Shown here piece after piece: positions 1 through 61,976 of a stretch of DNA of 61,976 nucleotides. The DNA comes from a virus. Its lineage: Duplodnaviria; Caudoviricetes. The notes below the pieces were generated by a model that worked only from the letters and a program-made list of their open reading frames with translations, had not been told where the DNA came from and ran no database searches. The stretch lies in the IMG/VR virus record IMGVR_UViG_3300020340_000001, positions 1 to 61,976 of that record; one strand, given 5' to 3'. The number at the start of each line of letters is the position of its first letter. Positions within the stretch are counted from its first letter, which is position 1. Both the position numbers and the translations under genes were made by a program.

Positions 1-77
1 GCCGTACCCAGTTCTTCTTCGAGACACTGGCTCAGTGGCGTAACATCTACTACTTGAGCATTAAGCAGGTTCTTCAC
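1..77. repeat. Terminal 77-bp direct repeat (identical to 61900-61976); circular assembly overlap
   Basis: First 77 nt are identical to the last 77 nt. The terS reading frame runs through the junction, so the genome is circular or permuted, 61,899 bp. Confidence 0.95.
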
Positions 78-554
78 TCTGTCCTTGATAGCCTTTTCAA
101 GGTCTTCAGGACTTTTATAATTGACGGTAATCTCACTTCGCTCTGTGAAAATGCCAATATCGCTGTGTTTACCCAACAGCTCCAGAGCTTTTAGCTCAAA
201 CCGGGGGTCGCCGCAATCAGCTATTTCCATAAGTTTGTTTGTTATAGCGGCCCTGGCCTGTGCTGCATCCATCGCTAGTTGAGCACCGTAGGTCCGAAGA
301 AACGCAGCCGCAGCAAATGCCGTGGTCTGGTTTGTCAGGTTTGATGGTTTCTTTGCTTCCGCTACAGCGCGGAGTAATTCTTTCTCTCGCTCAACATCCC
401 CTTCGGTAACATCGAGCGCCGCACCCAAAGATTCCTGTAGTTCCGCCGTATTCCCTGCTACTGCCATCTCTTCAATCAGGGTCGCAGGTTTCTCCTCGTC
501 GAGGTCATAGGGAACAGCATGATCTTTTGTGGGTTCTATCTGTACCACAGACAT
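1..554 (-). CDS. terS: Terminase small subunit (wraps the origin: 554->1 continuing 61899->61863, 196 aa)
   Basis: Manual translation MSVVQIEPTKDH...DPRFELKALELLGKHSDIGIFTERSEITV...LETADE*. KALELLGKH-type TerS motif; directly upstream of terL and overlapping its start. Missing from the ORF track because it spans the junction. Confidence 0.75.
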   Translation of the reverse strand, partial: MSVVQIEPTKDHAVPYDLDEEKPATLIEEMAVAGNTAELQESLGAALDVTEGDVEREKELLRAVAEAKKPSNLTNQTTAFAAAAFLRTYGAQLAMDAAQARAAITNKLMEIADCGDPRFELKALELLGKHSDIGIFTERSEITVNYKSPEDLEKAIKDRVKNLLNAQVVDVTPLSQCLEEELGT

Positions 555-927
555 ATCGCAGGTATCCAGTACCGTGTTTTGCGGAGTGTAACACAGGTAT
601 ACCCCCTGTATTCAAGAGGAGGTATGGGACTCCAAAGGGGGTATTTTCGTAACAATAGGGGGTGGGTGCGGGTCAGACAGGTATAGGAAAAAAGGGGGTG
701 GGGGTAAGTTATTGATTTACTTAGGTTTTATCTAGTGGGATTGTGAAAGTGTGTGATTCAATGTGGAAATTATTATGTATATAGGCTGCATGGAACCATC
801 TAAGCTACTGGGGCTATAGGGGTAGGGTAGGGGTCTATATGTTGCACATACTATAATATGAGGTAGACTAAAAACAAGTCGAGAGATTACTAACTCATTT
901 CGGAGTCAAGTCCTTTCGACTATAACG

Positions 928-945
928 AGATATCTATAGATATCT
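928..945. promoter_or_regulatory. AGATATCT-NN-AGATATCT palindromic element, first of 10 copies (others at 1711, 1810, 1926, 2393, 2770, 3852, 4949, 8181, 11678)
   Basis: Copies read directly; six sit immediately 5' of a GGAG Shine-Dalgarno and start codon. Confidence 0.75.
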
Positions 946-959
946 CAGGAGTTTTAAAA

Positions 960-1712
960 ATGTCTAAATCTAAATTAACCGAGGCAATCAAGAATACAAT
1001 GTCTGAGCAGCTTGCAGCATCTAACGCTACTGTTATGCTCGAAGTCAAGGATGGCAAGAAGGTATCAATGGAAGAGACGCCTATCACTCTTGATCTGATT
1101 AAGGACCAACTAGAGGATTGCGCCGCAGGTGAGAAACAAGTAGCGAAAGCTACTGAGACCGCTAAAGCTAGAAATGCTAAAGTAGGGACAACTATAGATC
1201 ATTTCACTAAAGCTTTAAATATATTTCCTATAGCGCGAATGAGTAACGGCTCTAGTGTTAAAACGTTACTTGAGAAAAATCCAGAGTATACTAAAGCACA
1301 GCTAGAAGCAGCTATGCCATACTTTTTGTTTTTCATGGAAACCTGTAGGGAACTAAAAATTAGTCCTCAACAAATCAAGAAGAGCAGCGCGTATTATCAA
1401 GGCGCAGGTAAAACTGACGACGCGGTGAGACGCGGTGAAGAGTTAGGTGTGATTGAGGAAGGCACGCTAGACGCTATCAAGGAAGAGCGCGATAGCAAGA
1501 AGGATAAAGCTAAAGCTCAACGTGCGCAGCGCATAGCCGACGAGGAAGTCCGCGATACCGAGCCAGCTCGGTGGCAGATAGGACAGCTCAACGAGTATAT
1601 AACTATGTGGAGAACGAAAGAAATATCTAACGCGTCTATTCAGGCAAGTGTAGATTCAGTAATTTCTATCTTACTTCATGCTGCTAAAGAGCTAGACGAG
1701 CTAGACAGCTAG
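960..1712 (+). CDS. Hypothetical early protein, 250 aa, helical and charged
   Basis: Long ORF with AGGAG SD, flanked by two palindromic elements and followed by a terminator. Confidence 0.8.
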   Translation: MSKSKLTEAIKNTMSEQLAASNATVMLEVKDGKKVSMEETPITLDLIKDQLEDCAAGEKQVAKATETAKARNAKVGTTIDHFTKALNIFPIARMSNGSSVKTLLEKNPEYTKAQLEAAMPYFLFFMETCRELKISPQQIKKSSAYYQGAGKTDDAVRRGEELGVIEEGTLDAIKEERDSKKDKAKAQRAQRIADEEVRDTEPARWQIGQLNEYITMWRTKEISNASIQASVDSVISILLHAAKELDELDS

Positions 1713-1738
1713 ATATCTATAGATATCTGAGTATCACT

Positions 1739-1773
1739 AAGCCCCATCGGAGTAATCCGGTGGGGCTTTTTTT
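1739..1773 (+). terminator. Rho-independent terminator
   Basis: AAGCCCCATCGGA-GTAA-TCCGGTGGGGCTT hairpin followed by a T-run, just after ORF 960-1712. Confidence 0.9.
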
Positions 1774-1840
1774 GTGCCTGTAAAAAATACCCTTGTTTTA
1801 TCATCATCGAGATATCTAGGGATATCTCATCGCCTCCGGC

Positions 1841-1914
1841 TGATGATAGTTAGCCATGCTGTTGCGGCTCCTCTTGCTCCTTGTGATGATAGTTAGCCGT
1901 GCTGTTGCGGCTCC
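1841..1914. repeat. 31-bp direct repeat x2 (period 43)
   Basis: TGATGATAGTTAGCC(A/G)TGCTGTTGCGGCTCC at 1841-1871 and 1884-1914, one mismatch. Confidence 0.9.
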
Positions 1915-1946
1915 ACTTGGCTTTGAAATATCTGTAGATATCTCAG

Positions 1947-2324
1947 TGTACCACAGTGTTACATAATAAACGTAATGTTATGTTTAATGTTATGCTGTAA
2001 GCTGTTGATACTACTAGAGAATCACCTAATGTTATATTGTTACGCCAAAATATAGCATATCCCCATGTTCGAGCGAGGCCCCTCGCAGATGCAAACCAAG
2101 AGAGAAAATAAAAACACATTGGTTCTCTTTTATATTTCTCATAACAATATAACATTACATTACATTACTACTACTCATACCGCGCATTTACTGGGCTTCA
2201 CCCCTGTACCACGTTGTTACATCCATATCCCATTTTCGTAACATTATTTATAACATTACCCCGCAAATATAACGATGTCGCAGCGACAAACTAATTGTAC
2301 CACGGACATTGACATATGTACCAC
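1947..2324. other. AT-rich non-coding region with iterated motifs; candidate replication origin or operator region
   Basis: TGTACCAC at 1947, 2205, 2296 and 2317; 16-bp perfect inverted repeat 2027-2042/2142-2157; multiple TAATGTTA/TAACATTA copies. Confidence 0.45.
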
Positions 2325-2337
2325 AATGTGATATAAT
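2309..2337 (+). promoter_or_regulatory. Consensus sigma70 promoter (early operon)
   Basis: TTGACA (2309-2314), 17-nt spacer, TATAAT (2332-2337): perfect consensus. Confidence 0.9.
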
Positions 2338-2422
2338 GGTAAAGCTGGTAGTAAAAATATTTTTTACCCTTCCAGTGTTTCTTTTAACCATCAGATATCT
2401 ACAGATATCTCAGGAGAACGTT

Positions 2423-2569
2423 ATGAAAGAGCGACTATTGTTTTCACCGTATCTACTCAGGCAACGTCAGTATCGAGAGCGCAAGACTCTTGACCCACGC
2501 CTAAGTCCACCACGAAGACGCTACTCACTAGCAGGTTACGTTTGGTTCCCACGTACACAGAGGGTCTAA
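2423..2569 (+). CDS. Small basic hypothetical protein (48 aa, MKERLLFSP...)
   Basis: ATG after CAGGAGAACG. The track's TTG start at 2309 is the -35 box. Confidence 0.55.
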   Translation: MKERLLFSPYLLRQRQYRERKTLDPRLSPPRRRYSLAGYVWFPRTQRV

Positions 2570-2572
2570 CCA

Positions 2573-2764
2573 ATGGCTAACTGTATCATTTGCAACTCAT
2601 CATTCCCGACAGCACGCAAGCAGTTGGGCATGGACACTTGCCTTGAGTGCGGGGAGCGCGCAGCCAAGCAGGTTAAGCATACTATCGCACCACTAAACAA
2701 GAGCAACTACATGCTGCTTATGCCAGAGGAGTTAAAGCAGCTCAACCCTAAACGCACAATCTAA
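2573..2764 (+). CDS. C4 zinc-finger protein (DksA/TraR-like finger)
   Basis: CIIC...ARKQLGMDTCLEC pattern. Confidence 0.65.
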   Translation: MANCIICNSSFPTARKQLGMDTCLECGERAAKQVKHTIAPLNKSNYMLLMPEELKQLNPKRTI

Positions 2765-2800
2765 CAACCAGATATCTACAGATATCTAAGGAGAACGACA

Positions 2801-3349
2801 ATGGATAAAACTACACCGATACATCAGCATGACTGTGACAACTGTAAGTATCTCATCACCACCAACAAGATGGACATGTACTACTGTGACCAAGGTGGTA
2901 CTGGCGACACCATAGTAAGACGGTTCGGTAGTGAACCAGAGGAGTACGGTTCATCGGGCCTGAGACTAGACTCCATCAACCCCGAAGTCGCACTGGGTAT
3001 GCTAGTAGCAGTACATGAAGGTTACCTGACATTTGGTGACATCATGGAGCATAGTTTCGATAGCAAGCTACCCGAAGGCGAGACCATCAACCTACGTCAG
3101 TGGGCCGAACCACTGGAACGCAACAGGACTAACATAATCATAGACAGCATATATGACGTGGCTAATACCGTGGATGCCATCTCCAGTATTGCCTTGTTCT
3201 CTGACGGTAAGTGGCTTGAGGACGACCATGATTACAACCCCAAGACCTACCAATTCCACTACGAAGCAGGGAGAGACACTTTAGCACTAGCGCATAGTCA
3301 ATTCCTACTGGCCGACCACTGGTATAAGAAGGAGAAGAAAAATGGATAA
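2801..3349 (+). CDS. Hypothetical protein
   Basis: 182-aa ORF with palindrome plus GGAGAACG RBS; N-terminal HxHDCxxC motif. Confidence 0.8.
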   Translation: MDKTTPIHQHDCDNCKYLITTNKMDMYYCDQGGTGDTIVRRFGSEPEEYGSSGLRLDSINPEVALGMLVAVHEGYLTFGDIMEHSFDSKLPEGETINLRQWAEPLERNRTNIIIDSIYDVANTVDAISSIALFSDGKWLEDDHDYNPKTYQFHYEAGRDTLALAHSQFLLADHWYKKEKKNG

Positions 3350-3683
3350 CAACATGATTGTCCTACTAATTAGATACAACACTTATTACCGACCTGTTGA
3401 TGACCCTGATACCGGACTGACTACCAATGAGTCCTATGGAGAATGGTCAGTACTGAATGGAGGATTCTGGGAGCTTTCTGAGCTAGAGCAAAAAATTGAG
3501 GGCATGTCTGATGTTGTATCACACCAGTATGTCAACAGGGACTTTGACGGCCCACGAGATGTAGCAGAGGAGTTTGTAAAGCAATACTACCCCGATATGC
3601 AAGTGCTTGGCGTTGGGCGTTTGCCTGACTCTCGGCATTGGGTAGCAGCACTAGAGCCAAAAAAGGAGAACGACAATGGATAA
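3342..3683 (+). CDS. Hypothetical protein
   Basis: 113-aa ORF, AAGGAG SD, translationally coupled to the previous gene. Confidence 0.75.
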   Translation: MDNNMIVLLIRYNTYYRPVDDPDTGLTTNESYGEWSVLNGGFWELSELEQKIEGMSDVVSHQYVNRDFDGPRDVAEEFVKQYYPDMQVLGVGRLPDSRHWVAALEPKKENDNG

Positions 3684-3846
3684 CAACTTTGAAAAGCTAA
3701 ACATCCATGACCCACACAATGAGTACGTGTGGGCAGACACTACCCCTGCTTGGGTAACACTACTCAAGGTAGCAGGGTTTATCGCAGGTGGCATTGGACT
3801 GTTCATCGTGGTCAGTCTGACAGCCATCATTCTCATGCAACTATAA
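3676..3846 (+). CDS. Small single-pass membrane protein (56 aa), not in ORF track
   Basis: GGAGAACGACA-ATG; MDNNFEKLNIHDPHNEYVWADTTPAWVTLLKVAGFIAGGIGLFIVVSLTAIILMQL* with a C-terminal hydrophobic helix. Confidence 0.75.
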   Translation: MDNNFEKLNIHDPHNEYVWADTTPAWVTLLKVAGFIAGGIGLFIVVSLTAIILMQL

Positions 3847-3882
3847 CAACCAGATATCTACAGATATCTAAGGAGAACGACA

Positions 3883-4758
3883 ATGTACGGCGGAATGACA
3901 GATATGCCAGTGTTACGCTCGTATGAGCAAGCACTGGGGCATTACGAAGGTATTAAACCTATCAGGGGCAGCGATAACCTACGCCCCCTCTGTGCTACCA
4001 CCAATGGTAGACGCAAGAAGCACATGCAGATCATCAAGCGTGATGATGCGATAGCGTGTCGGCTATACAATACCGACGTGCTGACTTTCCACAAGAATGG
4101 CGTAGTTGAGTACTACTCAGGGGGTTACATCAGTAACAGTACTCACGCATTTGCAAGCTCTATCTTCAACCATGTGCATTTCTGTACGAAGCAAAGTGTT
4201 ACGGAAGTAACTATAGGATATCGTAAAACCTACCATGTTGACCCTAATCAAACCTTCAAGATGAAACGCGAGGGTGACATATGGGTCGCCATTGACCCAC
4301 CAAAAAACTTTGAGTACTACCTCAAGCGCAAGGAGTACAACGCCCACCGTAAACCACTCGAAGAGTTTGAAGCCCATTGCATACGCATGGCTAAACTGTG
4401 TGACCCCAAAGAAAAACAATCAGATCGCTACTCGGTATGGGAAGGGTTTAGTAACTCACCTAATGAACGTGGGTGGTTTCAACGCGAACGCTACAAGGAA
4501 CTCACTAGCAAAGACACGGAATCGTGGGGCGAACTCGTACCCCTGATATTGGAGAATGCGCGATCCACACATGTGGAGTATTGGCATGGTCACCACGTCA
4601 CACATTTTTTCGATAAGCGAAAGATTAAGGAGGCTATCAGCGACATTGTGAAGTATGCGTTCGCTGATGAACTCTTTGAACAAAGGGAAGTAAACAAAAG
4701 GACTTTTAACGGTAATGAAAAATTTGTCTGGGACAAATACAAAGGAGGACGAGAATGA
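3883..4758 (+). CDS. Hypothetical protein (291 aa)
   Basis: Long ORF preceded by palindrome plus GGAGAACG RBS. Confidence 0.85.
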   Translation: MYGGMTDMPVLRSYEQALGHYEGIKPIRGSDNLRPLCATTNGRRKKHMQIIKRDDAIACRLYNTDVLTFHKNGVVEYYSGGYISNSTHAFASSIFNHVHFCTKQSVTEVTIGYRKTYHVDPNQTFKMKREGDIWVAIDPPKNFEYYLKRKEYNAHRKPLEEFEAHCIRMAKLCDPKEKQSDRYSVWEGFSNSPNERGWFQRERYKELTSKDTESWGELVPLILENARSTHVEYWHGHHVTHFFDKRKIKEAISDIVKYAFADELFEQREVNKRTFNGNEKFVWDKYKGGRE

Positions 4759-4943
4759 AAACTTTAATGCACGCTAAATCCAAGCAACCTGTGGATACTG
4801 GAGAAGTACTAAGGGATGGCCGTGGTCGTCGCTACTACTTACGTGGTGTTCACAATAACAAGGTACTGGTGACTTCAATGGATGAACAGAAGTTAATGGT
4901 CACCGCTAAACCCGAAGTATTCAACTGCTTCTTAATCAACTAA
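4755..4943 (+). CDS. Hypothetical protein (62 aa)
   Basis: GGAGG SD and ATGA overlap with the previous stop. Confidence 0.7.
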   Translation: MKTLMHAKSKQPVDTGEVLRDGRGRRYYLRGVHNNKVLVTSMDEQKLMVTAKPEVFNCFLIN

Positions 4944-4979
4944 CCATCAGATATCTACAGATATCTCAGGAGAACAACA

Positions 4980-6044
4980 ATGAGTGAAGAAATCGTAAGC
5001 GAATTACGTACCGTTACACTAACGCAAGCAGTACAACTAACCTTGCTAAACCCTGATGTCATCTACATGTGGCGAGGAGAGCCGGGGGTTGGCAAGTCTA
5101 GTGCTGCTCAAGAACTGGCAAGGCAGACAGGTTATCCACTAGCCATGATTGATGTACCCAACCTTGATCTGGGTGACGTGGCTATGCCAGTGATCGACCA
5201 TGAGAGCAAGGTCACTCGGTATTACCCCAACGCACGGTTTGCTTTGGAACGAGGTGAACCTGTAGTCCTCTGTCTTGACGAGTTTACCAAGGGTGCTGAA
5301 CCAGTGAAGAACATGCTGCATCCCATGTTGGAGGTATTCAAACCTAGACTCGGTGACATCGAGCTGCATCCGCAAACCATACGCTACATGACAGGTAATC
5401 TTGATACCGATGGCGTGGGTGATGGACTGGCGCAACACACAAGGCAGCGTGTGGTGGAGCTTATCATACGCAAGTCTGATGCAAACGATTGGAACGCATG
5501 GGCTTTGCACAATGGTATTGATCCTATCGTGATGGCATGGGTAGACAGATACCCACAATGTCTCGCTTCCTATCTCGATGGGGAGAAGAACGAGTTTATC
5601 TTCAACCCTGCTGAACCACAGGATAACGTGGTGTCACCTCGTACGCTAGAAATAGCAAGCAGACAGATCGCTAAACGAGATCAGATTGACGAGGAGACTA
5701 TGCTGACCGCACTGACAGGTACATTGGGTGCGTCGGGTGCGGAGTCCATTATGTCCTTCATTCGGTTTCAGGACTCACTACCTAGTTTCAATTCAATCTT
5801 TAATTCACCGGATACCGCACGTATTCCCACCGAACAGGGTGCTAGAGCAGTCCTAACATTCGGACTGCTGGAGAGAGTGGAGAAGGATACTCTCACAAAT
5901 ATTCTCAAGTATCTCAAGCGCATGGAGGAGGAGTGGCAGGTAATCTTTGGTGTGGCACTCGCCAAGCACAAGACCAAGAGTGCGATTGCGTTTGCTAACA
6001 GAGAGTTTGCTAAGTGGGCTGCTGACAATGAGGACTTACTGTGA
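4980..6044 (+). CDS. MoxR-like AAA+ ATPase
   Basis: Walker A GEPGVGKS, Walker B LCLDE, sensor TGN, SPR motif. Confidence 0.85.
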   Translation: MSEEIVSELRTVTLTQAVQLTLLNPDVIYMWRGEPGVGKSSAAQELARQTGYPLAMIDVPNLDLGDVAMPVIDHESKVTRYYPNARFALERGEPVVLCLDEFTKGAEPVKNMLHPMLEVFKPRLGDIELHPQTIRYMTGNLDTDGVGDGLAQHTRQRVVELIIRKSDANDWNAWALHNGIDPIVMAWVDRYPQCLASYLDGEKNEFIFNPAEPQDNVVSPRTLEIASRQIAKRDQIDEETMLTALTGTLGASGAESIMSFIRFQDSLPSFNSIFNSPDTARIPTEQGARAVLTFGLLERVEKDTLTNILKYLKRMEEEWQVIFGVALAKHKTKSAIAFANREFAKWAADNEDLL

Positions 6045-7288
6045 TGGATAGACAACGAAAGTTTAAAGCTATTCGCATAGGGATAATGCGCTCTGATGAG
6101 TTTGGTTTGCTCAAGGGGATTATGATGATCGGTGAACGCAAGCTCACCACCATTGTACCCACTGCTGCAACTAATGGCAGGGATGAAATCTACAATCCTG
6201 ACTTCCTGTTTGAGACGATCAGCAACGGAGACAAGGGTATCGGCTTCATCATTGTTCACGAGAACATGCACAAGGCAGCGCGACACATGATTGTCTATCA
6301 GGCACTTCATCGCAAGAACGCACGGCTTACGAACATGGCGTGTGACTATTGGATAAATGATCGCATTATGAAAGCTGACCCCGACAAAAGAATCGTGGAG
6401 ATGCCCACCGACTCGGAAGGTAAGTACATTGGACTGTACGACAAGAAGTACGAGGGGTGGACTGTCAAAGCTATCTTCTACGACCTACTCAAGGAGCAGG
6501 AAGAGCAAGGAGGTGACGGGGAAGGCGAAGGTCCACAAGGTGAGGGACAAGGCCAAGGTTCGGGACAAGGCCAAGGTGATGGTGGGTTTGATGACCATGA
6601 CTGGGAAGGGGCGCAGGATATGCCCAAGGAAGAACAGGACAAACTCACTAACGATGTCAAAGAAGCCATAAGGCAGGGACAACATGCTGCCCGCAAAGCA
6701 GGTACAGGTGGACTGCAAGATGCACTGGGTCTGGGTGAACTTGTCCGACCCAAGGTGGATTGGCGTGTACAGTTGCGTGAGTTTCTCAATGCGACGTGCC
6801 GTAAGAAGGAACGCTCCACATGGCGCAGACCTAATCGCAGGTTCTTACATCAAGACATCATTATGCCTACGCTAGAAGGTGAAAGTATCAAGGTCATGGT
6901 GCAAGCCAGAGACGCATCGGGTTCCATGTGGTACGAGGACCGCCTTGGTACGGTGACAGGTGAGATGGTCTCAATCGCCAAGATGCTAGACGTTGATGAG
7001 ATTCATGTCATTGATTGGGATGGCAAAGCTGTGTATCGAGGGTGTTACAACAGTGACCAGATCAAGAACGCACCGCCTATCAAGGAAGTAGTGGGAGGGG
7101 GTGGCACTAATCCGGTGTGTGTCTCTGACTACTTGGATAAGCACAACATCAAACCAGACTGCATCGTGGTGCTGACTGATGGTGAAGTCTATGGCTCGTG
7201 GGGTAATTGGAAAGCCCCTGTACTTTGGGCCATTGCAAACACACGCAAGATAACTGCCCCTGTGGGTAAAACAATTAACATTGATTAA
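6041..7288 (+). CDS. Metallopeptidase-like + VWA domain protein (DUF2201-like)
   Basis: TAATNG and HENMH (HExxH) motifs, G/Q/E-rich linker, MIDAS DASGS, GGGGT, VLTDG. Confidence 0.85.
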   Translation: MMDRQRKFKAIRIGIMRSDEFGLLKGIMMIGERKLTTIVPTAATNGRDEIYNPDFLFETISNGDKGIGFIIVHENMHKAARHMIVYQALHRKNARLTNMACDYWINDRIMKADPDKRIVEMPTDSEGKYIGLYDKKYEGWTVKAIFYDLLKEQEEQGGDGEGEGPQGEGQGQGSGQGQGDGGFDDHDWEGAQDMPKEEQDKLTNDVKEAIRQGQHAARKAGTGGLQDALGLGELVRPKVDWRVQLREFLNATCRKKERSTWRRPNRRFLHQDIIMPTLEGESIKVMVQARDASGSMWYEDRLGTVTGEMVSIAKMLDVDEIHVIDWDGKAVYRGCYNSDQIKNAPPIKEVVGGGGTNPVCVSDYLDKHNIKPDCIVVLTDGEVYGSWGNWKAPVLWAIANTRKITAPVGKTINID

Positions 7289-7316
7289 ACCTAGATGTTC
7301 TAGGTTGGAGAACGAT

Positions 7317-8177
7317 ATGAGTGCAATAGCAAATAGTGCAGTATTGGTACGTCTAAATATTAGCGTATGGGGAGCAAGTAAACGCAACAAGGAATTGGAG
7401 CATGAGGTGGCACGTAACAAAAAAGCTGACCCTCAAGCGATGCGTATGTATGACAACCTGATGGTAGGTTCAACAGGTCATCGAGATGTCCAGAGACATG
7501 CAGCACAGTCTCGCCTATGGCATACCGGACTGACCTTGCCGTGGGATGAACGAGGCTATCGGCTTTGTCCTACTAGTCTATTCATAGACTACAAATCCCA
7601 GCACAATGTGAAACGTGCTACGTTTGACAGACTAGTGGATATCTTTCGGGTTAAGTATCTTGGCTATCGTGAGACTGCTAAAGAATACCGAGGGGACATA
7701 TTCAACGAGCTTGACTACCCACCATTGGCCGAGGTGATGGAGAAGTTTTGTTGGAACTTCACGGTAGCACCTGTCCCACAAAGCGGTCACTTGTACGTAG
7801 ACCTGCCAGAGCAGGAGCTAGAGGAGGTGCGTACCTCATGTGACCAAGAAGTAGAACGCAAGATAGCTGAAGCGAGTAAGGAGAACGAGAAGCGTCTACT
7901 CAAAGAACTGCAAGGCATCAGTGAGAAGTGTACCGACATTGGAGATGATGAGGAGTCAGATAAGCGGTGGCATGACTCATTTATTTCTAATCCTTTGCGT
8001 CTCTGTCAATTACTCAAGCACACGAACCTGACCAGTGACCCCAAGGTAGAGGAAGCACGACAACGTCTCGAAGATGTTATGCGAGGTAAGGACAAGGATA
8101 TGTTCAAGGAAGACCCGCACGTGCGAGAAAAGGTGAAGGAAGAAGTGGACTCAATCATTAAATCTTACGATTGGTAA
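7317..8177 (+). CDS. Conserved phage protein (DUF3150-like) usually found beside AAA/VWA pairs
   Basis: MSAIANSAVLVRLNISVW...TLPW...DYP pattern; ATG 7317 follows GGAGAACG. Confidence 0.6.
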   Translation: MSAIANSAVLVRLNISVWGASKRNKELEHEVARNKKADPQAMRMYDNLMVGSTGHRDVQRHAAQSRLWHTGLTLPWDERGYRLCPTSLFIDYKSQHNVKRATFDRLVDIFRVKYLGYRETAKEYRGDIFNELDYPPLAEVMEKFCWNFTVAPVPQSGHLYVDLPEQELEEVRTSCDQEVERKIAEASKENEKRLLKELQGISEKCTDIGDDEESDKRWHDSFISNPLRLCQLLKHTNLTSDPKVEEARQRLEDVMRGKDKDMFKEDPHVREKVKEEVDSIIKSYDW

Positions 8178-8208
8178 CTGAGATATCTATAGATATTTGG
8201 AGACAAAA

Positions 8209-9219
8209 ATGACTTACAAAGTATTTGATAGCAGCCAAGCTGATGGCTATGTAGAACGGATGAAAACTGGAAAGGGTCTAGGCCATTACATCAACTTTCC
8301 ATCGAACGTGTATTACATAGGACAGAAACGAGACTTTGACTACAACGACAAGAGGCATCCTGATGCACGGCCCCCAAGGGAACTGGTAGGGCCGTCAGTA
8401 GAGACTACCTACGAGGACCAGATAACTAACATACTCTTGAAACTTCTTGAGCACGTAGCGTTTCAGTTTACTGACCACAAGTTTTGTGTTGTCAATGAGT
8501 ATGTGCGCTCACGTGGTGATATAGATCAACATAAACCTACGCGGGTATTTGTCTTTGAGGGCAAACAACCCATTGGTACATTCTGGAGTGATTATATATA
8601 CGAGCGAAGCTCTTACATGTTGTGCTTTGAAAACTCTCGCATTAGCTCAGAACTTTACAGAGATATATGCAAGAAAACTACTGTGTACAACACCGCTAAG
8701 AATATCTACCACAGGTATTTCTATGGTAGCAGTAATCAAGAGGAGGCTTCAGAAGTACATTCGGAATTGCGTAGTAACGTGCGTATGGCAGAAAACGATA
8801 AGCATCGGATTTACTCATCCAAGGTTCAACGTGTGAAAGACGTGTTTGCGAATCAGCTAGAGCAAAAACTCAAGGGTCTGGATGCTCCTGAACTGATGGC
8901 ATTTATCCAAGCGATGAACAGGACACAGTTATTGGATGAAGCCCAAGAAGCAGGGGGAGAATTGTACACAGTCCAGAGCGTATCAAACGCTAAGACTTGC
9001 ATGACCATCCGCTTGCTACCCGATGACAAGGTGCTTGTGTACGAGGAACACAAAGAAGCACTAACAAAACCTAAAAGTGAATTGGGTAAAAAAGTTTTAC
9101 AGGTGTTGGCCCTACTCAAGCTGACAGAACCCAAAACATTTATCGAGAACGCAGGTTACAAACTAAACGATACAGATTACTTGATACTAAAGGAGGCCGA
9201 TCTTGAATTCGACAACTAA
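8209..9219 (+). CDS. Hypothetical protein
   Basis: About 336-aa ORF; palindrome plus GGAG precede ATG 8209. Confidence 0.8.
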   Translation: MTYKVFDSSQADGYVERMKTGKGLGHYINFPSNVYYIGQKRDFDYNDKRHPDARPPRELVGPSVETTYEDQITNILLKLLEHVAFQFTDHKFCVVNEYVRSRGDIDQHKPTRVFVFEGKQPIGTFWSDYIYERSSYMLCFENSRISSELYRDICKKTTVYNTAKNIYHRYFYGSSNQEEASEVHSELRSNVRMAENDKHRIYSSKVQRVKDVFANQLEQKLKGLDAPELMAFIQAMNRTQLLDEAQEAGGELYTVQSVSNAKTCMTIRLLPDDKVLVYEEHKEALTKPKSELGKKVLQVLALLKLTEPKTFIENAGYKLNDTDYLILKEADLEFDN

Positions 9220-9493
9220 AAGATTACGAGGCAAAGGTGTTAAACCTGCCATGCTACATGTAAACGTGCGACTACCTCAGTATGTACTAGACTACTTCAA
9301 AGAGTTTCCTAGTTACACCAAGGAGATGCGAAGAGTGCTTGAGGAACACGTCAACAAAGCAGACAAGGAAGGGGCTACGCAAGTAGCCCTAGACCAACCA
9401 CGCTGGCAAGACATTCTTGCTGATGATAAGAACTGGCCCGACGATGGAGGCATTGTCGGAATAAAGGAGAACGATGATGAAGATTACAGTTAG
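9203..9493 (+). CDS. Ribbon-helix-helix DNA-binding protein (BrnA/CopG-like)
   Basis: VNVRLPQYVLDYFK...YTKEMRRVLEEHV resembles an RHH strand-helix-helix; GGAGG SD before TTG. Confidence 0.55.
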   Translation: MNSTTKRLRGKGVKPAMLHVNVRLPQYVLDYFKEFPSYTKEMRRVLEEHVNKADKEGATQVALDQPRWQDILADDKNWPDDGGIVGIKENDDEDYS

Positions 9494-9689
9494 ATTAGAT
9501 AACGTTAATCCTGATGGTGAAGAGTTACAGTTGGGTGTAGACGAAGCACTTCTCGAAATGAAGAAGCGTTGTCAGTTAGGACAAATAACTCAAAAGGAAT
9601 ACAAAGCTTGGCTAAAGCACCTCAAGGAATCTTTTGATTATGTTGATAATGTTTGGACATCATTAGGAAATGAGGAGAGCTTACAATGA
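9474..9689 (+). CDS. Hypothetical protein
   Basis: GGAGAACG RBS, 71 aa. Confidence 0.7.
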   Translation: MMKITVRLDNVNPDGEELQLGVDEALLEMKKRCQLGQITQKEYKAWLKHLKESFDYVDNVWTSLGNEESLQ

Positions 9690-9883
9690 GTGAAATGTTT
9701 TTTGTAGATATAGATGGGGACAAATGGCAGTACGAACTGAGTACTGACCCCCCACAAGCTGTGTACTGGGATACCTATAAAGTAAAACTAAGAGACATAA
9801 AGATCATAACTAAATGCTCACCCGAAGAACGTAAAAGGTTGAAAGGTGAGATTCTTAAAGACATAAAGGAGAACGAAAAATGA
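9686..9883 (+). CDS. Hypothetical protein
   Basis: GAGGAG SD; ATGA-coupled to both neighbours, including tasA. Confidence 0.7.
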   Translation: MSEMFFVDIDGDKWQYELSTDPPQAVYWDTYKVKLRDIKIITKCSPEERKRLKGEILKDIKENEK

Positions 9884-10746
9884 GTAACTTAAAAACTATA
9901 GTACGTGGAGCATACGACATCCAGAAGAACCGCATCCAAACTGGCAACCGTATTGTCGGTAACTTCAAAGCCAAGCTAGGTCTTGCTCCTAGCCAGAAGG
10001 AAGATAAGTTAGACAAGGCGGGACAGATGGTTCTGCAAAACCTGCGAAGGTCACATAAACTTTTGACCGACGGAGTTGCTTCCTTCCCAAGACAAGCCAC
10101 ATTCAAAGGTGACGAGGTGATTAGTGATTACACCGAGTTGTGTCTGGTAGATAACTACTTGGAGTTAGAACAGCAGGAGAAGTCTCACTTCCGAAGGTTG
10201 GGTAACATCTTGAAAGACTACCCTATCTACACCGAGTTTCTCGCTGGGGTTACAGGCGTTGGTCCTGCTATGGCAGGGGTAATCATTAGTGAGATTGATA
10301 TTACTCAAGCCGAGTATCCTTCTAGCCTACACAAGTATGCAGGGTTGGATGTAGCAGGTGACGGACAAGGACGCAGCAGAAGAAAGGAACACCTTGAGGA
10401 CAGTGAGTACACCGATAAGGATGGTAAGGTGCAATCCAAGAAAGGTATCACGTTTAATCCTTTTCTTAAAACTAAACTCACAGGCGTATTGGGTAGTAGT
10501 TTTATCAAACAGTCGCCAGACAAGTGTAAGTATCGTAAAATATATGACGATTACAAACACCGTATTGAGAACATGGATGCCCATAAGGAGAAGTCCAAAC
10601 TGCACAGGCATAACATGGCTAATCGTTACATGATTAAAATGTTCTTGATTGATCTGTACAACGAGTGGCGCAAGTTAGAAGGTTTACCTGTTGCACCTAC
10701 TTACACAGAAGCAAAGCTAGGCAAAGTACATGGCAAAGCTGCCTAA
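9880..10746 (+). CDS. tasA: TasA-like Nop-domain RNA-guided DNA-binding protein (IS110/Nop family, no RuvC or HNH domain)
   Basis: N-terminal coiled coil VRGAYDIQKNRIQTGNR; IS110/Nop-like core FLAGVTGVGPAMAGVIISEI...SSLHKYAGL, FNPFLKTKL, YRKIYDDYKHR, HRHNMANRYMIKMFLIDLY; stop lies 3 nt before the dual-repeat array. Confidence 0.85.
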   Translation: MSNLKTIVRGAYDIQKNRIQTGNRIVGNFKAKLGLAPSQKEDKLDKAGQMVLQNLRRSHKLLTDGVASFPRQATFKGDEVISDYTELCLVDNYLELEQQEKSHFRRLGNILKDYPIYTEFLAGVTGVGPAMAGVIISEIDITQAEYPSSLHKYAGLDVAGDGQGRSRRKEHLEDSEYTDKDGKVQSKKGITFNPFLKTKLTGVLGSSFIKQSPDKCKYRKIYDDYKHRIENMDAHKEKSKLHRHNMANRYMIKMFLIDLYNEWRKLEGLPVAPTYTEAKLGKVHGKAA

Positions 10747-10749
10747 GTA

Positions 10750-11668
10750 ATTGGGTCATCAGTGAGTAGACAACCATATCCGACAAACGAGTCAGAAACT
10801 CAAAGACAACCATGCAGAATGAACGAGTCAGGATGCTGTAGACAACCAAGCGGGCGGAACGAGTCAGAAACTCAAAGACAACCATCAACGCTTAACGAGT
10901 CAGAAATCAAAAGACAACCATGTGAAATGAACGAGTCATTAAAGAAGAGACAACCACTGGAAGGAAACGAGTCAGTAGATTGGAGACAACCATGCTTTCT
11001 CAACGAGTCAGAGAACAAAAGACAACCAGTGCCGACAAACGAGTCAGGCAAAGAGGAGACAACCATATTCAGTGAACGAGTCAGGAATTCTGAGACAACC
11101 AAATAAAATAAACGAGTCATTTTGGGGTAGACAACCACTGGAATTAACGAGTCATATGAATCAAGACAACCACACTGGGTAAACGAGTCAAGAAAAATCA
11201 GGTCACTTTTGGCAAAACAACCATGCAGTACGAGCGAGTCAGAAATGCGCAGACAACCAAAGACGCTGAACGAGTCATGATGAGGCAGACAACCAGACAC
11301 TCTGAACGAGTCAACCCTAATTAGACAACCAAGAACAGAGAACGAGTCAGAGGGTAAAATACACCCAGAAAAGCGCAACGAGTCACAAGCGAACAGACAA
11401 CCAGAAGAGCAAAACGAGGCAACGAGTGTGAGACAACCACCGACCAAAAACGAGTGCCACTAACCAAAGCACAACCAATAGCTCAGAGCGAGTCATTTAA
11501 GGCACGACAACCAACTTGGTCTAACGAGTCAGAACGTGCGAGACAACCATTTAGCTTGTACGAGTCAAAGTAGGGGAGACAACCAGTTAGCCTAAACGAG
11601 TCACACCATTCGAGACAACCAGTGGTTAAGAGCGAGTCAATAGTGTTAGACACCCACACTTTTAAACG
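10750..11668 (+). repeat. TIGR-type tandem interspaced guide RNA array, 25 units of about 36 nt
   Basis: Alternating conserved 9-mers AACGAGTCA and AGACAACCA separated by variable spacers, nearly all 9 nt (a few 8 or 10); parsed unit by unit. Confidence 0.92.
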
Positions 11669-11707
11669 CTTAACTTCAGATATCTATAGATATCTCGTTG
11701 CAACTTG

Positions 11708-11732
11708 ACCCCGCCCTGTGCGGGGTTTTTTT
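11708..11732 (+). terminator. Rho-independent terminator closing the tasA-array transcript
   Basis: ACCCCGC-CCTGT-GCGGGGT followed by a T-run. Confidence 0.9.
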
Positions 11733-11737
11733 GTGCC

Positions 11738-11766
11738 TTTACAAAGTCCAACAGTTGCGCTATCCT
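11738..11766 (+). promoter_or_regulatory. Putative sigma70 promoter for the replication module
   Basis: TTTACA-N17-TATCCT, 5 nt before ATG 11772. Confidence 0.6.
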
Positions 11767-11771
11767 ACCCT

Positions 11772-12092
11772 ATGGCTTTAACTCCAGAAAAGAAAGTTAA
11801 GAACAAAGTAGTAGATATACTAAAGCAACATAAAGCCTACTACTTCTTTCCGGCTACGTATGGCATGGGTCGAAGTGGAGTGCCGGACATTGTGTGTTGT
11901 TATCATGGGCACTTTGTTGGCATAGAATGTAAGGCAGGTACAAACAAACCGACTGCGCTGCAACAAAGAGAACTTGCAGCTATTAAAGGAGCAGGAGGTT
12001 CGTCTTGTGTAATCAACGAGGACAATATGCCCTCACTAGTAACTCTTTTGAATAACATAAACGAAGCGCATAATGGAAATTCTGACCCTTGA
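11772..12092 (+). CDS. VRR-NUC domain nuclease / Holliday junction resolvase
   Basis: TPEKKVK...GRSGVPDI...FVGIECKAG..KPTALQ: PD-(D/E)XK VRR-NUC signature. Confidence 0.88.
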   Translation: MALTPEKKVKNKVVDILKQHKAYYFFPATYGMGRSGVPDIVCCYHGHFVGIECKAGTNKPTALQQRELAAIKGAGGSSCVINEDNMPSLVTLLNNINEAHNGNSDP

Positions 12093-13935
12093 TTTTGAGA
12101 CCTATTACTCCAAAGATTACAGCTTAAGCAAACTGACTACCGAAGAATACGTTAGAGATTCTCGTTTTGAAGTCATCGGTGTGGCTGTTAAAAAGTCTAG
12201 CTTTGCCAAGGGCAGGAACTATCATCATCGAGATGCTGCTGGGCCAATGTGGTGTACTGGCAGTAAAAAACAAATCGCAAAGTTTTTGTCTCAGTTTGAT
12301 TGGTCAAACTCTGTGGCTGTCGCCCACAACGCTATGTTCGACATGGCTATCCTTAACTGGCACTTTGGAATCAAACCCAAAAAGATTGCCGATACCCTTT
12401 CCATGTCTCGTGCTTTGCACGCTATCGAAGTCAGTCATGGATTGGCTGCGCTCTCGGAATACTATGCGCTAGGTAAAAAAGGAACTGAGGTGCATGACGC
12501 AATAGGCAAGAAGCGTTTAGATTTCACACCGGAAGAAATAGAAGCCTATGGTGGATACTGCATACAAGACGTTGAACTTACTTTCAAACTATTCCAAGAA
12601 TTTTTGAACCGTGGTTTTTCGGTGACCGAACTTAACCTGATTGACCTGACTATACGCATGTTCACTGAACCTGCTTTAGAACTGGATATCGAGGTACTCA
12701 CCGGGCACTTGGAAGGCGTTCTAGCTACTAAAGCAGAACTAATGGACAAGGTTAGCCACGAAAAAACTAAACTAACCAGTAATCCGCAGTTTGCCGAGCT
12801 GCTTCAGGAGTACGGTGTCAAACCCCCTGTAAAAATAAGTCTCACCACAGGCAAGGAGACGTTTGCCTTTGCCAAAAGTGACGAAGGCTTTAAGGCTCTA
12901 CAGGACCACGAAAATCCGTCGGTACAAGCTCTTGTGGCTGCTAGACTAGGTGTAAGGTCTACCATCGAAGAAAAACGCACGGAGCGATTTATATCCATAG
13001 GGAAAAGAGGGAAGCTACCCATACCTTTGCGTTATTACGCAGCCCACACAGGCAGATGGGGCGGGGATGACAAGATTAATATGCAAAACTTACCACGAGG
13101 CAGTGCGCTTAAAAAAGCTATGTGCGCTCCAGAAGGGTACAAGTTTGTAGACTGTGACCTGTCTCAGATAGAGGCACGGACTCTGGCGTGGTTGGCCGAG
13201 GAAGAGGAATTGGTCCAAGCGTTCGACAGGGGTGATGATGTGTACAAGATAATGGCCTCTGCTATCTACGATAAACCTGAAGAGGATATATCAAAAGAAG
13301 AACGGTTCGTGGGTAAGACTACTATATTAGGTGCAGGATATGGCATGGGGGCCGTTAAATTTAGAAATCAACTTAAAACATTCGGTGTAGAACTGGAACA
13401 AGAGGAATGTGACCGCATCATAAATGTATACAGAACCACTTATAAGAACATACCGAAGCTCTGGCGCAGTGCAGGAAAGTCGCTGAAACAGATAATGAAC
13501 GACAAATGTACTAAGTTTGGTCGCCCTGATGTGATTACAGTAGAGGGAGACAAGGGGATTTTGCTACCTAATGGGTTGCATGTGAAGTACCCTAACTTAC
13601 GTACTGTGACTGATGAACTGGGTGATACAGAGACTCTGTATGACACCCGGAGAGGTAAGGCTATTGTGTCTACTAGAATATATGGAGGTAAGGTCATCGA
13701 GAACGTGTGTCAGGCGTTGGCGAGAATTGTCATTGGAGAACAACTACTTAGGGTAGCTAAACGGTACAAAGTAGTGATGACGGTGCATGATGCAATAGGT
13801 TGTATTGTGCCTGAAAAAGAAGTAGAACAAGGGTTAAAATACGTTGAAGATTGTATGAAGACAAGACCTGTTTGGGCATCTGATCTACCTTTAGATTGCG
13901 AGGGTGGGTACGGTGATTCTTACGGAGCTTGTTGA
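12073..13935 (+). CDS. polA: Family A DNA polymerase with 3'-5' exonuclease
   Basis: Exo motifs LDFET, AHNAMFD, YCIQD; motif A DLSQIEAR, motif B RFVGKTTILGAGYG, motif C VHDA. Confidence 0.95.
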   Translation: MEILTLDFETYYSKDYSLSKLTTEEYVRDSRFEVIGVAVKKSSFAKGRNYHHRDAAGPMWCTGSKKQIAKFLSQFDWSNSVAVAHNAMFDMAILNWHFGIKPKKIADTLSMSRALHAIEVSHGLAALSEYYALGKKGTEVHDAIGKKRLDFTPEEIEAYGGYCIQDVELTFKLFQEFLNRGFSVTELNLIDLTIRMFTEPALELDIEVLTGHLEGVLATKAELMDKVSHEKTKLTSNPQFAELLQEYGVKPPVKISLTTGKETFAFAKSDEGFKALQDHENPSVQALVAARLGVRSTIEEKRTERFISIGKRGKLPIPLRYYAAHTGRWGGDDKINMQNLPRGSALKKAMCAPEGYKFVDCDLSQIEARTLAWLAEEEELVQAFDRGDDVYKIMASAIYDKPEEDISKEERFVGKTTILGAGYGMGAVKFRNQLKTFGVELEQEECDRIINVYRTTYKNIPKLWRSAGKSLKQIMNDKCTKFGRPDVITVEGDKGILLPNGLHVKYPNLRTVTDELGDTETLYDTRRGKAIVSTRIYGGKVIENVCQALARIVIGEQLLRVAKRYKVVMTVHDAIGCIVPEKEVEQGLKYVEDCMKTRPVWASDLPLDCEGGYGDSYGAC

Positions 13936-13938
13936 AAA

Positions 13939-14145
13939 GTATGAGGTTTTTTAGGTTATTTTTCCTCATACGGCCCTAGCAGGGGGTGGGTCAAAACCTC
14001 CCGCAATATGTGACCAGTTTCATTCACTCTCCATAGTGCGCTTCGTTCTCTCTATGGCGTTCTCCGATACTGGTGTGCATATCGGTTAAACCACGCTACG
14101 GTTAGTCGTGCCTTAAGGGTTTTTCCTTTTCTCCTCAGAGGCACG
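13939..14145 (+). ncRNA. Putative structured intergenic RNA
   Basis: Several nested or adjacent inverted repeats: GTATGAGG/CCTCATAC, ATATGT-G-ACCAGT/ACTGGT-GT-GCATAT, CCATAG/CTATGG, CGTGCCT/AGGCACG; no credible ORF. Confidence 0.45.
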
Positions 14146-14164
14146 CATTGAATTTGAGGTTAAT

Positions 14165-14290
14165 ATGAAAATAAATATAGAACTTGATGACCACGATACC
14201 GCAGACAAATACATCGAACGTTTGCTCACTGTGTTAGAGCGTATAGCTGATGCGCTAGAAGATGAAGCGGAGGGTAGTGATGACGGATGA
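14165..14290 (+). CDS. Small acidic protein (41 aa), not in ORF track
   Basis: GAGGT SD; MKINIELDDHDTADKYIERLLTVLERIADALEDEAEGSDDG*. Confidence 0.6.
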   Translation: MKINIELDDHDTADKYIERLLTVLERIADALEDEAEGSDDG

Positions 14291-14459
14291 TTTGCGTACC
14301 AACACTTGCCCAAAGTGTAAAGCTACCTCAGACCAAGTTTTAAATATGGAAACAGGTAAGCGAGTTGGATGGTATTGTCTGAAGTGTCACTATTTTGAAG
14401 AAGCTATACTACGTGAAACAGTCATAACAGAAGCTGACATAAAGAAAGTACGTATATAA
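14280..14459 (+). CDS. Small zinc-ribbon protein
   Basis: CPKC...WYCLKC; probable start ATG 14280. Confidence 0.65.
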   Translation: MTDDLRTNTCPKCKATSDQVLNMETGKRVGWYCLKCHYFEEAILRETVITEADIKKVRI

Positions 14460-14469
14460 GGAGAGGACC

Positions 14470-14892
14470 ATGCTCTATGAATACAACTGTATTATTCGAT
14501 CTATTACAGACGGTGATGGACTACGTGTGGACATCGACTTGGGTTTTGGGGTTACTCTTAGGGGCGATGATGGCAGGGGGGTTAACATTCGTTTGCATGG
14601 AATTGACGCACCCGAATCTAGGACTCGAAATAAACAGGAGAAAGCACATGGCCTTCTTGCAAAGAAGTTCGTCCAAGAACATTGCCAAGTCGGGGAGAGG
14701 TACATCCTCCGAACAAAAGAGAAAGGAAAATTTGGAAGATGGTTGGGCGAGATTAAAACGAGAAAGGGACTTATTACAAAACTACTTATCAAGAACAAAC
14801 TCGCAGTTGAGTATCATGGGCAGAATAAAAAAGAAATTAAAGCAGCTCACGAGACGAATCGTAAAGCGTTAGTTGAAGCCGGGTTGTTATGA
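14470..14892 (+). CDS. Thermonuclease (SNase-like)
   Basis: DGD...VDIDLGF...IRLHGIDAPE...GKFGRWLG. Confidence 0.88.
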   Translation: MLYEYNCIIRSITDGDGLRVDIDLGFGVTLRGDDGRGVNIRLHGIDAPESRTRNKQEKAHGLLAKKFVQEHCQVGERYILRTKEKGKFGRWLGEIKTRKGLITKLLIKNKLAVEYHGQNKKEIKAAHETNRKALVEAGLL

Positions 14893-15551
14893 CCGCTTGG
14901 AGCTACAGTAGTATAAGTACGTTTAAGCAATGCCCTAAGAAGTATTATCACTTAAAGGTAGCTAGAGACGTGAAGGATGTAGGCAGCTCTGCAATGCTTT
15001 ACGGTAACGAACTTCATAGTGCTGCTGAAGAATACATAAGAGATGGAAACTCACTACCTGATAAATTTAGTTTTATTCAAAAGAGTTTAGATTCTCTGAA
15101 TAAGATAGAAGGAGATAAACATTGCGAGATACGGATGGGTATTACCAAGGATGGCACTAATTATTCACCATCAAAGTTTTTTGGGAAGAATGTATGGTGG
15201 CGTGGGATAGCAGACTTACTAATAACTAACGGTGATAAGGCGTATTTAATAGATTACAAAACAGGAAAGAGCGCTAGGTATGCAGATACTAAGCAACTTG
15301 ATCTATTAGCGGCAGCTACTTTTACACACTTTCCTGAGATCAAACACATAAAGTCTGCTTTACTATATGTAGTAAGTAATGAGTTTGTAAGCAAAGAACA
15401 TAAAGCGGAACTCTACAAATCTTACTTCACAGTTTTTGATGACGAGTTGGAAAGACTAGAGGTGGCTATGGAGAAAGAAGTATGGAACGCAGTGGATGGT
15501 CCTTTGTGTGCATACTGTCCGGTCACTAGTTGTGAACACAACAGGAGGTAA
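14889..15551 (+). CDS. PD-(D/E)XK exonuclease (Cas4/RecB-like)
   Basis: WSYSSISTFKQCP, GIADLL, DYKTG, QL, C-terminal CAYCP...C. Confidence 0.88.
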   Translation: MTAWSYSSISTFKQCPKKYYHLKVARDVKDVGSSAMLYGNELHSAAEEYIRDGNSLPDKFSFIQKSLDSLNKIEGDKHCEIRMGITKDGTNYSPSKFFGKNVWWRGIADLLITNGDKAYLIDYKTGKSARYADTKQLDLLAAATFTHFPEIKHIKSALLYVVSNEFVSKEHKAELYKSYFTVFDDELERLEVAMEKEVWNAVDGPLCAYCPVTSCEHNRR

Positions 15552-15552
15552 C

Positions 15553-15855
15553 ATGCCTAAGAAACGAAATTACAAAAGAGAGTACGAGAATTATCAAGGC
15601 ACGGAAGAGCAGAAAAAGAATCGTGCTAAACGTAACGCAGCCAGACGCAAAGCCGTACGAAAAGGAAAAGTAACAAAGGGCGATGGTAAAGATGTAGCGC
15701 ACAAGAAGGCTATATCAAAAGGCGGTAAGAATTCAGGTAATACTAAAGTAGAGTCAGCCGCAAAAAATCGGTCCTTCAAACGAAACTCTAGCGGTAAATT
15801 GGTGTCTGAAAGAAGTACAAGAGAAAGGAAAAGTAATGCACGTAATAAACGATAG
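15553..15855 (+). CDS. HNH-like basic protein
   Basis: DGKDVAHKKAISKGG.N...NRS; ATG after GGAGG. Confidence 0.65.
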   Translation: MPKKRNYKREYENYQGTEEQKKNRAKRNAARRKAVRKGKVTKGDGKDVAHKKAISKGGKNSGNTKVESAAKNRSFKRNSSGKLVSERSTRERKSNARNKR

Positions 15856-17389
15856 GGCAATTGTACTTAAAACAAAGCGTCCACACTTAGTTACTGAACA
15901 GATAAAGAACCATAAGATACTGCAAGAAACCGATGGCGTTTACAAATTAGCAATTCGGTGGGACTTACACGAAGCGCAAGTACTGGCATCTTTGAAAGTA
16001 AAAGATATTCGTTCTCCCATAGATAGAGACTATGGGTGGACAGGTAAGTACACTCCCTTTGACCACCAAAAAGAAACTTCTAATTTTCTTACGCTACATA
16101 AGAAAGCGTTTTGTTTCAACGAACAGGGTACAGGCAAGACTGCTTCTGTTATATGGGCAGCAGATTACTTGATGAACATGGGTCAAGTGAACCGTGTACT
16201 GGTTATATGTCCTCTGTCTATTATGAAATCTGCATGGCAACAAGACTTGTTTAAGTTTGCTATGCACCGTAGTTGTTCAGTTGCACATGGTACATCGACG
16301 CAACGTAAGAAAATACTGGACGCGGGAGCTGAGTTTGTCATTATAAATTATGACGGTGTGGCTGTAGTCATGGATGAAATAATGAAAGGTGGGTTTGATA
16401 TGGTAGTCATAGACGAAGCCAACGCCTACAAAAATGCACAGACTAATCGTTGGAAAACACTCAAAGCAATAGTTGAGGATGTCCCGTGGCTTTGGATGCT
16501 TACAGGTACTCCAGCAGCTCAATCGCCTGTCGATGCGTTTGGTCTTGCAAAGCTGATTAACCCTGACGGTGTGCCTAAATACTTTGGGCAATTCAGAGAC
16601 AAGGTGATGTACAAGGTCACTCAGTTTACTTGGCGACCTAAATCAGATTCAGATAAAACAGTACACGAAGCACTGCAACCCGCCATTCGTTTTGAGAAAG
16701 ATCAATGTCTGGACTTACCTCCTGTTACTTACGTGGAGAGAAACGCTCCGCTAACCAAACAACAAGAGACTTACTACAAACTTCTTAAAGACCAGATGGT
16801 GATGGAAGCAGATGGAGAGCAGGTTACCTCTGTCAATGCAGCTACGAACTTAAACAAACTACTTCAAATTTCAGGTGGTGCGGTTTACTCAGACGAAAAA
16901 GAAGTCATAGAGTTTGATGTAAAGAACCGTTTGAAAGTAGTTAAAGAGGTAATAGAAGAATCCTCTCACAAGGTGCTGGTGTTCGTACCTTTTACACATA
17001 CCATAGAATTACTAAAAGACTTTTTGACCAAGGCTAACATTAGCTGTGACATCATTTCAGGTAAGGTGTCAGTTAATAAACGTACTCAGATAATTAAGGA
17101 CTTTCAAGAAAAGACTGATCCGCATGTCCTTATAATACAGCCACAAGCAGCTTCGCATGGTTTAACGCTTACTGCTGCTAACACTGTTATTTGGTACGCT
17201 CCTGTTACTAGCGTAGAGACATACCTACAAGCTAACGCAAGGATAGATAGGCCGGGCCAACACAATCCGATGACTGTGGTGCATATAGAAGGTAGCCCAG
17301 TTGAGAACAGGTTGTACAGGATGCTGCAAAACAACATCACTAATCACAATAAGATTATAGATTTGTATAGACAAGAGTTAGGTGCTTGA
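15836..17389 (+). CDS. SNF2-family helicase
   Basis: EQGTGKT, DEA box VVIDEA, LTGTP, HGLTL, QANARIDRPGQ. Confidence 0.92.
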   Translation: MHVINDRAIVLKTKRPHLVTEQIKNHKILQETDGVYKLAIRWDLHEAQVLASLKVKDIRSPIDRDYGWTGKYTPFDHQKETSNFLTLHKKAFCFNEQGTGKTASVIWAADYLMNMGQVNRVLVICPLSIMKSAWQQDLFKFAMHRSCSVAHGTSTQRKKILDAGAEFVIINYDGVAVVMDEIMKGGFDMVVIDEANAYKNAQTNRWKTLKAIVEDVPWLWMLTGTPAAQSPVDAFGLAKLINPDGVPKYFGQFRDKVMYKVTQFTWRPKSDSDKTVHEALQPAIRFEKDQCLDLPPVTYVERNAPLTKQQETYYKLLKDQMVMEADGEQVTSVNAATNLNKLLQISGGAVYSDEKEVIEFDVKNRLKVVKEVIEESSHKVLVFVPFTHTIELLKDFLTKANISCDIISGKVSVNKRTQIIKDFQEKTDPHVLIIQPQAASHGLTLTAANTVIWYAPVTSVETYLQANARIDRPGQHNPMTVVHIEGSPVENRLYRMLQNNITNHNKIIDLYRQELGA

Positions 17390-17413
17390 CAATGTAAAGG
17401 AGACTGGTAAACT
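17386..17413 (+). promoter_or_regulatory. Putative sigma70 promoter
   Basis: TTGACA-N16-TAAACT with TG extension, upstream of AGGAGG and ATG 17442. Confidence 0.6.
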
Positions 17414-17441
17414 ACTCGTCCCTACTTTTACAGGAGGAGCG

Positions 17442-17843
17442 ATGAAAAAGTTACCAGTAGATCAAATGGTCGGTGCGTTTATGAATTTACGCGAGGCCAT
17501 TCAGAAAAGGGAAGATGAAATAAAGGAACTCAAAGAGAAGCAAGAGAAGATCAATGAGAAACTTCTTGCTCTTTGTGAGAAGGAGAACGTAGACAGTCTT
17601 AAGACACCGATGGGTACAGTCTCACGGCGAGTATCCTCAACGTTTTGGACTAGCGATTGGGAAAAGATGCACAACTTTGTGTTAAAGCATAAAGCACCGC
17701 ATCTGCTAGAAAGAAGGCTTCACAATAAAAACGTGAAAGAATTTCTTGAAGATAATCCTAAATTATCTCCTCCCGGTTTGCAGACTAATCGTAAGTACGT
17801 AGTTTCGATTCGCAAGCCAGCTAAGAAGCCTACGAAGAAATGA
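17442..17843 (+). CDS. Conserved phage replication-module protein (coiled coil + KTxxGTV...DW motif)
   Basis: ATG 17442 after AGGAGG; typical neighbour of SSB in such phages. Confidence 0.7.
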   Translation: MKKLPVDQMVGAFMNLREAIQKREDEIKELKEKQEKINEKLLALCEKENVDSLKTPMGTVSRRVSSTFWTSDWEKMHNFVLKHKAPHLLERRLHNKNVKEFLEDNPKLSPPGLQTNRKYVVSIRKPAKKPTKK

Positions 17844-19168
17844 CTAGGCTTAATGTTCAGGACGGGTATTTTATACATCCGTCCACGTATGAACCTCTTA
17901 CTAGTATTCAAGCAGTGATTGTAGATAGAGGTACTTTGTCTCGAAATTACTACGAGGATGACAAACTACTATGTTGGTCGTTCGATGCAGATTTTCCTGA
18001 TGATGAAGTGCCTTCTACTACACAGCAGTCAACACGTTGTATTGATTGCGTTAGGAATATTAAACAAGGGGGGTACAGGCGCGGGACAGCTTGTAAGTTT
18101 TTTACAGTTATTAAACTAGTAATACCCTACGAGCCAGAAGTATACGAACTTAGAATAGGTGCGCTCAGTTTGTTTTCAAGAGACACCAACAGGTTCAACT
18201 TAAATAAGTACATTGACTACTTACAGAGTAACAACGAAGAAGTAGAAAATGTTTTAACAGAAATATATTTTGGAGAGAAAAGCGGGATTTCTAAAATATA
18301 TTTCAAACCATCTCGTCCGTTGGCGGAAGATGAGTTGGTAGAGGTGCAGCAGTTAGTTGAAGATGCTGCTATTCCAAGAAACCCGTTTGAAACCATGAAG
18401 GAAGAAAACTTTATGAGCAATGATAAATATATTATTAACAACGTAAAAGCACTATACCCAAGGTTAGATCAACCTTATAGGTTTGATAAGAAGGCGGGAC
18501 CGAAAGGTAAAAGTGTGCCTTGCGAAGCTACCGATGATGGTGCTTGTTATGAACTTGATTTTGTTATGACCAAGGCACAGGCAAAAGAACTGTATCAGCC
18601 AATGGCTGCTGCGTACGAGAAGGCACGTAAGGATTCGTGGCCTGAGAAACTGGAGCTACCGTTTAAGAAGGATGATGATGGGAACTTTGTCGGGTCGGCT
18701 AAAATTAAGGCTTCTTACAACAACAAAGTAACTAAGGCTCCTCCTCAGTATGACTCTCAAAACGCCGAGCTTCCTGAAGGGTTTTTACTTACCACAGGTA
18801 GCATAGTATGTATAGCTGTGGAATTTGTGCCGTATGACATGAATGGTCACAGTGTCAGTTTACGTTTAAAGGGAATACAAGTCATAGACTACATTCCTTA
18901 CCAAGCACCTTCTCCTTTTGAAAAGACTGATGGTTTCTCAGCTAGTGATGCACCCAGTCCTTTCGAGCAAGTAGAAGAGAAAGAATCTTCTGACAACATG
19001 TTTGAGGATGATACACCCAAGAAAGAAACATCTTCTGATCCTTTTGATGATGACGATGACGAGGTTACTGAACCTACTAAACGTCCAAAGAAGAAAGAGA
19101 AACCACCAAAAGATGATGACGATGACCTCTCTAATATCATTGATGAGTGGGGGAGTGACGATAGCTAA
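17840..19168 (+). CDS. Two-domain ssDNA-binding protein (Cys-containing N-domain + T7 gp2.5-like OB domain with acidic tail)
   Basis: C-half YPRL...VSLRLKGIQVIDY followed by a D/E-rich tail ending DEWGSDDS; N-half CWS...CIDC...C. Confidence 0.7.
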   Translation: MTRLNVQDGYFIHPSTYEPLTSIQAVIVDRGTLSRNYYEDDKLLCWSFDADFPDDEVPSTTQQSTRCIDCVRNIKQGGYRRGTACKFFTVIKLVIPYEPEVYELRIGALSLFSRDTNRFNLNKYIDYLQSNNEEVENVLTEIYFGEKSGISKIYFKPSRPLAEDELVEVQQLVEDAAIPRNPFETMKEENFMSNDKYIINNVKALYPRLDQPYRFDKKAGPKGKSVPCEATDDGACYELDFVMTKAQAKELYQPMAAAYEKARKDSWPEKLELPFKKDDDGNFVGSAKIKASYNNKVTKAPPQYDSQNAELPEGFLLTTGSIVCIAVEFVPYDMNGHSVSLRLKGIQVIDYIPYQAPSPFEKTDGFSASDAPSPFEQVEEKESSDNMFEDDTPKKETSSDPFDDDDDEVTEPTKRPKKKEKPPKDDDDDLSNIIDEWGSDDS

Positions 19169-19401
19169 TGAGCTACGGATATACAACGCGGCTCGTTAGT
19201 CTAAATAAACAGGCTAACCGATCTTCATTGGGAGTCAAACTAGGCAAGGTTTGTATTAAGCAAGAGATACCTGTTGCCGAAGTTGCCTCCCAGTTGGGGG
19301 TTAGCAGACAAACTGTTTATAACTGGTTTATAGGCACACATGAACCGCACCCTGATCTCAACGCAACTATTGAAGAGTTATTAGACTCTTACTCTGAATA
19401 G
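19168..19401 (+). CDS. XRE-type helix-turn-helix protein
   Basis: VAEVASQLGVSRQTVYNWFIG. Confidence 0.88.
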   Translation: MSYGYTTRLVSLNKQANRSSLGVKLGKVCIKQEIPVAEVASQLGVSRQTVYNWFIGTHEPHPDLNATIEELLDSYSE

Positions 19402-19456
19402 TTTGATATTAATTTAACCGAGAGGAATTGGGGGGTAACTGCCCCCTAAAAATAAT

Positions 19457-22294
19457 ATGAATGACTTTGACCTCATATCCCATGTTGTGCCTGAAGGCGG
19501 ATGGTATTGTGCGGTCGGTATAGATGCTAACAAAAATATACACACTAAGTTTACGAAAGATAAAGAGGAGCTTACCACTTACTTTGAACACATGAAGGCA
19601 GCAAACCAAAATGTTTTCTTTGGTTGTGGTAAGTATAAAGAAGATGCTAGTAAACCGTTACCTGAAGGTGGCAGGAAAGCAGTCCATGTAGAATCATTAC
19701 AAGCTCTATGGTTAGACATAGATTGTGGGGAGGGTAAATCTGAAAAGATCGAACCTTCCACGGGGCTACCAGAAGGTTACGAAACACAAACAGAAGGACT
19801 CAAGGCACTTAATAAATTTATCTCTGTCGTAGGTTTAGAGCCACCTACCCTAGTCAGTTCAGGGTACGGATGGCACGCATACTGGTCGTTTACTGAGGAA
19901 ATACCCAAGCAAAAATGGATTCCTGTTGCTGACCGTTTTAAAGAAGTGTGTATTAAACAAGGTCTCTGTGCTGACCCACGAGTTTTTGAACCTGCTCGTA
20001 TTCTGCGTGTACCTAAAACTTTTAACCATAAGCGTGCTACTCCTGCTGAAGTAACAGTACGGCACGAAGCTACGCGCTATTCTTTTGACGAGATAAGAGA
20101 GCTGTTGGGTGTAGAAGAAGATGCTATTGAAGTAGAACCTTCAAGACGTGAATTAAGCGTCCTTGAAAAATTATTATCTGAGAATGAGACGAGTAGTTTC
20201 TCTAGGATAATGCAACTCGGTAACGATGGGTGCAGACAACTCATAGACTGCTACCGAAACCGCAAGACCTTATCTGAACCTCGATGGTTCAATGCACTCT
20301 CTATCGCATGGCACTGTAAAGACAAGCACACAGCTATACACAAGTTATCCAAGGGGCATCCAGACTATGACCCTGAAGCAGTTGAACGGAAAGTATCTAC
20401 TATAAAAGGACCGCACTCGTGCGAACAGTTCCAAAAGAATAACCCCAAAGGTTGTGAAGGTTGCCCACACTTAGGCACTGAGATGGATAACCCTATAAAG
20501 CTAGGGTCAGAAGTTGAGAGAGACAACACCTCGACCACCAAATACCCCGAACCTTACTTTAGAGGGGCTAACGGTGGCATTTATATACAAGGAGATGGGG
20601 AAGATACGTTAGTTTACGAACACGATTTATATGTAAAGAAAAGGATGTGTGACCCTGAACTGGGTGACGTTGCGGTATTCGTACTTAAGACTCCGCAAGA
20701 CGGTGTAAAAACCTTTGTAATACAGAACAAGATTATAACCGAGAGTCGCGCACTCAAAGGAGAACTTGCCAAGCATGGTGTAGTAGCTCACGAGTCGCAA
20801 GCTAAGTTAATAACACAGTTTATTATTAAATCAATCAAGGAGTTACAGGTAAAAAGAAAGGCAGATATTATGAGAGTACAATTTGGATGGCATGAAAACG
20901 ATACAAAATTTGTAGTAGGAGAGAGGGAAATAACTGTAGACGGTGTATATCACACTCCTGCATCTAGTGTTACTGAGGCTATCGCTCCCTACATGGACTC
21001 GGCAGGGACTTTAGAAAAATGGAAAGAGGTGATGAACCTGTATGACCGTCCGGGCCTTGAGGTGCAAGCCTTTGCTGCACTAACCGGATTCGGCGCACCC
21101 TTACTCAAGTTTACAGGACAGAAAGGGGCACTTATCAACCTTATACATAGCAGCGCAGGTACAGGTAAGACAACTGTATTGCGGATGGCTAACAGTGTAT
21201 GTGGTCACCCTGAATTGTTATTAGGTAACCCAGAGGACACCGCAGTAGCTAAGATTACTAAGCTAGGGCTACTTAACAACGTGGTAAACACAATGGACGA
21301 GCTTACCAACATGAAACCAGAAGTGCTTTCTCAGTTTGCTTACCTAGCATCACAAGGAAAGGGTAAAGACAAGGGCGACCCGTACGAAAACAAATTACGT
21401 GTAAATAAAATTACTTGGAATACTATTTCATTAACCACATCTAACGCATCGTTTTATCAGAAGCTAGAGATAGAAAAGAACTCTCCTGATGGAGAGATGA
21501 TGCGTATTATTGAGTTTAGCATCCCTTACACAAATCAAAACATTATTTCTACCGAGGAAGGTAAGACTATGTTTGACCATCAGTTAAACGAAAACTATGG
21601 TCATGCGATTGTTGATTACATGCAGTACATTATCTCTGACATGGATGAAGTAAAGAAGTTACTAAAACAGGTACAGCAGAAGATAGACAAGGAACTTAAA
21701 CTTACCAGTAGAGAACGAAACTGGTCAGCCATTATAGCTGCTAACATAACAGGTGGCATAATCGCACGGAAGCTAAAGTTAATTGACTACGATATGGGTC
21801 GCATCTACAAAGAAGTAGTGCCAGTTCTCGCAGAAATGAAGAAGGACACTCAAGCACCTGTCAACAATGGGGGTGCTATTGTTGGAGATTTTATTAACAG
21901 ACATATCCACAACATGTTGGTAGTTAACGATGACATAGATAAGCGCAGCCAGAAGCCTAAAGCACCGGACGTTGAACCACGAGGCGAACTTATCATACGT
22001 TATGAACCGGATACGAGGCTCATGTTTATCCCTGTGTCTAACTTCAAGAAAGACTGCATGGATTACCAAGTGGATTACAGGTCGTTTATCAAGCAGGAAA
22101 CAGCATCAGGTATGTGCAAAGGCACAGACAACAAACGTTTGTCTAAAGGTATGTCTATTACGTCATCAGCCGTACGCTGTGTGATTTTTGACTGCACCCA
22201 CTCGGACTTTGTAGATGTAAATAAAATGGTAGAGGAGCAGAAAGAAGGTGGAAGTGGAGAAGGTGACGTATCAGATAAACTGGAAGAAGTTTAA
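19457..22294 (+). CDS. Primase-helicase (N-terminal primase/RepB-like domain, Cys-rich domain, DUF927/ATPase domain)
   Basis: WLDIDC, SGYGWHAYW, RILRVP; C..F...NP..C..C; QFGW; Walker A SAGTGKT, Walker B TMDE. Confidence 0.85.
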   Translation: MNDFDLISHVVPEGGWYCAVGIDANKNIHTKFTKDKEELTTYFEHMKAANQNVFFGCGKYKEDASKPLPEGGRKAVHVESLQALWLDIDCGEGKSEKIEPSTGLPEGYETQTEGLKALNKFISVVGLEPPTLVSSGYGWHAYWSFTEEIPKQKWIPVADRFKEVCIKQGLCADPRVFEPARILRVPKTFNHKRATPAEVTVRHEATRYSFDEIRELLGVEEDAIEVEPSRRELSVLEKLLSENETSSFSRIMQLGNDGCRQLIDCYRNRKTLSEPRWFNALSIAWHCKDKHTAIHKLSKGHPDYDPEAVERKVSTIKGPHSCEQFQKNNPKGCEGCPHLGTEMDNPIKLGSEVERDNTSTTKYPEPYFRGANGGIYIQGDGEDTLVYEHDLYVKKRMCDPELGDVAVFVLKTPQDGVKTFVIQNKIITESRALKGELAKHGVVAHESQAKLITQFIIKSIKELQVKRKADIMRVQFGWHENDTKFVVGEREITVDGVYHTPASSVTEAIAPYMDSAGTLEKWKEVMNLYDRPGLEVQAFAALTGFGAPLLKFTGQKGALINLIHSSAGTGKTTVLRMANSVCGHPELLLGNPEDTAVAKITKLGLLNNVVNTMDELTNMKPEVLSQFAYLASQGKGKDKGDPYENKLRVNKITWNTISLTTSNASFYQKLEIEKNSPDGEMMRIIEFSIPYTNQNIISTEEGKTMFDHQLNENYGHAIVDYMQYIISDMDEVKKLLKQVQQKIDKELKLTSRERNWSAIIAANITGGIIARKLKLIDYDMGRIYKEVVPVLAEMKKDTQAPVNNGGAIVGDFINRHIHNMLVVNDDIDKRSQKPKAPDVEPRGELIIRYEPDTRLMFIPVSNFKKDCMDYQVDYRSFIKQETASGMCKGTDNKRLSKGMSITSSAVRCVIFDCTHSDFVDVNKMVEEQKEGGSGEGDVSDKLEEV

Positions 22295-22442
22295 GAAGGG
22301 GTGGTCTTTTTTCATCCCTTGCTTAGACCCCAAGAAGTCGCGTTCTATAATTGTTAATGAAACCCGGAAGTTTAAGTATAATGTGACTACTAAAGTAGTT
22401 ATAGAAGATGATGTCCGGGGGATTCGTGTGTGGCGGGTTTAA
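22248..22442 (+). CDS. Hypothetical protein
   Basis: W..F..G.SFFIPC...RGIRVWR; last + strand gene, its stop overlaps the convergent gene's stop. Confidence 0.65.
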   Translation: MEVEKVTYQINWKKFKKGWSFFIPCLDPKKSRSIIVNETRKFKYNVTTKVVIEDDVRGIRVWRV

Positions 22443-25400
22443 AGAGAAGGCTCTAAACGGTCAAAGTATTTTTGTCCATAAGGTAAAAAGTTTTTATCAA
22501 AACGTAACGCATACTTGTACTCTCTAAGAGCAGAAGCTCTTGATTTAAAAGAACTTTCTAACGTGCGTGGGTTAATCAAACGAGGGTATATGCTTGCAAA
22601 CTGATTTATACGTTGGTCTATTCGATTTACTTCCGTAAAATCTCTCGCCGTTAAAGCATTAAAACGTGCTTCCAATAGCGCTTGTCTGCGGTTCATTACC
22701 TTATTTTCGTAATCTTTAACAAGACCACGAGTTTCATAGATACTAGATAGGTTAGCAGGACTAAACCCAAGAAATTGTTTTGCTAAAAGCCATCCATCTA
22801 GGTCTTCCATGATAGGTAGTCCATCTGAACTAACGACACCTTCGTCCATGTACCGATACGTTTTAAAAGCATTACGCAGAAAGCTAGGGGAGAACTGTTC
22901 TACCCCTCGTGCAATTTCTCCTCTTGCCATTAAGTCAAAACCGTAAGGCACGTTACGAGCAAAATTACCTAGTGGTCCAAAGGCTTGCATCATTGCCGCG
23001 CCTACATACCCAAACTTTTCAATCTCATAGGGGTCTTCTCTAAATAGTAAACCATTTGCTACACTGGCACGGTTGGAAAATTCTATGTTACTCAGATAGT
23101 TAGTTGGGCCTTTAGTAACCCATTCAGGATACATATCCATTACAGCACGGCGTAAATTAAAAGGTTCTTCCTCTTCATCATCTAACGCATTTTCCATAGC
23201 CATTATCATATTAGCCATCGTAGCCGCAGCGCCAAAGAAAGGCATACCAAATACACCTGCTACACCAAAACTCATTCCGTATATAAACATTAACTGTCTG
23301 AACGCAGCTAGTTTTACAGCAGGTGTTTCCCCTTTAACAGATTGGTAAAAAGCCCTCGCCGTTACATAAGCACTTTGCCATATAAAAGATTTAAAGGTAA
23401 ACGTTGCTCGTCCAAGACCCCCCGCAAAATCTCCTTGCATCAACCTTGGACCCGTTGCTGCCATACCAGATGTGTTTACATCCTTAACAACTTTAAGTGC
23501 GTACTCTAAAGCTCCCTCTTCTCCACGATACTGTTCAGGTAAACGATCTGGGTTTTGTTTGGCTAGGTTATAAGCAGCTATACCTATCGTTGCACGGTTA
23601 TATTTCTCCGTTGCAGAAAAAGGTATAGATAAAATATTCATTACTTTCATAGTAAGAGTATTAAACTCTTCAGTGCTTTGTTGAGTACCTTCTTGTATTT
23701 CCCTGTTCATCGTGTGCCGCAGTTGGGCGTGGTCCATAAGTTTCTTATACAACGCTTTGTAATCTTTGCTTGTTTGCCATTTATTGTTAATCGCTAGACC
23801 CATCGCTTTACTTAAAGCAGCTACTTCTCGCCCACCAAAATCACGGTTAAGTAGGGGTTGTCCTAGTAACGGTATTGACGTTAAGTTAATTAATGCAGAA
23901 GATATATTACCTGCAAGAAATAAAGTAAAACTTCCTGTTGAGGCTAGTCTAATAGGAGTAGAGTATTGCGGGTTTACTGTAAAGTTTTGACGAGAATCAA
24001 TTTCATTACCTAATGCTTGTATGGTTAAGGGATCAGGTACATTGGCTTTATCGCCATAGCGTCTTTCATAATTAGCTGTCTCTGCTCTTACTCTATCAAA
24101 CGCATTTAATAGTTCTCCATTGTATACAGTATTAGCCATTTTTCGAGCAAACCTAACAGAGGTTTCTCCATAAGCACGGGCTAAATCATTTGACATCCCC
24201 GGAACATTACGCGCTTTTCTAAAACCTTTCACCAAAGAGTTTTCAGGAAACATATCTAAATAAGTTTCGTACATAGCTTGCTTTTGTGTATCTAAACCTT
24301 TGATTGCTTCCTTTATTTCTTCTTGTGTTTTATTTTGCGCTCGTAGTTCGTCTGTTAAATTTTTGTCCATGTTTTGGTAAACTTTTGCAAGAAAATGTTC
24401 AGTCCCTGCAATGGGTTTAAAACTAGTGTTTTGCACACTGTTTGTTATTATATATTGGTTTAACGGATTTTCTTTTGTAAGTTCGCTTCCTTCTTCAACA
24501 GACTTCTTCAAACCCAACCGTTGAATAGCTCTTCTTCGATCACTGTAAGATTCAAATGCTTCTACCGTGTAGTTACCATCAGCATCCATGTACTGAAGAA
24601 TGAACTCTCCAAACCTTCTGAAAGGGACATACCCCGCTACAGGTTCATTAGCAATAAAATCTTGTCTTACTTTATCGCGTAAGTCTTCATTTTTTATGGT
24701 TCCTAATACAAACTTTTTGTACTCTTTAAACATCCCATCGTATTCAGTTCTTAACTTCTTATATACTTTACTAGCAAGCCCATTTGTTTGTTTATCGAGT
24801 CGTTGTAAAGTTTCTTTGTGTTTTTTAATGGCTTCTTTCTTAGTTTCTATGTCTGCCTGTGAAGGAGGTTTATTGTCTTCGCTTCGTTTCTTTACTTGGT
24901 CTATGTACTTGGTAATAAAATTAGGGTCAAGTATGTCTACTTCATCTAAACGAATTTGATTTGCTAGATCACCTAACTGTTCACTTTGCCTTTGAAACCT
25001 TCTGGCAAAAGCTACTAACCCTTTGTAGACCTCTTGACTCTCTTCAATTTTGTTTTCTTGGTAACCTTGTTTTTTCTCTACAGCATCTGTAATAAATTTT
25101 AAACTGGGTATGTATTTCCCATATAACTCTACAAAGTTATCCATACGTAAGGCTTTAAATATAGCTCTTGTAAGAGGACGGCTTTCACTAACCGCTTCAG
25201 TCATTTTGTTTATTTTTGTTTTGTTCAAAGGTGGTAGCTTTGCAGCTTCTTCACCTACTACATCAGGAGTAACATTGGAAAAGAATACTCTTTCGATAGG
25301 GGGTGCTTCACTTTCTGCACCAAGGTTTACAATTTCTTCAATAAACTCAAACCCTTTGTCGTATGCGGTTTGCCTTTCACGAATACCAAAAAATTCAAGT

Positions 25401-28400
25401 ATTGCGTCTATGACTCGTTTATAAAAGCTATCACTTCTTGGTGCTTTTAAGTCTTTAAGTAAAGCGCGAAAATTTTCATTACCCATAAACTCAGACACGA
25501 ACTCGTGTAAATCCTTACCGCCATAGAAGCCACTCATCTGTAATTGTATTTGGCTGAAAAACTTAAAAAATACTTCTGCTTCTTTTGAATCAGGATTGTC
25601 TAACCTACGGGACAAAGCAGCGTGTGCTAACTCATGGAAAAATACTTTTTTGTTTAACCCTCTCTCTGGGTCCAATACAATTTCATTTGCACCCTCATCA
25701 AACATTCCTCCTCTGGGCGATTCAGGAAGAGGTGCTATACGTATCTTAGTATTAGCAGCCATCTTTCTCATATTCCGTAATAAAATCTGTATTTCTTTTG
25801 GTTCGTCTTTTAACAATTGCTCTATGGTTTGATTTAAGTTACCCCGTTCTGCTACTTCTCTTACTTCATTAGGAATGTCTTGAGGGAAAGTGATACCTTG
25901 GCGTTTCACCTGTGCCGCGATATCTTCACTAGTTATACCTTGTTGTGCTTCAGCAAATTCTTCGTCTATCTTTGTTTTAGCTTCTCTTTTTAGCCGATTG
26001 AATTCTTTTTTACGCGCTTCGCTGCGAGGCTGTTGTTTAAGCCCCATCTGTTGAAGAGCTTCTGCTTCAGCCTGTTGATCTGTTGTTCGTCCTGTATCAA
26101 CTGGAGGGACTTCTGCACTTCTAACCGTTCCAAAATCCTCTCCTTTAGGTATCCCTGCGCGTAGGACACCAGTATTAGCCTGTGTTTCTGTAATTTTTTT
26201 AGAGCGTCTAAGTGCTCTAGCTAACCCTAATATGGATTGCTTTCGTTCTGTTTTAAATGCGTCCAAGGCTTCATTAAGCTGTGTTGCAGGAGTGCCCTGC
26301 AAGTTATCTTCTATCCATTGCCTTGCAAGTACTGCGTCTTTTTGTTTTGTAGGAGCTAATCTACCTTGGCGTTTTTCACCTATAAAATCATTAAACGCAT
26401 CGTCAATTAACTCATCACTAGGGATATTGGGTTGTTGTTCTCTGCTTTGCTTAATTTCGTCAACTGTAGCATCTCCCTCTGCTACATCGGCAGCTATACT
26501 TAACAGTGCTACTTCTCGTCCGTCTTTAGGTATACCTTTCTTACTAAAGTATCGCCTGACTGCACGCTCTTGTCGGGTCAAATCTTCCGCTTTAGTGTCT
26601 AATAGTCTTTGTATTTTAGCGGCGTTATCTGTGTTAAACCTTCTTATATTACGTTCTGCTTCAGCATAGGATTCCTGCTCCGCTTCTAACGCTGCTTTTT
26701 GAGCGTTCTTATAGGAAGCATCTAGTGGTTCCTTTCCTGTTAGTTGCATAACAAATTCGTTAAATGAAGCAGCATTTTTTTTAGCCGCTTCTAACTCGAC
26801 AAGTAATTGCTCTCCTGTTAGGTTTTTATCTTGTAATGCTTTTCTTTTTGCATCAGCATCTTGTATAGCTTCAATCTTTTCTAACTCATTAACCAAGTCA
26901 ATCGAGCGTGACATACCCCTACCAAGGGCATTCATTTTGTTTCTAGCTTCTAACACACGCTCTATACGTTCAGTTAAATCTTCCTCTGTCAGACTTCCAA
27001 CATTTCCCATGTCTTGTGGGACAAAATACTTACCCACACGCACGTAATTTTTACGGGTGACTTCCTCCCCTGCATCTAAAGCTGCTAGTTCTTCTTCTTC
27101 AAGTCTATCTACCCTGTCTATCTCTGCGTCTTCTGCTTTTTCGTACGCAGTATATAATTCAAAAGTTTCTTCCTCAGTTAACTCATTTGGGTCTATTATC
27201 TCTATCTCTTCAGTGGTGTCTTCTTCTACCGCTGTATCCGCATCGTCAGCAAGTAAGTTACGTAGGGCCGCAGTATCTTGGTTGTAAATACTGGCTTCAC
27301 GCACCCCTGCCAAAGCACCTATTGGAGTGCCTACTATACCTTCTAGCGTAGCTCCACCAGTCACGCCTCGAAAAGACGGCACATCAAACCCTTGGCGTTG
27401 CAGTGCTATATTACGTGTAAACTGTTCCTGTCCACCTTGTAGAGCTTCAGGGATTGCCTCTTCTAAAGCTGTGCGTGTTGCCGTGGGGATAACTCCTTTT
27501 TTAAGTAGCTTATCTAGCCCTTCTTCTGTAACTTCCCCAGCTAACTTTTTCCCAATATTGGTAGTAAATACAGCTCGTTCTAAACCAAACCTTGCAGCAA
27601 GTGCGCCCAACGCACCCCCTAAAAGAATATTGTCTATATTCTCTCCACCATATTCCTGTGCTTCTTGTGCTGCACTTTTAGCTTCTGCTTCTGATACACC
27701 TGAGTTAGTTAGTTCTTGGAAGACAGCATCGTAGGTAGCATCTTTAGTAATACCCAAGCCTGTTAACGTACCTACTCCAGTAGCTACACCAGCACCTATC
27801 CTAGCTTTTTGAGCAGCAGTTAATGCACGGCCTGTTAAAGCGGCAGCACTTCCGGGGGCAAGCAATCCAGCAACCAAAGTAGGAACAGAAGTACCGAAAG
27901 CGTTAGATATTAAGTCTACTGGAGCAGTAGCAAAAGCCTCTAGGCCCGCTAAGATTTGCTCCTTCATCCCCTTATCTTCTGCTTCCTGCATAATACGGGA
28001 TATCTCTTGTTGATCCTGTTTAGCCTGTGCAGAAAGGAGGTCATCAAAAAAGTCTTCTGCGCCACTTAAAGAGCGAGATAAGGTGTTATCTGCACCGAAT
28101 GCGTCAGTAATATACTTTAGTCCTGTAGTTGTTCCCTTTAGGAATTGAACAGGGATATCTGCGGTCTGCCTTAAAAAACCAGAACCAGAACCAGTGCTTG
28201 GGTATGTTTGTAACACCGATCCTACAATATCATCTACACTAGTAAATTGTGTTTGTTGTGTTGGTTGAGATGTAAATGAAGGTGTACTGGGGCGATTAAC
28301 TTTATTTAATACATAGTCTAAAATAGCAGACTCTTCAAAGCCCTCGGCTTGAGCACCCGCAAGATCAAAGCCTGTTTTTTCCGACAAATACTTTACGATA

Positions 28401-28450
28401 TCTGCTTCAGAAAAACCTGCTGCCAATGCTCCTTTTGTATCAAAAGCCAC
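22439..28450 (-). CDS. Giant internal virion / DNA ejection protein (2003 aa)
   Basis: Size, position at the end of the structural arm, Gly/Ala hydrophobic N-region, central HELAH (HExxH) motif. Confidence 0.7.
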   Translation of the reverse strand: MAFDTKGALAAGFSEADIVKYLSEKTGFDLAGAQAEGFEESAILDYVLNKVNRPSTPSFTSQPTQQTQFTSVDDIVGSVLQTYPSTGSGSGFLRQTADIPVQFLKGTTTGLKYITDAFGADNTLSRSLSGAEDFFDDLLSAQAKQDQQEISRIMQEAEDKGMKEQILAGLEAFATAPVDLISNAFGTSVPTLVAGLLAPGSAAALTGRALTAAQKARIGAGVATGVGTLTGLGITKDATYDAVFQELTNSGVSEAEAKSAAQEAQEYGGENIDNILLGGALGALAARFGLERAVFTTNIGKKLAGEVTEEGLDKLLKKGVIPTATRTALEEAIPEALQGGQEQFTRNIALQRQGFDVPSFRGVTGGATLEGIVGTPIGALAGVREASIYNQDTAALRNLLADDADTAVEEDTTEEIEIIDPNELTEEETFELYTAYEKAEDAEIDRVDRLEEEELAALDAGEEVTRKNYVRVGKYFVPQDMGNVGSLTEEDLTERIERVLEARNKMNALGRGMSRSIDLVNELEKIEAIQDADAKRKALQDKNLTGEQLLVELEAAKKNAASFNEFVMQLTGKEPLDASYKNAQKAALEAEQESYAEAERNIRRFNTDNAAKIQRLLDTKAEDLTRQERAVRRYFSKKGIPKDGREVALLSIAADVAEGDATVDEIKQSREQQPNIPSDELIDDAFNDFIGEKRQGRLAPTKQKDAVLARQWIEDNLQGTPATQLNEALDAFKTERKQSILGLARALRRSKKITETQANTGVLRAGIPKGEDFGTVRSAEVPPVDTGRTTDQQAEAEALQQMGLKQQPRSEARKKEFNRLKREAKTKIDEEFAEAQQGITSEDIAAQVKRQGITFPQDIPNEVREVAERGNLNQTIEQLLKDEPKEIQILLRNMRKMAANTKIRIAPLPESPRGGMFDEGANEIVLDPERGLNKKVFFHELAHAALSRRLDNPDSKEAEVFFKFFSQIQLQMSGFYGGKDLHEFVSEFMGNENFRALLKDLKAPRSDSFYKRVIDAILEFFGIRERQTAYDKGFEFIEEIVNLGAESEAPPIERVFFSNVTPDVVGEEAAKLPPLNKTKINKMTEAVSESRPLTRAIFKALRMDNFVELYGKYIPSLKFITDAVEKKQGYQENKIEESQEVYKGLVAFARRFQRQSEQLGDLANQIRLDEVDILDPNFITKYIDQVKKRSEDNKPPSQADIETKKEAIKKHKETLQRLDKQTNGLASKVYKKLRTEYDGMFKEYKKFVLGTIKNEDLRDKVRQDFIANEPVAGYVPFRRFGEFILQYMDADGNYTVEAFESYSDRRRAIQRLGLKKSVEEGSELTKENPLNQYIITNSVQNTSFKPIAGTEHFLAKVYQNMDKNLTDELRAQNKTQEEIKEAIKGLDTQKQAMYETYLDMFPENSLVKGFRKARNVPGMSNDLARAYGETSVRFARKMANTVYNGELLNAFDRVRAETANYERRYGDKANVPDPLTIQALGNEIDSRQNFTVNPQYSTPIRLASTGSFTLFLAGNISSALINLTSIPLLGQPLLNRDFGGREVAALSKAMGLAINNKWQTSKDYKALYKKLMDHAQLRHTMNREIQEGTQQSTEEFNTLTMKVMNILSIPFSATEKYNRATIGIAAYNLAKQNPDRLPEQYRGEEGALEYALKVVKDVNTSGMAATGPRLMQGDFAGGLGRATFTFKSFIWQSAYVTARAFYQSVKGETPAVKLAAFRQLMFIYGMSFGVAGVFGMPFFGAAATMANMIMAMENALDDEEEEPFNLRRAVMDMYPEWVTKGPTNYLSNIEFSNRASVANGLLFREDPYEIEKFGYVGAAMMQAFGPLGNFARNVPYGFDLMARGEIARGVEQFSPSFLRNAFKTYRYMDEGVVSSDGLPIMEDLDGWLLAKQFLGFSPANLSSIYETRGLVKDYENKVMNRRQALLEARFNALTARDFTEVNRIDQRINQFASIYPRLINPRTLESSFKSRASALREYKYALRFDKNFLPYGQKYFDRLEPSL

Positions 28451-31175
28451 CTCTTAACTCCGCATCTAACTGTTGTGCTTTTACAGCCAGTGCCCTATTT
28501 AAAGCACTTTGATATTGGTCTTGGTTACGCGCTGGGTCTATACCTCGTTGCCTAAATGCCTCCTGTACTTCACTTACCACTTGGTTATAAGCTGGTGCGT
28601 TATTAAAGGGACTTAACTGCTCTCTTACTTCCTCACTTACATCAAGCCCAAACCCCGCAGAAAATTGTCGTTGGCGTTCTAAGTTAGTATTTATTGACGC
28701 AAGAAGATCGTATAGATTACCAGAACGTATAGCGTCGATTTGCTCCCGTTTAACTGCTAGTTCTTCCTGCGCTATTCTCATCTGAGCATCAGTAATATCA
28801 GCAGCTTGGATTAGTCTTTCTAGTGCAGTTATTTGCGTATCAAGTTTATTCTCAGCAGCGTCTAGTACTTCGCCTCCCAGTTGTAGTCCTTGGAATGGTG
28901 TATTACCTTTACCAAAAGCTCTTCCAAAATCGAGAGCTATACGCACTGGGTCTTCTTCTCTGTCTATAATACGTTTTACTTGGTCTCTTAAACCTGCACC
29001 ACTACCCTCTCCGCTTAACTCAAGTGCGCCAAGAGCATTGACAGCACTTTCTGTTCCAGTTCCTGTTCCTGTTCCTGTCCCTGTAGATACATCACTGTCA
29101 AAAGCAGCAAGACCTGCTTGTACCTGTTCAGCCGTTTCCGTTCCCTTCTTCACTGACGGCGCAACGTCCCCAACTTGAATACCTTCTTCTTCTATTGAAG
29201 GTGCTTCAAGATTTACCTGTCCAGTAGGAGTCCCACCTTCTGCAATTATATTTTTAGCTGCTTCCGTTTCGTCTTGCGCTTGTTCCCTACGGCCAAGACC
29301 TAAGAACCCTCTTGCCGTTGGTTCCACACTTTCTGCGATTCCTCCAAGAGTAGCAGTACCTAACCTTTCGTTTTCAGGGTTGGGGTACAATATAGTATTT
29401 AAATAACTAGGTACAAAAGTAAGCATTTCTCTACCAACAGCACCTCTTTCATACTCGTCTAAGTCTAGCAGACCACGCCCCTCTCTAAAGGCTTGCATTC
29501 TAGTTGGCATAGTTCTGTCTAATAGTTCCTCTGCTGAATATCCACCCATAAACAAGTCTTGAGCTAAATCTTTTGCCGCACCAGCTACAGAGTCTCTTAG
29601 GTCAGCACCCGGCAACCTTACTGGTAACCTTAAATTATCATCTGTTTGAGCTGGTAGAGTTTGTTCACGATCCGCAGATGCCAGTTCTTCTGGAGAGGCT
29701 TCATATAAATAAGCTGGTATTTCAGGGAAATCAGTTGTGGTCACTTTATCAGCTCTAGCTTGTGGAGTGCCTCTTGATCCCGGTGCATCCCCCATATCTG
29801 CCATTAGAGTAGAACCCGGTTCTCGTTTAATATTATCAAGGAGTCCTAATACTCCTCCTCTTAAAACTTGTTCTAAATTACCCATTTGTTCTACAGGAGG
29901 TCTACCAGTAGATACCGCTTCACGCTCTACAACTTCTGCAATTTCAGGTCTAGCTTGTGGAGTACCTCTTGATCCCGGTGCATCTCCCATATCTGCTAAT
30001 TCAGCACGGGCATCCCCTGCTGCTTTCTGTTCTTCAAACTCTCTTGTTAGATTCTCAATAGCACTGGAGGATAAATCACTTATGTTTTCTATACCCTTAC
30101 TAAGCAAAAAATCAGTGAAGTCATATATCGCTGGTCCAAATATACCCACTTGAGGAATAACAGAACCGCCGTTATCAAAACCAACAATGCCGCCCTGTGC
30201 TTTATCCACTACACCACGACCCATAAGAATATCTTTTTGCGTAACTTTTCCATCTCCACTTAGGTCTGGAAAGCCACCTTCCTTGAGTGCAACGATACCG
30301 CCGTCTGCCATTTTAGAACCTCTTTGGGGTCTTCTAATGGCGTTTAATGGGGTAGGGATAGGAGCCATAGGAGACAAACCCATTCCCGCCTCTTCACTAA
30401 TATCTAAGGGACCACTTTGAGCTTGGTTTATATCCTCTAACATGTCAGAAAAGTCTGATATAAAGAGAGCTTCTTTATTATTAAAAGCATCTCTATACTC
30501 AGGCGCTACAGACTTACTTTCTTCTTTTAATTCTTTTTGTCTGTCAAAAAATTCCATTACCCTTTTACTACCATACTTTTGCATAAGCATAGGTATAGGT
30601 TGATTACTACCTACTGGCATAGCAGCATCTGGTCCATACTTTTCTACAGCAGCTCGTTTCTTTCTCCTGTTCATAAAGTCTTCGTTTAGCCCACCACCAA
30701 AGTCATACATTGGGCCTATCCCTAGTTTCCTGAGTATTGGACCATACATAAATTCATGCCGACTAAAATTATTGCCTTCAACTTTATCTCCTTCTTCAAA
30801 CCCAACAATCCCACCGTCAGCCATACGCATGTTGGGGGCAGGTTGACCGCCTAGACCTAGCATTTTTTGCATTTGCGCTTTTTGTATCTGGTTGTTCCGT
30901 AGTTGCATTCCGGGGGCAAGTGTCTGCACAAGCTGATTAATACCCTGTGTATTACTGTCTTTGATACTGGGCTTATCAGTCATTTTAACTGCTTCATCTC
31001 TATCCGCAGCGGCGACTAGCTCCATTGCTTCCATTGTTACCCTGTCATCAATTAGCTCTTTCAATGCACCTGCAATACCACTGCTTGCCAACCCTTCTGC
31101 CATTTGCACACGAGGATTCTGTCGAGCTTGTTGAAGCGCACGGGGATCAATTATACCTGCTTGTTGCATTACCAT
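28440..31175 (-). CDS. Internal virion protein (911 aa) with repeated (M/A)xxGGIV motifs
   Basis: Long ORF; MADGGIV x2, AQGGIV; duplicated ADMGDAPGSRGTPQAR. Confidence 0.7.
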   Translation of the reverse strand: MVMQQAGIIDPRALQQARQNPRVQMAEGLASSGIAGALKELIDDRVTMEAMELVAAADRDEAVKMTDKPSIKDSNTQGINQLVQTLAPGMQLRNNQIQKAQMQKMLGLGGQPAPNMRMADGGIVGFEEGDKVEGNNFSRHEFMYGPILRKLGIGPMYDFGGGLNEDFMNRRKKRAAVEKYGPDAAMPVGSNQPIPMLMQKYGSKRVMEFFDRQKELKEESKSVAPEYRDAFNNKEALFISDFSDMLEDINQAQSGPLDISEEAGMGLSPMAPIPTPLNAIRRPQRGSKMADGGIVALKEGGFPDLSGDGKVTQKDILMGRGVVDKAQGGIVGFDNGGSVIPQVGIFGPAIYDFTDFLLSKGIENISDLSSSAIENLTREFEEQKAAGDARAELADMGDAPGSRGTPQARPEIAEVVEREAVSTGRPPVEQMGNLEQVLRGGVLGLLDNIKREPGSTLMADMGDAPGSRGTPQARADKVTTTDFPEIPAYLYEASPEELASADREQTLPAQTDDNLRLPVRLPGADLRDSVAGAAKDLAQDLFMGGYSAEELLDRTMPTRMQAFREGRGLLDLDEYERGAVGREMLTFVPSYLNTILYPNPENERLGTATLGGIAESVEPTARGFLGLGRREQAQDETEAAKNIIAEGGTPTGQVNLEAPSIEEEGIQVGDVAPSVKKGTETAEQVQAGLAAFDSDVSTGTGTGTGTGTESAVNALGALELSGEGSGAGLRDQVKRIIDREEDPVRIALDFGRAFGKGNTPFQGLQLGGEVLDAAENKLDTQITALERLIQAADITDAQMRIAQEELAVKREQIDAIRSGNLYDLLASINTNLERQRQFSAGFGLDVSEEVREQLSPFNNAPAYNQVVSEVQEAFRQRGIDPARNQDQYQSALNRALAVKAQQLDAELRGGF

Positions 31176-31186
31176 TTTTTATCCTC

Positions 31187-32011
31187 TTAAGAAGGGAGAA
31201 AGTTTAACCTATCCAAAAGGTTTAATACTTCACTAGCTCCGCCAACAAATCTGTTCGTATCACTTGGTGCAGCATATTGATAAGACTGCGTTGAAATAGG
31301 TAGACCCTGCAATAGAGATTGCATGTACTGCGTTTGCTTGTAAGGAAAATCACGTTCTTGCTCAAACTGCGCTATATCAGCCATTATCCCTTGTTGGTCT
31401 ATTTGTCTTTGAGTATCACCACCAACTTGTTGAGCACGTAACGCTTGGAGTCCATAATCTCTATCCCTACCAAACATATTTTGTGCATCAGTGTAGGCTT
31501 GCTGGTAACCTTGTCCTGTTATACCTGCTAGTCTATCCAGAAGCCCTCTGCCTAATTCTGCTTCTGCAACAGCTTGTCTACCCCCTCCAAATGCACCTGC
31601 TCTGCTGTATTGAGATTGCAAGGCTTGTTGCGCCATTTCAGCGTCACGTATGGCTGCATCATATTGAGGTTGAAGCACGCTTTGTAGGTAAGGTGTCATG
31701 TACTGTTGTACTACATTGTCACTTGCAGGAGTAAAACTGGGTTGTGCTCCCTCAGTTAACTGAGTAGGAGTAAGAGGAGTGTACCCTGCACCTGAAAACG
31801 ACCCAGCGGCTGACGCTTGTGGCATTCCTAACGAGGCAAGTCCTTGAAATGCTTGACTTTGTAAGGAAGAAGGTCCGGCTGTTAACGGTCCTTGGTAGGC
31901 GGTATACGGCAAATTAGCTAGTGCCGCGCCCCTTCCCAACATCTCTGACACATAAGGGCCAGCGTAGGGAGATAATGAAGTTTCTAATCCTGTTGCTGTT
32001 GGTGTTGTCAT
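31187..32011 (-). CDS. Putative internal virion / DNA transfer protein
   Basis: Q/A/G-rich; YMTPYLQSV and GAFGGGRQAV motifs typical of podovirus ejection proteins. Confidence 0.65.
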   Translation of the reverse strand: MTTPTATGLETSLSPYAGPYVSEMLGRGAALANLPYTAYQGPLTAGPSSLQSQAFQGLASLGMPQASAAGSFSGAGYTPLTPTQLTEGAQPSFTPASDNVVQQYMTPYLQSVLQPQYDAAIRDAEMAQQALQSQYSRAGAFGGGRQAVAEAELGRGLLDRLAGITGQGYQQAYTDAQNMFGRDRDYGLQALRAQQVGGDTQRQIDQQGIMADIAQFEQERDFPYKQTQYMQSLLQGLPISTQSYQYAAPSDTNRFVGGASEVLNLLDRLNFLPS

Positions 32012-32020
32012 TTTAGTACC

Positions 32021-35000
32021 TCAAGCTGGCATCATTTTCATAGGGTCTATTTCCGTACCTTGCTTAGTTGTCCCTGTACGAGCATTACGCACCCTATCCA
32101 TCATTGACATTAATTGGTTCGCTCCTGCATCTGAGTTGCCATTACCTAAATGACTAACGACATCAGCAGGTATTACAAATTCCCCATCGCTTAACGCGGC
32201 GGGTTGTGTTCCATCTATACTAGCAGGTATAAGGTCGGCCATACCGTCTGTAGGTCCACCTAAATAATAGTTATTTAAAGAGCCACCTTGAGCATATTTA
32301 TTACTGTTAGTAATAAAATTATAAGCATCTGCTATCTCTTTCTCGGTATAGTCTTCATTTTGTGCTGCTAAAAGCGCAGGTGTAGTTTTATCTTGCAGTA
32401 ATAATTGCACAGCTAAATCTGTTGGGCTTTGTATTGTTGATACTTGTTTTGTAACTTCTTCTAGCGTCATGTCTCCGTTATTAACCAAATCAGCTACTAC
32501 ATCTACAACATCCACATTAAAATTTGTAGCTACGTCACCGATGGTAGCTTTTTTGTCTTTTATAAGATCAACTAAATCATTTCTTTCTGTATCTTGAATT
32601 CCATCGGTTGCATCTACTGAACTAAACGTATTCGCAACAGTTTCTCTATTCTGTGCTCCCGTAATAGCTGCTTGTAAATTGTCTGCGCTTAAAGTGGGGA
32701 ACTTACCTGCTAATTCGGTAGTAGAAAAATCACTGCCCGCTATTTCTAATAAATCAGCATCTGTTAAATTTTTATTTGCGAACTTTGATGCAAACTGAGT
32801 AAGTGCGTCAACAGCATTATCGTCAGTGGTAGCAGCAGCGTCATCAGTAGTTGCATTTAATGCTGCACTTAAATTTTGAGCGTTTGCTATGGCTTTAGCC
32901 AGAACATCTGGGTCTATGCCCAGAGCTGTGCCTATTTGATTAACGTTGTAAACTTCTTGACCACCTAGATTTAAAAGATCGTCGTTAGTAAGTGTTTTAC
33001 CGTAGAAAGGAGTTAAAAAAGTATTAAACTTTTGTAAGTCTGTAGGCTCAACTTGAGTTGTAACATCAGCACCAGTACCAGCAACAGCCGCACCAGCAAC
33101 AGGTGTAACAGCTCCAATCCCTGTATCGACAGCACCCGCACCACCAAACGCACCTTCTGTAGTATCTACATCAGATACAGGGGTATAGGTAAAACCCGGA
33201 GGTAAACCTGTAGTTGTCGTAGCAGTAGTATCAGTTTCTACAAGAGAGGGAAGCCCCACGCCTTGCATAGTGCCTGTCCCAGTAAAAAGCTCATCTCCGT
33301 AGTCAAAGTAAGACCTGCCCATGCTTCCGGGCCTACGCATAGTGCTAGTTTCTGTGGCGGCTAACGGGTTAATTCTATTACCTTGTGCATCTAATACATT
33401 GCTAAACGCATCGTCTTTTAGTGTTCTATTAAATCTGTAATCAGGGATACCGCCTTGGTAACCTACAGGACCACTTCCCCCGCTGTCGTCACTAAGCCCT
33501 AGTAAACCCCCTACCAAACCACCTGCAATAGTCTTTGCGTTCTGGTCAATAAAATCTCGGAAGCTGAATTTACCTCCGGTTTTCATTGTTCCACCGTCTT
33601 CTTCGGGTATTAAACTCTGAGGGGGATAAGCACTTACTTGAGTCCCAGTATTAAATCTTTTCACGTGTCCACCACCTTTCGCGTAAACTTTAAGGTCTTC
33701 CTCGTCTTCATCTTCTGTACTTAAAAAAGGTTGAGCTAAACTTCCTGCCATATCATATAGATAGTCTATATCGACTAGCGGGCCGGGACCACCAGAAATT
33801 GTCCCTGTCCCACCGCCACCTGCGGGCATCCCACTGCCACCACTAGCAGCTCCACCACCAGCAGTAGAAGTTTTTACAGGTTCACTAGTTTTAACAGGGG
33901 AAATAAGACCTACATCTGTCCCTGCGTTAGTACGTATGATGTCAGCTACTTCTAAGTCCTCGGAAGATAGGTCTCCCGTGTTCAATGCGATACTTCCCGT
34001 TTTTATTTTGTCTTTTTCGCTTAGATCACTACCAATATCAACACCCAACGCACCAGTTTTTACGGCATCGCCTTTTGATGTCATATCTCCTGCAATATCA
34101 ACAGCTTTAACAGTGTCTGCCGATGTTGCACCGCCCGCAGGTGGTGTTGTGGTTGTAGTTTTATCTTTATCATCTCCTGCATTTGCCGCTGCCAATACAC
34201 TGGCGGCTGAAGTTCCCACTCCACTAGCAGGATCAGCTTTATCATCAGTAAAGGATGCAGCTCCAGCCATTGTACCTAACGTACCTAGACCACCAAGCAA
34301 TCCCGGTAATCCACCTTCAAAAATGTAACGGGGGTCTGGTATGGAAAGGCCAACTTGTTGTCCTGTGCCGGGTTGAGTACCAAGTATTAACGGTGTAGTT
34401 GAGCCACTTTCCCCGTAGTTAATAGTTCCACCAAGACCACCCGTAAGAATAGAGATAGGGTTAAGTAAAGTTTGAGCAACTTCTGGGCCTTGTCCTAGCG
34501 TTATAATATCGGAAAACTTTTGACCTCCAGTGGCTATAAGGTCTATGAGTTCTTGACCCGCATCTTGGGTAAAATCACCAGCTTTATCTAAAAGATTCCC
34601 TTCTACAACTCGTGGGGATATTACTTCTCTGCCTTGATCTTTATTAAAACTTTCTATTTCATCTCTCGTAATCCCTAAAGTTTCAACTTCTTTACGAGCA
34701 TCAGTAACAGCCTGTTGTTTTTGTTCTGTAGTTAGTCCTGAAGCGCCTTTATCAAAAGCTCTGGCATCAGCTATAGCGTTACTTAAATTATTTAATGCTT
34801 TTTTAACTGCGCCTTTTCTAATATTGTATTGTTCTTTTTCAGTTGGAACAGTAGCTTGCCCCGGACTAACATACGAGCCACCACCCCCAGTCATACCACT
34901 AGACCCTGCACCTAAACCGCCTACAGTGAGCGACCCAAACCCTGCACCTTGAGCACCTAACCCTCCGCGTGGCGCAAAACTTGTACTCGTACCCGCAAAA

Positions 35001-35074
35001 TTAGACACAGGGATAAAATTCCCCGGACTAACTTGGATCATAGAGTTTGCGCCTAATTTTCGTGCAGTACCCAT
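32021..35074 (-). CDS. Large virion protein (1017 aa)
   Basis: G/T/D-rich; C-terminal GPTDGMADLIPA...LSDGEFVIPADVV motif. Confidence 0.7.
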   Translation of the reverse strand: MGTARKLGANSMIQVSPGNFIPVSNFAGTSTSFAPRGGLGAQGAGFGSLTVGGLGAGSSGMTGGGGSYVSPGQATVPTEKEQYNIRKGAVKKALNNLSNAIADARAFDKGASGLTTEQKQQAVTDARKEVETLGITRDEIESFNKDQGREVISPRVVEGNLLDKAGDFTQDAGQELIDLIATGGQKFSDIITLGQGPEVAQTLLNPISILTGGLGGTINYGESGSTTPLILGTQPGTGQQVGLSIPDPRYIFEGGLPGLLGGLGTLGTMAGAASFTDDKADPASGVGTSAASVLAAANAGDDKDKTTTTTPPAGGATSADTVKAVDIAGDMTSKGDAVKTGALGVDIGSDLSEKDKIKTGSIALNTGDLSSEDLEVADIIRTNAGTDVGLISPVKTSEPVKTSTAGGGAASGGSGMPAGGGGTGTISGGPGPLVDIDYLYDMAGSLAQPFLSTEDEDEEDLKVYAKGGGHVKRFNTGTQVSAYPPQSLIPEEDGGTMKTGGKFSFRDFIDQNAKTIAGGLVGGLLGLSDDSGGSGPVGYQGGIPDYRFNRTLKDDAFSNVLDAQGNRINPLAATETSTMRRPGSMGRSYFDYGDELFTGTGTMQGVGLPSLVETDTTATTTTGLPPGFTYTPVSDVDTTEGAFGGAGAVDTGIGAVTPVAGAAVAGTGADVTTQVEPTDLQKFNTFLTPFYGKTLTNDDLLNLGGQEVYNVNQIGTALGIDPDVLAKAIANAQNLSAALNATTDDAAATTDDNAVDALTQFASKFANKNLTDADLLEIAGSDFSTTELAGKFPTLSADNLQAAITGAQNRETVANTFSSVDATDGIQDTERNDLVDLIKDKKATIGDVATNFNVDVVDVVADLVNNGDMTLEEVTKQVSTIQSPTDLAVQLLLQDKTTPALLAAQNEDYTEKEIADAYNFITNSNKYAQGGSLNNYYLGGPTDGMADLIPASIDGTQPAALSDGEFVIPADVVSHLGNGNSDAGANQLMSMMDRVRNARTGTTKQGTEIDPMKMMPA

Positions 35075-35081
35075 ATCCTAC

Positions 35082-35720
35082 CTACGGTAAAGTTTCTGGA
35101 AGTGCTGAAATCAAAAATGCACTCACAATCGCTGATGGCACTACAGGTCTTGGGCTTGAAGCGGCCTGATGGTTAAGGCTTACGTCTGTATCACTAGTTG
35201 CCCACATAATCTCTATGTATTGCCCTGCTTGCACATCAATCGTAAAGTTATAGTTAATTGCATCTATACTACCTGACCCAGACAACACATGCTGTTTGGC
35301 AGTATTAGTAACATCTGTACCACTTCTTTTTACCCAAACGTCAACTGTTTTAGCAGCGGCTGAATTACTGGTTAACTGAGCCGACACTTCAAAGTTGTAA
35401 ACCCCTGAATAGGTTGGGGTTATTCGGGTATTAGACGCTACGCTCATGGCTTCGCCAAGATACGTGTTTTCAAACTGTATGGCGTATGCAGTACCCGTAG
35501 ACCCTGCATTTTGGTCAACTGTGGAGAAGAACTTACCATTTGGGGTGCTGATAAAACGACCCCCGTAATCTCCAGACAACAAGTTTACAGTATTTGTTAG
35601 GCCATTGAAAAACAAACGTAAAATGTTGTTTAAATCATCTAGGTAAGTGCTTAGAGAGGTTTCCCTTGGAGCAACGGGGAGAGCTGGGTTAGTAACCTGA
35701 TTTATAAGGTCGTTAGCCAC
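35082..35720 (-). CDS. Putative tail protein (C1q/TNF-like beta domain)
   Basis: SGVYNFEVSAQL...AGQYIEIMW. Confidence 0.55.
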   Translation of the reverse strand: MANDLINQVTNPALPVAPRETSLSTYLDDLNNILRLFFNGLTNTVNLLSGDYGGRFISTPNGKFFSTVDQNAGSTGTAYAIQFENTYLGEAMSVASNTRITPTYSGVYNFEVSAQLTSNSAAAKTVDVWVKRSGTDVTNTAKQHVLSGSGSIDAINYNFTIDVQAGQYIEIMWATSDTDVSLNHQAASSPRPVVPSAIVSAFLISALPETLP

Positions 35721-37609
35721 TAGCCCCTCCTGCCGTCAGGACGCATCTGTAAACGCGGTACGCCTAGCTTCCAAGTAACCCCAGCCGCTGTAGACTCTAG
35801 CTTGAACGACATTTGCCTACCTCGTACCCGCGTATCCACTATGCCAGTAAAAGCCTCTATCGGTGTTGTAGCTGTACGAGTAACAGCCGCACTGTCGCTA
35901 CCTCCTACTGAAGCAGGGCTATAATAACCAGACCCAGAATCCTGTAACGGCAGTAAACTAACCGTAGCACTGGGAGAACCTGCGGTAGAACCTTCAAAGG
36001 TCAAGTCAGGTAACATCTTGTTTATTAACATAAATCTGTCACCGTCATCCAAATCAAACTGAGAAGAAGTAATACTGGCTGTTATGGCTGCTGGAGTACC
36101 TGTTTCGTTATCATCCACGCCTTTCTCTTGATTAATTAATTTGCCATCAAACGTAGCAGCTATTGGGAAATCCCGTAAGTCAGAGTCTATCCATGCTGAA
36201 CGTGATAACGTGCCGTAATACCAGATGTTTTCCACATAGTTATACACAACATAACGGTCATTACGAGTCACCCCAGAGGAACAGTAAAACCACCATATTT
36301 CGTCAAACTCTTCGTTTGACCCACAAATAACCTGTTGGGCTTGGTCACTGTTAAAATCGTCAAATACGTAGCTACGTACCGAACAAGGTAGTGTTTTTAC
36401 TGTACCATCGTAATAGTAAAACTTGCTTGTACCCATCCAGTAGGCAATGTTGTTGGAGTAGACGGCTGCATTAGGACTAGCTATGGTGATGTTAGACCCC
36501 AATAACGTTGCACCCCATACTAAGGGAGCACCTAGATACTGTAAGCCGTACATAGCCGAGTCAGTCCACACCAATACTTCTTGACGTGCCTGTATAGCTT
36601 GTACTATTTCTGTGCCTTCAGAAAGACTAAGACTTCCTGCTTGATTAGTAGCGGTGGGGTTCCAATCAGTAATGTCTTCTTGGTCAGACCATCGTAAAAG
36701 CATAGGGTCTAAAGCTGAAGCACCTACGGCATTTACACCAAAGCAAAAAGCAAACCTAAATATGTCTGATACAAAAGCAATATTAGCTACGGTAGGTACT
36801 TGCGATGCGCCCCCTAAAGAACTTACTAACACTCCTCTTGTGGTAACGCCACTACTTGCATCCCAGTAGTACAGAGCACCGTTTCTATGTACAAAAAACA
36901 GGTCTTCTCCAAAATTTGATTGGCTCCAGAGACGCATTCCCGCAAGAGTAGTACCACCGTTGCCCCAAGTACTTTGCCCCCACTTACCTGCACCCCACCC
37001 CGTAAACGGAACTTCAATCTCGTTTCCTATATTAATCTGGTAAGTACCTACAGTGCTAGAACCTCCATTACCTGAGTCTCCCGCAGAAGCAGTAACTGTG
37101 CTACCAGAGGTATCTTTAGCTTCTACCGTGTAGGAATCCGTATTTACTATTGTCGCTATCTGATATTCTTGATTTAGAACAGCAGCCGTAATATTTCCGC
37201 CCAGAGAAGCAGCACCGCTAAAAGTAACAAAATCGTTAACAGTCGCTCCATGTGAAGTATCCGTAACAATAAGAGTTGCATCGCCGTTTACAGCTGCGAA
37301 AGTAACATCTCCCGCTGCTGTAGTAGCTCTAATAGGGGTAATGTCGTTATAAGCACCGCCTTTCTCAATATAGTATTTGAGGTTAGTACCTACAGAAACA
37401 AGATTCTGAAGACTCAAAGTAGCCCAGTTATGCAGGGAACGTGCTACTCCTAGATAAGTATTAGCAGACAGTCGCTCCCAACCACCTATCTTTTGAGGCA
37501 ATCCCCTTCTAAACCGCACCTTTTCAGTTTCGTACCAAGAACCTTCAGCCGCATAACGAGTGTTTTCTCGGTCTACTCCTGATTTAAACTGTATTTTCTT
37601 GTAAGGCAT
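35720..37609 (-). CDS. Tail tube / packaged-DNA stabilisation protein (P22 gp10-like)
   Basis: VRFRRGLPQKIGGW, RWSDQE, NQAGS, EIWWFY, DRYVVYNY, PDGRR C-terminus. Confidence 0.7.
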   Translation of the reverse strand: MPYKKIQFKSGVDRENTRYAAEGSWYETEKVRFRRGLPQKIGGWERLSANTYLGVARSLHNWATLSLQNLVSVGTNLKYYIEKGGAYNDITPIRATTAAGDVTFAAVNGDATLIVTDTSHGATVNDFVTFSGAASLGGNITAAVLNQEYQIATIVNTDSYTVEAKDTSGSTVTASAGDSGNGGSSTVGTYQINIGNEIEVPFTGWGAGKWGQSTWGNGGTTLAGMRLWSQSNFGEDLFFVHRNGALYYWDASSGVTTRGVLVSSLGGASQVPTVANIAFVSDIFRFAFCFGVNAVGASALDPMLLRWSDQEDITDWNPTATNQAGSLSLSEGTEIVQAIQARQEVLVWTDSAMYGLQYLGAPLVWGATLLGSNITIASPNAAVYSNNIAYWMGTSKFYYYDGTVKTLPCSVRSYVFDDFNSDQAQQVICGSNEEFDEIWWFYCSSGVTRNDRYVVYNYVENIWYYGTLSRSAWIDSDLRDFPIAATFDGKLINQEKGVDDNETGTPAAITASITSSQFDLDDGDRFMLINKMLPDLTFEGSTAGSPSATVSLLPLQDSGSGYYSPASVGGSDSAAVTRTATTPIEAFTGIVDTRVRGRQMSFKLESTAAGVTWKLGVPRLQMRPDGRRG

Positions 37610-38034
37610 TACTCTACATACTCGCCTGTTTTAATTAAGTCAGTAAGTTCTAACGCTCTACCACCTACTTGTTTAGCCCAACGTGAGTCTAGGAACTCGG
37701 TAGCAGCTACCTTATAGTCTCCTTCTTCCATAGCAGCCAGAGCACGTTTAAAACCTCTCAATCTTGTTGCTCCAAGATTAAAGCTAATATCAATCATTGC
37801 ATCTTTACGCACATCATCTAACGAGTTAAACCAAGCGTACTCTTCTGCTAACTCCTTGATAACACGTTCAATATCGTTCTCAAGCAAGTATTCTACTTCA
37901 TCTTCGGACAGCCCCATGCCGCCCCGTTGGTCGATATTCCTACCCACCCCAACAGTAATCTTTCCTTCAGAACACTCATAAGCATGAGTCTCCACGCCTT
38001 CATGGCGCTTTAACATTTCAATTAGCTTCTTCAT
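37609..38034 (-). CDS. Lysozyme (GH24, T4-like) endolysin
   Basis: HEG..AYEC..G..TVGVGRN, FNLG, LDSRWAKQVG.RA; probable start MKKLIEM. Confidence 0.9.
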   Translation of the reverse strand: MKKLIEMLKRHEGVETHAYECSEGKITVGVGRNIDQRGGMGLSEDEVEYLLENDIERVIKELAEEYAWFNSLDDVRKDAMIDISFNLGATRLRGFKRALAAMEEGDYKVAATEFLDSRWAKQVGGRALELTDLIKTGEYVE

Positions 38035-38035
38035 C

Positions 38036-38506
38036 TTATTTTTTTGCATTAGACCCGCCATAGAAGAAAGCCGCGCAAGTACCTAATATTCCTGATAATT
38101 GCCCCAATACCAACGAGATAATAGTCTCGTCATTAGAGTCGTGTGGCATAAGTGTAACCGTCATTACATACGCACCATAAAGTAGGAGAGCTAGTATAGA
38201 AAAGGCTTTGGGAGTTATATCCGAACCAAAGGCTTCCCGTGCTGATTTCCTGTCCTCTACTTCAGTCTTAAACGACTCCAGATCAATTTCCATTTCTCGG
38301 ATACGGTCTTTAAAATCCCTGTCTGCTTCCTTGAGAAGCACCGCTTTCTCTGGCTCTCGCTCGATAATATCCTCTATCTCATTAGCCGTAGCATCCGGTA
38401 CACCTAGTTTTTGTGCGGCCATCTTGACAGCCATACCCGCCATTGGCCCACCTGCTGCACTGGCTATAGTAGGGGCAAGAGACTTGAGTAATCCACCTAA
38501 TTTCAT
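38036..38506 (-). CDS. Membrane protein, holin candidate
   Basis: Two C-terminal TM helices ending AFFYGGS; adjacent to the endolysin. Confidence 0.6.
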   Translation of the reverse strand: MKLGGLLKSLAPTIASAAGGPMAGMAVKMAAQKLGVPDATANEIEDIIEREPEKAVLLKEADRDFKDRIREMEIDLESFKTEVEDRKSAREAFGSDITPKAFSILALLLYGAYVMTVTLMPHDSNDETIISLVLGQLSGILGTCAAFFYGGSNAKK

Positions 38507-38549
38507 TGCAGTAACAAATACACTTTTATAAGTGCCTCTAGTTCGTTAA

Positions 38550-38759
38550 TTACTTTCCCGTGGAGTCTTCCTCCACGATTTCGTCAATCGTATCACAAAC
38601 GTCTGGGATTCGGATGCCTGTCGTAACCTCAGTGGTCACGCGGCCTACAGCTCGTATGCCTTTGTAGACACCAGAGCAGTACAGTTCCTTGTTGGCTATC
38701 ATTTCCTCGGATACAGAGCATCCCGCCATTAGTACACACAGCGCAGCGATTCTAAGCAT
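38550..38759 (-). CDS. Small lipoprotein
   Basis: Signal MLRIAALCVLMAGC with lipobox. Confidence 0.65.
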   Translation of the reverse strand: MLRIAALCVLMAGCSVSEEMIANKELYCSGVYKGIRAVGRVTTEVTTGIRIPDVCDTIDEIVEEDSTGK

Positions 38760-39492
38760 TTTCAACCTCGTCAATCATTTTGTTGAGTTCTTTAAGTTCT
38801 TCTGGATTAAGTATCTTGTCTTGAGCATCCAAAAATATTTCTAGGCGCTCTTTATACCCTTCCATAAAATGGTCAGAGATAGCATCTTTCAGGCTTCTGT
38901 CTTCCTTCCTAACTTCTTTTGGAGGGTTTATGTAATCTTGCAGGGAGTTAGCAAAGTACAACATGGTCTGCGACCTAGAAGGGCCATAGCAAAGGCGCGG
39001 TATGCGTGCCACCATATCTGAACCTTGCACACAAGAAATTTGGTTATCCAACTCCATAGGACGCTTGAACCCTTTGAAGAACACATTAGGTTTACCAAAG
39101 GTTACCAGATTGATGTTAGGGTGTTTTTTCCACAGTTTAGCTGCGCTTAATTCTGCTAACGCTCCACCAAGACTGTGCCCGCATATTAAAGTACGCTTCT
39201 TCATGTCTAAGTGCTTCTTTACTTTACCCCAAACAGAAGCATGAGCTGCGGTAAACCCACCGTGGCACAACCTGCCTACGTAAGGTACTGGGACTACTAG
39301 CGCATCGGTAAGCCAATCACGCCCCTGTTGCGTCCCACGAAACGCTATGATGTCTATGGATTTGCGTTTTGCTACGTAAACTGTAGTAGAGGTAAGTTTA
39401 CTTTCTATTTTTATAGAGTCTTTATTTTCATCGTTATAGGCTTTCATCGCCCAACTACACGCCATATTAAGTAAAACGGGGTCTAGTTTCAT
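38752..39492 (-). CDS. Class 3 lipase (alpha/beta hydrolase)
   Basis: IAFRGT, HGGF, GHSLGGALA nucleophile elbow, TFGKP, DMVARIP, DH. Confidence 0.9.
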   Translation of the reverse strand: MKLDPVLLNMACSWAMKAYNDENKDSIKIESKLTSTTVYVAKRKSIDIIAFRGTQQGRDWLTDALVVPVPYVGRLCHGGFTAAHASVWGKVKKHLDMKKRTLICGHSLGGALAELSAAKLWKKHPNINLVTFGKPNVFFKGFKRPMELDNQISCVQGSDMVARIPRLCYGPSRSQTMLYFANSLQDYINPPKEVRKEDRSLKDAISDHFMEGYKERLEIFLDAQDKILNPEELKELNKMIDEVENA

Positions 39493-39989
39493 TACTCACC
39501 ACCTAATCCAAAAATTAAAAATACCGCACCAAAGATAAAAATAACTGTACCTACAAGCCATGCAAACATTACAGCTAAGTCACGTATCAAGGCATCCTCT
39601 GCTTTTTCTGCGGCTGCTTTTTGTTTTCTTTTAACTTCGCGTTTCTTTTCAATCTTGGCTGCTTCAGCTTTGATCTTGCCCCATCTGTGTGTCTTTCCTT
39701 GACGCATATAATGGTCACGGATTTTTTCCATCATCTTTTCAATCCGTTCTTCTTGCTGGTCTATAGTAATAGCTTCCTCTAACGCGGAGCCTACCAACAG
39801 ATCATCATTTCCAGCCTGACGAGCTTTTGCCATGTGCTCTTCGACTTTTTTCTTAGCAGTAAAAAAGCGGCCAACTTCACCGGCCATGTCTTCGACTTCT
39901 TTTTTCTTGGCAATAGCTGTCTGTACAACGACAAAAGCGCTGTCTAAGGCTTTTATTGCAAGTAGAGCTTCACCGATCATTTGTACCAC
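39492..39989 (-). CDS. Coiled-coil protein with C-terminal TM helix
   Basis: Charged helical body and hydrophobic C-terminus. Confidence 0.7.
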   Translation of the reverse strand: MVQMIGEALLAIKALDSAFVVVQTAIAKKKEVEDMAGEVGRFFTAKKKVEEHMAKARQAGNDDLLVGSALEEAITIDQQEERIEKMMEKIRDHYMRQGKTHRWGKIKAEAAKIEKKREVKRKQKAAAEKAEDALIRDLAVMFAWLVGTVIFIFGAVFLIFGLGGE

Positions 39990-40171
39990 CTGCTGTCTTC
40001 ATCTGCATTTATTGGCTGACAATATGCGTTAATATCAGGGGTGTCAGGCTGTTGTTTTATTTTTTCAGCAAAATATAGACATCTATTAATATCCTTAAAG
40101 CACAACGCCTGTTCACAAGAACGCGATACATCTTGCCCTCCGATACTTACTATTAGTATGAAAAGCACCAT
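39977..40171 (-). CDS. Small hypothetical protein
   Basis: Hydrophobic N-terminus, F..I..C...A and AYC.P motifs. Confidence 0.6.
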   Translation of the reverse strand: MVLFILIVSIGGQDVSRSCEQALCFKDINRCLYFAEKIKQQPDTPDINAYCQPINADEDSRWYK

Positions 40172-40180
40172 GACGCATCT

Positions 40181-40543
40181 TTACAACGCTTTAATGCGAT
40201 CTATTTCAGCCTGTACTGCATCGGTAAAAGTAGAGCTGTAGGTTGCATTAGCGGCATAGCGAACCTTGTCCTGCTCTAACATTCCTGCTGCCGGATCAAC
40301 CCATCCTGCTACATCACCCCAAGAACTGCCGTCATAGGTGTGCTTGCCGCCAACCCAACCGTCAGGAGCAGTAACTCCGGTGTGCAGAGTTGCATTACTG
40401 GCATTGAGGTCACCGATGTCAAAATCGTTACCACCGTTATTTCTAACAGTCGCGTTAGGTGTTGCTGATAAATCGACATTAACGCTGTCGTCAAATAGAT
40501 AAACGCTTACGTTGCCGTCATTTTTTGTAATAGTCTGGCTCAT
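40181..40543 (-). CDS. Putative tail fibre assembly/accessory protein
   Basis: Directly downstream of the fibre genes; APDGWVGGKHTYDGSSW. Confidence 0.55.
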   Translation of the reverse strand: MSQTITKNDGNVSVYLFDDSVNVDLSATPNATVRNNGGNDFDIGDLNASNATLHTGVTAPDGWVGGKHTYDGSSWGDVAGWVDPAAGMLEQDKVRYAANATYSSTFTDAVQAEIDRIKAL

Positions 40544-43224
40544 TATGAGTCTCCATTCAAAAGTAAAGATGTTGTTGAAATTGCTATTCCCGCATTGACG
40601 CTAGGGCTATCTGCTGAACTCGAAAACCCACCGGAGGTGGTGACGTAGTATTTGGTTCCCGTGGTAAAAGTAGTGGTGGCTAATGTACTTACTACGGCAA
40701 CTCCGTTCCCTGCGTTAGCAGAACCGACAAATGCAAATTTATTAGAGGAAGTGTCGTAGGCAGCTCCAATACCTGTTTGAGAAGAACCTAAAGAACTTGA
40801 AAACCACGTTGACTTTGTGCCCCAAGTGCTCGTAGTCCCTGAAATACTTCCATAAAACGCTGATCCTTGGTAACTCGTACCACTGGTATGGTCATCACGA
40901 AAGGCAAGACCTATTTTCCCTAAATCTGGATCGTAAGCTAGAGCAGTTCCGTACAAAGCCCCATTACCCTGCGAACTAATTGTTACTGGGGTATTAATAG
41001 TGACACTCGATCCACTCATGCTTATGACAGAAAAATATAAGGGGTAGTTACCGCTTGAATCACCATAGATAATGCCTGTTTTAGAATTCCCTGAATCGTA
41101 TATTGTTTCAGGATTCCAAATATAAGGACTACCCGACCCGTATGTGCTTACCGTACCAACCGTACCAGAACCAGAAGAAATGCTTAAATTCATTGCTTTT
41201 AATACCCCGCTTACAGTGTAAGTTACTAAAAACTTACCTTGTGAAGTATCAAAAGCAATATTTCTTGCATTGTAATCCATTACATCGGAGCCGTTGAGAG
41301 TAGCTGCGGTATTAAAAGAAATAGCATCTGGCCCTGTTGTTACAGTACCGATGATGTAAGTAGCATAGTTGGAATTGCCGTTGTCACGATAAGTCAACAA
41401 TACTTTGTTTTCAACGGGATCAAATCCTGCGCCAATATAAAAACTGTTAGCACTTTCAAACACTGTAGCTGAACCGAAAGCTATGGTGCTTCCTGAACCA
41501 CTTCCGCTAACTGCCCCCACAATCGCCGTACCATAATCAGAGTTGCCACCATCACGGTAAGCAATAACGACACGATTGACGTTAGTATCAAAAGTTAAAG
41601 CTAAACCACTATCCCCACTTGCAGTGCTGCTAAAAACTACAGGCGTACCCCAAGTTATAGAAGTACCTGACAATTCGCCTACGACTGCTGTACCATAATC
41701 AGAATTGCTACCGTCTTTGTAAGCAACGACTAATCGGTTATTAGTCGAATCATAAACCATCCCGTAATTTTCTGCTCCGGCAGACGTATAACCAGTTACA
41801 GGAGTTCCGTAAGTCGGAGTGACCGTACCAAACGGATCAGTTAGCCCGCTTACCGTACCCCCCTGCACGATCACGCTACCCGCAGCACTGGCTGATATTG
41901 CGCTGTCGGCTACGCCTACGAAATTGGCCGTTGTTAGGTTAGTCGCTCCGGGTTCAACTGCATTATTTCTAGTCGAGTCGTTTGAGTTAAATGTATAACT
42001 AACAATGACACGCTTGCCTGTTGCATCATAAACACTAGCAAACTGCCTGACAGGTGTTCCACTTGAACCATCTAAATAGATAGGAGTTGTTACAGTAACG
42101 GCTGTACCACTTACGGTTGCGAAGACTACTTTTCCATTATCGCTGTCATCATCGTCTGCATACACAATAACTACTTTTTGAGCGTTGGCATCATAAGCTA
42201 CACCAAAAGCATTGGAATCAGAGTGGACTTGATTGCCGTCACCAAACTCTACGTCAGTGCCATAAGTAATACTGGAGGCTCCTGTTGTTCCTGCAACAAC
42301 GTACCCTTTATTACTGCTATCTCTAAAAGCTACTACTTGTGCGTTTTGGTTAGAGTCATAAGTAGCAGTAGGGTCTGTGGTATACCCAGAATGAAAAGCC
42401 GTATTTGCACTGAAACTTAATGACGTTCCAGAAACCGATATAATTTTAGAGAATGCGTTGCCTAAAGTATTACAGAAATGAATAACTGTTTTAGAGACAC
42501 TAGGGTCGTAAACCATAGAGGCACGACCAAGAAAAGTCCATGACCCACTACCCTCCGCATCTGAATTGCCATGAAGAGTCGGAGGGTTATAAGCGGAAGA
42601 AGGTTGAACCAACCTTACTTGACCACCTGCGTAAAAAAAGCTAGACCCATCATCATAACTATAGTCATAAGCCAGAAATGTCATCTGCTGTGTAGGGTCA
42701 TACTCTAAATCAGTACGGTTAACTTGATAAGGGTAGGAACTAAGCGAAGACGCTGAATACACAGTAGGGGTAGTTCCAGACACCGACACACACCGACACT
42801 CACCCACAAAATTACTACCGCTATTAGTATACGCGATAACGTAATAACCACTTTGTATATCATACGCACAAGAAAAACCGCCAGTGCTTGAACTTAAAAA
42901 AGTCACGGGAGTTCCGTAAGTAATACTTCCTCCGGGCGTGGCGTAATTAACAACTTGCACTGTACCGTAACCGTTATTGGCTCTATACGCATAAAGAATT
43001 TCTCCGCTGCCGTTAGAGGCCATACCTCCTTGTGTTTTTGAAGCAGAACTGCCGCTAAAAAAAACAGGAGTCCCTGCGGAATCAGCACCAATCGTAATAG
43101 GAGAAACTGTACCATCGCTATTAAGTACTACTGGCGCTTTTGAAGAGATACCGCTACCACTGTCAGTAAAGGTCAGTTGTTTGGCTGCCGCTCCCGCAGG
43201 AAGTAGATCAGATAAATTGCTCAC
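40543..43224 (-). CDS. Tail fibre/spike protein 3 (893 aa, two beta-repeat blocks)
   Basis: S/G/T-rich with repeated YD...kvvi.Y / GT.I..GT.V.F blades; termini shared with paralogues. Confidence 0.75.
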   Translation of the reverse strand: MSNLSDLLPAGAAAKQLTFTDSGSGISSKAPVVLNSDGTVSPITIGADSAGTPVFFSGSSASKTQGGMASNGSGEILYAYRANNGYGTVQVVNYATPGGSITYGTPVTFLSSSTGGFSCAYDIQSGYYVIAYTNSGSNFVGECRCVSVSGTTPTVYSASSLSSYPYQVNRTDLEYDPTQQMTFLAYDYSYDDGSSFFYAGGQVRLVQPSSAYNPPTLHGNSDAEGSGSWTFLGRASMVYDPSVSKTVIHFCNTLGNAFSKIISVSGTSLSFSANTAFHSGYTTDPTATYDSNQNAQVVAFRDSSNKGYVVAGTTGASSITYGTDVEFGDGNQVHSDSNAFGVAYDANAQKVVIVYADDDDSDNGKVVFATVSGTAVTVTTPIYLDGSSGTPVRQFASVYDATGKRVIVSYTFNSNDSTRNNAVEPGATNLTTANFVGVADSAISASAAGSVIVQGGTVSGLTDPFGTVTPTYGTPVTGYTSAGAENYGMVYDSTNNRLVVAYKDGSNSDYGTAVVGELSGTSITWGTPVVFSSTASGDSGLALTFDTNVNRVVIAYRDGGNSDYGTAIVGAVSGSGSGSTIAFGSATVFESANSFYIGAGFDPVENKVLLTYRDNGNSNYATYIIGTVTTGPDAISFNTAATLNGSDVMDYNARNIAFDTSQGKFLVTYTVSGVLKAMNLSISSGSGTVGTVSTYGSGSPYIWNPETIYDSGNSKTGIIYGDSSGNYPLYFSVISMSGSSVTINTPVTISSQGNGALYGTALAYDPDLGKIGLAFRDDHTSGTSYQGSAFYGSISGTTSTWGTKSTWFSSSLGSSQTGIGAAYDTSSNKFAFVGSANAGNGVAVVSTLATTTFTTGTKYYVTTSGGFSSSADSPSVNAGIAISTTSLLLNGDS

Positions 43225-44747
43225 GATGTATACTCCAGATTTAAAACGGTGGCTGACAAGGCTTTACCCGCTTTGACGCTGCTGCTGACAGTCGATATTG
43301 TCCCGTCATCCTGAACGTAATAATCGCTTGCAGGAGTTAACGAACTCAAACCTGTAGCCGCTATGCCGCCTTTGATTGTTATGTTTCCACTGGCTGCGCT
43401 TGAGATGGCTTCGTCTGATATGCCGAGGAAGTTAGATGCGGTGACATTTGTCATAGGCATAGTGTAAGTTTGTGCATACCCATCCCAAAGAACAAAGTTG
43501 CCACTTGTTTGACTACCGTATACGGCTATATAAGTTCTACCTGTCCCTGTTGGGCCTTCTGTTAAGTCCTGAAACGTATTCGTGGTGTCAGTGTATAAAT
43601 CAGTGGGGCTGACACTAATGGTAGGGGTAGTTCCAGAAAGAACGAGGTACTGAGAAGGAGTGCTAGTGCTTGAAAAAGAAAGAGTAACAAGTGTTTGAGC
43701 TGCATCACTATTATATTGAGATTTTAAAGAATAAAGTTGATTGGCAATAGTCGCGCTTTTTAAGACAACAGCCGACCCTACCTGAGTAACAGCGTTATTT
43801 GTCCCTGTAAATGTGCAAGCCTGAACGGTTGGATAAGTACTCCCATTTTCCGCAAAAACCATAATTGTTTCAGCGCTTGCATCATAAGCGATACTTTTTG
43901 CTTCTGAACGAGTAAGATTAGTTATATTGGTATTTGATTGAACTGTTGGATTAGTTCCTGCGTTGTCTTCTATTACGCTACAAACTACACCCCCTGAAGA
44001 GTTAAAAGTTTGTACTAAATATCGGCTTTTCTCTGCAACATAAATAGCGGGGTAGTTGGACGAATAATAACCGCTGTTAGAATTAATAGCATTCCTACTT
44101 TCGTAAGTAACAGTCGAACCAGATATAGTCCCTTTTGTAACATTTGCTTCGTTAAACGGGTAGTATTCCCAAAAAACCATAAAAGTGCCGTTGTTGTCAG
44201 ATGCAACAGATGGCCCCAAAGAATAATAGTTAATTTGAGTACCGCTATCTACCCAAGTAACCGTACCCGATGAAAAAGTTAAAAGAGCAGCACGTACAGA
44301 ACGAGAGGCATATCCAGTTCCATCTTCCCAAACAATAATGCCTTTCTGTTCAGAGCTGTCATAAGCTACGTCAATATTTAAACCTACGGCGGTGGAACAG
44401 GCTACCGTAGAATTTACAGCAGAGGTAAAGCTCCAAGACGTGCCATTGTAAGTGCCTGAAGAATACCAAATTTGCGAGCCATAATGCCAAAAAAAGTAAA
44501 CCCTATCTTGATCCGGATTGTATACGGCTCTTACAGAAGAGGTGTCGCTAGTAGCAGAAGTGCTTGAACTATAGTCATTAAACTCACCCTCAACTGAATC
44601 AAGTGCAGCGGCGCTCAAACCTACCTCACTCACTGTCCCATCACTGTTCAAGATAACAGGCTTACCAGACGAGGTGACGTTACCGCTGGCTGTAAAACTA
44701 ACTTGCTTCCCCGCTCCCGCAGGAAAAAGATCGCTAAGATTCGTCAT
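43221..44747 (-). CDS. Tail fibre/spike protein 2 (508 aa)
   Basis: MTNLSDLFPAG N-terminus, DYYVQDDGT C-terminus. Confidence 0.75.
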   Translation of the reverse strand: MTNLSDLFPAGAGKQVSFTASGNVTSSGKPVILNSDGTVSEVGLSAAALDSVEGEFNDYSSSTSATSDTSSVRAVYNPDQDRVYFFWHYGSQIWYSSGTYNGTSWSFTSAVNSTVACSTAVGLNIDVAYDSSEQKGIIVWEDGTGYASRSVRAALLTFSSGTVTWVDSGTQINYYSLGPSVASDNNGTFMVFWEYYPFNEANVTKGTISGSTVTYESRNAINSNSGYYSSNYPAIYVAEKSRYLVQTFNSSGGVVCSVIEDNAGTNPTVQSNTNITNLTRSEAKSIAYDASAETIMVFAENGSTYPTVQACTFTGTNNAVTQVGSAVVLKSATIANQLYSLKSQYNSDAAQTLVTLSFSSTSTPSQYLVLSGTTPTISVSPTDLYTDTTNTFQDLTEGPTGTGRTYIAVYGSQTSGNFVLWDGYAQTYTMPMTNVTASNFLGISDEAISSAASGNITIKGGIAATGLSSLTPASDYYVQDDGTISTVSSSVKAGKALSATVLNLEYTS

Positions 44748-46213
44748 CCCGTATAATCCTTGATATTAATCTGGTTTGTCTTGATCGCGTTGCCGATTAG
44801 CTGACCGCCTGTATCGGTGGATAAAGTGCCGTCTGTCTGAACGTAGTAATCGCTACCTATCGTCAGACTTGACTGCGCTTCGTTTCTACTACCCCAAGTG
44901 TTTATCGTGCCTGTCGCTGTGTCGCTGATGGCTGATGGGGCAAGACCTAAGAGGTTGGTTGCGGTGAGGTTACTTGATGTAGGACTAAAAACATTTACCT
45001 CTGCTGCATCGCTGTTTGACCCATCCATATAAAGCACAATAGATTTTTTTACGGACTGATCTGTAGTCACACCCCAATTACTATAGTTTTTATAACCTAC
45101 TGTGGTAATTGAGCCTTCAGTAATAGTGGTTCCTGAATAGTTCAACTCGACCACTTTTCCGTCACTAGAAGAGGAATTACTACGATAATAATACACGGCT
45201 TGTGTAGCAGAACCACCCCAACCCATTGCCGGCTCGTTGTAATCGGGGTCAGCCGTTAAAGAAGTTGTAGCCCCTAGAGTAAGTGTTGTTCCTGAAACTG
45301 TGATTACACGAGCTAGCGATGTACCTCCCGAAGCTCCGGGATCGTGATAAGCCGCAATATAAGTAGACTCTGGAGAGGTATACCCATTCCAAAAACCACT
45401 AGCTATGTCATTATATTGTGAAGTGCCACCAGATATGTCAGTTGCTGTTCCCGCCGTTATTGTCGTACCACTCACCGTACAAGCAACAAAACTCATCTTA
45501 CTTGTACTTCCACCTGCACAAACAAATTCCCCTTTTTTGCCACTTGCCATACGCAAAGGAATAGTATTACCACCGAATACACTTACTGCTGTATTCATAG
45601 TTAAGCTCGTCCCTGAAATACTAACTACTTGTGCAGATGAACCTGATACATTCCCCCAACAAATAACCACCTTTGAATCGTCTAAATTAGATATATCGCC
45701 TTCGTTGGCATCACCATAACTAGAACCAGAAAAAGCAGATGCTTCACTACCAAAAGAAAAAGTACTTCCAGAAACTGTAGCAGCTTTACATTTTATCGAA
45801 GAGCCACCCCTAAGTTTATAATAAAAAACCACTACGTTTTGCGTTTGGTCATACACACATCTACAAAAACTCGTGCCACTTGAAGTAATTACTGTCGGAG
45901 AGTTCATCGTCATAGTTGTACCACTTATAGTGGCTACGGCAGCAGTAGGGTAATAATTAGAAGCTCCTGCGGGCCAACATAAAATAATACTATTATTGGT
46001 AATGTGATAAGCCGCACCAGAAGTACCACTTACTTGGTAAGAGGTTCCTTGGTCGTCAGGAGTTCCCATACTCCCCGCAGTTTCTGAAATCCCACTTACT
46101 TTCCCATCACTCGTAAGAATAACAGGCGCACCCGCGCTGATATTGCCATCGGCTACAAAGTCTGTGTTGTTTTGCCCTCCCCCTTGAGGAAGAAGATCAG
46201 ATAAATTAGCCAT
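44744..46213 (-). CDS. Tail fibre/spike protein 1 (489 aa)
   Basis: MANLSDLLPQG N-terminus, DYYVQTDGT C-terminus. Confidence 0.75.
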   Translation of the reverse strand: MANLSDLLPQGGGQNNTDFVADGNISAGAPVILTSDGKVSGISETAGSMGTPDDQGTSYQVSGTSGAAYHITNNSIILCWPAGASNYYPTAAVATISGTTMTMNSPTVITSSGTSFCRCVYDQTQNVVVFYYKLRGGSSIKCKAATVSGSTFSFGSEASAFSGSSYGDANEGDISNLDDSKVVICWGNVSGSSAQVVSISGTSLTMNTAVSVFGGNTIPLRMASGKKGEFVCAGGSTSKMSFVACTVSGTTITAGTATDISGGTSQYNDIASGFWNGYTSPESTYIAAYHDPGASGGTSLARVITVSGTTLTLGATTSLTADPDYNEPAMGWGGSATQAVYYYRSNSSSSDGKVVELNYSGTTITEGSITTVGYKNYSNWGVTTDQSVKKSIVLYMDGSNSDAAEVNVFSPTSSNLTATNLLGLAPSAISDTATGTINTWGSRNEAQSSLTIGSDYYVQTDGTLSTDTGGQLIGNAIKTNQINIKDYTG

Positions 46214-47086
46214 TTACACACTCCAGCCAATAGTCCCGTTTATATAGGTCATGGTTATCTGAGCAAAGTCTTTGTCAAACGTTAAATCAGTGCCACTTGA
46301 CGCTATATTGCTACCGTTTCTGGCAACTGTAAAACTACTTGAAGAGGCGGTATAACCTGCTTTAATAGTTATCGCATCTCCTGCCGAAGGGCCACTGGGT
46401 AGTGTTATAGTTATACCTCCAGTAGTTACAACTATGAAATCTCTATTAACCGCTGAATATCCTGTGCCTTTTAATAAAGGAACAACTGCACCGCTACCAC
46501 CATTAGCAAATGGTAATACGCCTGATACAGCAGCCGTTAAGCTAACTCCCGAAAGTGTGCCGCCTAACGTTAAGTTTCCTGTACTAGTTACTGTACCTGT
46601 CAGAGTCAGTCCGTTAACGGTTCCAGTTCCAGCTACCGAAGTCACTCCATCAGCTGCAACATTAGCATTGGCATCTACAACAGCAGCTCCTGATCCTGCG
46701 CCATCTAAGTAGAGAACTTTAGTTTGCCCTGTAGGTATATTTACAGTAGCTCCTGACCCCTGCTTTATGGTTATGGTCTGACTGCCTGTTGTAGCATTCT
46801 CTATCCACATAACCCGCGAAACAGTGTTTGGCGCTATCGTAAGTTCCCTAGTCGTAGAAAGAGTTGCTGTAGAAGTGACTTTAAAATACAGCGCACGAGC
46901 AGGATCAGCAGAACCATCCGCTATGGTGGTCGTTTGGTTACCGTCTGAACCAAAACAATCTTGAGTGTTATACCCAAGTGAGTCAGCAATAAGTTCTAAA
47001 TTAGTATTAGTACTAGTACCCCAAGTACCGTCCTCATCGCCTGTAGTAATTTCTTTAAGTCTTAAATTATTTACATAAGTAGCCAT
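46214..47086 (-). CDS. Tail fibre anchor/adaptor protein
   Basis: TWGTSTNTNL N-terminus; C-terminal ITLP..P..GD.I.I...TVARNG.NI domain ending GW.V. Confidence 0.65.
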   Translation of the reverse strand: MATYVNNLRLKEITTGDEDGTWGTSTNTNLELIADSLGYNTQDCFGSDGNQTTTIADGSADPARALYFKVTSTATLSTTRELTIAPNTVSRVMWIENATTGSQTITIKQGSGATVNIPTGQTKVLYLDGAGSGAAVVDANANVAADGVTSVAGTGTVNGLTLTGTVTSTGNLTLGGTLSGVSLTAAVSGVLPFANGGSGAVVPLLKGTGYSAVNRDFIVVTTGGITITLPSGPSAGDAITIKAGYTASSSSFTVARNGSNIASSGTDLTFDKDFAQITMTYINGTIGWSV

Positions 47087-47095
47087 AATATATTC

Positions 47096-47806
47096 CTATG
47101 CTGCTTTGTTTATATCTACCCAACTAGGTGTTTGAGAATCATCTATCGTAGTCCAACCACCTCTACTTATTGTTCCTACCGCGCCCGTACCACTTACACC
47201 TGTAGCTACTATAGAGCCACCAAATGCGATAATAACAGGCTCAACTCCACCTGTCCCCGCCACTCCAGTTATCGCAGGTAGCACTAAATCAGTAGGTGCT
47301 CCAACAGCACTTGTGCCAACTACCCCTGTAACAGATACGATTCTATCGTAAGCTGGAGTAACCGTACCGACAGCACCCGTACCACTTACGCCTGTAGGTA
47401 CAAATAAATCTCCTACTACAAGCGCAACCGCACCTATAGCACCCGTACCACTTACGCCTGTAGGAGTTACGGAATCTACTACACTTATTGAAGTAGTTCC
47501 TACTGCACCCGTACCACTTACGCCTGTCGGTGTTTGCACGCTGCTGTATGCAGTAGTTACGTCCCCTACACTACCTGTTCCTTCTACACCCGTTGGGATT
47601 ATAAGCCCAGTACGGTTTATAACAACGCTACCTACCGCGCTAGTCCCCTGTACCCCAGTGGGTATTACAGACCCTCCTATGGAGAATCCTACAGTGCCTA
47701 TTGCTCCTGTAGCTGATACGGAAATATTGACATTATTTCCCCACGAGCCTTGGCCCCACGTACCTGCGCCCCATGTAGCTCCAAGCCCTACAACTTTATC
47801 AGTCAT
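47096..47806 (-). CDS. Virion protein with 22-aa PTGVSGTGAVG repeats
   Basis: About eight repeats; GCACCCGTACCACTTACGCCTGT recurs at 66-nt spacing near 47373, 47439 and 47505. Confidence 0.75.
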   Translation of the reverse strand: MTDKVVGLGATWGAGTWGQGSWGNNVNISVSATGAIGTVGFSIGGSVIPTGVQGTSAVGSVVINRTGLIIPTGVEGTGSVGDVTTAYSSVQTPTGVSGTGAVGTTSISVVDSVTPTGVSGTGAIGAVALVVGDLFVPTGVSGTGAVGTVTPAYDRIVSVTGVVGTSAVGAPTDLVLPAITGVAGTGGVEPVIIAFGGSIVATGVSGTGAVGTISRGGWTTIDDSQTPSWVDINKAA

Positions 47807-47815
47807 TCAAGACCT

Positions 47816-48271
47816 CTAGGCGATACGTATAATCGCAGTAGAAGCACCCGCAGCTGGGAACTGGATTTGAAAATCCCCTGAACTTACTGTTTGATCTCCA
47901 CCAAAAGCCAATACCGCACACGCTGAATTACTGTTGCTAGTGTTATAGATCATTGCCCCACATGTTGTAAAAGAAGCACTTGACCAAGTAGTGTCAGAAA
48001 AATCACAAACAGCCGTAGTACCAGAAGCAACCGGAGTTACGTTAGTAAGAGTGTTACCACCTGCACTGTAACCTGAACCACTTGCCTCATCAGAATTACC
48101 TGTGATGTTAGAGTAGTTAGTGCTTGCAGCTCCGTAAGTTCCTGAACCTGCTGATACTGACTTAAGTAGTGCAATCTTCAACGTATCCGCACCGTTTTGT
48201 AAGTCATGTAGCCCCTTAAGTAGTTCTACTTTAAAACTTGTGGGCATTGCTGTTGATACTGTTATTGCCAT
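47816..48271 (-). CDS. Virion structural protein
   Basis: SFKVELL...YSAGG..L...DF.D..W...FGGD. Confidence 0.7.
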   Translation of the reverse strand: MAITVSTAMPTSFKVELLKGLHDLQNGADTLKIALLKSVSAGSGTYGAASTNYSNITGNSDEASGSGYSAGGNTLTNVTPVASGTTAVCDFSDTTWSSASFTTCGAMIYNTSNSNSACAVLAFGGDQTVSSGDFQIQFPAAGASTAIIRIA

Positions 48272-48272
48272 G

Positions 48273-48563
48273 TTATATCTCCAATAGTTTTACAAGTTCC
48301 GAATGCCCAGCATCGCGGAATTGGTTTGCCAAAGTTGTGCGGTCTGAACGAATAGCTTGTTTCATATACTCAACCAGTACCCCACGGATTTGATTTTTAA
48401 ACGCTTCTGCCTGTTCTACAATCAAAGGATGACTATTGCCACCCACATAAATTATTTTATCTAGCGCCTGTTCAGCTAACTCTTCGGGAGTAAACCCTCG
48501 CTTAGATATAGTAGTAACCTTTACGTTACCTAGTTCCACAACGCTTTCAGAACTTATCATCAA
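48273..48563 (-). CDS. Hypothetical protein
   Basis: RGFTPEELAE...QAEAFK; in operon. Confidence 0.7.
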   Translation of the reverse strand: MMISSESVVELGNVKVTTISKRGFTPEELAEQALDKIIYVGGNSHPLIVEQAEAFKNQIRGVLVEYMKQAIRSDRTTLANQFRDAGHSELVKLLEI

Positions 48564-49186
48564 GCCGTCTCCACTTTAACTTGACCACCTCGGTATGTAT
48601 CCTCGCGCAATTTACCGTCACCCAAGTTTTTAAGTAACGCTAACGACTGTGCATACATATTATCGTAAAGAGCCACCATATCTGGTTCTCCTTTTTGAAA
48701 TCTAATTGCTTCTACTAAAGTACCGTTTAACAATGCTGAATCAAACTCTGTGCCTAACCATGAAGTACCAGTAGTTACTATAGACTCTGGATAATAAGCA
48801 AAGTGTATTTCTGCATCGAAATTAGCGTTAGGAGTTGGCCCTACTATAAAGCTAGTTTCGTCAAAAATAGCATAATGCACAGGCACTCCTGTTGTAGCAG
48901 GGTTAGGATAGGCTTCACGCATAAAGTTTACATCTTTATCTAATAGATAAATGTAATCACTACCACTTATTATGGCTAAAGAGTAAGCATACAAAAAACC
49001 AGAAGGCATTGTTAAATATTTATTACCGTTAGTTAATGACCCTGTTTGATTCTTTCGCAGTGCAGGTAAAGAAACAGTAGTGTATATTTTTTGCTCTGCT
49101 TGTTTAGTAAACATAGCAAGCTGGTCATCCGTGAACGTTTGCTCACAAATGTCATTAACATTGGTTTTAAGCTCTGTGTAGTTCAC
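48560..49186 (-). CDS. Head-tail adaptor / tail tubular-like protein
   Basis: MNYTELK..., G.P.HYA, GPTP, LL.G.LVEA. Confidence 0.65.
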   Translation of the reverse strand: MNYTELKTNVNDICEQTFTDDQLAMFTKQAEQKIYTTVSLPALRKNQTGSLTNGNKYLTMPSGFLYAYSLAIISGSDYIYLLDKDVNFMREAYPNPATTGVPVHYAIFDETSFIVGPTPNANFDAEIHFAYYPESIVTTGTSWLGTEFDSALLNGTLVEAIRFQKGEPDMVALYDNMYAQSLALLKNLGDGKLREDTYRGGQVKVETA

Positions 49187-49359
49187 TACGCCATCGGACC
49201 TCTTGCTTTAGTACCCTTAGTAGCCGCACCATTACCACGAGTTTCTATACCGCTTGTCTTCATGTTAATAGGTTGATTGACCTGTGTGCCGGGGCTATAA
49301 ACTGTAGGCTCGTTTGGAAGCTCTATAATCTTAGGTGCTTTTTTACTTTCTTTTTTCAT
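49186..49359 (-). CDS. Small basic protein (57 aa), not in ORF track
   Basis: GAGGT SD; MKKESKK...RGNGAATKGTKARGPMA*. Confidence 0.7.
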   Translation of the reverse strand: MKKESKKAPKIIELPNEPTVYSPGTQVNQPINMKTSGIETRGNGAATKGTKARGPMA

Positions 49360-49371
49360 TCTAAATACCTC

Positions 49372-50034
49372 TTACGGTGTGTTAGCTTGACCACCCATTC
49401 CACTATGAGCAGAACAATAATAATATAAAGTAGGTGCTGGATCGGGCACTGTTATTTGTGTGTAAGCCCCTGCATTTCCGGGGACTCCTACTTTAGTTAC
49501 TCCTGTTGTATATTCTGACCCTCCACCCCATGTTCCATTGGGCGTAGTTGAAAGCCGTAATGGATGCGTTCCGTTTGTACCATCTGATTGGTCAAACTTG
49601 TAAGTTAGTCCTTCTGTTAAATCTATTGTAGGACTCACCACGCCTCCTAAATAAAATTTATTACCCGTTCCATACGAGTTTGTGCCTGTTGCAACTGTTA
49701 CTATAAAAGTATTAGTCACTATTCCTGATATAGTTACAACGCCAACTTTACCAAACCCAACAACTATAGAAGGGTCAATTGGTTCTATATGTGCCCTACT
49801 CGCAGCTAGTTCTGCAAAGTCAGGTCTAGGGTTTCTAAGAGCTTGCGGGTCATCTACCGGAAACTCCCCTAATTTATTTTGCGGTTGGTCTGGATTCCAA
49901 CACTCAGGACAGGCTTTTACTTGTGTTGTTACACCTCTAACAACTAAACTTCTCAACTGCCCTAGTCTGTACTGAAAACCACACACATCACAAATAGCTA
50001 ATGCGTTATGACCCGCTGCAAACCTTTGCCCCAT
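49372..50034 (-). CDS. Zn-finger N-domain fused to a cupredoxin-like C-domain
   Basis: CDVCG...CPEC; YKFDQSD..N.THPL...LYYYCSAHSGMG. Confidence 0.65.
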   Translation of the reverse strand: MGQRFAAGHNALAICDVCGFQYRLGQLRSLVVRGVTTQVKACPECWNPDQPQNKLGEFPVDDPQALRNPRPDFAELAASRAHIEPIDPSIVVGFGKVGVVTISGIVTNTFIVTVATGTNSYGTGNKFYLGGVVSPTIDLTEGLTYKFDQSDGTNGTHPLRLSTTPNGTWGGGSEYTTGVTKVGVPGNAGAYTQITVPDPAPTLYYYCSAHSGMGGQANTP

Positions 50035-50037
50035 TGT

Positions 50038-50742
50038 TTAATTTGTCCCGAATAAACGTGGTATTAAACTAATAGTAGCTTTTTCTCTATCCTCTCCTGC
50101 GGCTAACTCAAATGCTTCTTCGTAAGCTGCTTTTAATATAGGGAGACGTGTAACCAATTCTGGGTCTTTCATTGCTACGTAATAAGCTAACCCCGCTACT
50201 AAACAAGGTAGAAACCTAAAATTAACATCCGCAGTTTGTATACCTGCCCCTGCGTCTTGTATACGCCGCATCCTGTAATACTTTAATACGTACGTAGGGG
50301 AATCAGCAGTGCCTTGGTCGGGAACAGGCCACACCGTAGCTGTAGGATTATCCCGCGCTCTATCTATATAGATTTGTATGGGACGACCCTGACTTAGTTT
50401 GTTAGGAATAGTTGCATACGTAGCCACACTAATACGCGATAAAGTAAGATCAGATTGTGTACTAACATTACCACTGTTAGTTCTAATAACCTGCTCTAAC
50501 AAATCTATTGTATCAGCAGGTAAATCGTAAGTAGCTGTACCGCTTACTAAATTTATAGTTCCAGAATCTATGGTCCACATATTGATCCCACGATTTTGCC
50601 ACTCAATAGTAAGCAAATTCATAGACCGCCTTGCGGTGCGTAGGTCGTAGCCAGAACGCATTTCGCGCCCAGCTCGTTCCCACGCCTCTTCAGCGATTTC
50701 AGTGAAATCCATGTTAAACGCAGTAGTACCGGAAGTAGCCAT
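50038..50742 (-). CDS. Head-tail connector / tail tubular protein
   Basis: ARRSMNLL..EW.NRG.N.W, GRP.Q, WPVPD, RFLPCLVAGLAYY. Confidence 0.65.
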   Translation of the reverse strand: MATSGTTAFNMDFTEIAEEAWERAGREMRSGYDLRTARRSMNLLTIEWQNRGINMWTIDSGTINLVSGTATYDLPADTIDLLEQVIRTNSGNVSTQSDLTLSRISVATYATIPNKLSQGRPIQIYIDRARDNPTATVWPVPDQGTADSPTYVLKYYRMRRIQDAGAGIQTADVNFRFLPCLVAGLAYYVAMKDPELVTRLPILKAAYEEAFELAAGEDREKATISLIPRLFGTN

Positions 50743-50745
50743 AGT

Positions 50746-50904
50746 TTACTTCTTCTTCTTTTTAGTCTTCTTAGTCTTTCTTTTAACTGGGCCTTTCTTT
50801 TTAGCGCCCGCTTTACCCCCACCTTTCATACCCATGACTTTCTTACCTGCCATACCACCGCCACGCATACGTCTAACTGGTCCTGCTTTCTTTGCTCCGG
50901 GCAT
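50746..50904 (-). CDS. Small Lys/Gly-rich basic protein
   Basis: GGAGG SD; MPGAKKAGPVRRMRGGG...KKKKK. Confidence 0.6.
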   Translation of the reverse strand: MPGAKKAGPVRRMRGGGMAGKKVMGMKGGGKAGAKKKGPVKRKTKKTKKKKK

Positions 50905-51463
50905 TTTGTAGCCTCCTATAAAATTTAGTACGTAGTTTGTACATTGCTTCTGTATCATATTCTTGGAAACTTCTATCGTAGTACCCAAGAGGTCTTAACT
51001 TCTCGGCAGCTTTCTCTAACTTAGATAATCGCTGCACAAATAACAAAGCGTATTCAGTATCTGTTTCTGGTTCAAACGCTTCACTATCTAATAATTCTTG
51101 CTCTCCATCATCAGGATGAAAGCCCATTACCCACATATCTCTATCTCTAAAAACATTGTCTGCAATGGCTTTGTTTACGTTATCTACAAACTGATGAAAC
51201 TCGTCATTGTCTCTTATAAATTCTGTATCAACTATAATTGTTAAGTCCTTTAAATCACTCCAATTATGAAGTGCCATGTATAACTGCTTGTAATCTTCTT
51301 TCTCAAACTTAAAAACTATTTTTACTTTATGCTCTTGCCACGCTGCTTTTGCATAAGGGCAAGCTGGTAAATCGTTAAACTCTGGATTACTTGGTTCTAG
51401 TACCTGTTCAGACCAATCTTTTATTTCCTTGATTATTCCTGTTCGTTCGTCCCAAGTAATCAT
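50873..51463 (-). CDS. DUF1415-like protein
   Basis: LPACPYAKAA and MGFHP motifs. Confidence 0.55.
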   Translation of the reverse strand: MITWDERTGIIKEIKDWSEQVLEPSNPEFNDLPACPYAKAAWQEHKVKIVFKFEKEDYKQLYMALHNWSDLKDLTIIVDTEFIRDNDEFHQFVDNVNKAIADNVFRDRDMWVMGFHPDDGEQELLDSEAFEPETDTEYALLFVQRLSKLEKAAEKLRPLGYYDRSFQEYDTEAMYKLRTKFYRRLQNARSKESRTS

Positions 51464-51753
51464 TTCTTTTTCTTAGCAGGTTTCTTCCGTCTAACCGCTT
51501 GAACTCTTCTTGGCTTACCTGCTGGTTGTCCTAACCTTTTTTTCTGTGCAACTCTTTTTCTTTTCTCTGAAGTAGTCATTTCAGAAGAAGTCTTAGGTGT
51601 TTTACTTGACACCCTTTTTGTCGGTCTACAGTAAGGAGTACCTCTTTTCTCTCCTTTCTGTCGTCCACAAGCCTTGCCCGTTCGCACATCCTTCCAGTCT
51701 TCCTTGAACCAACGTTTTAACGCAGCTCCCTTTTTTGTTTTACGAACAGCCAC
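51460..51753 (-). CDS. Small basic protein
   Basis: LKRWFKEDWKDV.TGK.CGR...PYCRP. Confidence 0.75.
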   Translation of the reverse strand: MAVRKTKKGAALKRWFKEDWKDVRTGKACGRQKGEKRGTPYCRPTKRVSSKTPKTSSEMTTSEKRKRVAQKKRLGQPAGKPRRVQAVRRKKPAKKKK

Positions 51754-51935
51754 TAAGACTTATTTCCCCAGTTCTTAGCCCCTACCTTACGACACTTGGC
51801 AATAGCTCCAGAAGCGTAAGCAGATGGAAATACTTTGTACCGAGACTTTACTTTGTGATAACAGGCATCTTTAGTAGAACCACCTTTCTTTAACGCTACA
51901 GGTTTTATTCTACCCATACCTCTACACTTCATCAT
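51753..51935 (-). CDS. Small basic protein
   Basis: DACYHKVKSRYKVFPSAYASGAIAKCRK. Confidence 0.75.
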   Translation of the reverse strand: MMKCRGMGRIKPVALKKGGSTKDACYHKVKSRYKVFPSAYASGAIAKCRKVGAKNWGNKS

Positions 51936-51940
51936 AACGA

Positions 51941-52324
51941 CTAACCCATCTTAACCATTTTAGCAGGGCGTACACCGCGTGAAGCAATTCCAGCTCCGCG
52001 CACTATGCCACCTTTATTCATTCCCATGTCACGCAAGGTTTGTCCTTCTTCATCTCTGATGCGTTTCATTTCTTGCTTTTTGTCCATTCTTTCTTTTGCG
52101 TCTCTTGGACGACGTTTTTTAACACGTTCCGTTTCTTCTACTTCTTCTTCAATTGCTTCCATCCGTTTACTAGTCACTGTCTTACCCCTTGAAAAGGTTT
52201 TACCTTTATCAGCTTTTTCGTATTCACGTCCTACACTTTGTGGGACACCCACTTCTTTTGCAAACTCAGGATTATTTGCTACTGCTTTCATAAACCTATG
52301 TTGCTTTTTAGATTTACTAGGCAC
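51941..52324 (-). CDS. Basic protein
   Basis: (V/M)PSKSKKQHRFMKAVANNPEFAKEVGVPQSVG; probable GTG start at 52324. Confidence 0.7.
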   Translation of the reverse strand: MPSKSKKQHRFMKAVANNPEFAKEVGVPQSVGREYEKADKGKTFSRGKTVTSKRMEAIEEEVEETERVKKRRPRDAKERMDKKQEMKRIRDEEGQTLRDMGMNKGGIVRGAGIASRGVRPAKMVKMG

Positions 52325-52623
52325 TAGCACTTCCACCGTTTTCTTGCTTGACGCAGCCTAGAATTAGGGTTCTTAGCTGCTTTTGGAAACTTTTTCATCT
52401 GACCAGCAGAACGCGCACAGAACGACTTACGCCGCTTTGCTGCCTTGCTGCCTTTCTTTACTTTACCAGTAACGGCTGTCTTGAGCTTAGAGCCGGGATT
52501 GTCTCTACGGTATTTAGCCACACCCTTCTTGGTCATACCTGCGCCAGATTTAGTCGGACGCTTATGACCACCTTTAATGGTGTGGCCTTTCATAGTTCCC
52601 TTTCTGCCCGCTTGTTTAGCCAC
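52324..52623 (-). CDS. Small basic protein
   Basis: NPGSKLK...RRKSFCARS...SRLRQARKRWKC. Confidence 0.75.
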   Translation of the reverse strand: MAKQAGRKGTMKGHTIKGGHKRPTKSGAGMTKKGVAKYRRDNPGSKLKTAVTGKVKKGSKAAKRRKSFCARSAGQMKKFPKAAKNPNSRLRQARKRWKC

Positions 52624-53215
52624 AAAACACCGTTACATTAGTAATGTTGCTTAGAGTCAGTATTGTAAAGTCACTACTACTATTACTGCGCTGAGTAAGA
52701 ATACCCTCGTCAGGTATAGTTACACTGTCAGCAAATGAGGAAGCAGACGCGGGAGTATCAACTTGTAGAAGAAGAGTTCCGCTGACGCTGTTAAGGTTAA
52801 ACTTTAATGACCCCGCAGAACCTGCACCTACATAATAGACACTCTTAATCCTAGTGCGACCAAACGCTAACGAACCTGTAGTACCAATACTTACGTTACC
52901 CGCAGAAGCACCACTAGCTACTACACTAGTTACCACCGTATAGAAATTAGTAGAAGAAGCAGTGCCAGCGTTAGCTCCTGTTACTACTTCAGTAGTAGCT
53001 TCACCAGTAAGACTACCCACTTTAATTCCTGTTATGGTAAATGTAATACCAGTATCGTTACCCGCAGAAGTAAACAACAGTTTATAACCAGTACCACTAG
53101 GACTAACATCATTAGTAAGCAACGTAACAGCTCCAGCACCACTAATACCTGCCGCTGCTTTTAACAACGTAGCACTAGTGGAGGGAGTTATGGCGAAAAT
53201 ATCACCTTTGGACAT
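52616..53215 (-). CDS. Virion structural protein
   Basis: S/T/G-rich beta protein in the capsid operon. Confidence 0.7.
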   Translation of the reverse strand: MSKGDIFAITPSTSATLLKAAAGISGAGAVTLLTNDVSPSGTGYKLLFTSAGNDTGITFTITGIKVGSLTGEATTEVVTGANAGTASSTNFYTVVTSVVASGASAGNVSIGTTGSLAFGRTRIKSVYYVGAGSAGSLKFNLNSVSGTLLLQVDTPASASSFADSVTIPDEGILTQRSNSSSDFTILTLSNITNVTVFCG

Positions 53216-53218
53216 AAC

Positions 53219-53347
53219 TTACTCCTTAATTTCACCCCGCAATACAGCGGCTTTATACTCAGCAGTGCCGGGTACAAGGCCACCTTTTGCAGCTTTTTTA
53301 GGGGCCGCTTTCTTTTTAGCGGGTGCTTTTTTCTTAGCCGTAGCCAT
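53219..53347 (-). CDS. Tiny histone-H1-like peptide (42 aa), not in ORF track
   Basis: GGGGG SD; MATAKKKAPAKKKAAPKKAAKGGLVPGTAEYKAAVLRGEIKE*. Confidence 0.65.
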   Translation of the reverse strand: MATAKKKAPAKKKAAPKKAAKGGLVPGTAEYKAAVLRGEIKE

Positions 53348-53359
53348 AATTACCCCCTA

Positions 53360-54061
53360 TTAACGAGTTCTAGCGCCCATTAAATAATCAATAGTAGTTA
53401 CACGAGTACCTGATGCACTACCAGATAAACTCATGGCTGCTATAGCCAAGTTTTCATCATCAGGGATATTTGTACTGTGCGTAGCAACGAGTTTGTCATT
53501 GATAAAAAACTCAACTTTGCCAGTTCCAGAACAAGCGATACCTAGTTTGATGTAAGTATCATCAACCATATCAATGCCCGAATCAGTAGAAGTTTCAGTG
53601 CCATCTTTTTCTGTCTTACACAGAATAGAAGCATCTCCATCGTCTACTTGGAACACGATACGATCTGTTGCAGTTAGCATGTTTTCTGGATTAGTAGCAA
53701 AATTAACGGTAAAACCAACACATATATCTGTTTGATCTACATCGTTATTTTTAATACGTGTCTGAAAAAACATGTTCTTATCTGCTGCAACAGCAAAAAT
53801 TTCATTGCCTTGTACAGAACCACCGTCATTATCGGTAGTAGCTGCGGAAGTAATTCCAAGCTCTCCACCTACAGTGTCAGCTACGATAGCTACAGTTGCA
53901 CCGGAATCTTTTACGGTGGTCCAACCAGTATCTAGCTCATAGACAAAATCGTCTTCTATGCAAAAGTAATCAGGGTTAATTGACATTGGCATTTCACGGA
54001 GGTCTTTATAACCAGCCGCATAGCCGCTGTACAACACGGGGGTATTGTGATGAGTAGCCAT
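53360..54061 (-). CDS. Putative minor capsid/decoration protein
   Basis: Immediately after MCP; EDDF...W, beta-rich lectin-like fold. Confidence 0.6.
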   Translation of the reverse strand: MATHHNTPVLYSGYAAGYKDLREMPMSINPDYFCIEDDFVYELDTGWTTVKDSGATVAIVADTVGGELGITSAATTDNDGGSVQGNEIFAVAADKNMFFQTRIKNNDVDQTDICVGFTVNFATNPENMLTATDRIVFQVDDGDASILCKTEKDGTETSTDSGIDMVDDTYIKLGIACSGTGKVEFFINDKLVATHSTNIPDDENLAIAAMSLSGSASGTRVTTIDYLMGARTR

Positions 54062-54134
54062 ATATTTCTCCTGTCGTGGCTAAAGTCTGCCGCCTCCCCA
54101 ATGGAGCGCAGTCAGGATGGATTTATAGTATACC

Positions 54135-54163
54135 AAAGAAAAAGGGGCAACAAGTGCCCCTCT
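54135..54163 (-). terminator. Terminator after the major capsid gene
   Basis: Minus strand AGGGGCA-CTTGT-TGCCCCT followed by TTTTCTTT. Confidence 0.8.
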
Positions 54164-54174
54164 CTCAACTAGCT

Positions 54175-55086
54175 TTAACTAGCTCCGGGCGAACCGAAGA
54201 TACCTAGTGGGTCAGATACGCCAAAGCTATAACGCTCACGAGCTTTATATCGACTGTTACCAGTATCGAAATCAGCATCCATTGAGGTTTGCATCGGTGT
54301 ACGCACGAAGTGCTTAAGACCGTTTGGAACGTCAGTCAACAAGAACCAAGCATTGGTATCAGTCAGATAATGGTTAACTGTGTAACCTTCTGGGATTGAA
54401 CCGTTATGCCGTAGGGCGTTGATGTCGTTGTCAGATGTGTTCACACGTAGTTCAGTATCTAGCAAACGAGTCGCTACAAACTGAAGGTCCGAGGGAACTA
54501 CCAACTTACGAGGCTTGGCTGCTATTAACAGGCCACGCTCGTCAGTCCAACCAGCAATCTGAATGACCGCAGCTTCCAAAGAAGTCTCGTTCAAATCAGC
54601 GCCAGTTGCTGGCTCATTAGAGTTAGTACCACCAGACACCAGAGGGTGTGCAGTAGAACAAAGCTCTACACCGTCGCCATAAGTAAAGTTGCTATCAAAC
54701 GCATTGTTTAATATTGCAGCTCCCTTAACTTGCTTGGTATAAGCCATTGCGCGTGCTAGTGCTTTAGTATATCTAGCAGACAAGGAATCATACAGGTTGT
54801 CCTCAATAGCTTCTTCAGTTACTGAGAATCCCATAGAAATTGTCTCGTGGTTATACCGAGCAGTGTACGCTTCTTGGGCATTATCATAAGCAATCGCAGC
54901 GCCTTCGTTTTTAACTGGGGCAGCTCCGAAGCCTGACAACTTAGTTTCTTCTTCAAAGGAACGGTCAGAACTCTCTGTTTCAAAGATTTCTGCGGCTTCC
55001 TCACCATATTTTGCATACTCAAGACCAAACAGGGCGTTCAGGCCCGGAAGAAGCTCTTTGAGTAATTGCGCTCTTGAAATAGCCAT
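54175..55086 (-). CDS. Major capsid protein
   Basis: MAISRAQLLKELLPGLNALFGLEY, EEAIEDNLY, RERYSFG.SDP.GIFGSPG; position after scaffold and own terminator. Confidence 0.88.
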   Translation of the reverse strand: MAISRAQLLKELLPGLNALFGLEYAKYGEEAAEIFETESSDRSFEEETKLSGFGAAPVKNEGAAIAYDNAQEAYTARYNHETISMGFSVTEEAIEDNLYDSLSARYTKALARAMAYTKQVKGAAILNNAFDSNFTYGDGVELCSTAHPLVSGGTNSNEPATGADLNETSLEAAVIQIAGWTDERGLLIAAKPRKLVVPSDLQFVATRLLDTELRVNTSDNDINALRHNGSIPEGYTVNHYLTDTNAWFLLTDVPNGLKHFVRTPMQTSMDADFDTGNSRYKARERYSFGVSDPLGIFGSPGAS

Positions 55087-55100
55087 ATCTCAATAACTCC

Positions 55101-55706
55101 TTATATTCCAGTCTTGTTAGTGTATGAATGCGAATCTGGATTAAATTTAACCAACAAATCCGTATACGCATCGCCAATGGTAGACCCCGGTGCGTCAACA
55201 AAATCAACGATTCTGAAAGCAAAACCAGAGGTTACAGCAGTTGTAGCCGATACAGCACTAGTAGAATTACCAGTAGTAGTATCTCCAGTGTTAGTAGACT
55301 GAACTGCTGCCAAATGGCAATTTTGACCCAAATCCGCCTGAGTGACAGCGCCATCGGCCTGTACTTGGAAGACCACATCAGGGTCATCAACAATATAAGC
55401 CATAGCGTCAGACGCTACAGTGCTGGCAGGCCAATTTTGCTTAAAAGTGATGTTTCCTGTGTTTGGATCAGTATAGGTACAACCGACAAATACACCGATA
55501 GTACCTGCTGGAAATGGAGTTGAGTTATCTCCATTTGTCGTCACGATTTCAATAGTACCGCCAGCTACAATGGCTACAATAGACCCATTGAAGATATTAG
55601 TACCATAACCGGACGCTATCTTTATCTGACGGGTGGAACCAGCGTAAGGCTGTCCTCCTATCAGATTTACGGCTTTTAAACCGTAAGGGGTAGCGGATGA
55701 TGCCAT
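55101..55706 (-). CDS. Capsid cement/decoration protein
   Basis: PYGLK, GVFVGC.YTDP, DDPDVVF.VQAD; directly upstream of MCP. Confidence 0.65.
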   Translation of the reverse strand: MASSATPYGLKAVNLIGGQPYAGSTRQIKIASGYGTNIFNGSIVAIVAGGTIEIVTTNGDNSTPFPAGTIGVFVGCTYTDPNTGNITFKQNWPASTVASDAMAYIVDDPDVVFQVQADGAVTQADLGQNCHLAAVQSTNTGDTTTGNSTSAVSATTAVTSGFAFRIVDFVDAPGSTIGDAYTDLLVKFNPDSHSYTNKTGI

Positions 55707-55719
55707 GATAGACTCCTAA

Positions 55720-56169
55720 TTATCCTTTACCAAAAGTAACCGTCGATTTCCTATCGTTAAATATAGGCATACGAGGATCACTTTCACGCATTAAGTTATT
55801 GTCAACTGAACGCATTTGGGCAGCGGTTTGCTGCTTGTAATAATCATTACGTTCCTTGACAAGCTCTTCGGGAGCTTTACAAAGCATTAAACCACCTACG
55901 ACAACATTATCTTTAAACCGATCATCTATAATAGAATCAGTAAAGATTTCTGGGTGGTCTTGAGCTTTTACTGGCTCCCAACCTTCTCGTAGCTTTGCGG
56001 AAACATTGGTGGCATCAGGAGTGCCACGAGTGCTTATACGTATCCAGCGATACTCATAACCGTCCTGCTTTTCAGGTCTAGGCAATACTTCTGGCCTTTC
56101 CCAAGAACGCTTTCTGGTTTTTGTAACTCTGGTATCTAACTCTCGATCTACTCTACTAGTATCACCCAT
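55720..56169 (-). CDS. Conserved head-module protein
   Basis: YRWIR...LREGWEPV...VGGLMLCK. Confidence 0.7.
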   Translation of the reverse strand: MGDTSRVDRELDTRVTKTRKRSWERPEVLPRPEKQDGYEYRWIRISTRGTPDATNVSAKLREGWEPVKAQDHPEIFTDSIIDDRFKDNVVVGGLMLCKAPEELVKERNDYYKQQTAAQMRSVDNNLMRESDPRMPIFNDRKSTVTFGKG

Positions 56170-57229
56170 TTTGTTTCCTCGCTAAATCAGCAACCTCTTT
56201 GGCGTATTGTTCCAGTGGAACCCCAAGTCTTTTCGCAACAGCTATTTGTGATTGCTTTAATCGAACCTTTTTAGGTCCAGTGCTCCGCGTAGCGGGTGCA
56301 ACCACATTGCTTGATCTTTTCTTGGGAGCCTCCTCTGGCTCGTCGTCTATCCCGTCATCAAACTGATCGGGGAATACTTGTCGCATACGAGAATTAATCC
56401 TCTCGTAGTATTCTTCCGATTGAGGACTTACGCCCTCTTTCGTCAATTTCGTATGCAAACCTAGTGCAAGCGCAGTCATTTCGTCGTCAGAACCAAACCA
56501 AGGATTTTTACTTCTCCATGCTTCAGCCTTCTCGTCTCGTGGTGCAGCTTGCGGTTTAGTCGCAAGTTCTTGTGATTGAACATTATTTTGTGCTGGTTGT
56601 AAAGCTCCTTCTTGAGTAGCAGCACGGGGTTTTAGTCCGTTAACCTTATCCATGCGGATTTGTGCTTGGTTTAAATCCTGTTGAGCTTTTAATATATTAT
56701 TAGAATCACCTGTGTCATACGCTTCCTTGTATTGTCTTTGAGCAAAAGCAAGCTCGGACTCGACTTGTTTCTTGGCAGACTCAATCAAAGCATTATGGCT
56801 TTCATCTCCCTTTGCCTTAAGTTTTTGATTTTCCTCAACAAGTTTTTGAGCATACGCTATTGCTTCTTCTCTTTCACGGGTAGCTTGTTCTTTAGCCCTT
56901 CGCTCATCATGGTAGCCTTTGCTAAAGTGTTGTATGCGTTTCTTAACTTTTTCTGAATAGTTTTCTAATTCTTCATTAGTTACTTCTTCAGGAGGTTCAG
57001 AAGGCGTACGCCCTCTGTCAGCAGGGGGTGTATCATCCTCTACTTCTATTTCAACCTCACTCTTTTCGGCTGCTTCCTTTTTATCGGGCTTCCCTATAGT
57101 TTCACGCCCTACCGCACCCTCTACCTCTATATTGGTATCTATTACTTCTTCTTCCTTTATTTCTACTTCCTGTAGTTTTTCATCCTTATCTGGGTCAGGA
57201 AACTCATACTCCACTTGTTGCATTGGCAT
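56162..57229 (-). CDS. Capsid scaffolding protein
   Basis: Acidic N-terminus, coiled coil, NPWFG, C-terminal AKRLGVPLEQYAK. Confidence 0.7.
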   Translation of the reverse strand: MPMQQVEYEFPDPDKDEKLQEVEIKEEEVIDTNIEVEGAVGRETIGKPDKKEAAEKSEVEIEVEDDTPPADRGRTPSEPPEEVTNEELENYSEKVKKRIQHFSKGYHDERRAKEQATREREEAIAYAQKLVEENQKLKAKGDESHNALIESAKKQVESELAFAQRQYKEAYDTGDSNNILKAQQDLNQAQIRMDKVNGLKPRAATQEGALQPAQNNVQSQELATKPQAAPRDEKAEAWRSKNPWFGSDDEMTALALGLHTKLTKEGVSPQSEEYYERINSRMRQVFPDQFDDGIDDEPEEAPKKRSSNVVAPATRSTGPKKVRLKQSQIAVAKRLGVPLEQYAKEVADLARKQNG

Positions 57230-57239
57230 AATTTACTCC

Positions 57240-57671
57240 TCACGCACGAGTCAGTTTACTCGGATCATCAATTACGGCTTCAATCGAATCATCATTCATA
57301 ATGCGATACTCGACATCACCCACTCTAATTCTTGTACCTGTATTAGCCCGAAAGACCACATAATCTCCTTCCTTGCACCACGGGCCATTAGGGAAACGCT
57401 CTTTATCCTTATAGGCTTCATCCCCCATATCGCAGACAACACCTGTCATCTGGAGAATGTTTTCTTCCCTTATGGTTTGAGTAGCTTTTGCAATACCACC
57501 CTCAAACTTGTCGTCTACATTCGCAAGAGCCACCATCACACGATACCCAACAGGTTTCGGTATGTGCTTGTCTAGCACCACTTCCTTTTGTCGTTCAAGC
57601 TCCTGTTCTTCTATCTTCTTCTTTCGCTTGGCCTCGATAGCCGTCATTTCAACTGCTGGTTCAGTCATCAT
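57240..57671 (-). CDS. groES: Co-chaperonin GroES-like
   Basis: KPVGYRVMV, GGI, GPWCKEGDYVVF, YRIMNDDSIEAVI. Confidence 0.85.
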   Translation of the reverse strand: MMTEPAVEMTAIEAKRKKKIEEQELERQKEVVLDKHIPKPVGYRVMVALANVDDKFEGGIAKATQTIREENILQMTGVVCDMGDEAYKDKERFPNGPWCKEGDYVVFRANTGTRIRVGDVEYRIMNDDSIEAVIDDPSKLTRA

Positions 57672-57858
57672 CGTCTTCCATATAGTTACGCGAGAGGTCT
57701 TGTATTTCTCTGCGTGCGGCAGCTAGACCCCGGATTACCCCGCACGATTCTTTGTATTCGGCGTAGTCTTGAGCACTACCGCCGTTCATCCATTCTTCTT
57801 GCTGTTTTTGCAAGTCCGTTAACTTTTCCTCAAGCACCTGAAAGACTGTTTTAGCCAT
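57661..57858 (-). CDS. Small hypothetical protein
   Basis: G.A.DYAEYK..CG.IRGL. Confidence 0.75.
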   Translation of the reverse strand: MAKTVFQVLEEKLTDLQKQQEEWMNGGSAQDYAEYKESCGVIRGLAAARREIQDLSRNYMEDDDD

Positions 57859-60335
57859 TATCTATCCTCTCGGTCATCGCGTAGAGCTTCATCCCTATCC
57901 CTTTCCGACTCAGCTCTAGTCCGTCGTTCTTCTCCTACAGTCTTAGCCATGTCAATAATGACCTTGGCTTCTTCCAAGTCCTTCTTAGCTTCGCTTTGCT
58001 CGTTCTGCGAGGCTATGCGGTTTGCTTCCAATGTAGCAGTAGTGGCTGCTTTCTCTTTGTCGAGGTTCAACCTTTCCTGCTCAAGCGCACCATCCATAGC
58101 GTCTTTAGCCGCTTTGCGCTGTAGTTCACCTTGTTTAATCTGTAGCTCCGCTTGCTTCATCTGGAACACAGGGTCTTGTGCCTGTTGCTGTGCAGCCGCT
58201 TGTGCCGCATTAGCTTGTTTCTCTTGCGTAAGCTGTTGTCCTGCTTTAGCCAGTAGTCTTGCGAGGCGTTTCTCCAGTGCTTGTGGCAGTTCCTCATCAG
58301 GCGCAGGTAACGGCGCACCCAACTCAGCTTCCATCTGCTCTCTATAAAGAAAGGCCATGTGCTCCCCTATATGTGCTTTAAGAGCAGCTACAATCTGTTG
58401 TCCTGCTGGAGTTTGGCCTAGATACGCGGCTATCTGAGGATCGGCAAGGAACGCTTCGTGTACAGCAATATGCGCTCTATGGTCTTGATAAATAAACGCT
58501 TTTATCGGTTTACCCACCAACACGTTCATATTCTCACTTACTGGGTCAATAGGATTAATATCGTCTTTAGTAGGCACTAGCTTGTCTGCGTTCTTTATGC
58601 CCAGCACCTCGATCATTTGCCTGTGTAACTGAGGCAGGTCGTATATCTGTGGGGCTGTCTGTGACATTTGCAGCACAGCCTGATACTGCACCACCCGTTG
58701 GGCCATCGTACTGCTGTTAGGGTCACTAACAGGGATGACTTCAACCATCGCGTAGTCTTCACGTCTTGCACGGGGTTCACCACGATCTGGTACATATACA
58801 TAAGTTTCAGGGGCGTGCTCAGAAATAATTGCACGGAGCAGTTTGAACTCCTGCTTCATTGCATAATGCACCCGCGCCTGTACCGCAGCCATTGGTTTTA
58901 ACGTACGTTCCAATAAAGCTAGTGTGGTTCCAACCGGAGCATTAGCACTCATGTCCGATATGTTCATATCAGAGATAGCGCCAAGTCGCCTACCTTCTTC
59001 CGTGATCTGCTTAAGTAGCGCAAGCAATGTTTGACTTGGCTCCTTATAAGGAAGGGTCATTATGTTTTCTTTTATGCTGCCACTTGGCACGTCTACGTCT
59101 TTAAACTCGCCCGGCCCTATGGGTCCATCATCACCCAACACACGAAGGCCACGGGTTTTTAGACCGCCCGGTAGGTTACTTAGCGTACCAGCGTCAACTA
59201 ATTGACGGATAAGAGAAGTACCTGCTTTAGCATATCCACCAATAATGTGAATTAAACCAAGACCATAGAAGCCAAATCCCGGTACGTAAGCGTAATGGAC
59301 AAAATGTTGACGCTTAAGTGTCAAAGGATCGTCAGGGTTCCAGTTGCGTCTTACCGCCAATACTTCACCCGTGCCACGCTCTACAGTGATAACGTAGGGT
59401 TTAGCTATCTGTAACTCTTCATCATCTTGATCTATATCATCAATAACCATATCAACGTGAAACTCGCAGATGGTATAGCGGTCATCAGCATTTAGTGTGT
59501 AACCACCTTGCTCTGCTTTAGCTTCTTCAATATCGGTATGGAACGTTTCAGGGTCACCTAAGTCTATCTGCCGATAGAAACCCAGTGCCTGTAACTTGAT
59601 GAGTTCATTCTTGGTCTTACGCATTACGTGTGTAACACGCTCTGCTGTCTCCAGATTAGAAGCGCCATACGGCACAACCACATCTTCCGCAGGTATAAAC
59701 ATAGCTACCTGCCGACCAAGGTTGGGATCGTAATACACTTTCTTAAAGGCTGATCCTGCAAGACCGAGACTATAGAGTAGTCTTTCGTGTTCGGGTCGGT
59801 ACTCGACCATGACCTCGGTAAGTTCGTAGTTCATGTCGGTACGAACACGTAGAGCAGCGTCTTCCTTCTCCTGACTAATTTCACCTAGAATCTTAGTCTT
59901 GACAGGACCAGCGGCGGGAAACGTTTCGCTCATCGCTTCAGCTTGGAAACGAATAGCGGCTTCAGCTAGTACGTTACTGTACACCCCACAGGCATCTTCC
60001 CACGGGTCTGTACGTTCTTCGTACTTAAATCCAATAACATCAAGTCCCTTAACAAAGGTATCAGCCCAGTCCTTACGGCTTGACTTATCAGATTCAAAAT
60101 CTTCAATTAATTCAGAGGCTATAGTAGTTAGAAGCTGGTCATCCATATAGTCGGCAAGGTTGGCATCAAACGGCGCTCCCGCAGTTTCTTCCATACCTTC
60201 TTCAGGAACGAGCGTAAACTCAACACTTCCATCATCCATAGTCACCATGTCAGGATTAACAATCCCAATCTCTAAAGTTTCTTCTTCTACACTTATACCT
60301 TCTGGTGTTGCATATAACCCTTTCTCAATAGCCAT
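57858..60335 (-). CDS. Portal protein
   Basis: 825 aa directly after terL; FPAAGPVK, GFYGLG, LPYKEPS, long C-terminal coiled coil (P22-like). Confidence 0.88.
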   Translation of the reverse strand: MAIEKGLYATPEGISVEEETLEIGIVNPDMVTMDDGSVEFTLVPEEGMEETAGAPFDANLADYMDDQLLTTIASELIEDFESDKSSRKDWADTFVKGLDVIGFKYEERTDPWEDACGVYSNVLAEAAIRFQAEAMSETFPAAGPVKTKILGEISQEKEDAALRVRTDMNYELTEVMVEYRPEHERLLYSLGLAGSAFKKVYYDPNLGRQVAMFIPAEDVVVPYGASNLETAERVTHVMRKTKNELIKLQALGFYRQIDLGDPETFHTDIEEAKAEQGGYTLNADDRYTICEFHVDMVIDDIDQDDEELQIAKPYVITVERGTGEVLAVRRNWNPDDPLTLKRQHFVHYAYVPGFGFYGLGLIHIIGGYAKAGTSLIRQLVDAGTLSNLPGGLKTRGLRVLGDDGPIGPGEFKDVDVPSGSIKENIMTLPYKEPSQTLLALLKQITEEGRRLGAISDMNISDMSANAPVGTTLALLERTLKPMAAVQARVHYAMKQEFKLLRAIISEHAPETYVYVPDRGEPRARREDYAMVEVIPVSDPNSSTMAQRVVQYQAVLQMSQTAPQIYDLPQLHRQMIEVLGIKNADKLVPTKDDINPIDPVSENMNVLVGKPIKAFIYQDHRAHIAVHEAFLADPQIAAYLGQTPAGQQIVAALKAHIGEHMAFLYREQMEAELGAPLPAPDEELPQALEKRLARLLAKAGQQLTQEKQANAAQAAAQQQAQDPVFQMKQAELQIKQGELQRKAAKDAMDGALEQERLNLDKEKAATTATLEANRIASQNEQSEAKKDLEEAKVIIDMAKTVGEERRTRAESERDRDEALRDDREDR

Positions 60336-61870
60336 TAGTAGTACCCGCCTCTACGTTGCTTAAAGTATTGCACTTCTTCTGCTTCATCCGAAGGCAACCT
60401 TATGAATCCACCTTTCCTGTATCGCATCATTGCTAATGATACAGAGTCCACATAGTCATCATGCTCTCCTGATGGGAAGGAGGCAACCTCGTCTATTACT
60501 TCTTCAGCCCAACTTGTATTCGGTGCCCATACTAAACCTGAAGCAAACAAGTCAGACACTGCGTTCAATCTTGTTATTTTGTCGTTACCTCGCGTCGGAG
60601 TAAACTCCTGCACGGGTATTCCCATCGCCCGAAGCTCGTAAATTAGCGGTGCTCCTGACGCTTTTTTCTCTACAAGTAGCGAATCTGGTTGCCACTCGTC
60701 GTACTGTTCTATAGATATGCGCTTTAACTTGGGAAACTCCATCCTTTCCCTGAACGCATTAAGCAATATCACGTTTGCTTGCTCTACTCCGTTGTCATCT
60801 GGGTGGTAAAACACCCCCCATGTCGTACAAGCCGAGTAGTCAGCCCGATTATTCTTCTCAAACGCCGTATCCCACGCCATTAACACGAAATCACACGGGG
60901 GAGGGTTCTCTTCTTCCCACGTTTGCCACCATTCGCGCTTCACAATAGCCGATGTTTCCGATGTCGGCTGCTGTTGGTACTGCGCCATCCACTTTGCGTT
61001 AGGTAATTCCTCTTTTAACGCGCTTAATTCCGTTTTTGACCAGAATTCAGGCCACAGTGGAGTGCCGCTTGGCATAAGTGCAGGAAATTCAATGACTTCC
61101 CACTCATCTCCACCCCTTTGTGCGGAAGATTTGATAACTTTTGCCGTCAAATCCCGCAAACTCCAGCGTGTCATCACTATGACGATGGCTCCACCCGGCT
61201 GTAGACGCTGCCTTGGCCCTGATGTGTACCACTCGTACGTCTTATCGTAGACATCTGGGTTGATTTCGGCCAGTGCTGCCTCTTGTTCCGAGTGCGGATC
61301 GTCAATTATCAGCAAATCCGCGCCCTTACCAGTAACCGCACCACCCACACCTATCGCAAAATAGTCACCACCCTTGCTCGTGTTCCATCTTCCTGCCGCT
61401 TTACTGTCTGCTGACAGGTGTAAATCAGGAAATATCTCTTTATAGGACTCCTGATCCACTAAATTTCTTACCTTACGACCAAATCCCACGGCTAACTCCG
61501 CCGTGTGAGAGGTTTGAATCACCTTTTTATGGGGATATTGCCCCAAAAACCACGCAGGTAACAGGTAACTTGCAAACTCACTCTTGGTATGACGGGGTGG
61601 CATGTTAATAATGAGGCGTTTACTCTCACCTTTTGCCACTCTTTCAAACGCCGCCGCCATTCTTGCGTGATGTTTCCCACTAATAAACGTAGGCCACATC
61701 TGTTTCACGAAATCTATAAACTTAGTCTGTGCTCTTTTCTTCTTCTTGAGCTTGTTCAACTGCTCTAGTTCTGCCAGCAGCTTCTCCTGCTCTAGCTGCG
61801 AGAGTAGTGGTAAGATAGAGGGAATATCCTTGAGAGTAATATTATCGAACGGTGATGCAGTATTACTCAT
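60335..61870 (-). CDS. terL: Terminase large subunit
   Basis: MPPRHTKS Walker A, IIDDPH Walker B, VMTRW, QYQQQP, WDTA, HDDYVDS. Confidence 0.95.
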   Translation of the reverse strand: MSNTASPFDNITLKDIPSILPLLSQLEQEKLLAELEQLNKLKKKKRAQTKFIDFVKQMWPTFISGKHHARMAAAFERVAKGESKRLIINMPPRHTKSEFASYLLPAWFLGQYPHKKVIQTSHTAELAVGFGRKVRNLVDQESYKEIFPDLHLSADSKAAGRWNTSKGGDYFAIGVGGAVTGKGADLLIIDDPHSEQEAALAEINPDVYDKTYEWYTSGPRQRLQPGGAIVIVMTRWSLRDLTAKVIKSSAQRGGDEWEVIEFPALMPSGTPLWPEFWSKTELSALKEELPNAKWMAQYQQQPTSETSAIVKREWWQTWEEENPPPCDFVLMAWDTAFEKNNRADYSACTTWGVFYHPDDNGVEQANVILLNAFRERMEFPKLKRISIEQYDEWQPDSLLVEKKASGAPLIYELRAMGIPVQEFTPTRGNDKITRLNAVSDLFASGLVWAPNTSWAEEVIDEVASFPSGEHDDYVDSVSLAMMRYRKGGFIRLPSDEAEEVQYFKQRRGGYY

Positions 61871-61976
61871 CGGCGGTTTCCAAGTCCTCCAACTCCAACG
61901 CCGTACCCAGTTCTTCTTCGAGACACTGGCTCAGTGGCGTAACATCTACTACTTGAGCATTAAGCAGGTTCTTCAC

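Follow-up and report, generated by a model that had tools for sequence, protein, structure and literature searches.

A complete 62-kb marine podophage carries, at the end of its early operon, what is very probably a working dual-repeat TIGR-TasA system that acts by the mechanism proposed below, most likely in competition with rival phages. The stretch of DNA that was analysed, called the window throughout, comprises 61,976 nucleotides. For one guide of the array there is an exact match in the primase-helicase gene of a tas-less relative with the window's gene order, and competition with related co-infecting phages would, on sequence grounds, be the most likely purpose of the system. What TIGR spacers target in nature is a stated open question (Faure et al., PMC12045711; Xu et al.), and literature searches on TIGR-Tas and on tigRNA targets gave no report of a natural target. 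If true, the extended form of this reading, given further below, would supply a natural target class for TIGR systems and would bear out in nature the geometry of opposite strands with no gap. Together, the complete genome of the phage, the 69 related arrays and the single exact match, which is in frame, offer a concrete 18-bp candidate site. The window adds a new member to TIGR-Tas, a system already known (Faure et al. 2025), of which more than 20,000 tas loci have been catalogued, the window's lineage among them. The initial annotation of this DNA was borne out wherever it could be checked, and the family is, as it said, a described one; a protein 89% identical to TasA is already listed in Table S1 of Faure et al. 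2025 (row 5019, contig Ga0098035_1000558, L005/L043; PMC12045711).

The locus is arranged as follows.

2309..2337, + strand: sigma-70-type promoter, TTGACA-17-TATAAT with a TG extension, which heads the early gene block ending in tasA and the array.
9880..10746, + strand: tasA, an intact ORF for a nuclease-free Tas protein of 288 aa with a coiled coil and a Nop domain; Y275/H284 are the candidate pre-tigRNA processing pair.
10750..11668, + strand: dual-repeat TIGR array of 25 units, with edge repeat AACGAGTCA, loop repeat AGACAACCA and mostly 9-nt spacers.
11680..11694, + strand: perfect palindrome ATATCTATAGATATC, between the array and the terminator.
11707..11734, + strand: intrinsic-terminator-like hairpin with T-run, which closes the early transcription unit.

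All ORFs within 2309-10746 are on the + strand. The promoter had been called perfect, and it does agree with the consensus at 12/12 positions. Likewise, the ORF, the start of the array 3 nt past its stop codon (10744-10746), the 36-nt period, the 25 units, and the palindrome and terminator behind them (11680-11694 and 11707-11727) were all found as first described; relatives have a different hairpin sequence where the window has its palindrome. A terminator scan of the + strand over positions 1-14500, in which the total of terminator-like sites was not above that of shuffles, gave weaker sites at 357, 629 and 1739, all upstream of the 2309 promoter, and none downstream of it apart from 11707 and one nested within it at 11713. 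The one hint of RNA came from an oligo-dT library contig, with DNA carry-over possible, that spans the 3' end of a relative's tas into its array; the sampled words were almost wholly missing from three metatranscriptome runs of related samples. Rfam gave only a sub-threshold GcvB match, and megablast against GenBank phages matched nothing.

Parsed unit by unit, the array gave 25 units over 10750-11666, and the six spacer A/B pairs quoted earlier all proved correct. The pattern AACGAGTCA-N9-AGACAACCA, with at most one mismatch, occurs 18 times, always on the + strand and between 10786 and 11621, and was absent from 100 dinucleotide-preserving shuffles; Tandem Repeats Finder reported periods of 36, 72 and 108. 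Exactly 36 nt was the length of 21 of the 25 units, the others being unit 9 (37 nt), unit 11 (35 nt), unit 13 (51 nt) and unit 20 (38 nt), and spacers of 9+9 nt are found in 20/25. Irregular or degenerate units number five in all. Among the repeats, degenerate forms are ATACACCCA as the loop of unit 17, AACGAGGCA as the edge of unit 19, and the edge and loop of unit 20. Individual units are described next.

10750..10785, + strand: unit 1, with a 5'-truncated edge, GGTCA at 10754-10758, where relatives show ATTGAGTC[A/C/G].
11182..11232, + strand: unit 13, 51 nt, where L002 has an intact AGAAAAATC/TGCAGTACG unit; two units fused via a 21-nt deletion, and for that reason probably defective.
11449..11486, + strand: unit 20, degenerate, 38 nt, its full sequence including the 'spacers' being kept in 6/11 compared arrays.
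11595..11630, + strand: unit 24, with A = CACCATTCG (11604-11612) and B = GTGGTTAAG (11622-11630), which has the exact 18/18 foreign match.
11665..11668, + strand: 3'-truncated last edge repeat, AACG and then C, the end of the array.

TIGR arrays are recognised by two distinct repeats of 8-12 nt that alternate, with spacers of about 9 nt between them. Arrays as described by Faure et al. (PMC12045711) have alternating 9-nt repeats, 9-nt spacers, truncated terminal edges and a terminator. The window's array has the same repeats, spacers, truncated first and last edges and terminator, so the TIGR anatomy seen at the outset follows the published edge/loop rules. CRISPR-Cas, which has one repeat of about 25-36 nt, spacers of like size and cas genes, was ruled out, again in line with the first reading: the window's repeats are two, of 9 nt each and in alternation, its spacers are of 9 nt, and the neighbouring ORFs scanned contain no Cas family. 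The repeats are all of the form A[G/A]NNNN[C/T]CA. Across 14 related loci, positions 2 and 7 are pairable in 33/33 listed repeat types, which had been filtered for the leading A and trailing CA and not for the pairs themselves; in the edge repeats a second pair, at positions 3/6, covaries, switching from C-G to U-A via a double substitution. A cut at AACG|AGTCA, the candidate processing site, would agree within one base with the way in which the terminal edge repeats are truncated.

The AlphaFold2 model of TasA (pLDDT 89.1, pTM 0.83) has three long helices in residues 1-111. TasH/TasR chains take the first ten places in Foldseek, at E 1.8e-9 to 2.1e-7; the IS621 recombinase comes next, and after it Nop56/58 and Prp31, as expected of the Nop/Tas fold that had been proposed; the alignment with 9mty_A has a TM-score of 0.60 and an rmsd of 3.9 over 270 columns. 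A phmmer search of the PDB likewise returned 9mty_A (TasR, E 3.1e-10) and TasH (E 5.3e-7). Among Pfam matches listed to E = 1, Transposase_20 scored 19.9 bits, below its cutoff of 21.3, PC4 (E 0.098) and HHH (E 0.11) were both weak, and no HNH, RuvC or DEDD domain appeared; the model, too, has no HNH or RuvC nuclease domain. The 288-aa protein is a nuclease-free Tas protein, and it is TasA-type because it has no nuclease domain, as the initial annotation had it. The accompanying label 'IS110-like' was sound for relatedness and failed for membership, and an IS110 transposase, with its N-terminal DEDD catalytic domain and C-terminal Transposase_20 domain, was ruled out by the Pfam results. Y275 is invariant in 45/45 aligned homologues and H284 is retained in at least 90%. 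Y275 pairs with Y289 of SpTasH in the alignment, and H284 falls two residues off the position aligned with SpTasH H296; Y289 and H296 have been named as catalytic for SpTasH pre-tigRNA maturation (PMC13421893).

The five irregular units, together with the label 'transposase' that homologues bear in PHROGs and in one GenBank record, could be taken as signs of an inactive remnant, or of an IS110-type mobile element that has been mis-annotated and whose repeat tract is decaying. Such an origin is highly improbable given an intact ORF that is 85-100% conserved over dozens of contigs, each with an array, the maintenance of both the catalytic pair and the repeat pairing, the 18 units that stay within one mismatch of the consensus, the sub-cutoff Transposase_20 score and the missing DEDD and RuvC domains.

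For a functional TIGR-TasA system, we infer the following course from transcription and processing to binding, repression and biological role. Host RNA polymerase would read from the 2309 promoter via tasA and the array to the 11707 terminator. TasA would form a dimer via its N-terminal coiled coil, with the Nop domains holding the edge and loop repeats, and the precursor would be cut within each edge repeat near AACG|AGTCA by Tyr275/His284, for an expected yield of about 20 usable 36-nt tigRNAs. Each tigRNA would guide the dimer, which has no nuclease, to a target of 18 bp, A + rc(B), with one spacer for each DNA strand, and the bound complex would block transcription or replication with no cutting. 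The target geometry A + rc(B), put forward in the initial annotation, yields the published 3' overhangs when these are derived from it, and the same geometry is present in one natural match.

That match belongs to guide 24. In the reading B + rc(A), at gap 0, it agrees at 18/18 positions with L139:9758-9775, a site that is in frame, encodes VVKRMV and lies inside a 951-aa primase-helicase protein with 45% full-length identity to the product of window ORF 19457-22291. The L139 contig is collinear with window 11772-19522, and no tas or array is present in its slot equivalent to the window's. The homologous site of the window itself is as follows.

20633..20650, + strand: the counterpart of the guide-24 target in the primase-helicase gene of the window, encoding VKKRMC, with 10/18 mismatches.

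This site is not a guide-24 target because of those base differences. Re-paired mock guides searched against 1.18 Mb of DNA from this phage group gave 18 matches per 395,012 guides, or 4.6e-5 per guide, and the probability that the primase match arose by chance is estimated at about 0.5%. The rival-phage role draws on this one match. A second exact match of the guide-24 pattern, in L136, is at an unrelated locus. A sister of guide 24, in L032, predicts VVKRIV, a peptide missing from 120/120 protein representatives; it had no exact gap-0 match and one unrelated match at gap 2, and against 71 homologous sites it came within three mismatches of one (the L140 allele) and within two of none.

Searches for further targets covered public collections, related DNA and the phage itself. 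The 18-mer search of phage genomes that had been suggested gave the match of guide 24, and the four other guides used in the five pattern scans of public collections (exact 18-mers, gaps 0-2) gave background only; for opposite-strand pairing to contiguous DNA, the one natural candidate would be the exact 18/18 gap-0 match. Guide 21 had no viral matches and 22 bacterial ones, scattered over unrelated taxa and about background; one of these, which lies in the fliG gene of a single-cell genome from a marine member of the Rickettsiales, was taken as chance. Guide 2 had 11 viral matches in about 7 unrelated contexts, and a five-member guide family of relatives, whose variable positions look synonymous, had 3 unrelated matches, with 1 more, also unrelated, for a variant. 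When 13 other match loci (four duplicate contexts being left out) were compared with the window, 12 had nothing in common with it, and in the last, L022, the match spans the stop codon of a distant helicase. In bulk, the 629 guides of the related arrays described below gave 2 one-mismatch matches in 535 kb of collected DNA vs 4 in a shuffle, and at up to one mismatch nothing further beyond control in 80 primase loci (674 kb) or in ten large rival contigs (499 kb). A set of 186 guides of relatives had 0 matches at up to one mismatch in the window genome and 0 in the 4-kb tas flanks of 17 viral loci.

The phage's own genome was scanned with 20 window guides in both geometries at gaps 0-2, and no site was found at two or fewer mismatches; counts at 3-4 mismatches were equal to those of shuffles. 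Guides searched against the array itself gave 13 matches at up to two mismatches vs 26 in the control. These results bear on the idea that the guides act on the phage's own genes, for example in an early-to-late switch, or on DNA bending or partition at its own sites. Gene regulation and DNA bending were both raised by Faure et al. (PMC12045711), and the early position of the system might suit such a role. However, with no close site in its own genome, no ParB-like neighbour, and TasR activity in yeast known to be abolished by single internal mismatches, self-regulation is hardly credible here.

What the related arrays do show is a turnover of guides. The 69 arrays have their repeats in common, their 988 units hold 629 distinct guides, and 13 of the 18 strictly parsed window guides are absent from every other array. 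Near-identical phages have arrays that differ in most guides, and in one locus, whose Tas protein is 100% identical to that of the window, the units in common are limited to the first two and to some at the trailing end; guide 21, by comparison, is retained in 6 arrays. The initial annotation had named invariant spacers in homologous loci as a finding that would speak against its interpretation, and what those loci do is keep the repeats and swap the spacers.

The same TIGR-TasA machinery might instead be aimed mainly at host genes, silencing them at early takeover, with the primase match a coincidence. Host gene silencing is among the possible roles listed by Xu et al., the system sits in an early operon behind a host-type promoter, and 4/5 guides searched in public collections have no phage target. 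Guides that differ between near-identical phages, though, are more in keeping with rivals that change fast than with a host genome that stays the same, the sole genome-wide scan, that of guide 21, came out at about background, and the chance probability given above is low for a coincidence. The nearest cultured phages have only 50-58% TerL identity and varied hosts. Silencing of the host as the main function is therefore unlikely, and competition with related phages is the reading followed here.

An extension of the competition reading, to which we give somewhat less than even weight, is that in marine podophages of about 60 kb TIGR-TasA may be an early weapon against siblings, with allele-specific guides against essential genes of tas-less relatives, the carrier allele being too different to be bound, and with units shuffled between co-infecting relatives. 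Guide variation has a weak period of three bases (positions 3/6/9 vary in 78 family-positions vs 53 and 54, p = 0.039), and real guides were the same as re-paired guides in stop-codon depletion as a coding signal. The phase of this periodicity would point to a gap of 2 bp, at odds with the match found at gap 0.

Among known systems, the dual-repeat FpTasA type of Flavonifractor plautii is alike in its solo coiled-coil and Nop protein, its carriage by phage, and its arrays of two alternating short repeats, 9-nt spacers and 36-nt units with truncated terminal edges and a terminator (PMC12045711). The window's repeats start with A (AG...CCA, AA...UCA), whereas those of the systems described by Faure et al. 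start with U (UG...CCA), and its 25 units exceed the 5-15 called most frequent there (PMC12045711). The best structural and sequence matches are SpTasH of Salicola phage CGphi29 (9w03/9w04/21kl) and TaTasR (9mty), which share the C-terminal Tyr/His processing pair and the tandem-spacer geometry with TasA of the window at an identity of only 20-23% in structural alignments; they cut DNA with an HNH or RuvC nuclease, whereas the window protein has neither. MbTasA, for which Xu et al. report RNA-guided transcription repression, and PlTasA are nuclease-free, DNA-binding and transcription-repressing (10.64898/2026.09.09.750476; 10.64898/2026.08.11.744272), and by analogy RNA-guided binding and repression would be expected of the window TasA, which likewise has no nuclease domain. 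PlTasA uses stem-loop guides, and Tas proteins of the stem-loop type have no Tyr/His loop, whereas the window has a dual-repeat system with that loop. IS110/IS621 bridge-RNA recombinases are related through the domain that binds RNA (8wt9 was matched in Foldseek at E about 1e-3 with a TM-score of only about 0.4, and Transposase_20 weakly), but the window has no DEDD domain, single bridge RNA or signs of mobility. In virus-borne mini-CRISPR arrays, a guide is directed at a related virus, in one of its essential genes, and spares the allele of the carrier. The system of the window differs from these in its protein family and guide architecture and in having no cas genes, and it would bind its target rather than cut it.

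The gene immediately upstream of the array encodes TasA, a Tas protein that lacks a nuclease domain, and the system to which it belongs is of an already published kind, TIGR-Tas. The window spans a complete virus record (61,976 bp, 43.6% G+C) whose ends are 77-bp direct repeats, and it carries the following features in and ahead of the locus:

357, 629 and 1739, + strand: weaker terminator-like sites, all 5' of the 2309 promoter (scan of 1-14500)
2309-2337: sigma-70-type promoter, 12/12 consensus, at the head of the early block
9880-10746, + strand: 288-aa ORF (tasA)
10750-11668, + strand: TIGR array of 25 units
11680-11694: perfect palindrome ATATCTATAGATATC, separating the array from the terminator
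11707-11727, + strand: terminator-like hairpin, 3' of the array and palindrome

Pfam found a single family in the 288-aa protein, Transposase_20, below its cutoff (19.9 vs 21.3 bits), and no nuclease family; PHROGs labels the protein's family "transposase". Sequence matches in the PDB were 9mty_A (E 3.1e-10), which is TIGR-TasR according to its Foldseek title, and TasH (E 5.3e-7). An AlphaFold2 model built from 45 homologues (pLDDT 89.1, pTM 0.83) starts with three long helices at its N terminus and continues as a helical domain that includes one small hairpin, and its top ten Foldseek matches were all TasH or TasR chains, with the IS621 bridge-RNA recombinase next and then Nop56/58, Nop5 and Prp31. 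It is because of these structural and sequence matches to Tas and Nop proteins, with no nuclease domain, that the protein is identified as TasA, and the comparison bears out the initial annotation, which had read it as a nuclease-less, Nop/IS110-related protein of TasA type. Among 45 aligned sequences Tyr275 is invariant and His284 is present in at least 90%; Tyr275 aligns with Tyr289 of SpTasH, while the His lies two residues out of register. Tyr289 and His296 of SpTasH are reported to cut the precursor tigRNA, the unit-length guide RNA (PMC13421893), and a Tyr/His pair is described as a mark of dual-repeat systems by Xu et al. (preprint 10.64898/2026.09.09.750476), who count 4,126 dual-repeat arrays. 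The system is of a published kind and not a new one, since Faure et al. (PMC12045711) describe TIGR-Tas and their Table S1 (row 5019) already holds a protein 89% identical to the window TasA, from contig Ga0098035_1000558 (L005/L043 among the loci fetched here).

The array starts 3 bases 3' of the 288-aa ORF, on the + strand. The pattern AACGAGTCA-N9-AGACAACCA, at one mismatch or fewer, occurs 18 times within 10786-11621 and not once in 100 shuffles, and a unit-by-unit parse gave 25 units, 21 of them exactly 36 nt and the others 37, 35, 51 and 38 nt, with 9+9-nt spacers in 20 of the 25. The array as first noticed, example spacers included, thus withstood the parse. Unit 13 is two units joined through a 21-nt deletion, the intact version being present in a relative, and units 17, 19 and 20 have degenerate repeats. 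According to Faure et al. (PMC12045711), edge and loop repeats alike carry a box D motif, a box C motif and one pair, and a second, covarying pair belongs to the edge repeat only. In the window the loop repeat is A-G-ACAA-C-CA and the edge repeat A-A-CGAG-U-CA, so that positions 2 and 7 pair as G-C and A-U, respectively (G-U in the variant AGCGAGTCA), and edge positions 3 and 6 as C-G. Across 14 related loci whose repeats differ in sequence from the window's, the 2-7 pairing is possible in 33/33 listed repeat types, and edge positions 3-6 are C-G or, through a double change, U-A. The window and three relatives (L002, L003 and L009) each have a perfect hairpin or palindrome between the last unit and the terminator, different in sequence but kept in structure, which could serve in 3'-end protection or as a protein-binding site. 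Within 11449-11522, the whole sequence of a degenerate 38-nt unit, down to its "spacers", is identical in 6 of 11 arrays compared; the guide TTTAAGGCA/ACTTGGTCT, kept in 6 of 69 arrays, usually comes next after it, and the two together resemble a long-standing core module within the array.

Database relatives of TasA numbered 2,455 at E <=1e-3, many from marine surveys; there were also 2,370 cluster representatives, and 17 viral and 79 metagenomic loci were fetched for comparison. A Tas homologue annotated "transposase" is also found in the jumbo Ralstonia phage phiRSL1 (NC_010811.2 13249-14187; 40% identity, 98% query cover). Identical or almost identical repeats were found in 69 arrays with 988 units and 629 distinct guides, and 13 of the 18 strictly parsed window guides are absent from all other arrays of this set; the spacers of homologous loci thus vary, and it was invariant spacers that had been named as telling against the reading. 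A contig with a 100%-identical Tas protein matches the window array at just its first two units and some near the end, and in contigs of two marine DNA runs the window units stand in different orders, separated by different spacers, from which it follows that the arrays turn over through unit shuffling. Near-duplicate guides were about ten times commoner than after A/B re-pairing (170 vs 17 +/- 3.7), and the A and B halves are inherited, or selected, as a single unit. Over the 629 guides, spacers are purine-rich as RNA (~57% in A, ~63% in B), and spacer B ends in A in 54% and in C in 4%; possible reasons for this bias are that RNA-purine/DNA-pyrimidine pairing is stronger or that the repeat is in effect longer. 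Variation within guide families is weakly enriched, in spacer A and spacer B alike, at positions 3, 6 and 9 (78 vs 53 and 54 family-positions, p = 0.039), and in one five-member family it is confined to those positions, with changes that look synonymous.

All ORFs from the 2309 promoter to tasA lie on the + strand, and past that promoter the + strand terminator scan of 1-14500 lists only 11707 and the nested 11713. The array is the last element of the early block, as had been claimed. Upstream of tasA lie genes for, among others, a MoxR-like ATPase and a DUF2201/VWA protein, with no ParB-like gene among the neighbouring genes scanned; replication genes lie 3' of the array and structural genes on the opposite strand. 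An oligo-dT RNA-seq contig of 376 nt (run X18) covers the 3'-terminal part of tas from a relative (12 differences vs window 10446-10758) and 63 nt of array with spacers other than the window's, a weak hint of co-transcription, and it may instead have come from DNA carried over into the library. The locus is very probably a working TIGR-TasA DNA binder. Early transcription would yield TasA and a long precursor RNA, a TasA dimer would bind each edge/loop pair and probably cut inside the edge repeat with Tyr275/His284, and some 20 tigRNAs would then guide nuclease-free binding at 18-bp sites in foreign DNA. For MbTasA, such RNA-guided binding represses transcription (Xu et al. preprint).

TasR cuts leave 8-nt 3' overhangs (Faure et al., PMC12045711, and a yeast preprint), and by our derivation only A + rc(B) on one strand fits such overhangs, the target geometry proposed at the outset. 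Searches took both geometries, each with 0-2 bp gaps. None of 20 window guides had a target at two mismatches or fewer in the phage's own genome, and guides of relatives had none in the window genome or around one another's tas genes. Exact matching against public collections covered 3 of the 22 distinct window guides with 9+9 (or near) spacers; the background is about one match per pattern and gap class, and four guides, from the window and from relatives, gave nothing beyond it. Guide 24 (11595-11630) was picked because its sister in a related locus (L032) differs at three positions, all third-codon if the target is B + rc(A) with gap 0. Guide 24 had two exact matches in the viral collection, one of them in an unrelated locus (L136). 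The other, at 9758-9775 of an 18-kb contig (L139), is in the predicted frame (peptide VVKRMV); the gene encodes a 951-aa primase-helicase that aligns end to end with window ORF 19457-22291 at 45% identity. This contig is collinear with window 11772-19522, its DNA polymerase and helicase are ~66% identical, and at the tasA/array slot it has only a terminator and promoter. The window's homologous site, 20633-20650 (VKKRMC), differs from the guide-24 target at 10 of 18 bases. Ten larger contigs of the primase group (G002-G011 in L220-L250; 36-63 kb, three 96-100% complete and two with terminal repeats) encode no Tas protein, which makes tas and array an accessory cassette within the phage group.

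Re-paired mock guides against 1.18 Mb of group DNA gave a null of 4.6e-5 per guide; scaled to 387 primase-family stretches in the collection and to six viral-collection pattern scans in three gap classes, it puts a chance origin of the guide-24 match at ~0.5% by our own estimate. The support for rival-phage targeting is this single guide match; against 674 kb of primase loci and 499 kb of rival genomes, no other guide rose above control. For the sister guide the predicted allele is VVKRIV; it had no exact gap-0 match, and its peptide was in 0 of 120 protein representatives; among 71 homologous sites, one (the L140 allele) had three mismatches or fewer to the sister guide and none had two or fewer. 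VVKRMV occurs in 2 of the 120, and with a peptide so rare guide 24 would be specific to one allele. That the main targets are rival sibling phages we put at slightly under an even chance. Silencing of the host, the chief alternative, is improbable.

The large terminase is 50-58% identical to those of the nearest cultured phages, which include two Pelagibacter phages, a further phage with its host recorded as "Gammaproteobacteria", and cyanobacterial phages. The C-terminal 770 residues of a 2,003-aa ORF (22442-28450, - strand) match the PHROG "DarB-like antirestriction protein" (E 9e-59). Two strong + strand terminators, at 1739-1778 and 11707-11737, have a common tail, TTTTTGTGCC; directly 3' of the second, at 11738, lies a promoter-like TTTACA-17-TATCCT, and L139 has TTGACA-17-TATAGT at the equivalent position.

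Follow-up and report, generated by a model that had tools for sequence, protein, structure and literature searches.

TIGR-Tas systems were described in 2025, and a TIGR array is defined by two alternating repeats of 8–12 nt and spacers of about 9 nt in a 36-nt unit (PMC12045711). Tas arrays yield tigRNAs of about 36 nt that are bound by Tas, with a C-terminal Y/H processing loop. According to the main text of Faure 2025 (PMC12045711) and to the Xu 2026 survey of 6,685 arrays, natural targets could so far not be determined, the stated reasons being the shortness of the spacers and the mostly metagenomic origin of the loci. Here, we analyzed a complete marine phage genome of 62 kb (61,976 nt; “the window”, meaning the whole stretch of DNA analyzed) that carries such a system. 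Its closest described relatives are the dual-repeat TIGR-TasA systems of FpTasA (PMC12045711), PlTasA (bioRxiv 2026.08.11.744272) and MbTasA (bioRxiv 2026.09.09.750476). These likewise combine a nuclease-free Nop protein and a phage carrier with an array, located downstream, in which edge repeats alternate with loop repeats, and with 9+9-nt spacers, a 36-nt period, truncated end edges and a terminator. Published dual-repeat tigRNAs number 65,635. The published dual-repeat geometry, in which spacer A pairs with one strand and spacer B with the other over 18 bp, is also the geometry that rebuilds a tRNA sequence from one unit of the window's array, which we call the tRNA-like unit. The window differs from these systems, for which the main texts name no natural target, in that this unit has an ultra-conserved candidate target, is kept across otherwise unrelated arrays, is 38 nt long and has altered repeats.

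Archaeal box C/D guide RNAs direct 2'-O-methylation of tRNAs together with fibrillarin and L7Ae, both of their guides being antisense. They have in common with the window a Nop-domain RNP, two short guides bordered by box C/D-like motifs, and a guide that contains tRNA sequence. The tRNA-like unit differs from them in having one sense and one antisense spacer, a geometry suited to duplex DNA, and no methyltransferase is found among the 26 ORFs scanned. We rejected the reading of the unit as a box C/D guide that modifies tRNAs, considering that spacer A alone is antisense and spacer B has the sense of tRNA positions 7-15. Phage-encoded tRNAs and tRNA repair counter tRNA-cleaving defences and act on tRNA molecules; the common theme is tRNA biology as a battleground of phage, host and rival, but the candidate described here would act on tRNA genes, from a phage that has no tRNA of its own. 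Type IV and type V-M CRISPR (cited in PMC12045711) and engineered dCas9 are also guided by RNA to bind without cutting, block transcription or replication, and are carried by mobile elements. Type IV and V-M systems differ in their unrelated proteins and guides and in reportedly targeting other mobile elements, whereas the candidate target here is a housekeeping tRNA gene, with no PAM-like motif. No link from a tigRNA spacer to a natural tRNA target was found in the main literature texts: the word “tRNA” is absent from those of Xu 2026 and the asymmetric-targeting preprint and occurs twice in that of Faure 2025 (PMC12045711), once in the reference list, while further material published with these papers (Faure 2025: Table S1, figs S4-S5; Xu 2026: the TIGRSafari resource) may include this locus or an analysis of targets.

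A marine phage genome with a nuclease-free Tas protein and a dual-repeat array

No GenBank phage similar to the window at the DNA level was found, and its large terminase is 50-58% identical to those of aquatic phages whose hosts are unrelated. Family matches (in databases that include Pfam and PHROGs) were obtained for 13 of the 26 ORFs scanned, and these 13 include no integrase, ParB or host-derived gene. ARAGORN predicts no tRNA gene anywhere in the window.

The ORF directly upstream of the array encodes a protein with homology to Tas proteins (Table 1). A phmmer search against the PDB matched residues 77-273 to chain A of 9MTY (TaTasR; E 3.1e-10) and also recovered TasH chains (E 5.3e-7), and tblastn with tasA recovered Salicola phage CGphi29 (E 3e-7), from which SpTasH comes, as well as Ralstonia phage phiRSL1 at 39.7% identity. 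Pfam gives a sub-threshold match to Transposase_20 and nothing else, and PHROGs places the protein in PHROG 4285, “transposase” (E 1.6e-33); by these two databases, it has no HNH or RuvC nuclease domain. In addition, the homology to TasR begins at TasA residue 77, which corresponds to TasR residue 132, so that a RuvC domain does not fit. Judged by its sequence, the protein is a Tas of the TasA type: it has the Nop-domain homology and lacks the fused nuclease, the feature that separates TasA from TasH and TasR.

The array has a period of 36, with mostly 9+9-nt spacers and exactly 36 nt in 19 of its 25 units. It opens with a degenerate edge, ATTGGGTCA (10750), and closes with another, AACGCTTAA (11665). 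The truncated edge at both ends, followed by a terminator, matches the published TIGR definition. Loops in the array have the ends AG...CCA and edges the ends AA...TCA; the box motifs are thus xCA and Ay, and their letters differ from the UG/CCA published for TasR. Array variants are also displayed by sequencing-run assemblies (contigs only).

Table 1. The tasA locus and its TIGR array, with the parts of the tRNA-like unit (window positions)
Feature	Position	Strand	Description
tasA	9880..10746	+	ORF; 288-aa TIGR-associated protein, Nop domain only
Dual-repeat TIGR array	10750..11673	+	25 units; edge AACGAGTCA, loop AGACAACCA
tRNA-like unit, 5' edge AACGAGTGCCA	11449..11459	+	2 nt over the usual AACGAGTCA; ends CCA, not TCA
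tRNA-like unit, spacer A CTAACCAAA	11460..11468	+	antisense to tRNA D-loop positions 16-22
tRNA-like unit, loop variant GCACAACCA	11469..11477	+	usual loop AGACAACCA
tRNA-like unit, spacer B ATAGCTCAG	11478..11486	+	sense of tRNA positions 7-15: A7, U8, A9, D-stem GCUC, A14, G15
tRNA-like unit, 3' edge AGCGAGTCA	11487..11495	+	doubles as 5' edge of next unit
Next unit TTTAAGGCA / CGACAACCA / ACTTGGTCT	11496..11522	+	second most conserved unit of the repeat family
Intrinsic terminator, 3' of array	11707..11734	+	stem 11707-11727, 8 pairs (6 G-C), then T run

One unit of the array assembles into a tRNA D-arm

The tRNA-like unit (11449-11486) is the 20th of the 25, counting the degenerate first unit at 10750. 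A first-pass annotation of the sequence had placed its two spacers as in Table 1 and had joined them, by the rule A + rc(B), into the D-arm of a tRNA; it had also called the repeats of the unit atypical. Both the spacer layout and the altered state of the two repeats are borne out. Spacer A fits the common D-loop with its first 8 nt and fits D-loops with an extra U with all 9. Read as 9+9 and joined as B + rc(A), the spacers give an 18-mer with three T that is found exactly at tRNA positions 7-24; when the last base of spacer A is removed, leaving 8 nt, the resulting 17-mer matches tRNA positions 7-22 exactly. Wherever they occur, both matches fall at these same positions of the tRNA. The exact 17-nt match that had been claimed for an 8-nt spacer A is therefore correct, but the accompanying view of the 9+9 18-mer as a near miss was overturned, as the 18-mer itself occurs exactly in tRNA genes and the 8-nt reading is unnecessary. 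The 17-mer family ATAGCTCAGYTGGTTAG occurs in more than 116 viral contigs among the matches listed, at tRNA positions 7-23. The 18-mer pattern ATARCTCAGTYTGGTTAG occurs in 61 viral contigs, with the window's own form 37 times among them, and ATAGCTCAGTYTGGTTAG in at least 120 genome contigs.

We compared the match with shuffled pairs of A and B spacers drawn from 283 units in 17 arrays, after dropping 9 pairs composed of two halves that were each taken from a copy of the tRNA-like unit. Against a library of 303 tRNAs, no exact match was seen among the 11,952 shuffled pairs; 5 differed from a tRNA by 1 mismatch and 55 by 2 mismatches. The first-pass expectation that, were the idea wrong, shuffled pairs would hit tRNAs equally often was thus not realized. 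Among the 283 real units, 4 matched with 0 mismatches and 1 with 1 mismatch, all five being copies of the tRNA-like unit; considering that the library had been collected using the 17-mer itself, this real match was guaranteed, and the null distribution alone carries information. Joined in other ways, these two spacers have 4-5 mismatches to the library. The tRNA match of the unit is not due to chance. It does not extend to the remaining units: at 2 mismatches, 2 of 278 matched, compared to 55 of 11,952 shuffles, which is no enrichment and weighs against reading the unit as a guide.

The assembly also backs the assignment of edge and loop, as had been argued from the sequence: no D-arm arises unless the spacers are joined across the ACAACCA repeat and as A + rc(B), in line with the array ends, which constitute independent evidence. 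The join A + rc(B) is implied by the published “C-5 rule” in combination with 8-nt 3' overhangs, the derivation being ours (PMC12045711). Here, a natural sequence independently confirms both the edge/loop and the A + rc(B) rules. A tRNA gene or tRNA-like element inside the array was rejected, as ARAGORN finds no cloverleaf across the window; the D-arm halves stand in opposite orientation, with the loop repeat between them.

The altered repeats of the tRNA-like unit follow a pattern of their own. Its 5' edge variant (..GTGCCA or ..ATGCCA) is present in all 12 array contexts that contain the unit, and the 3' edge after it is invariably AGCGAGTCA. The loop can alternatively be parsed as the 10-nt AGCACAACCA starting at 11468, which retains the usual AG...CCA ends. 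Pairing between the two half edges through a box C/D is described in Faure 2025 (PMC12045711); here, such a pair can form between the G at the second base of the 3' edge and the C in the CCA of the 5' edge. Over 227 distinct units, CCA edges are associated with AG edges (7 of 11, compared to 28 of 212 for TCA-AG; Fisher p = 2.8e-4), with 3 of the 7 CCA-AG units being variants of the tRNA-like unit. Because the CCA edge and the AG edge retain the G-C box C/D pair, the odd repeats of the unit are not decay.

The unit is kept while the arrays around it turn over

Related loci in viral contigs and metagenomes (labeled L001, L002 and so on) were compared to the window. In L001, the TasA protein is identical and the flanks are 96-99% identical, yet only 7 units are common to the two arrays (25 and 31 units). 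L002, L005 and L007, whose TasA proteins are 93, 89 and 86% identical to that of the window, have exactly 1 unit each in common with it, and this is always the tRNA-like unit. Including its repeats, the unit is 96% identical (50 nt) in L005 and 91% identical (47 nt) in L007, while the tasA DNA of these loci is only about 78% identical and their flanks give no full-length alignment; no other unit is common to arrays that far apart in tasA. The first-pass annotation had proposed a search for the same unit in related phage arrays, and that search was successful: it is present in at least 12 array contexts, metagenome included, in 3 variants only, and is the most conserved of all units.

The sites that do vary fit natural tRNA variation. 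At position 8 of spacer A, a change between A and G toggles the target between ..CAGTTGG.. and ..CAGCTGG.., two common D-loop forms that are both frequent in 61 genomes; in the 9+9 reading, the same toggle exchanges ..TTTGG.., seen at 37 places, for ..TCTGG.., seen at 21. The variant with A at tRNA position 10 occurs in real tRNAs as well. The three guide variants would thus correspond to tRNA genes with T, with C, or with C plus A10 at the D-arm sites concerned.

Conservation has its bounds. Viral contigs contain 11 arrays with the repeats of this family, and 5 of them (L003, L004, L006, L009 and L010) have no tRNA-like unit, which is therefore dispensable; L009 does without it though it has 7 units in common with L007. 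Conserved units concentrate toward the 3' end of arrays, and part of the conservation could reflect position in the array. The units on either side of the tRNA-like unit, however, differ among lineages. The unit that follows it in the window, TTTAAGGCA / ACTTGGTCT, is common to the window, L001, L003 and L006, with a variant in L322/L323. For this unit, viral contigs contain no exact match with gaps of 0-2 bp allowed, and 2.57 Mb of loci contain none at up to 2 mismatches.

tRNA genes that contain the candidate target

The 17-mer lies mostly within tRNA(CAT) genes, and 28 of the 80 genomes from one class contain it. Its 16-nt core is more widespread, with 1-7 copies per genome in 60 of the 61 genomes from another class, and in E. 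coli the elongator tRNA-Met genes have it; with A7 included, the match is usually to one gene per genome, again mostly tRNA(CAT). The proposal of a multi-copy target therefore stands for the 16-nt core and falls for the match that includes A7. The 18-mer is rare and mostly found in tRNA-Ile(GAT), adjoining 16S rRNA in all 6 loci checked. Its rarity weighs against the guide reading, with occurrences in 2 of 401 genomes of one class (seed included) and in 0 of 80 non-seed genomes of another. Across genomes, the spread of the 18-mer is too wide to indicate the host of the phage.

The phage genome itself contains no match to the 17-mer at up to 3 mismatches, and the D-arm core is absent from the window and 5 carrier records. 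Considering that the core is absent and that there are no tRNA genes, the guide would spare its own phage genome. Self-regulation of the phage was rejected as a role for the array: no unit has fewer than 3 mismatches to the window outside the array, and shuffled pairs do equally well or better.

Other TIGR families (phiRSL1, L011, L013, L014, L015 and L017) and arrays that lack the tRNA-like unit gave no exact tRNA match in an unanchored scan, which is noisy at 2 mismatches. A repeat-independent pattern found TIGR matches in the window's repeat family alone; this pattern demanded CCA boxes and CTAACC and may miss other forms. L005 contains a second unit resembling a D-arm, AGTAGCTCA / GCTCTCACA; its one exact match, to a tRNA-like gene on a viral contig of 138 kb, includes a gap of 1 bp. 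We did not count it as support, as tRNA resemblance at 2 mismatches occurs at chance rate.

Interpretation

On balance, we lean toward the tRNA-like unit encoding a tigRNA that is kept by selection and parks the nuclease-free TasA on tRNA genes. The array transcript, read from the + strand, would be cleaved in its edge repeats, and a dimer of TasA would hold the RNA of the unit. Spacer B would pair with the antisense strand of the tRNA gene at positions 7-15 and spacer A with the sense strand at positions 16-22 (16-24 with an extra-U D-loop), together opening the 17-18 bp of duplex DNA that encode the D-arm. With no nuclease in TasA, the complex would stay in place inside a transcribed tRNA gene, as a roadblock or repressor. 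Such an activity is known for TasA proteins, which bind target DNA and repress transcription of a reporter and of a chromosomal gene (Xu 2026 preprint). The genes predicted to be bound in vivo are mostly tRNA(CAT) for the 17-mer, and tRNA-Ile(GAT) beside 16S rRNA for the 18-mer. They would somewhat more probably belong to the host than to co-infecting phages that carry tRNAs.

Two points of geometry bear on this reading. Dual-repeat tigRNAs are described as having a fixed length of 36 nt (PMC12045711; Xu 2026), and given this the 38-nt unit may be processed poorly. With a 17-mer target, the spacer duplexes would sit 1 bp closer than is canonical, which weighs against the guide reading; the gaps between spacer duplexes tested in print are +1 and +2 bp only (PMC12045711). 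What a lytic phage would gain from occupying one tRNA gene is not obvious. In a broader version, which we put forward only tentatively, lytic marine phages would use a “housekeeping” tigRNA to place a TasA dimer on D-arm sequence in host genes for tRNA(CAT) and, given an extra U in the D-loop, for rRNA-operon tRNA-Ile(GAT), blocking stable-RNA transcription as a step in takeover, while the other, fast-evolving guides track variable targets.

Among the alternatives, the one that fares best is a role in cis, in which a captured, tRNA-derived spacer pair is kept for the array transcript, as a landmark for processing or folding, a stabilizer or a decoy for TasA. This would suit the only unit that is 38 nt long with both repeats altered, the alterations being conserved along with it, the 3' edge invariably AGCGAGTCA, and the unit usually sitting near the 3' end beside other conserved units. 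It leaves unexplained, however, why neither spacer has departed from an exact tRNA sequence although the DNA of tasA has diverged to about 78% identity, and why spacer changes are limited to those seen in real tRNAs; moreover, the altered repeats still allow the box C/D pairing that a guide fit for loading should have, and 5 of the 11 arrays dispense with the unit. We consider a cis role doubtful.

A guide against RNA seems less probable again. Here, spacer A would pair with the tRNA or pre-tRNA in the style of archaeal box C/D RNAs, its complementarity to positions 16-22 being suited to this, and TasA would sequester the tRNA or disturb its maturation. However, the folded tRNA buries the D-loop. 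The first-pass annotation had allowed for targeting of the tRNA itself, and this is not supported: spacer B reads in the sense of the tRNA, which leaves just 8-9 nt able to pair, and the joint conservation of both spacers in a DNA-duplex geometry would go unexplained. Through the Nop domain, Tas proteins are related to the proteins of box C/D RNPs (PMC12045711), but TasR is inactive on single- and double-stranded RNA substrates (PMC12045711), and a methyltransferase is lacking among the 26 ORFs scanned. We regard this alternative as improbable.

Finally, a chance resemblance in an old, hitch-hiking unit at the trailer end that awaits loss is very improbable and close to refuted by the shuffles and the conservation: the match was spotted by eye and post hoc, 2-mismatch tRNA matches occur at chance rate and conserved units gather at the 3' end, but no shuffle in 11,952 matched exactly, an 18/18 or 17/17 match, in the most conserved of 25 units, to a sequence that ranks among the most conserved in cells would be a double coincidence, the units on either flank turn over between lineages, and even the coding sequence of tasA is less well conserved than the unit.

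The selection-kept tRNA-gene guide that we favor raises a mechanistic question, namely whether spacer duplexes 17 bp apart are tolerated as compared to 18, and it provides a concrete test composed of TasA, the tigRNA and a tRNA-gene duplex, for a Tas type that is nuclease-free and the commonest of all. A conserved guide of this kind escapes the problem of short spacers, as few sequences in biology are as conserved as its target, and the guide itself stays near constant amid the turnover of the array. If the broader version is true, it would give any TIGR-Tas system its first natural target and first physiological role, and would show a virus repressing host stable-RNA genes by RNA guidance.

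The TIGR-TasA locus and its surroundings

A 36-nt periodic array starts 3 bp past the stop codon of tasA and is degenerate in its edges at both ends (see table). Its dual-repeat layout is the same as that of the TIGR arrays described by Faure et al. 2025 (PMC12045711). Residues 77-273 of TasA match 9MTY, the solved structure of TaTasR (E 3.1e-10); TasH is matched at E 5.3e-7, and no nuclease domain was detectable in TasA with Pfam or PHROGs. Given this combination of array layout, Tas homology and no detectable nuclease domain, the locus is a TIGR-TasA system, a further example of a system type already described. The locus of Salicola phage CGphi29 was also hit by tblastn, as was the jumbo Ralstonia phage phiRSL1 (record 13180-15640), whose TasA homologue is full length (39.7% identity) and labelled 'transposase'; a TIGR-like array of ~1.4 kb, unannotated and looser in its repeats, comes after it.

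The window, 61,976 bp long, is a complete virus record; it carries direct terminal repeats and has a G+C content of 40-47%, and ARAGORN found no tRNA gene anywhere in it. Its gene products include a family A DNA polymerase, helicase, primase, large terminase, portal protein and major head protein. No DNA-level relative was found among GenBank phages; the large terminase is 50-58% identical to aquatic-phage terminases, and the public runs containing this phage are marine metagenomes. Nucleases flank the TasA locus on both sides.

Features of the TasA locus and other parts of the window
Feature	Position	Strand	Description
ATPase + HNH-endonuclease pair	4980-7288		5' of the TasA locus
tasA ORF	9880-10746	+	288 aa
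TIGR array	10750-11673	+	25 units parsed: edge AACGAGTCA, spacer A, loop AGACAACCA, spacer B
Repeated spacer A	10795-10803, 10867-10875		GAAACTCAA, with differing spacers B
Long unit	11182-11232		51 nt
tRNA-like unit	11449-11486		38 nt
tRNA-like unit, 5' edge			AACGAGTGCCA; 2 bases longer, CCA end replaces TCA
tRNA-like unit, spacer A			CTAACCAAA
tRNA-like unit, loop			GCACAACCA
tRNA-like unit, spacer B			ATAGCTCAG
tRNA-like unit, 3' edge			AGCGAGTCA
Second conserved unit	11487-11522		TTTAAGGCA / ACTTGGTCT
Terminal unit	11631-11673		8+8-nt spacers ATAGTGTT / CACTTTTA, variant loop AGACACCCA
Intrinsic terminator	11707-11727		after the array
Endonuclease-like ORF	11718-12092		directly 3' of the TasA locus; phrog_93 'endonuclease', E 3.7e-18; Pfam Hjc weak, sub-threshold
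Large ORF	22439-28450	-	2003 aa; C-terminal 770 residues match PHROG 'DarB-like antirestriction protein' (E 9e-59)

The long unit shares its start AGAAAAATC and its spacer B TGCAGTACG with a normal 36-nt unit of the viral locus L001, and it looks like a fusion with an edge remnant (GTCA) and an extra spacer between the two. L001 and L342 keep the terminal unit, and L331 and L005 keep it in part. G is the first base of many spacers A in the array's first half; besides the repeated spacer A, a third unit has GAAATCAAA.

A joined spacer pair spells a tRNA D-arm

In the published geometry, a site spans 18 bp; spacer A pairs with a stretch of one strand, and the adjoining stretch of the opposite strand pairs with spacer B. 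By our own derivation from this geometry, 8-nt 3' overhangs arise only if one site strand reads A + rc(B), the reverse order giving 5' overhangs instead; the A + rc(B) rule by which the first-pass annotation had reconstructed a D-arm is therefore the published geometry. Its letters and coordinates for the unit were all correct on the window sequence. It had also proposed that an 8-nt spacer A yields an exact 17-nt match, and this 17-mer, ATAGCTCAGTTGGTTAG, composed of B + rc(A minus its last base), is indeed found in tRNAs. Its family ATAGCTCAGYTGGTTAG occurs in more than 116 viral contigs and, across 80 fetched viral loci, lies inside 69 ARAGORN tRNAs, from tRNA position 7 or 8 onward; 32 of these 69 have the anticodon CAT. 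The shortened spacer proved dispensable for an exact match, as the 9+9 join (the 18-mer, with three T) is likewise exact tRNA sequence: the pattern ATARCTCAGTYTGGTTAG is present in 61 viral contigs, where the window's own form was counted 37 times. At least 120 genome contigs carry ATAGCTCAGTYTGGTTAG, and among the matches listed it lies inside a tRNA at 90 of 120 loci, the 91 tRNAs concerned being Ile(GAT) (40), His (20), Asp (9), Met (7), Val (6), Lys (4), Asn (3) and Ile(TAT) (2). At all six Ile(GAT) loci examined, the gene with the 18-mer lies just 3' of 16S rRNA, and 23S rRNA comes next within five of them.

For the length of the site, we considered how common each form is. Of 61 genomes sampled from the class to which a Flavobacterium genome belongs, 60 carry the 16-nt core (the 17-mer without A7), in T and C forms and with 1-7 copies each. 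The 17-mer itself was present, usually once, in 28 of the 80 non-seed genomes from the class that includes a Vibrio genome; 20 such places comprised 17 tRNA(CAT) (elongator Met and Ile2 pooled), 2 Val(GAC) and 1 Ile(GAT). The 18-mer was found in 2 of 401 genomes including the seed, and in none of the 80 non-seed genomes of the Vibrio-genome class. Because the 17-mer and its core are common and the 18-mer is rare, prevalence favours the 17-bp reading, under which A or G at position 8 of spacer A switches between the two commonest D-loop forms. The 17-bp reading requires a spacing 1 bp below canonical; published gap tests cover +1 and +2 bp only.

To estimate chance resemblance, real and shuffled A/B pairs from 283 units of 17 arrays (L008 was left out, its array being the same as in L007) were compared with 303 distinct tRNAs at offsets -1, 0, +1 and +2, after removal of 9 shuffles that had joined two halves taken from tRNA-like-unit copies. 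Exact matches numbered 4 of 283 real and 0 of 11,952 shuffled pairs, single mismatches 1 and 5, and double mismatches 2 and 55; as the tRNA library was fetched using the 17-mer, the null distribution alone is informative. The refuting outcome named beforehand, that shuffled pairs would match tRNAs equally often, did not occur. All five real units at 0-1 mismatch are copies of the tRNA-like unit, and beyond it these arrays showed no enrichment of tRNA-like units over shuffles. From a second unit of L005 (~3987-4022; spacers AGTAGCTCA / GCTCTCACA, with the variant loop AAACAATCA) a D-arm of opposite orientation can be assembled, a resemblance at chance rate. Its sole exact viral-contig match has a 1-bp gap and falls within a tRNA-like gene (L366 35-53) adjoining a five-tRNA-gene cluster on a 138-kb viral contig.

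The unit persists while arrays turn over

Conservation of the tRNA-like unit is new evidence and, in our judgement, the strongest. Our TasA scan gave 17 viral loci, ten of which (L001-L010) have same-repeat arrays. The TasA protein of L001 (array 3871-4995) is identical to the window's and its flanks are 96-99% identical, yet only 7 of 25/31 units are common to both. In this group, turnover of the TIGR arrays far outpaces that of the genome around them. Joints and replaced units in metagenome contigs add further array variants. Any two of the window, L002, L005 and L007 (the latter three with TasA 93%, 89% and 86% identical to the window's) have exactly one unit in common, always the tRNA-like unit, which keeps its variant edge, variant loop and following edge. 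Blastn of its segment (47-50 nt) gave 96% identity with L005 and 91% with L007, whereas tasA DNA is ~78% identical to either; the window flanks gave no alignment with L005 and two short ones (30-35 nt) with L007.

A repeat-independent pattern returned 24 metagenome stretches, 15 in same-family arrays and 9 unrelated sequences. Told apart by neighbouring units, 12 array contexts hold the unit (the window, L001, L002, L005, L007, L322, L325, L331, L338, L341, L342 and L344), so that the recurrence in related phage arrays sought by the first-pass annotation was found. Only three variants were seen with search patterns that fixed some letters, leaving variants beyond them invisible: CTAACCAAA / ATAGCTCAG (7 contexts), CTAACCAGA / ATAGCTCAG (2) and CTAACCAGA / ATAACTCAG (3). 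In contigs of three more runs, one joint drops the two units before the tRNA-like unit and retains the unit itself. Against this, the unit is absent from 5 of 11 viral-contig arrays (L003, L004, L006, L009 and L010), including L009, which has 7 units in common with L007, and it mostly sits near the array 3' end.

The second conserved unit also occurs in L001, L003, L006 and L322/L323, recurring among arrays with nothing else in common; it is the last unit in L003 and L006, and the L322/L323 version (TTTAAGACA / ACTTGATCT) has one change per spacer. Searches of viral contigs and of 2.57 Mb of fetched loci turned up no target for it.

The altered repeats of the unit follow a pairing rule. According to Faure 2025 (PMC12045711), box C at a repeat end and box D at the next repeat start form a Watson-Crick pair supported by covariation. 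In this array family, loops read AG...CCA and edges AA...TCA. Across a test of 227 distinct units, 5' edges ending in CCA were followed by AG in 7 cases and AA in 4, and those ending in TCA by AG in 28 and AA in 184 (Fisher p = 2.8e-4; variants of the tRNA-like unit account for 3 of the 7 CCA/AG units). The edges of the tRNA-like unit combine CCA with AG, a G-C pair. Its loop can alternatively be read as AG-CACAA-CCA, one base longer, which keeps the usual AG start and leaves an 8-nt spacer A. To judge from its sequence, the unit looks like a loadable guide despite its odd repeats.

A candidate natural target

Xu et al. (2026 preprint) report tight, non-cutting binding of TasA RNPs to target DNA and repression of a reporter gene and a chromosomal gene. 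In the simplest reading, the tRNA-like tigRNA would put a TasA dimer onto the D-arm segment of tRNA genes. Candidate owners of the target are the host or large co-infecting phages: many viral contigs of more than 100 kb carry the 17-mer and 18-mer. The 16-nt core is absent from the carriers themselves (the complete window and five fragmentary carrier records). As to purpose, the complex might shut off stable-RNA synthesis, interfere with rivals or serve for tethering. Our search of literature listings and main texts found no paper tying tigRNA spacers to tRNA genes, and Faure 2025 (PMC12045711) and Xu 2026 state the natural targets of TIGR-Tas as undetermined. The new element here is a candidate natural target for a TIGR-TasA guide.
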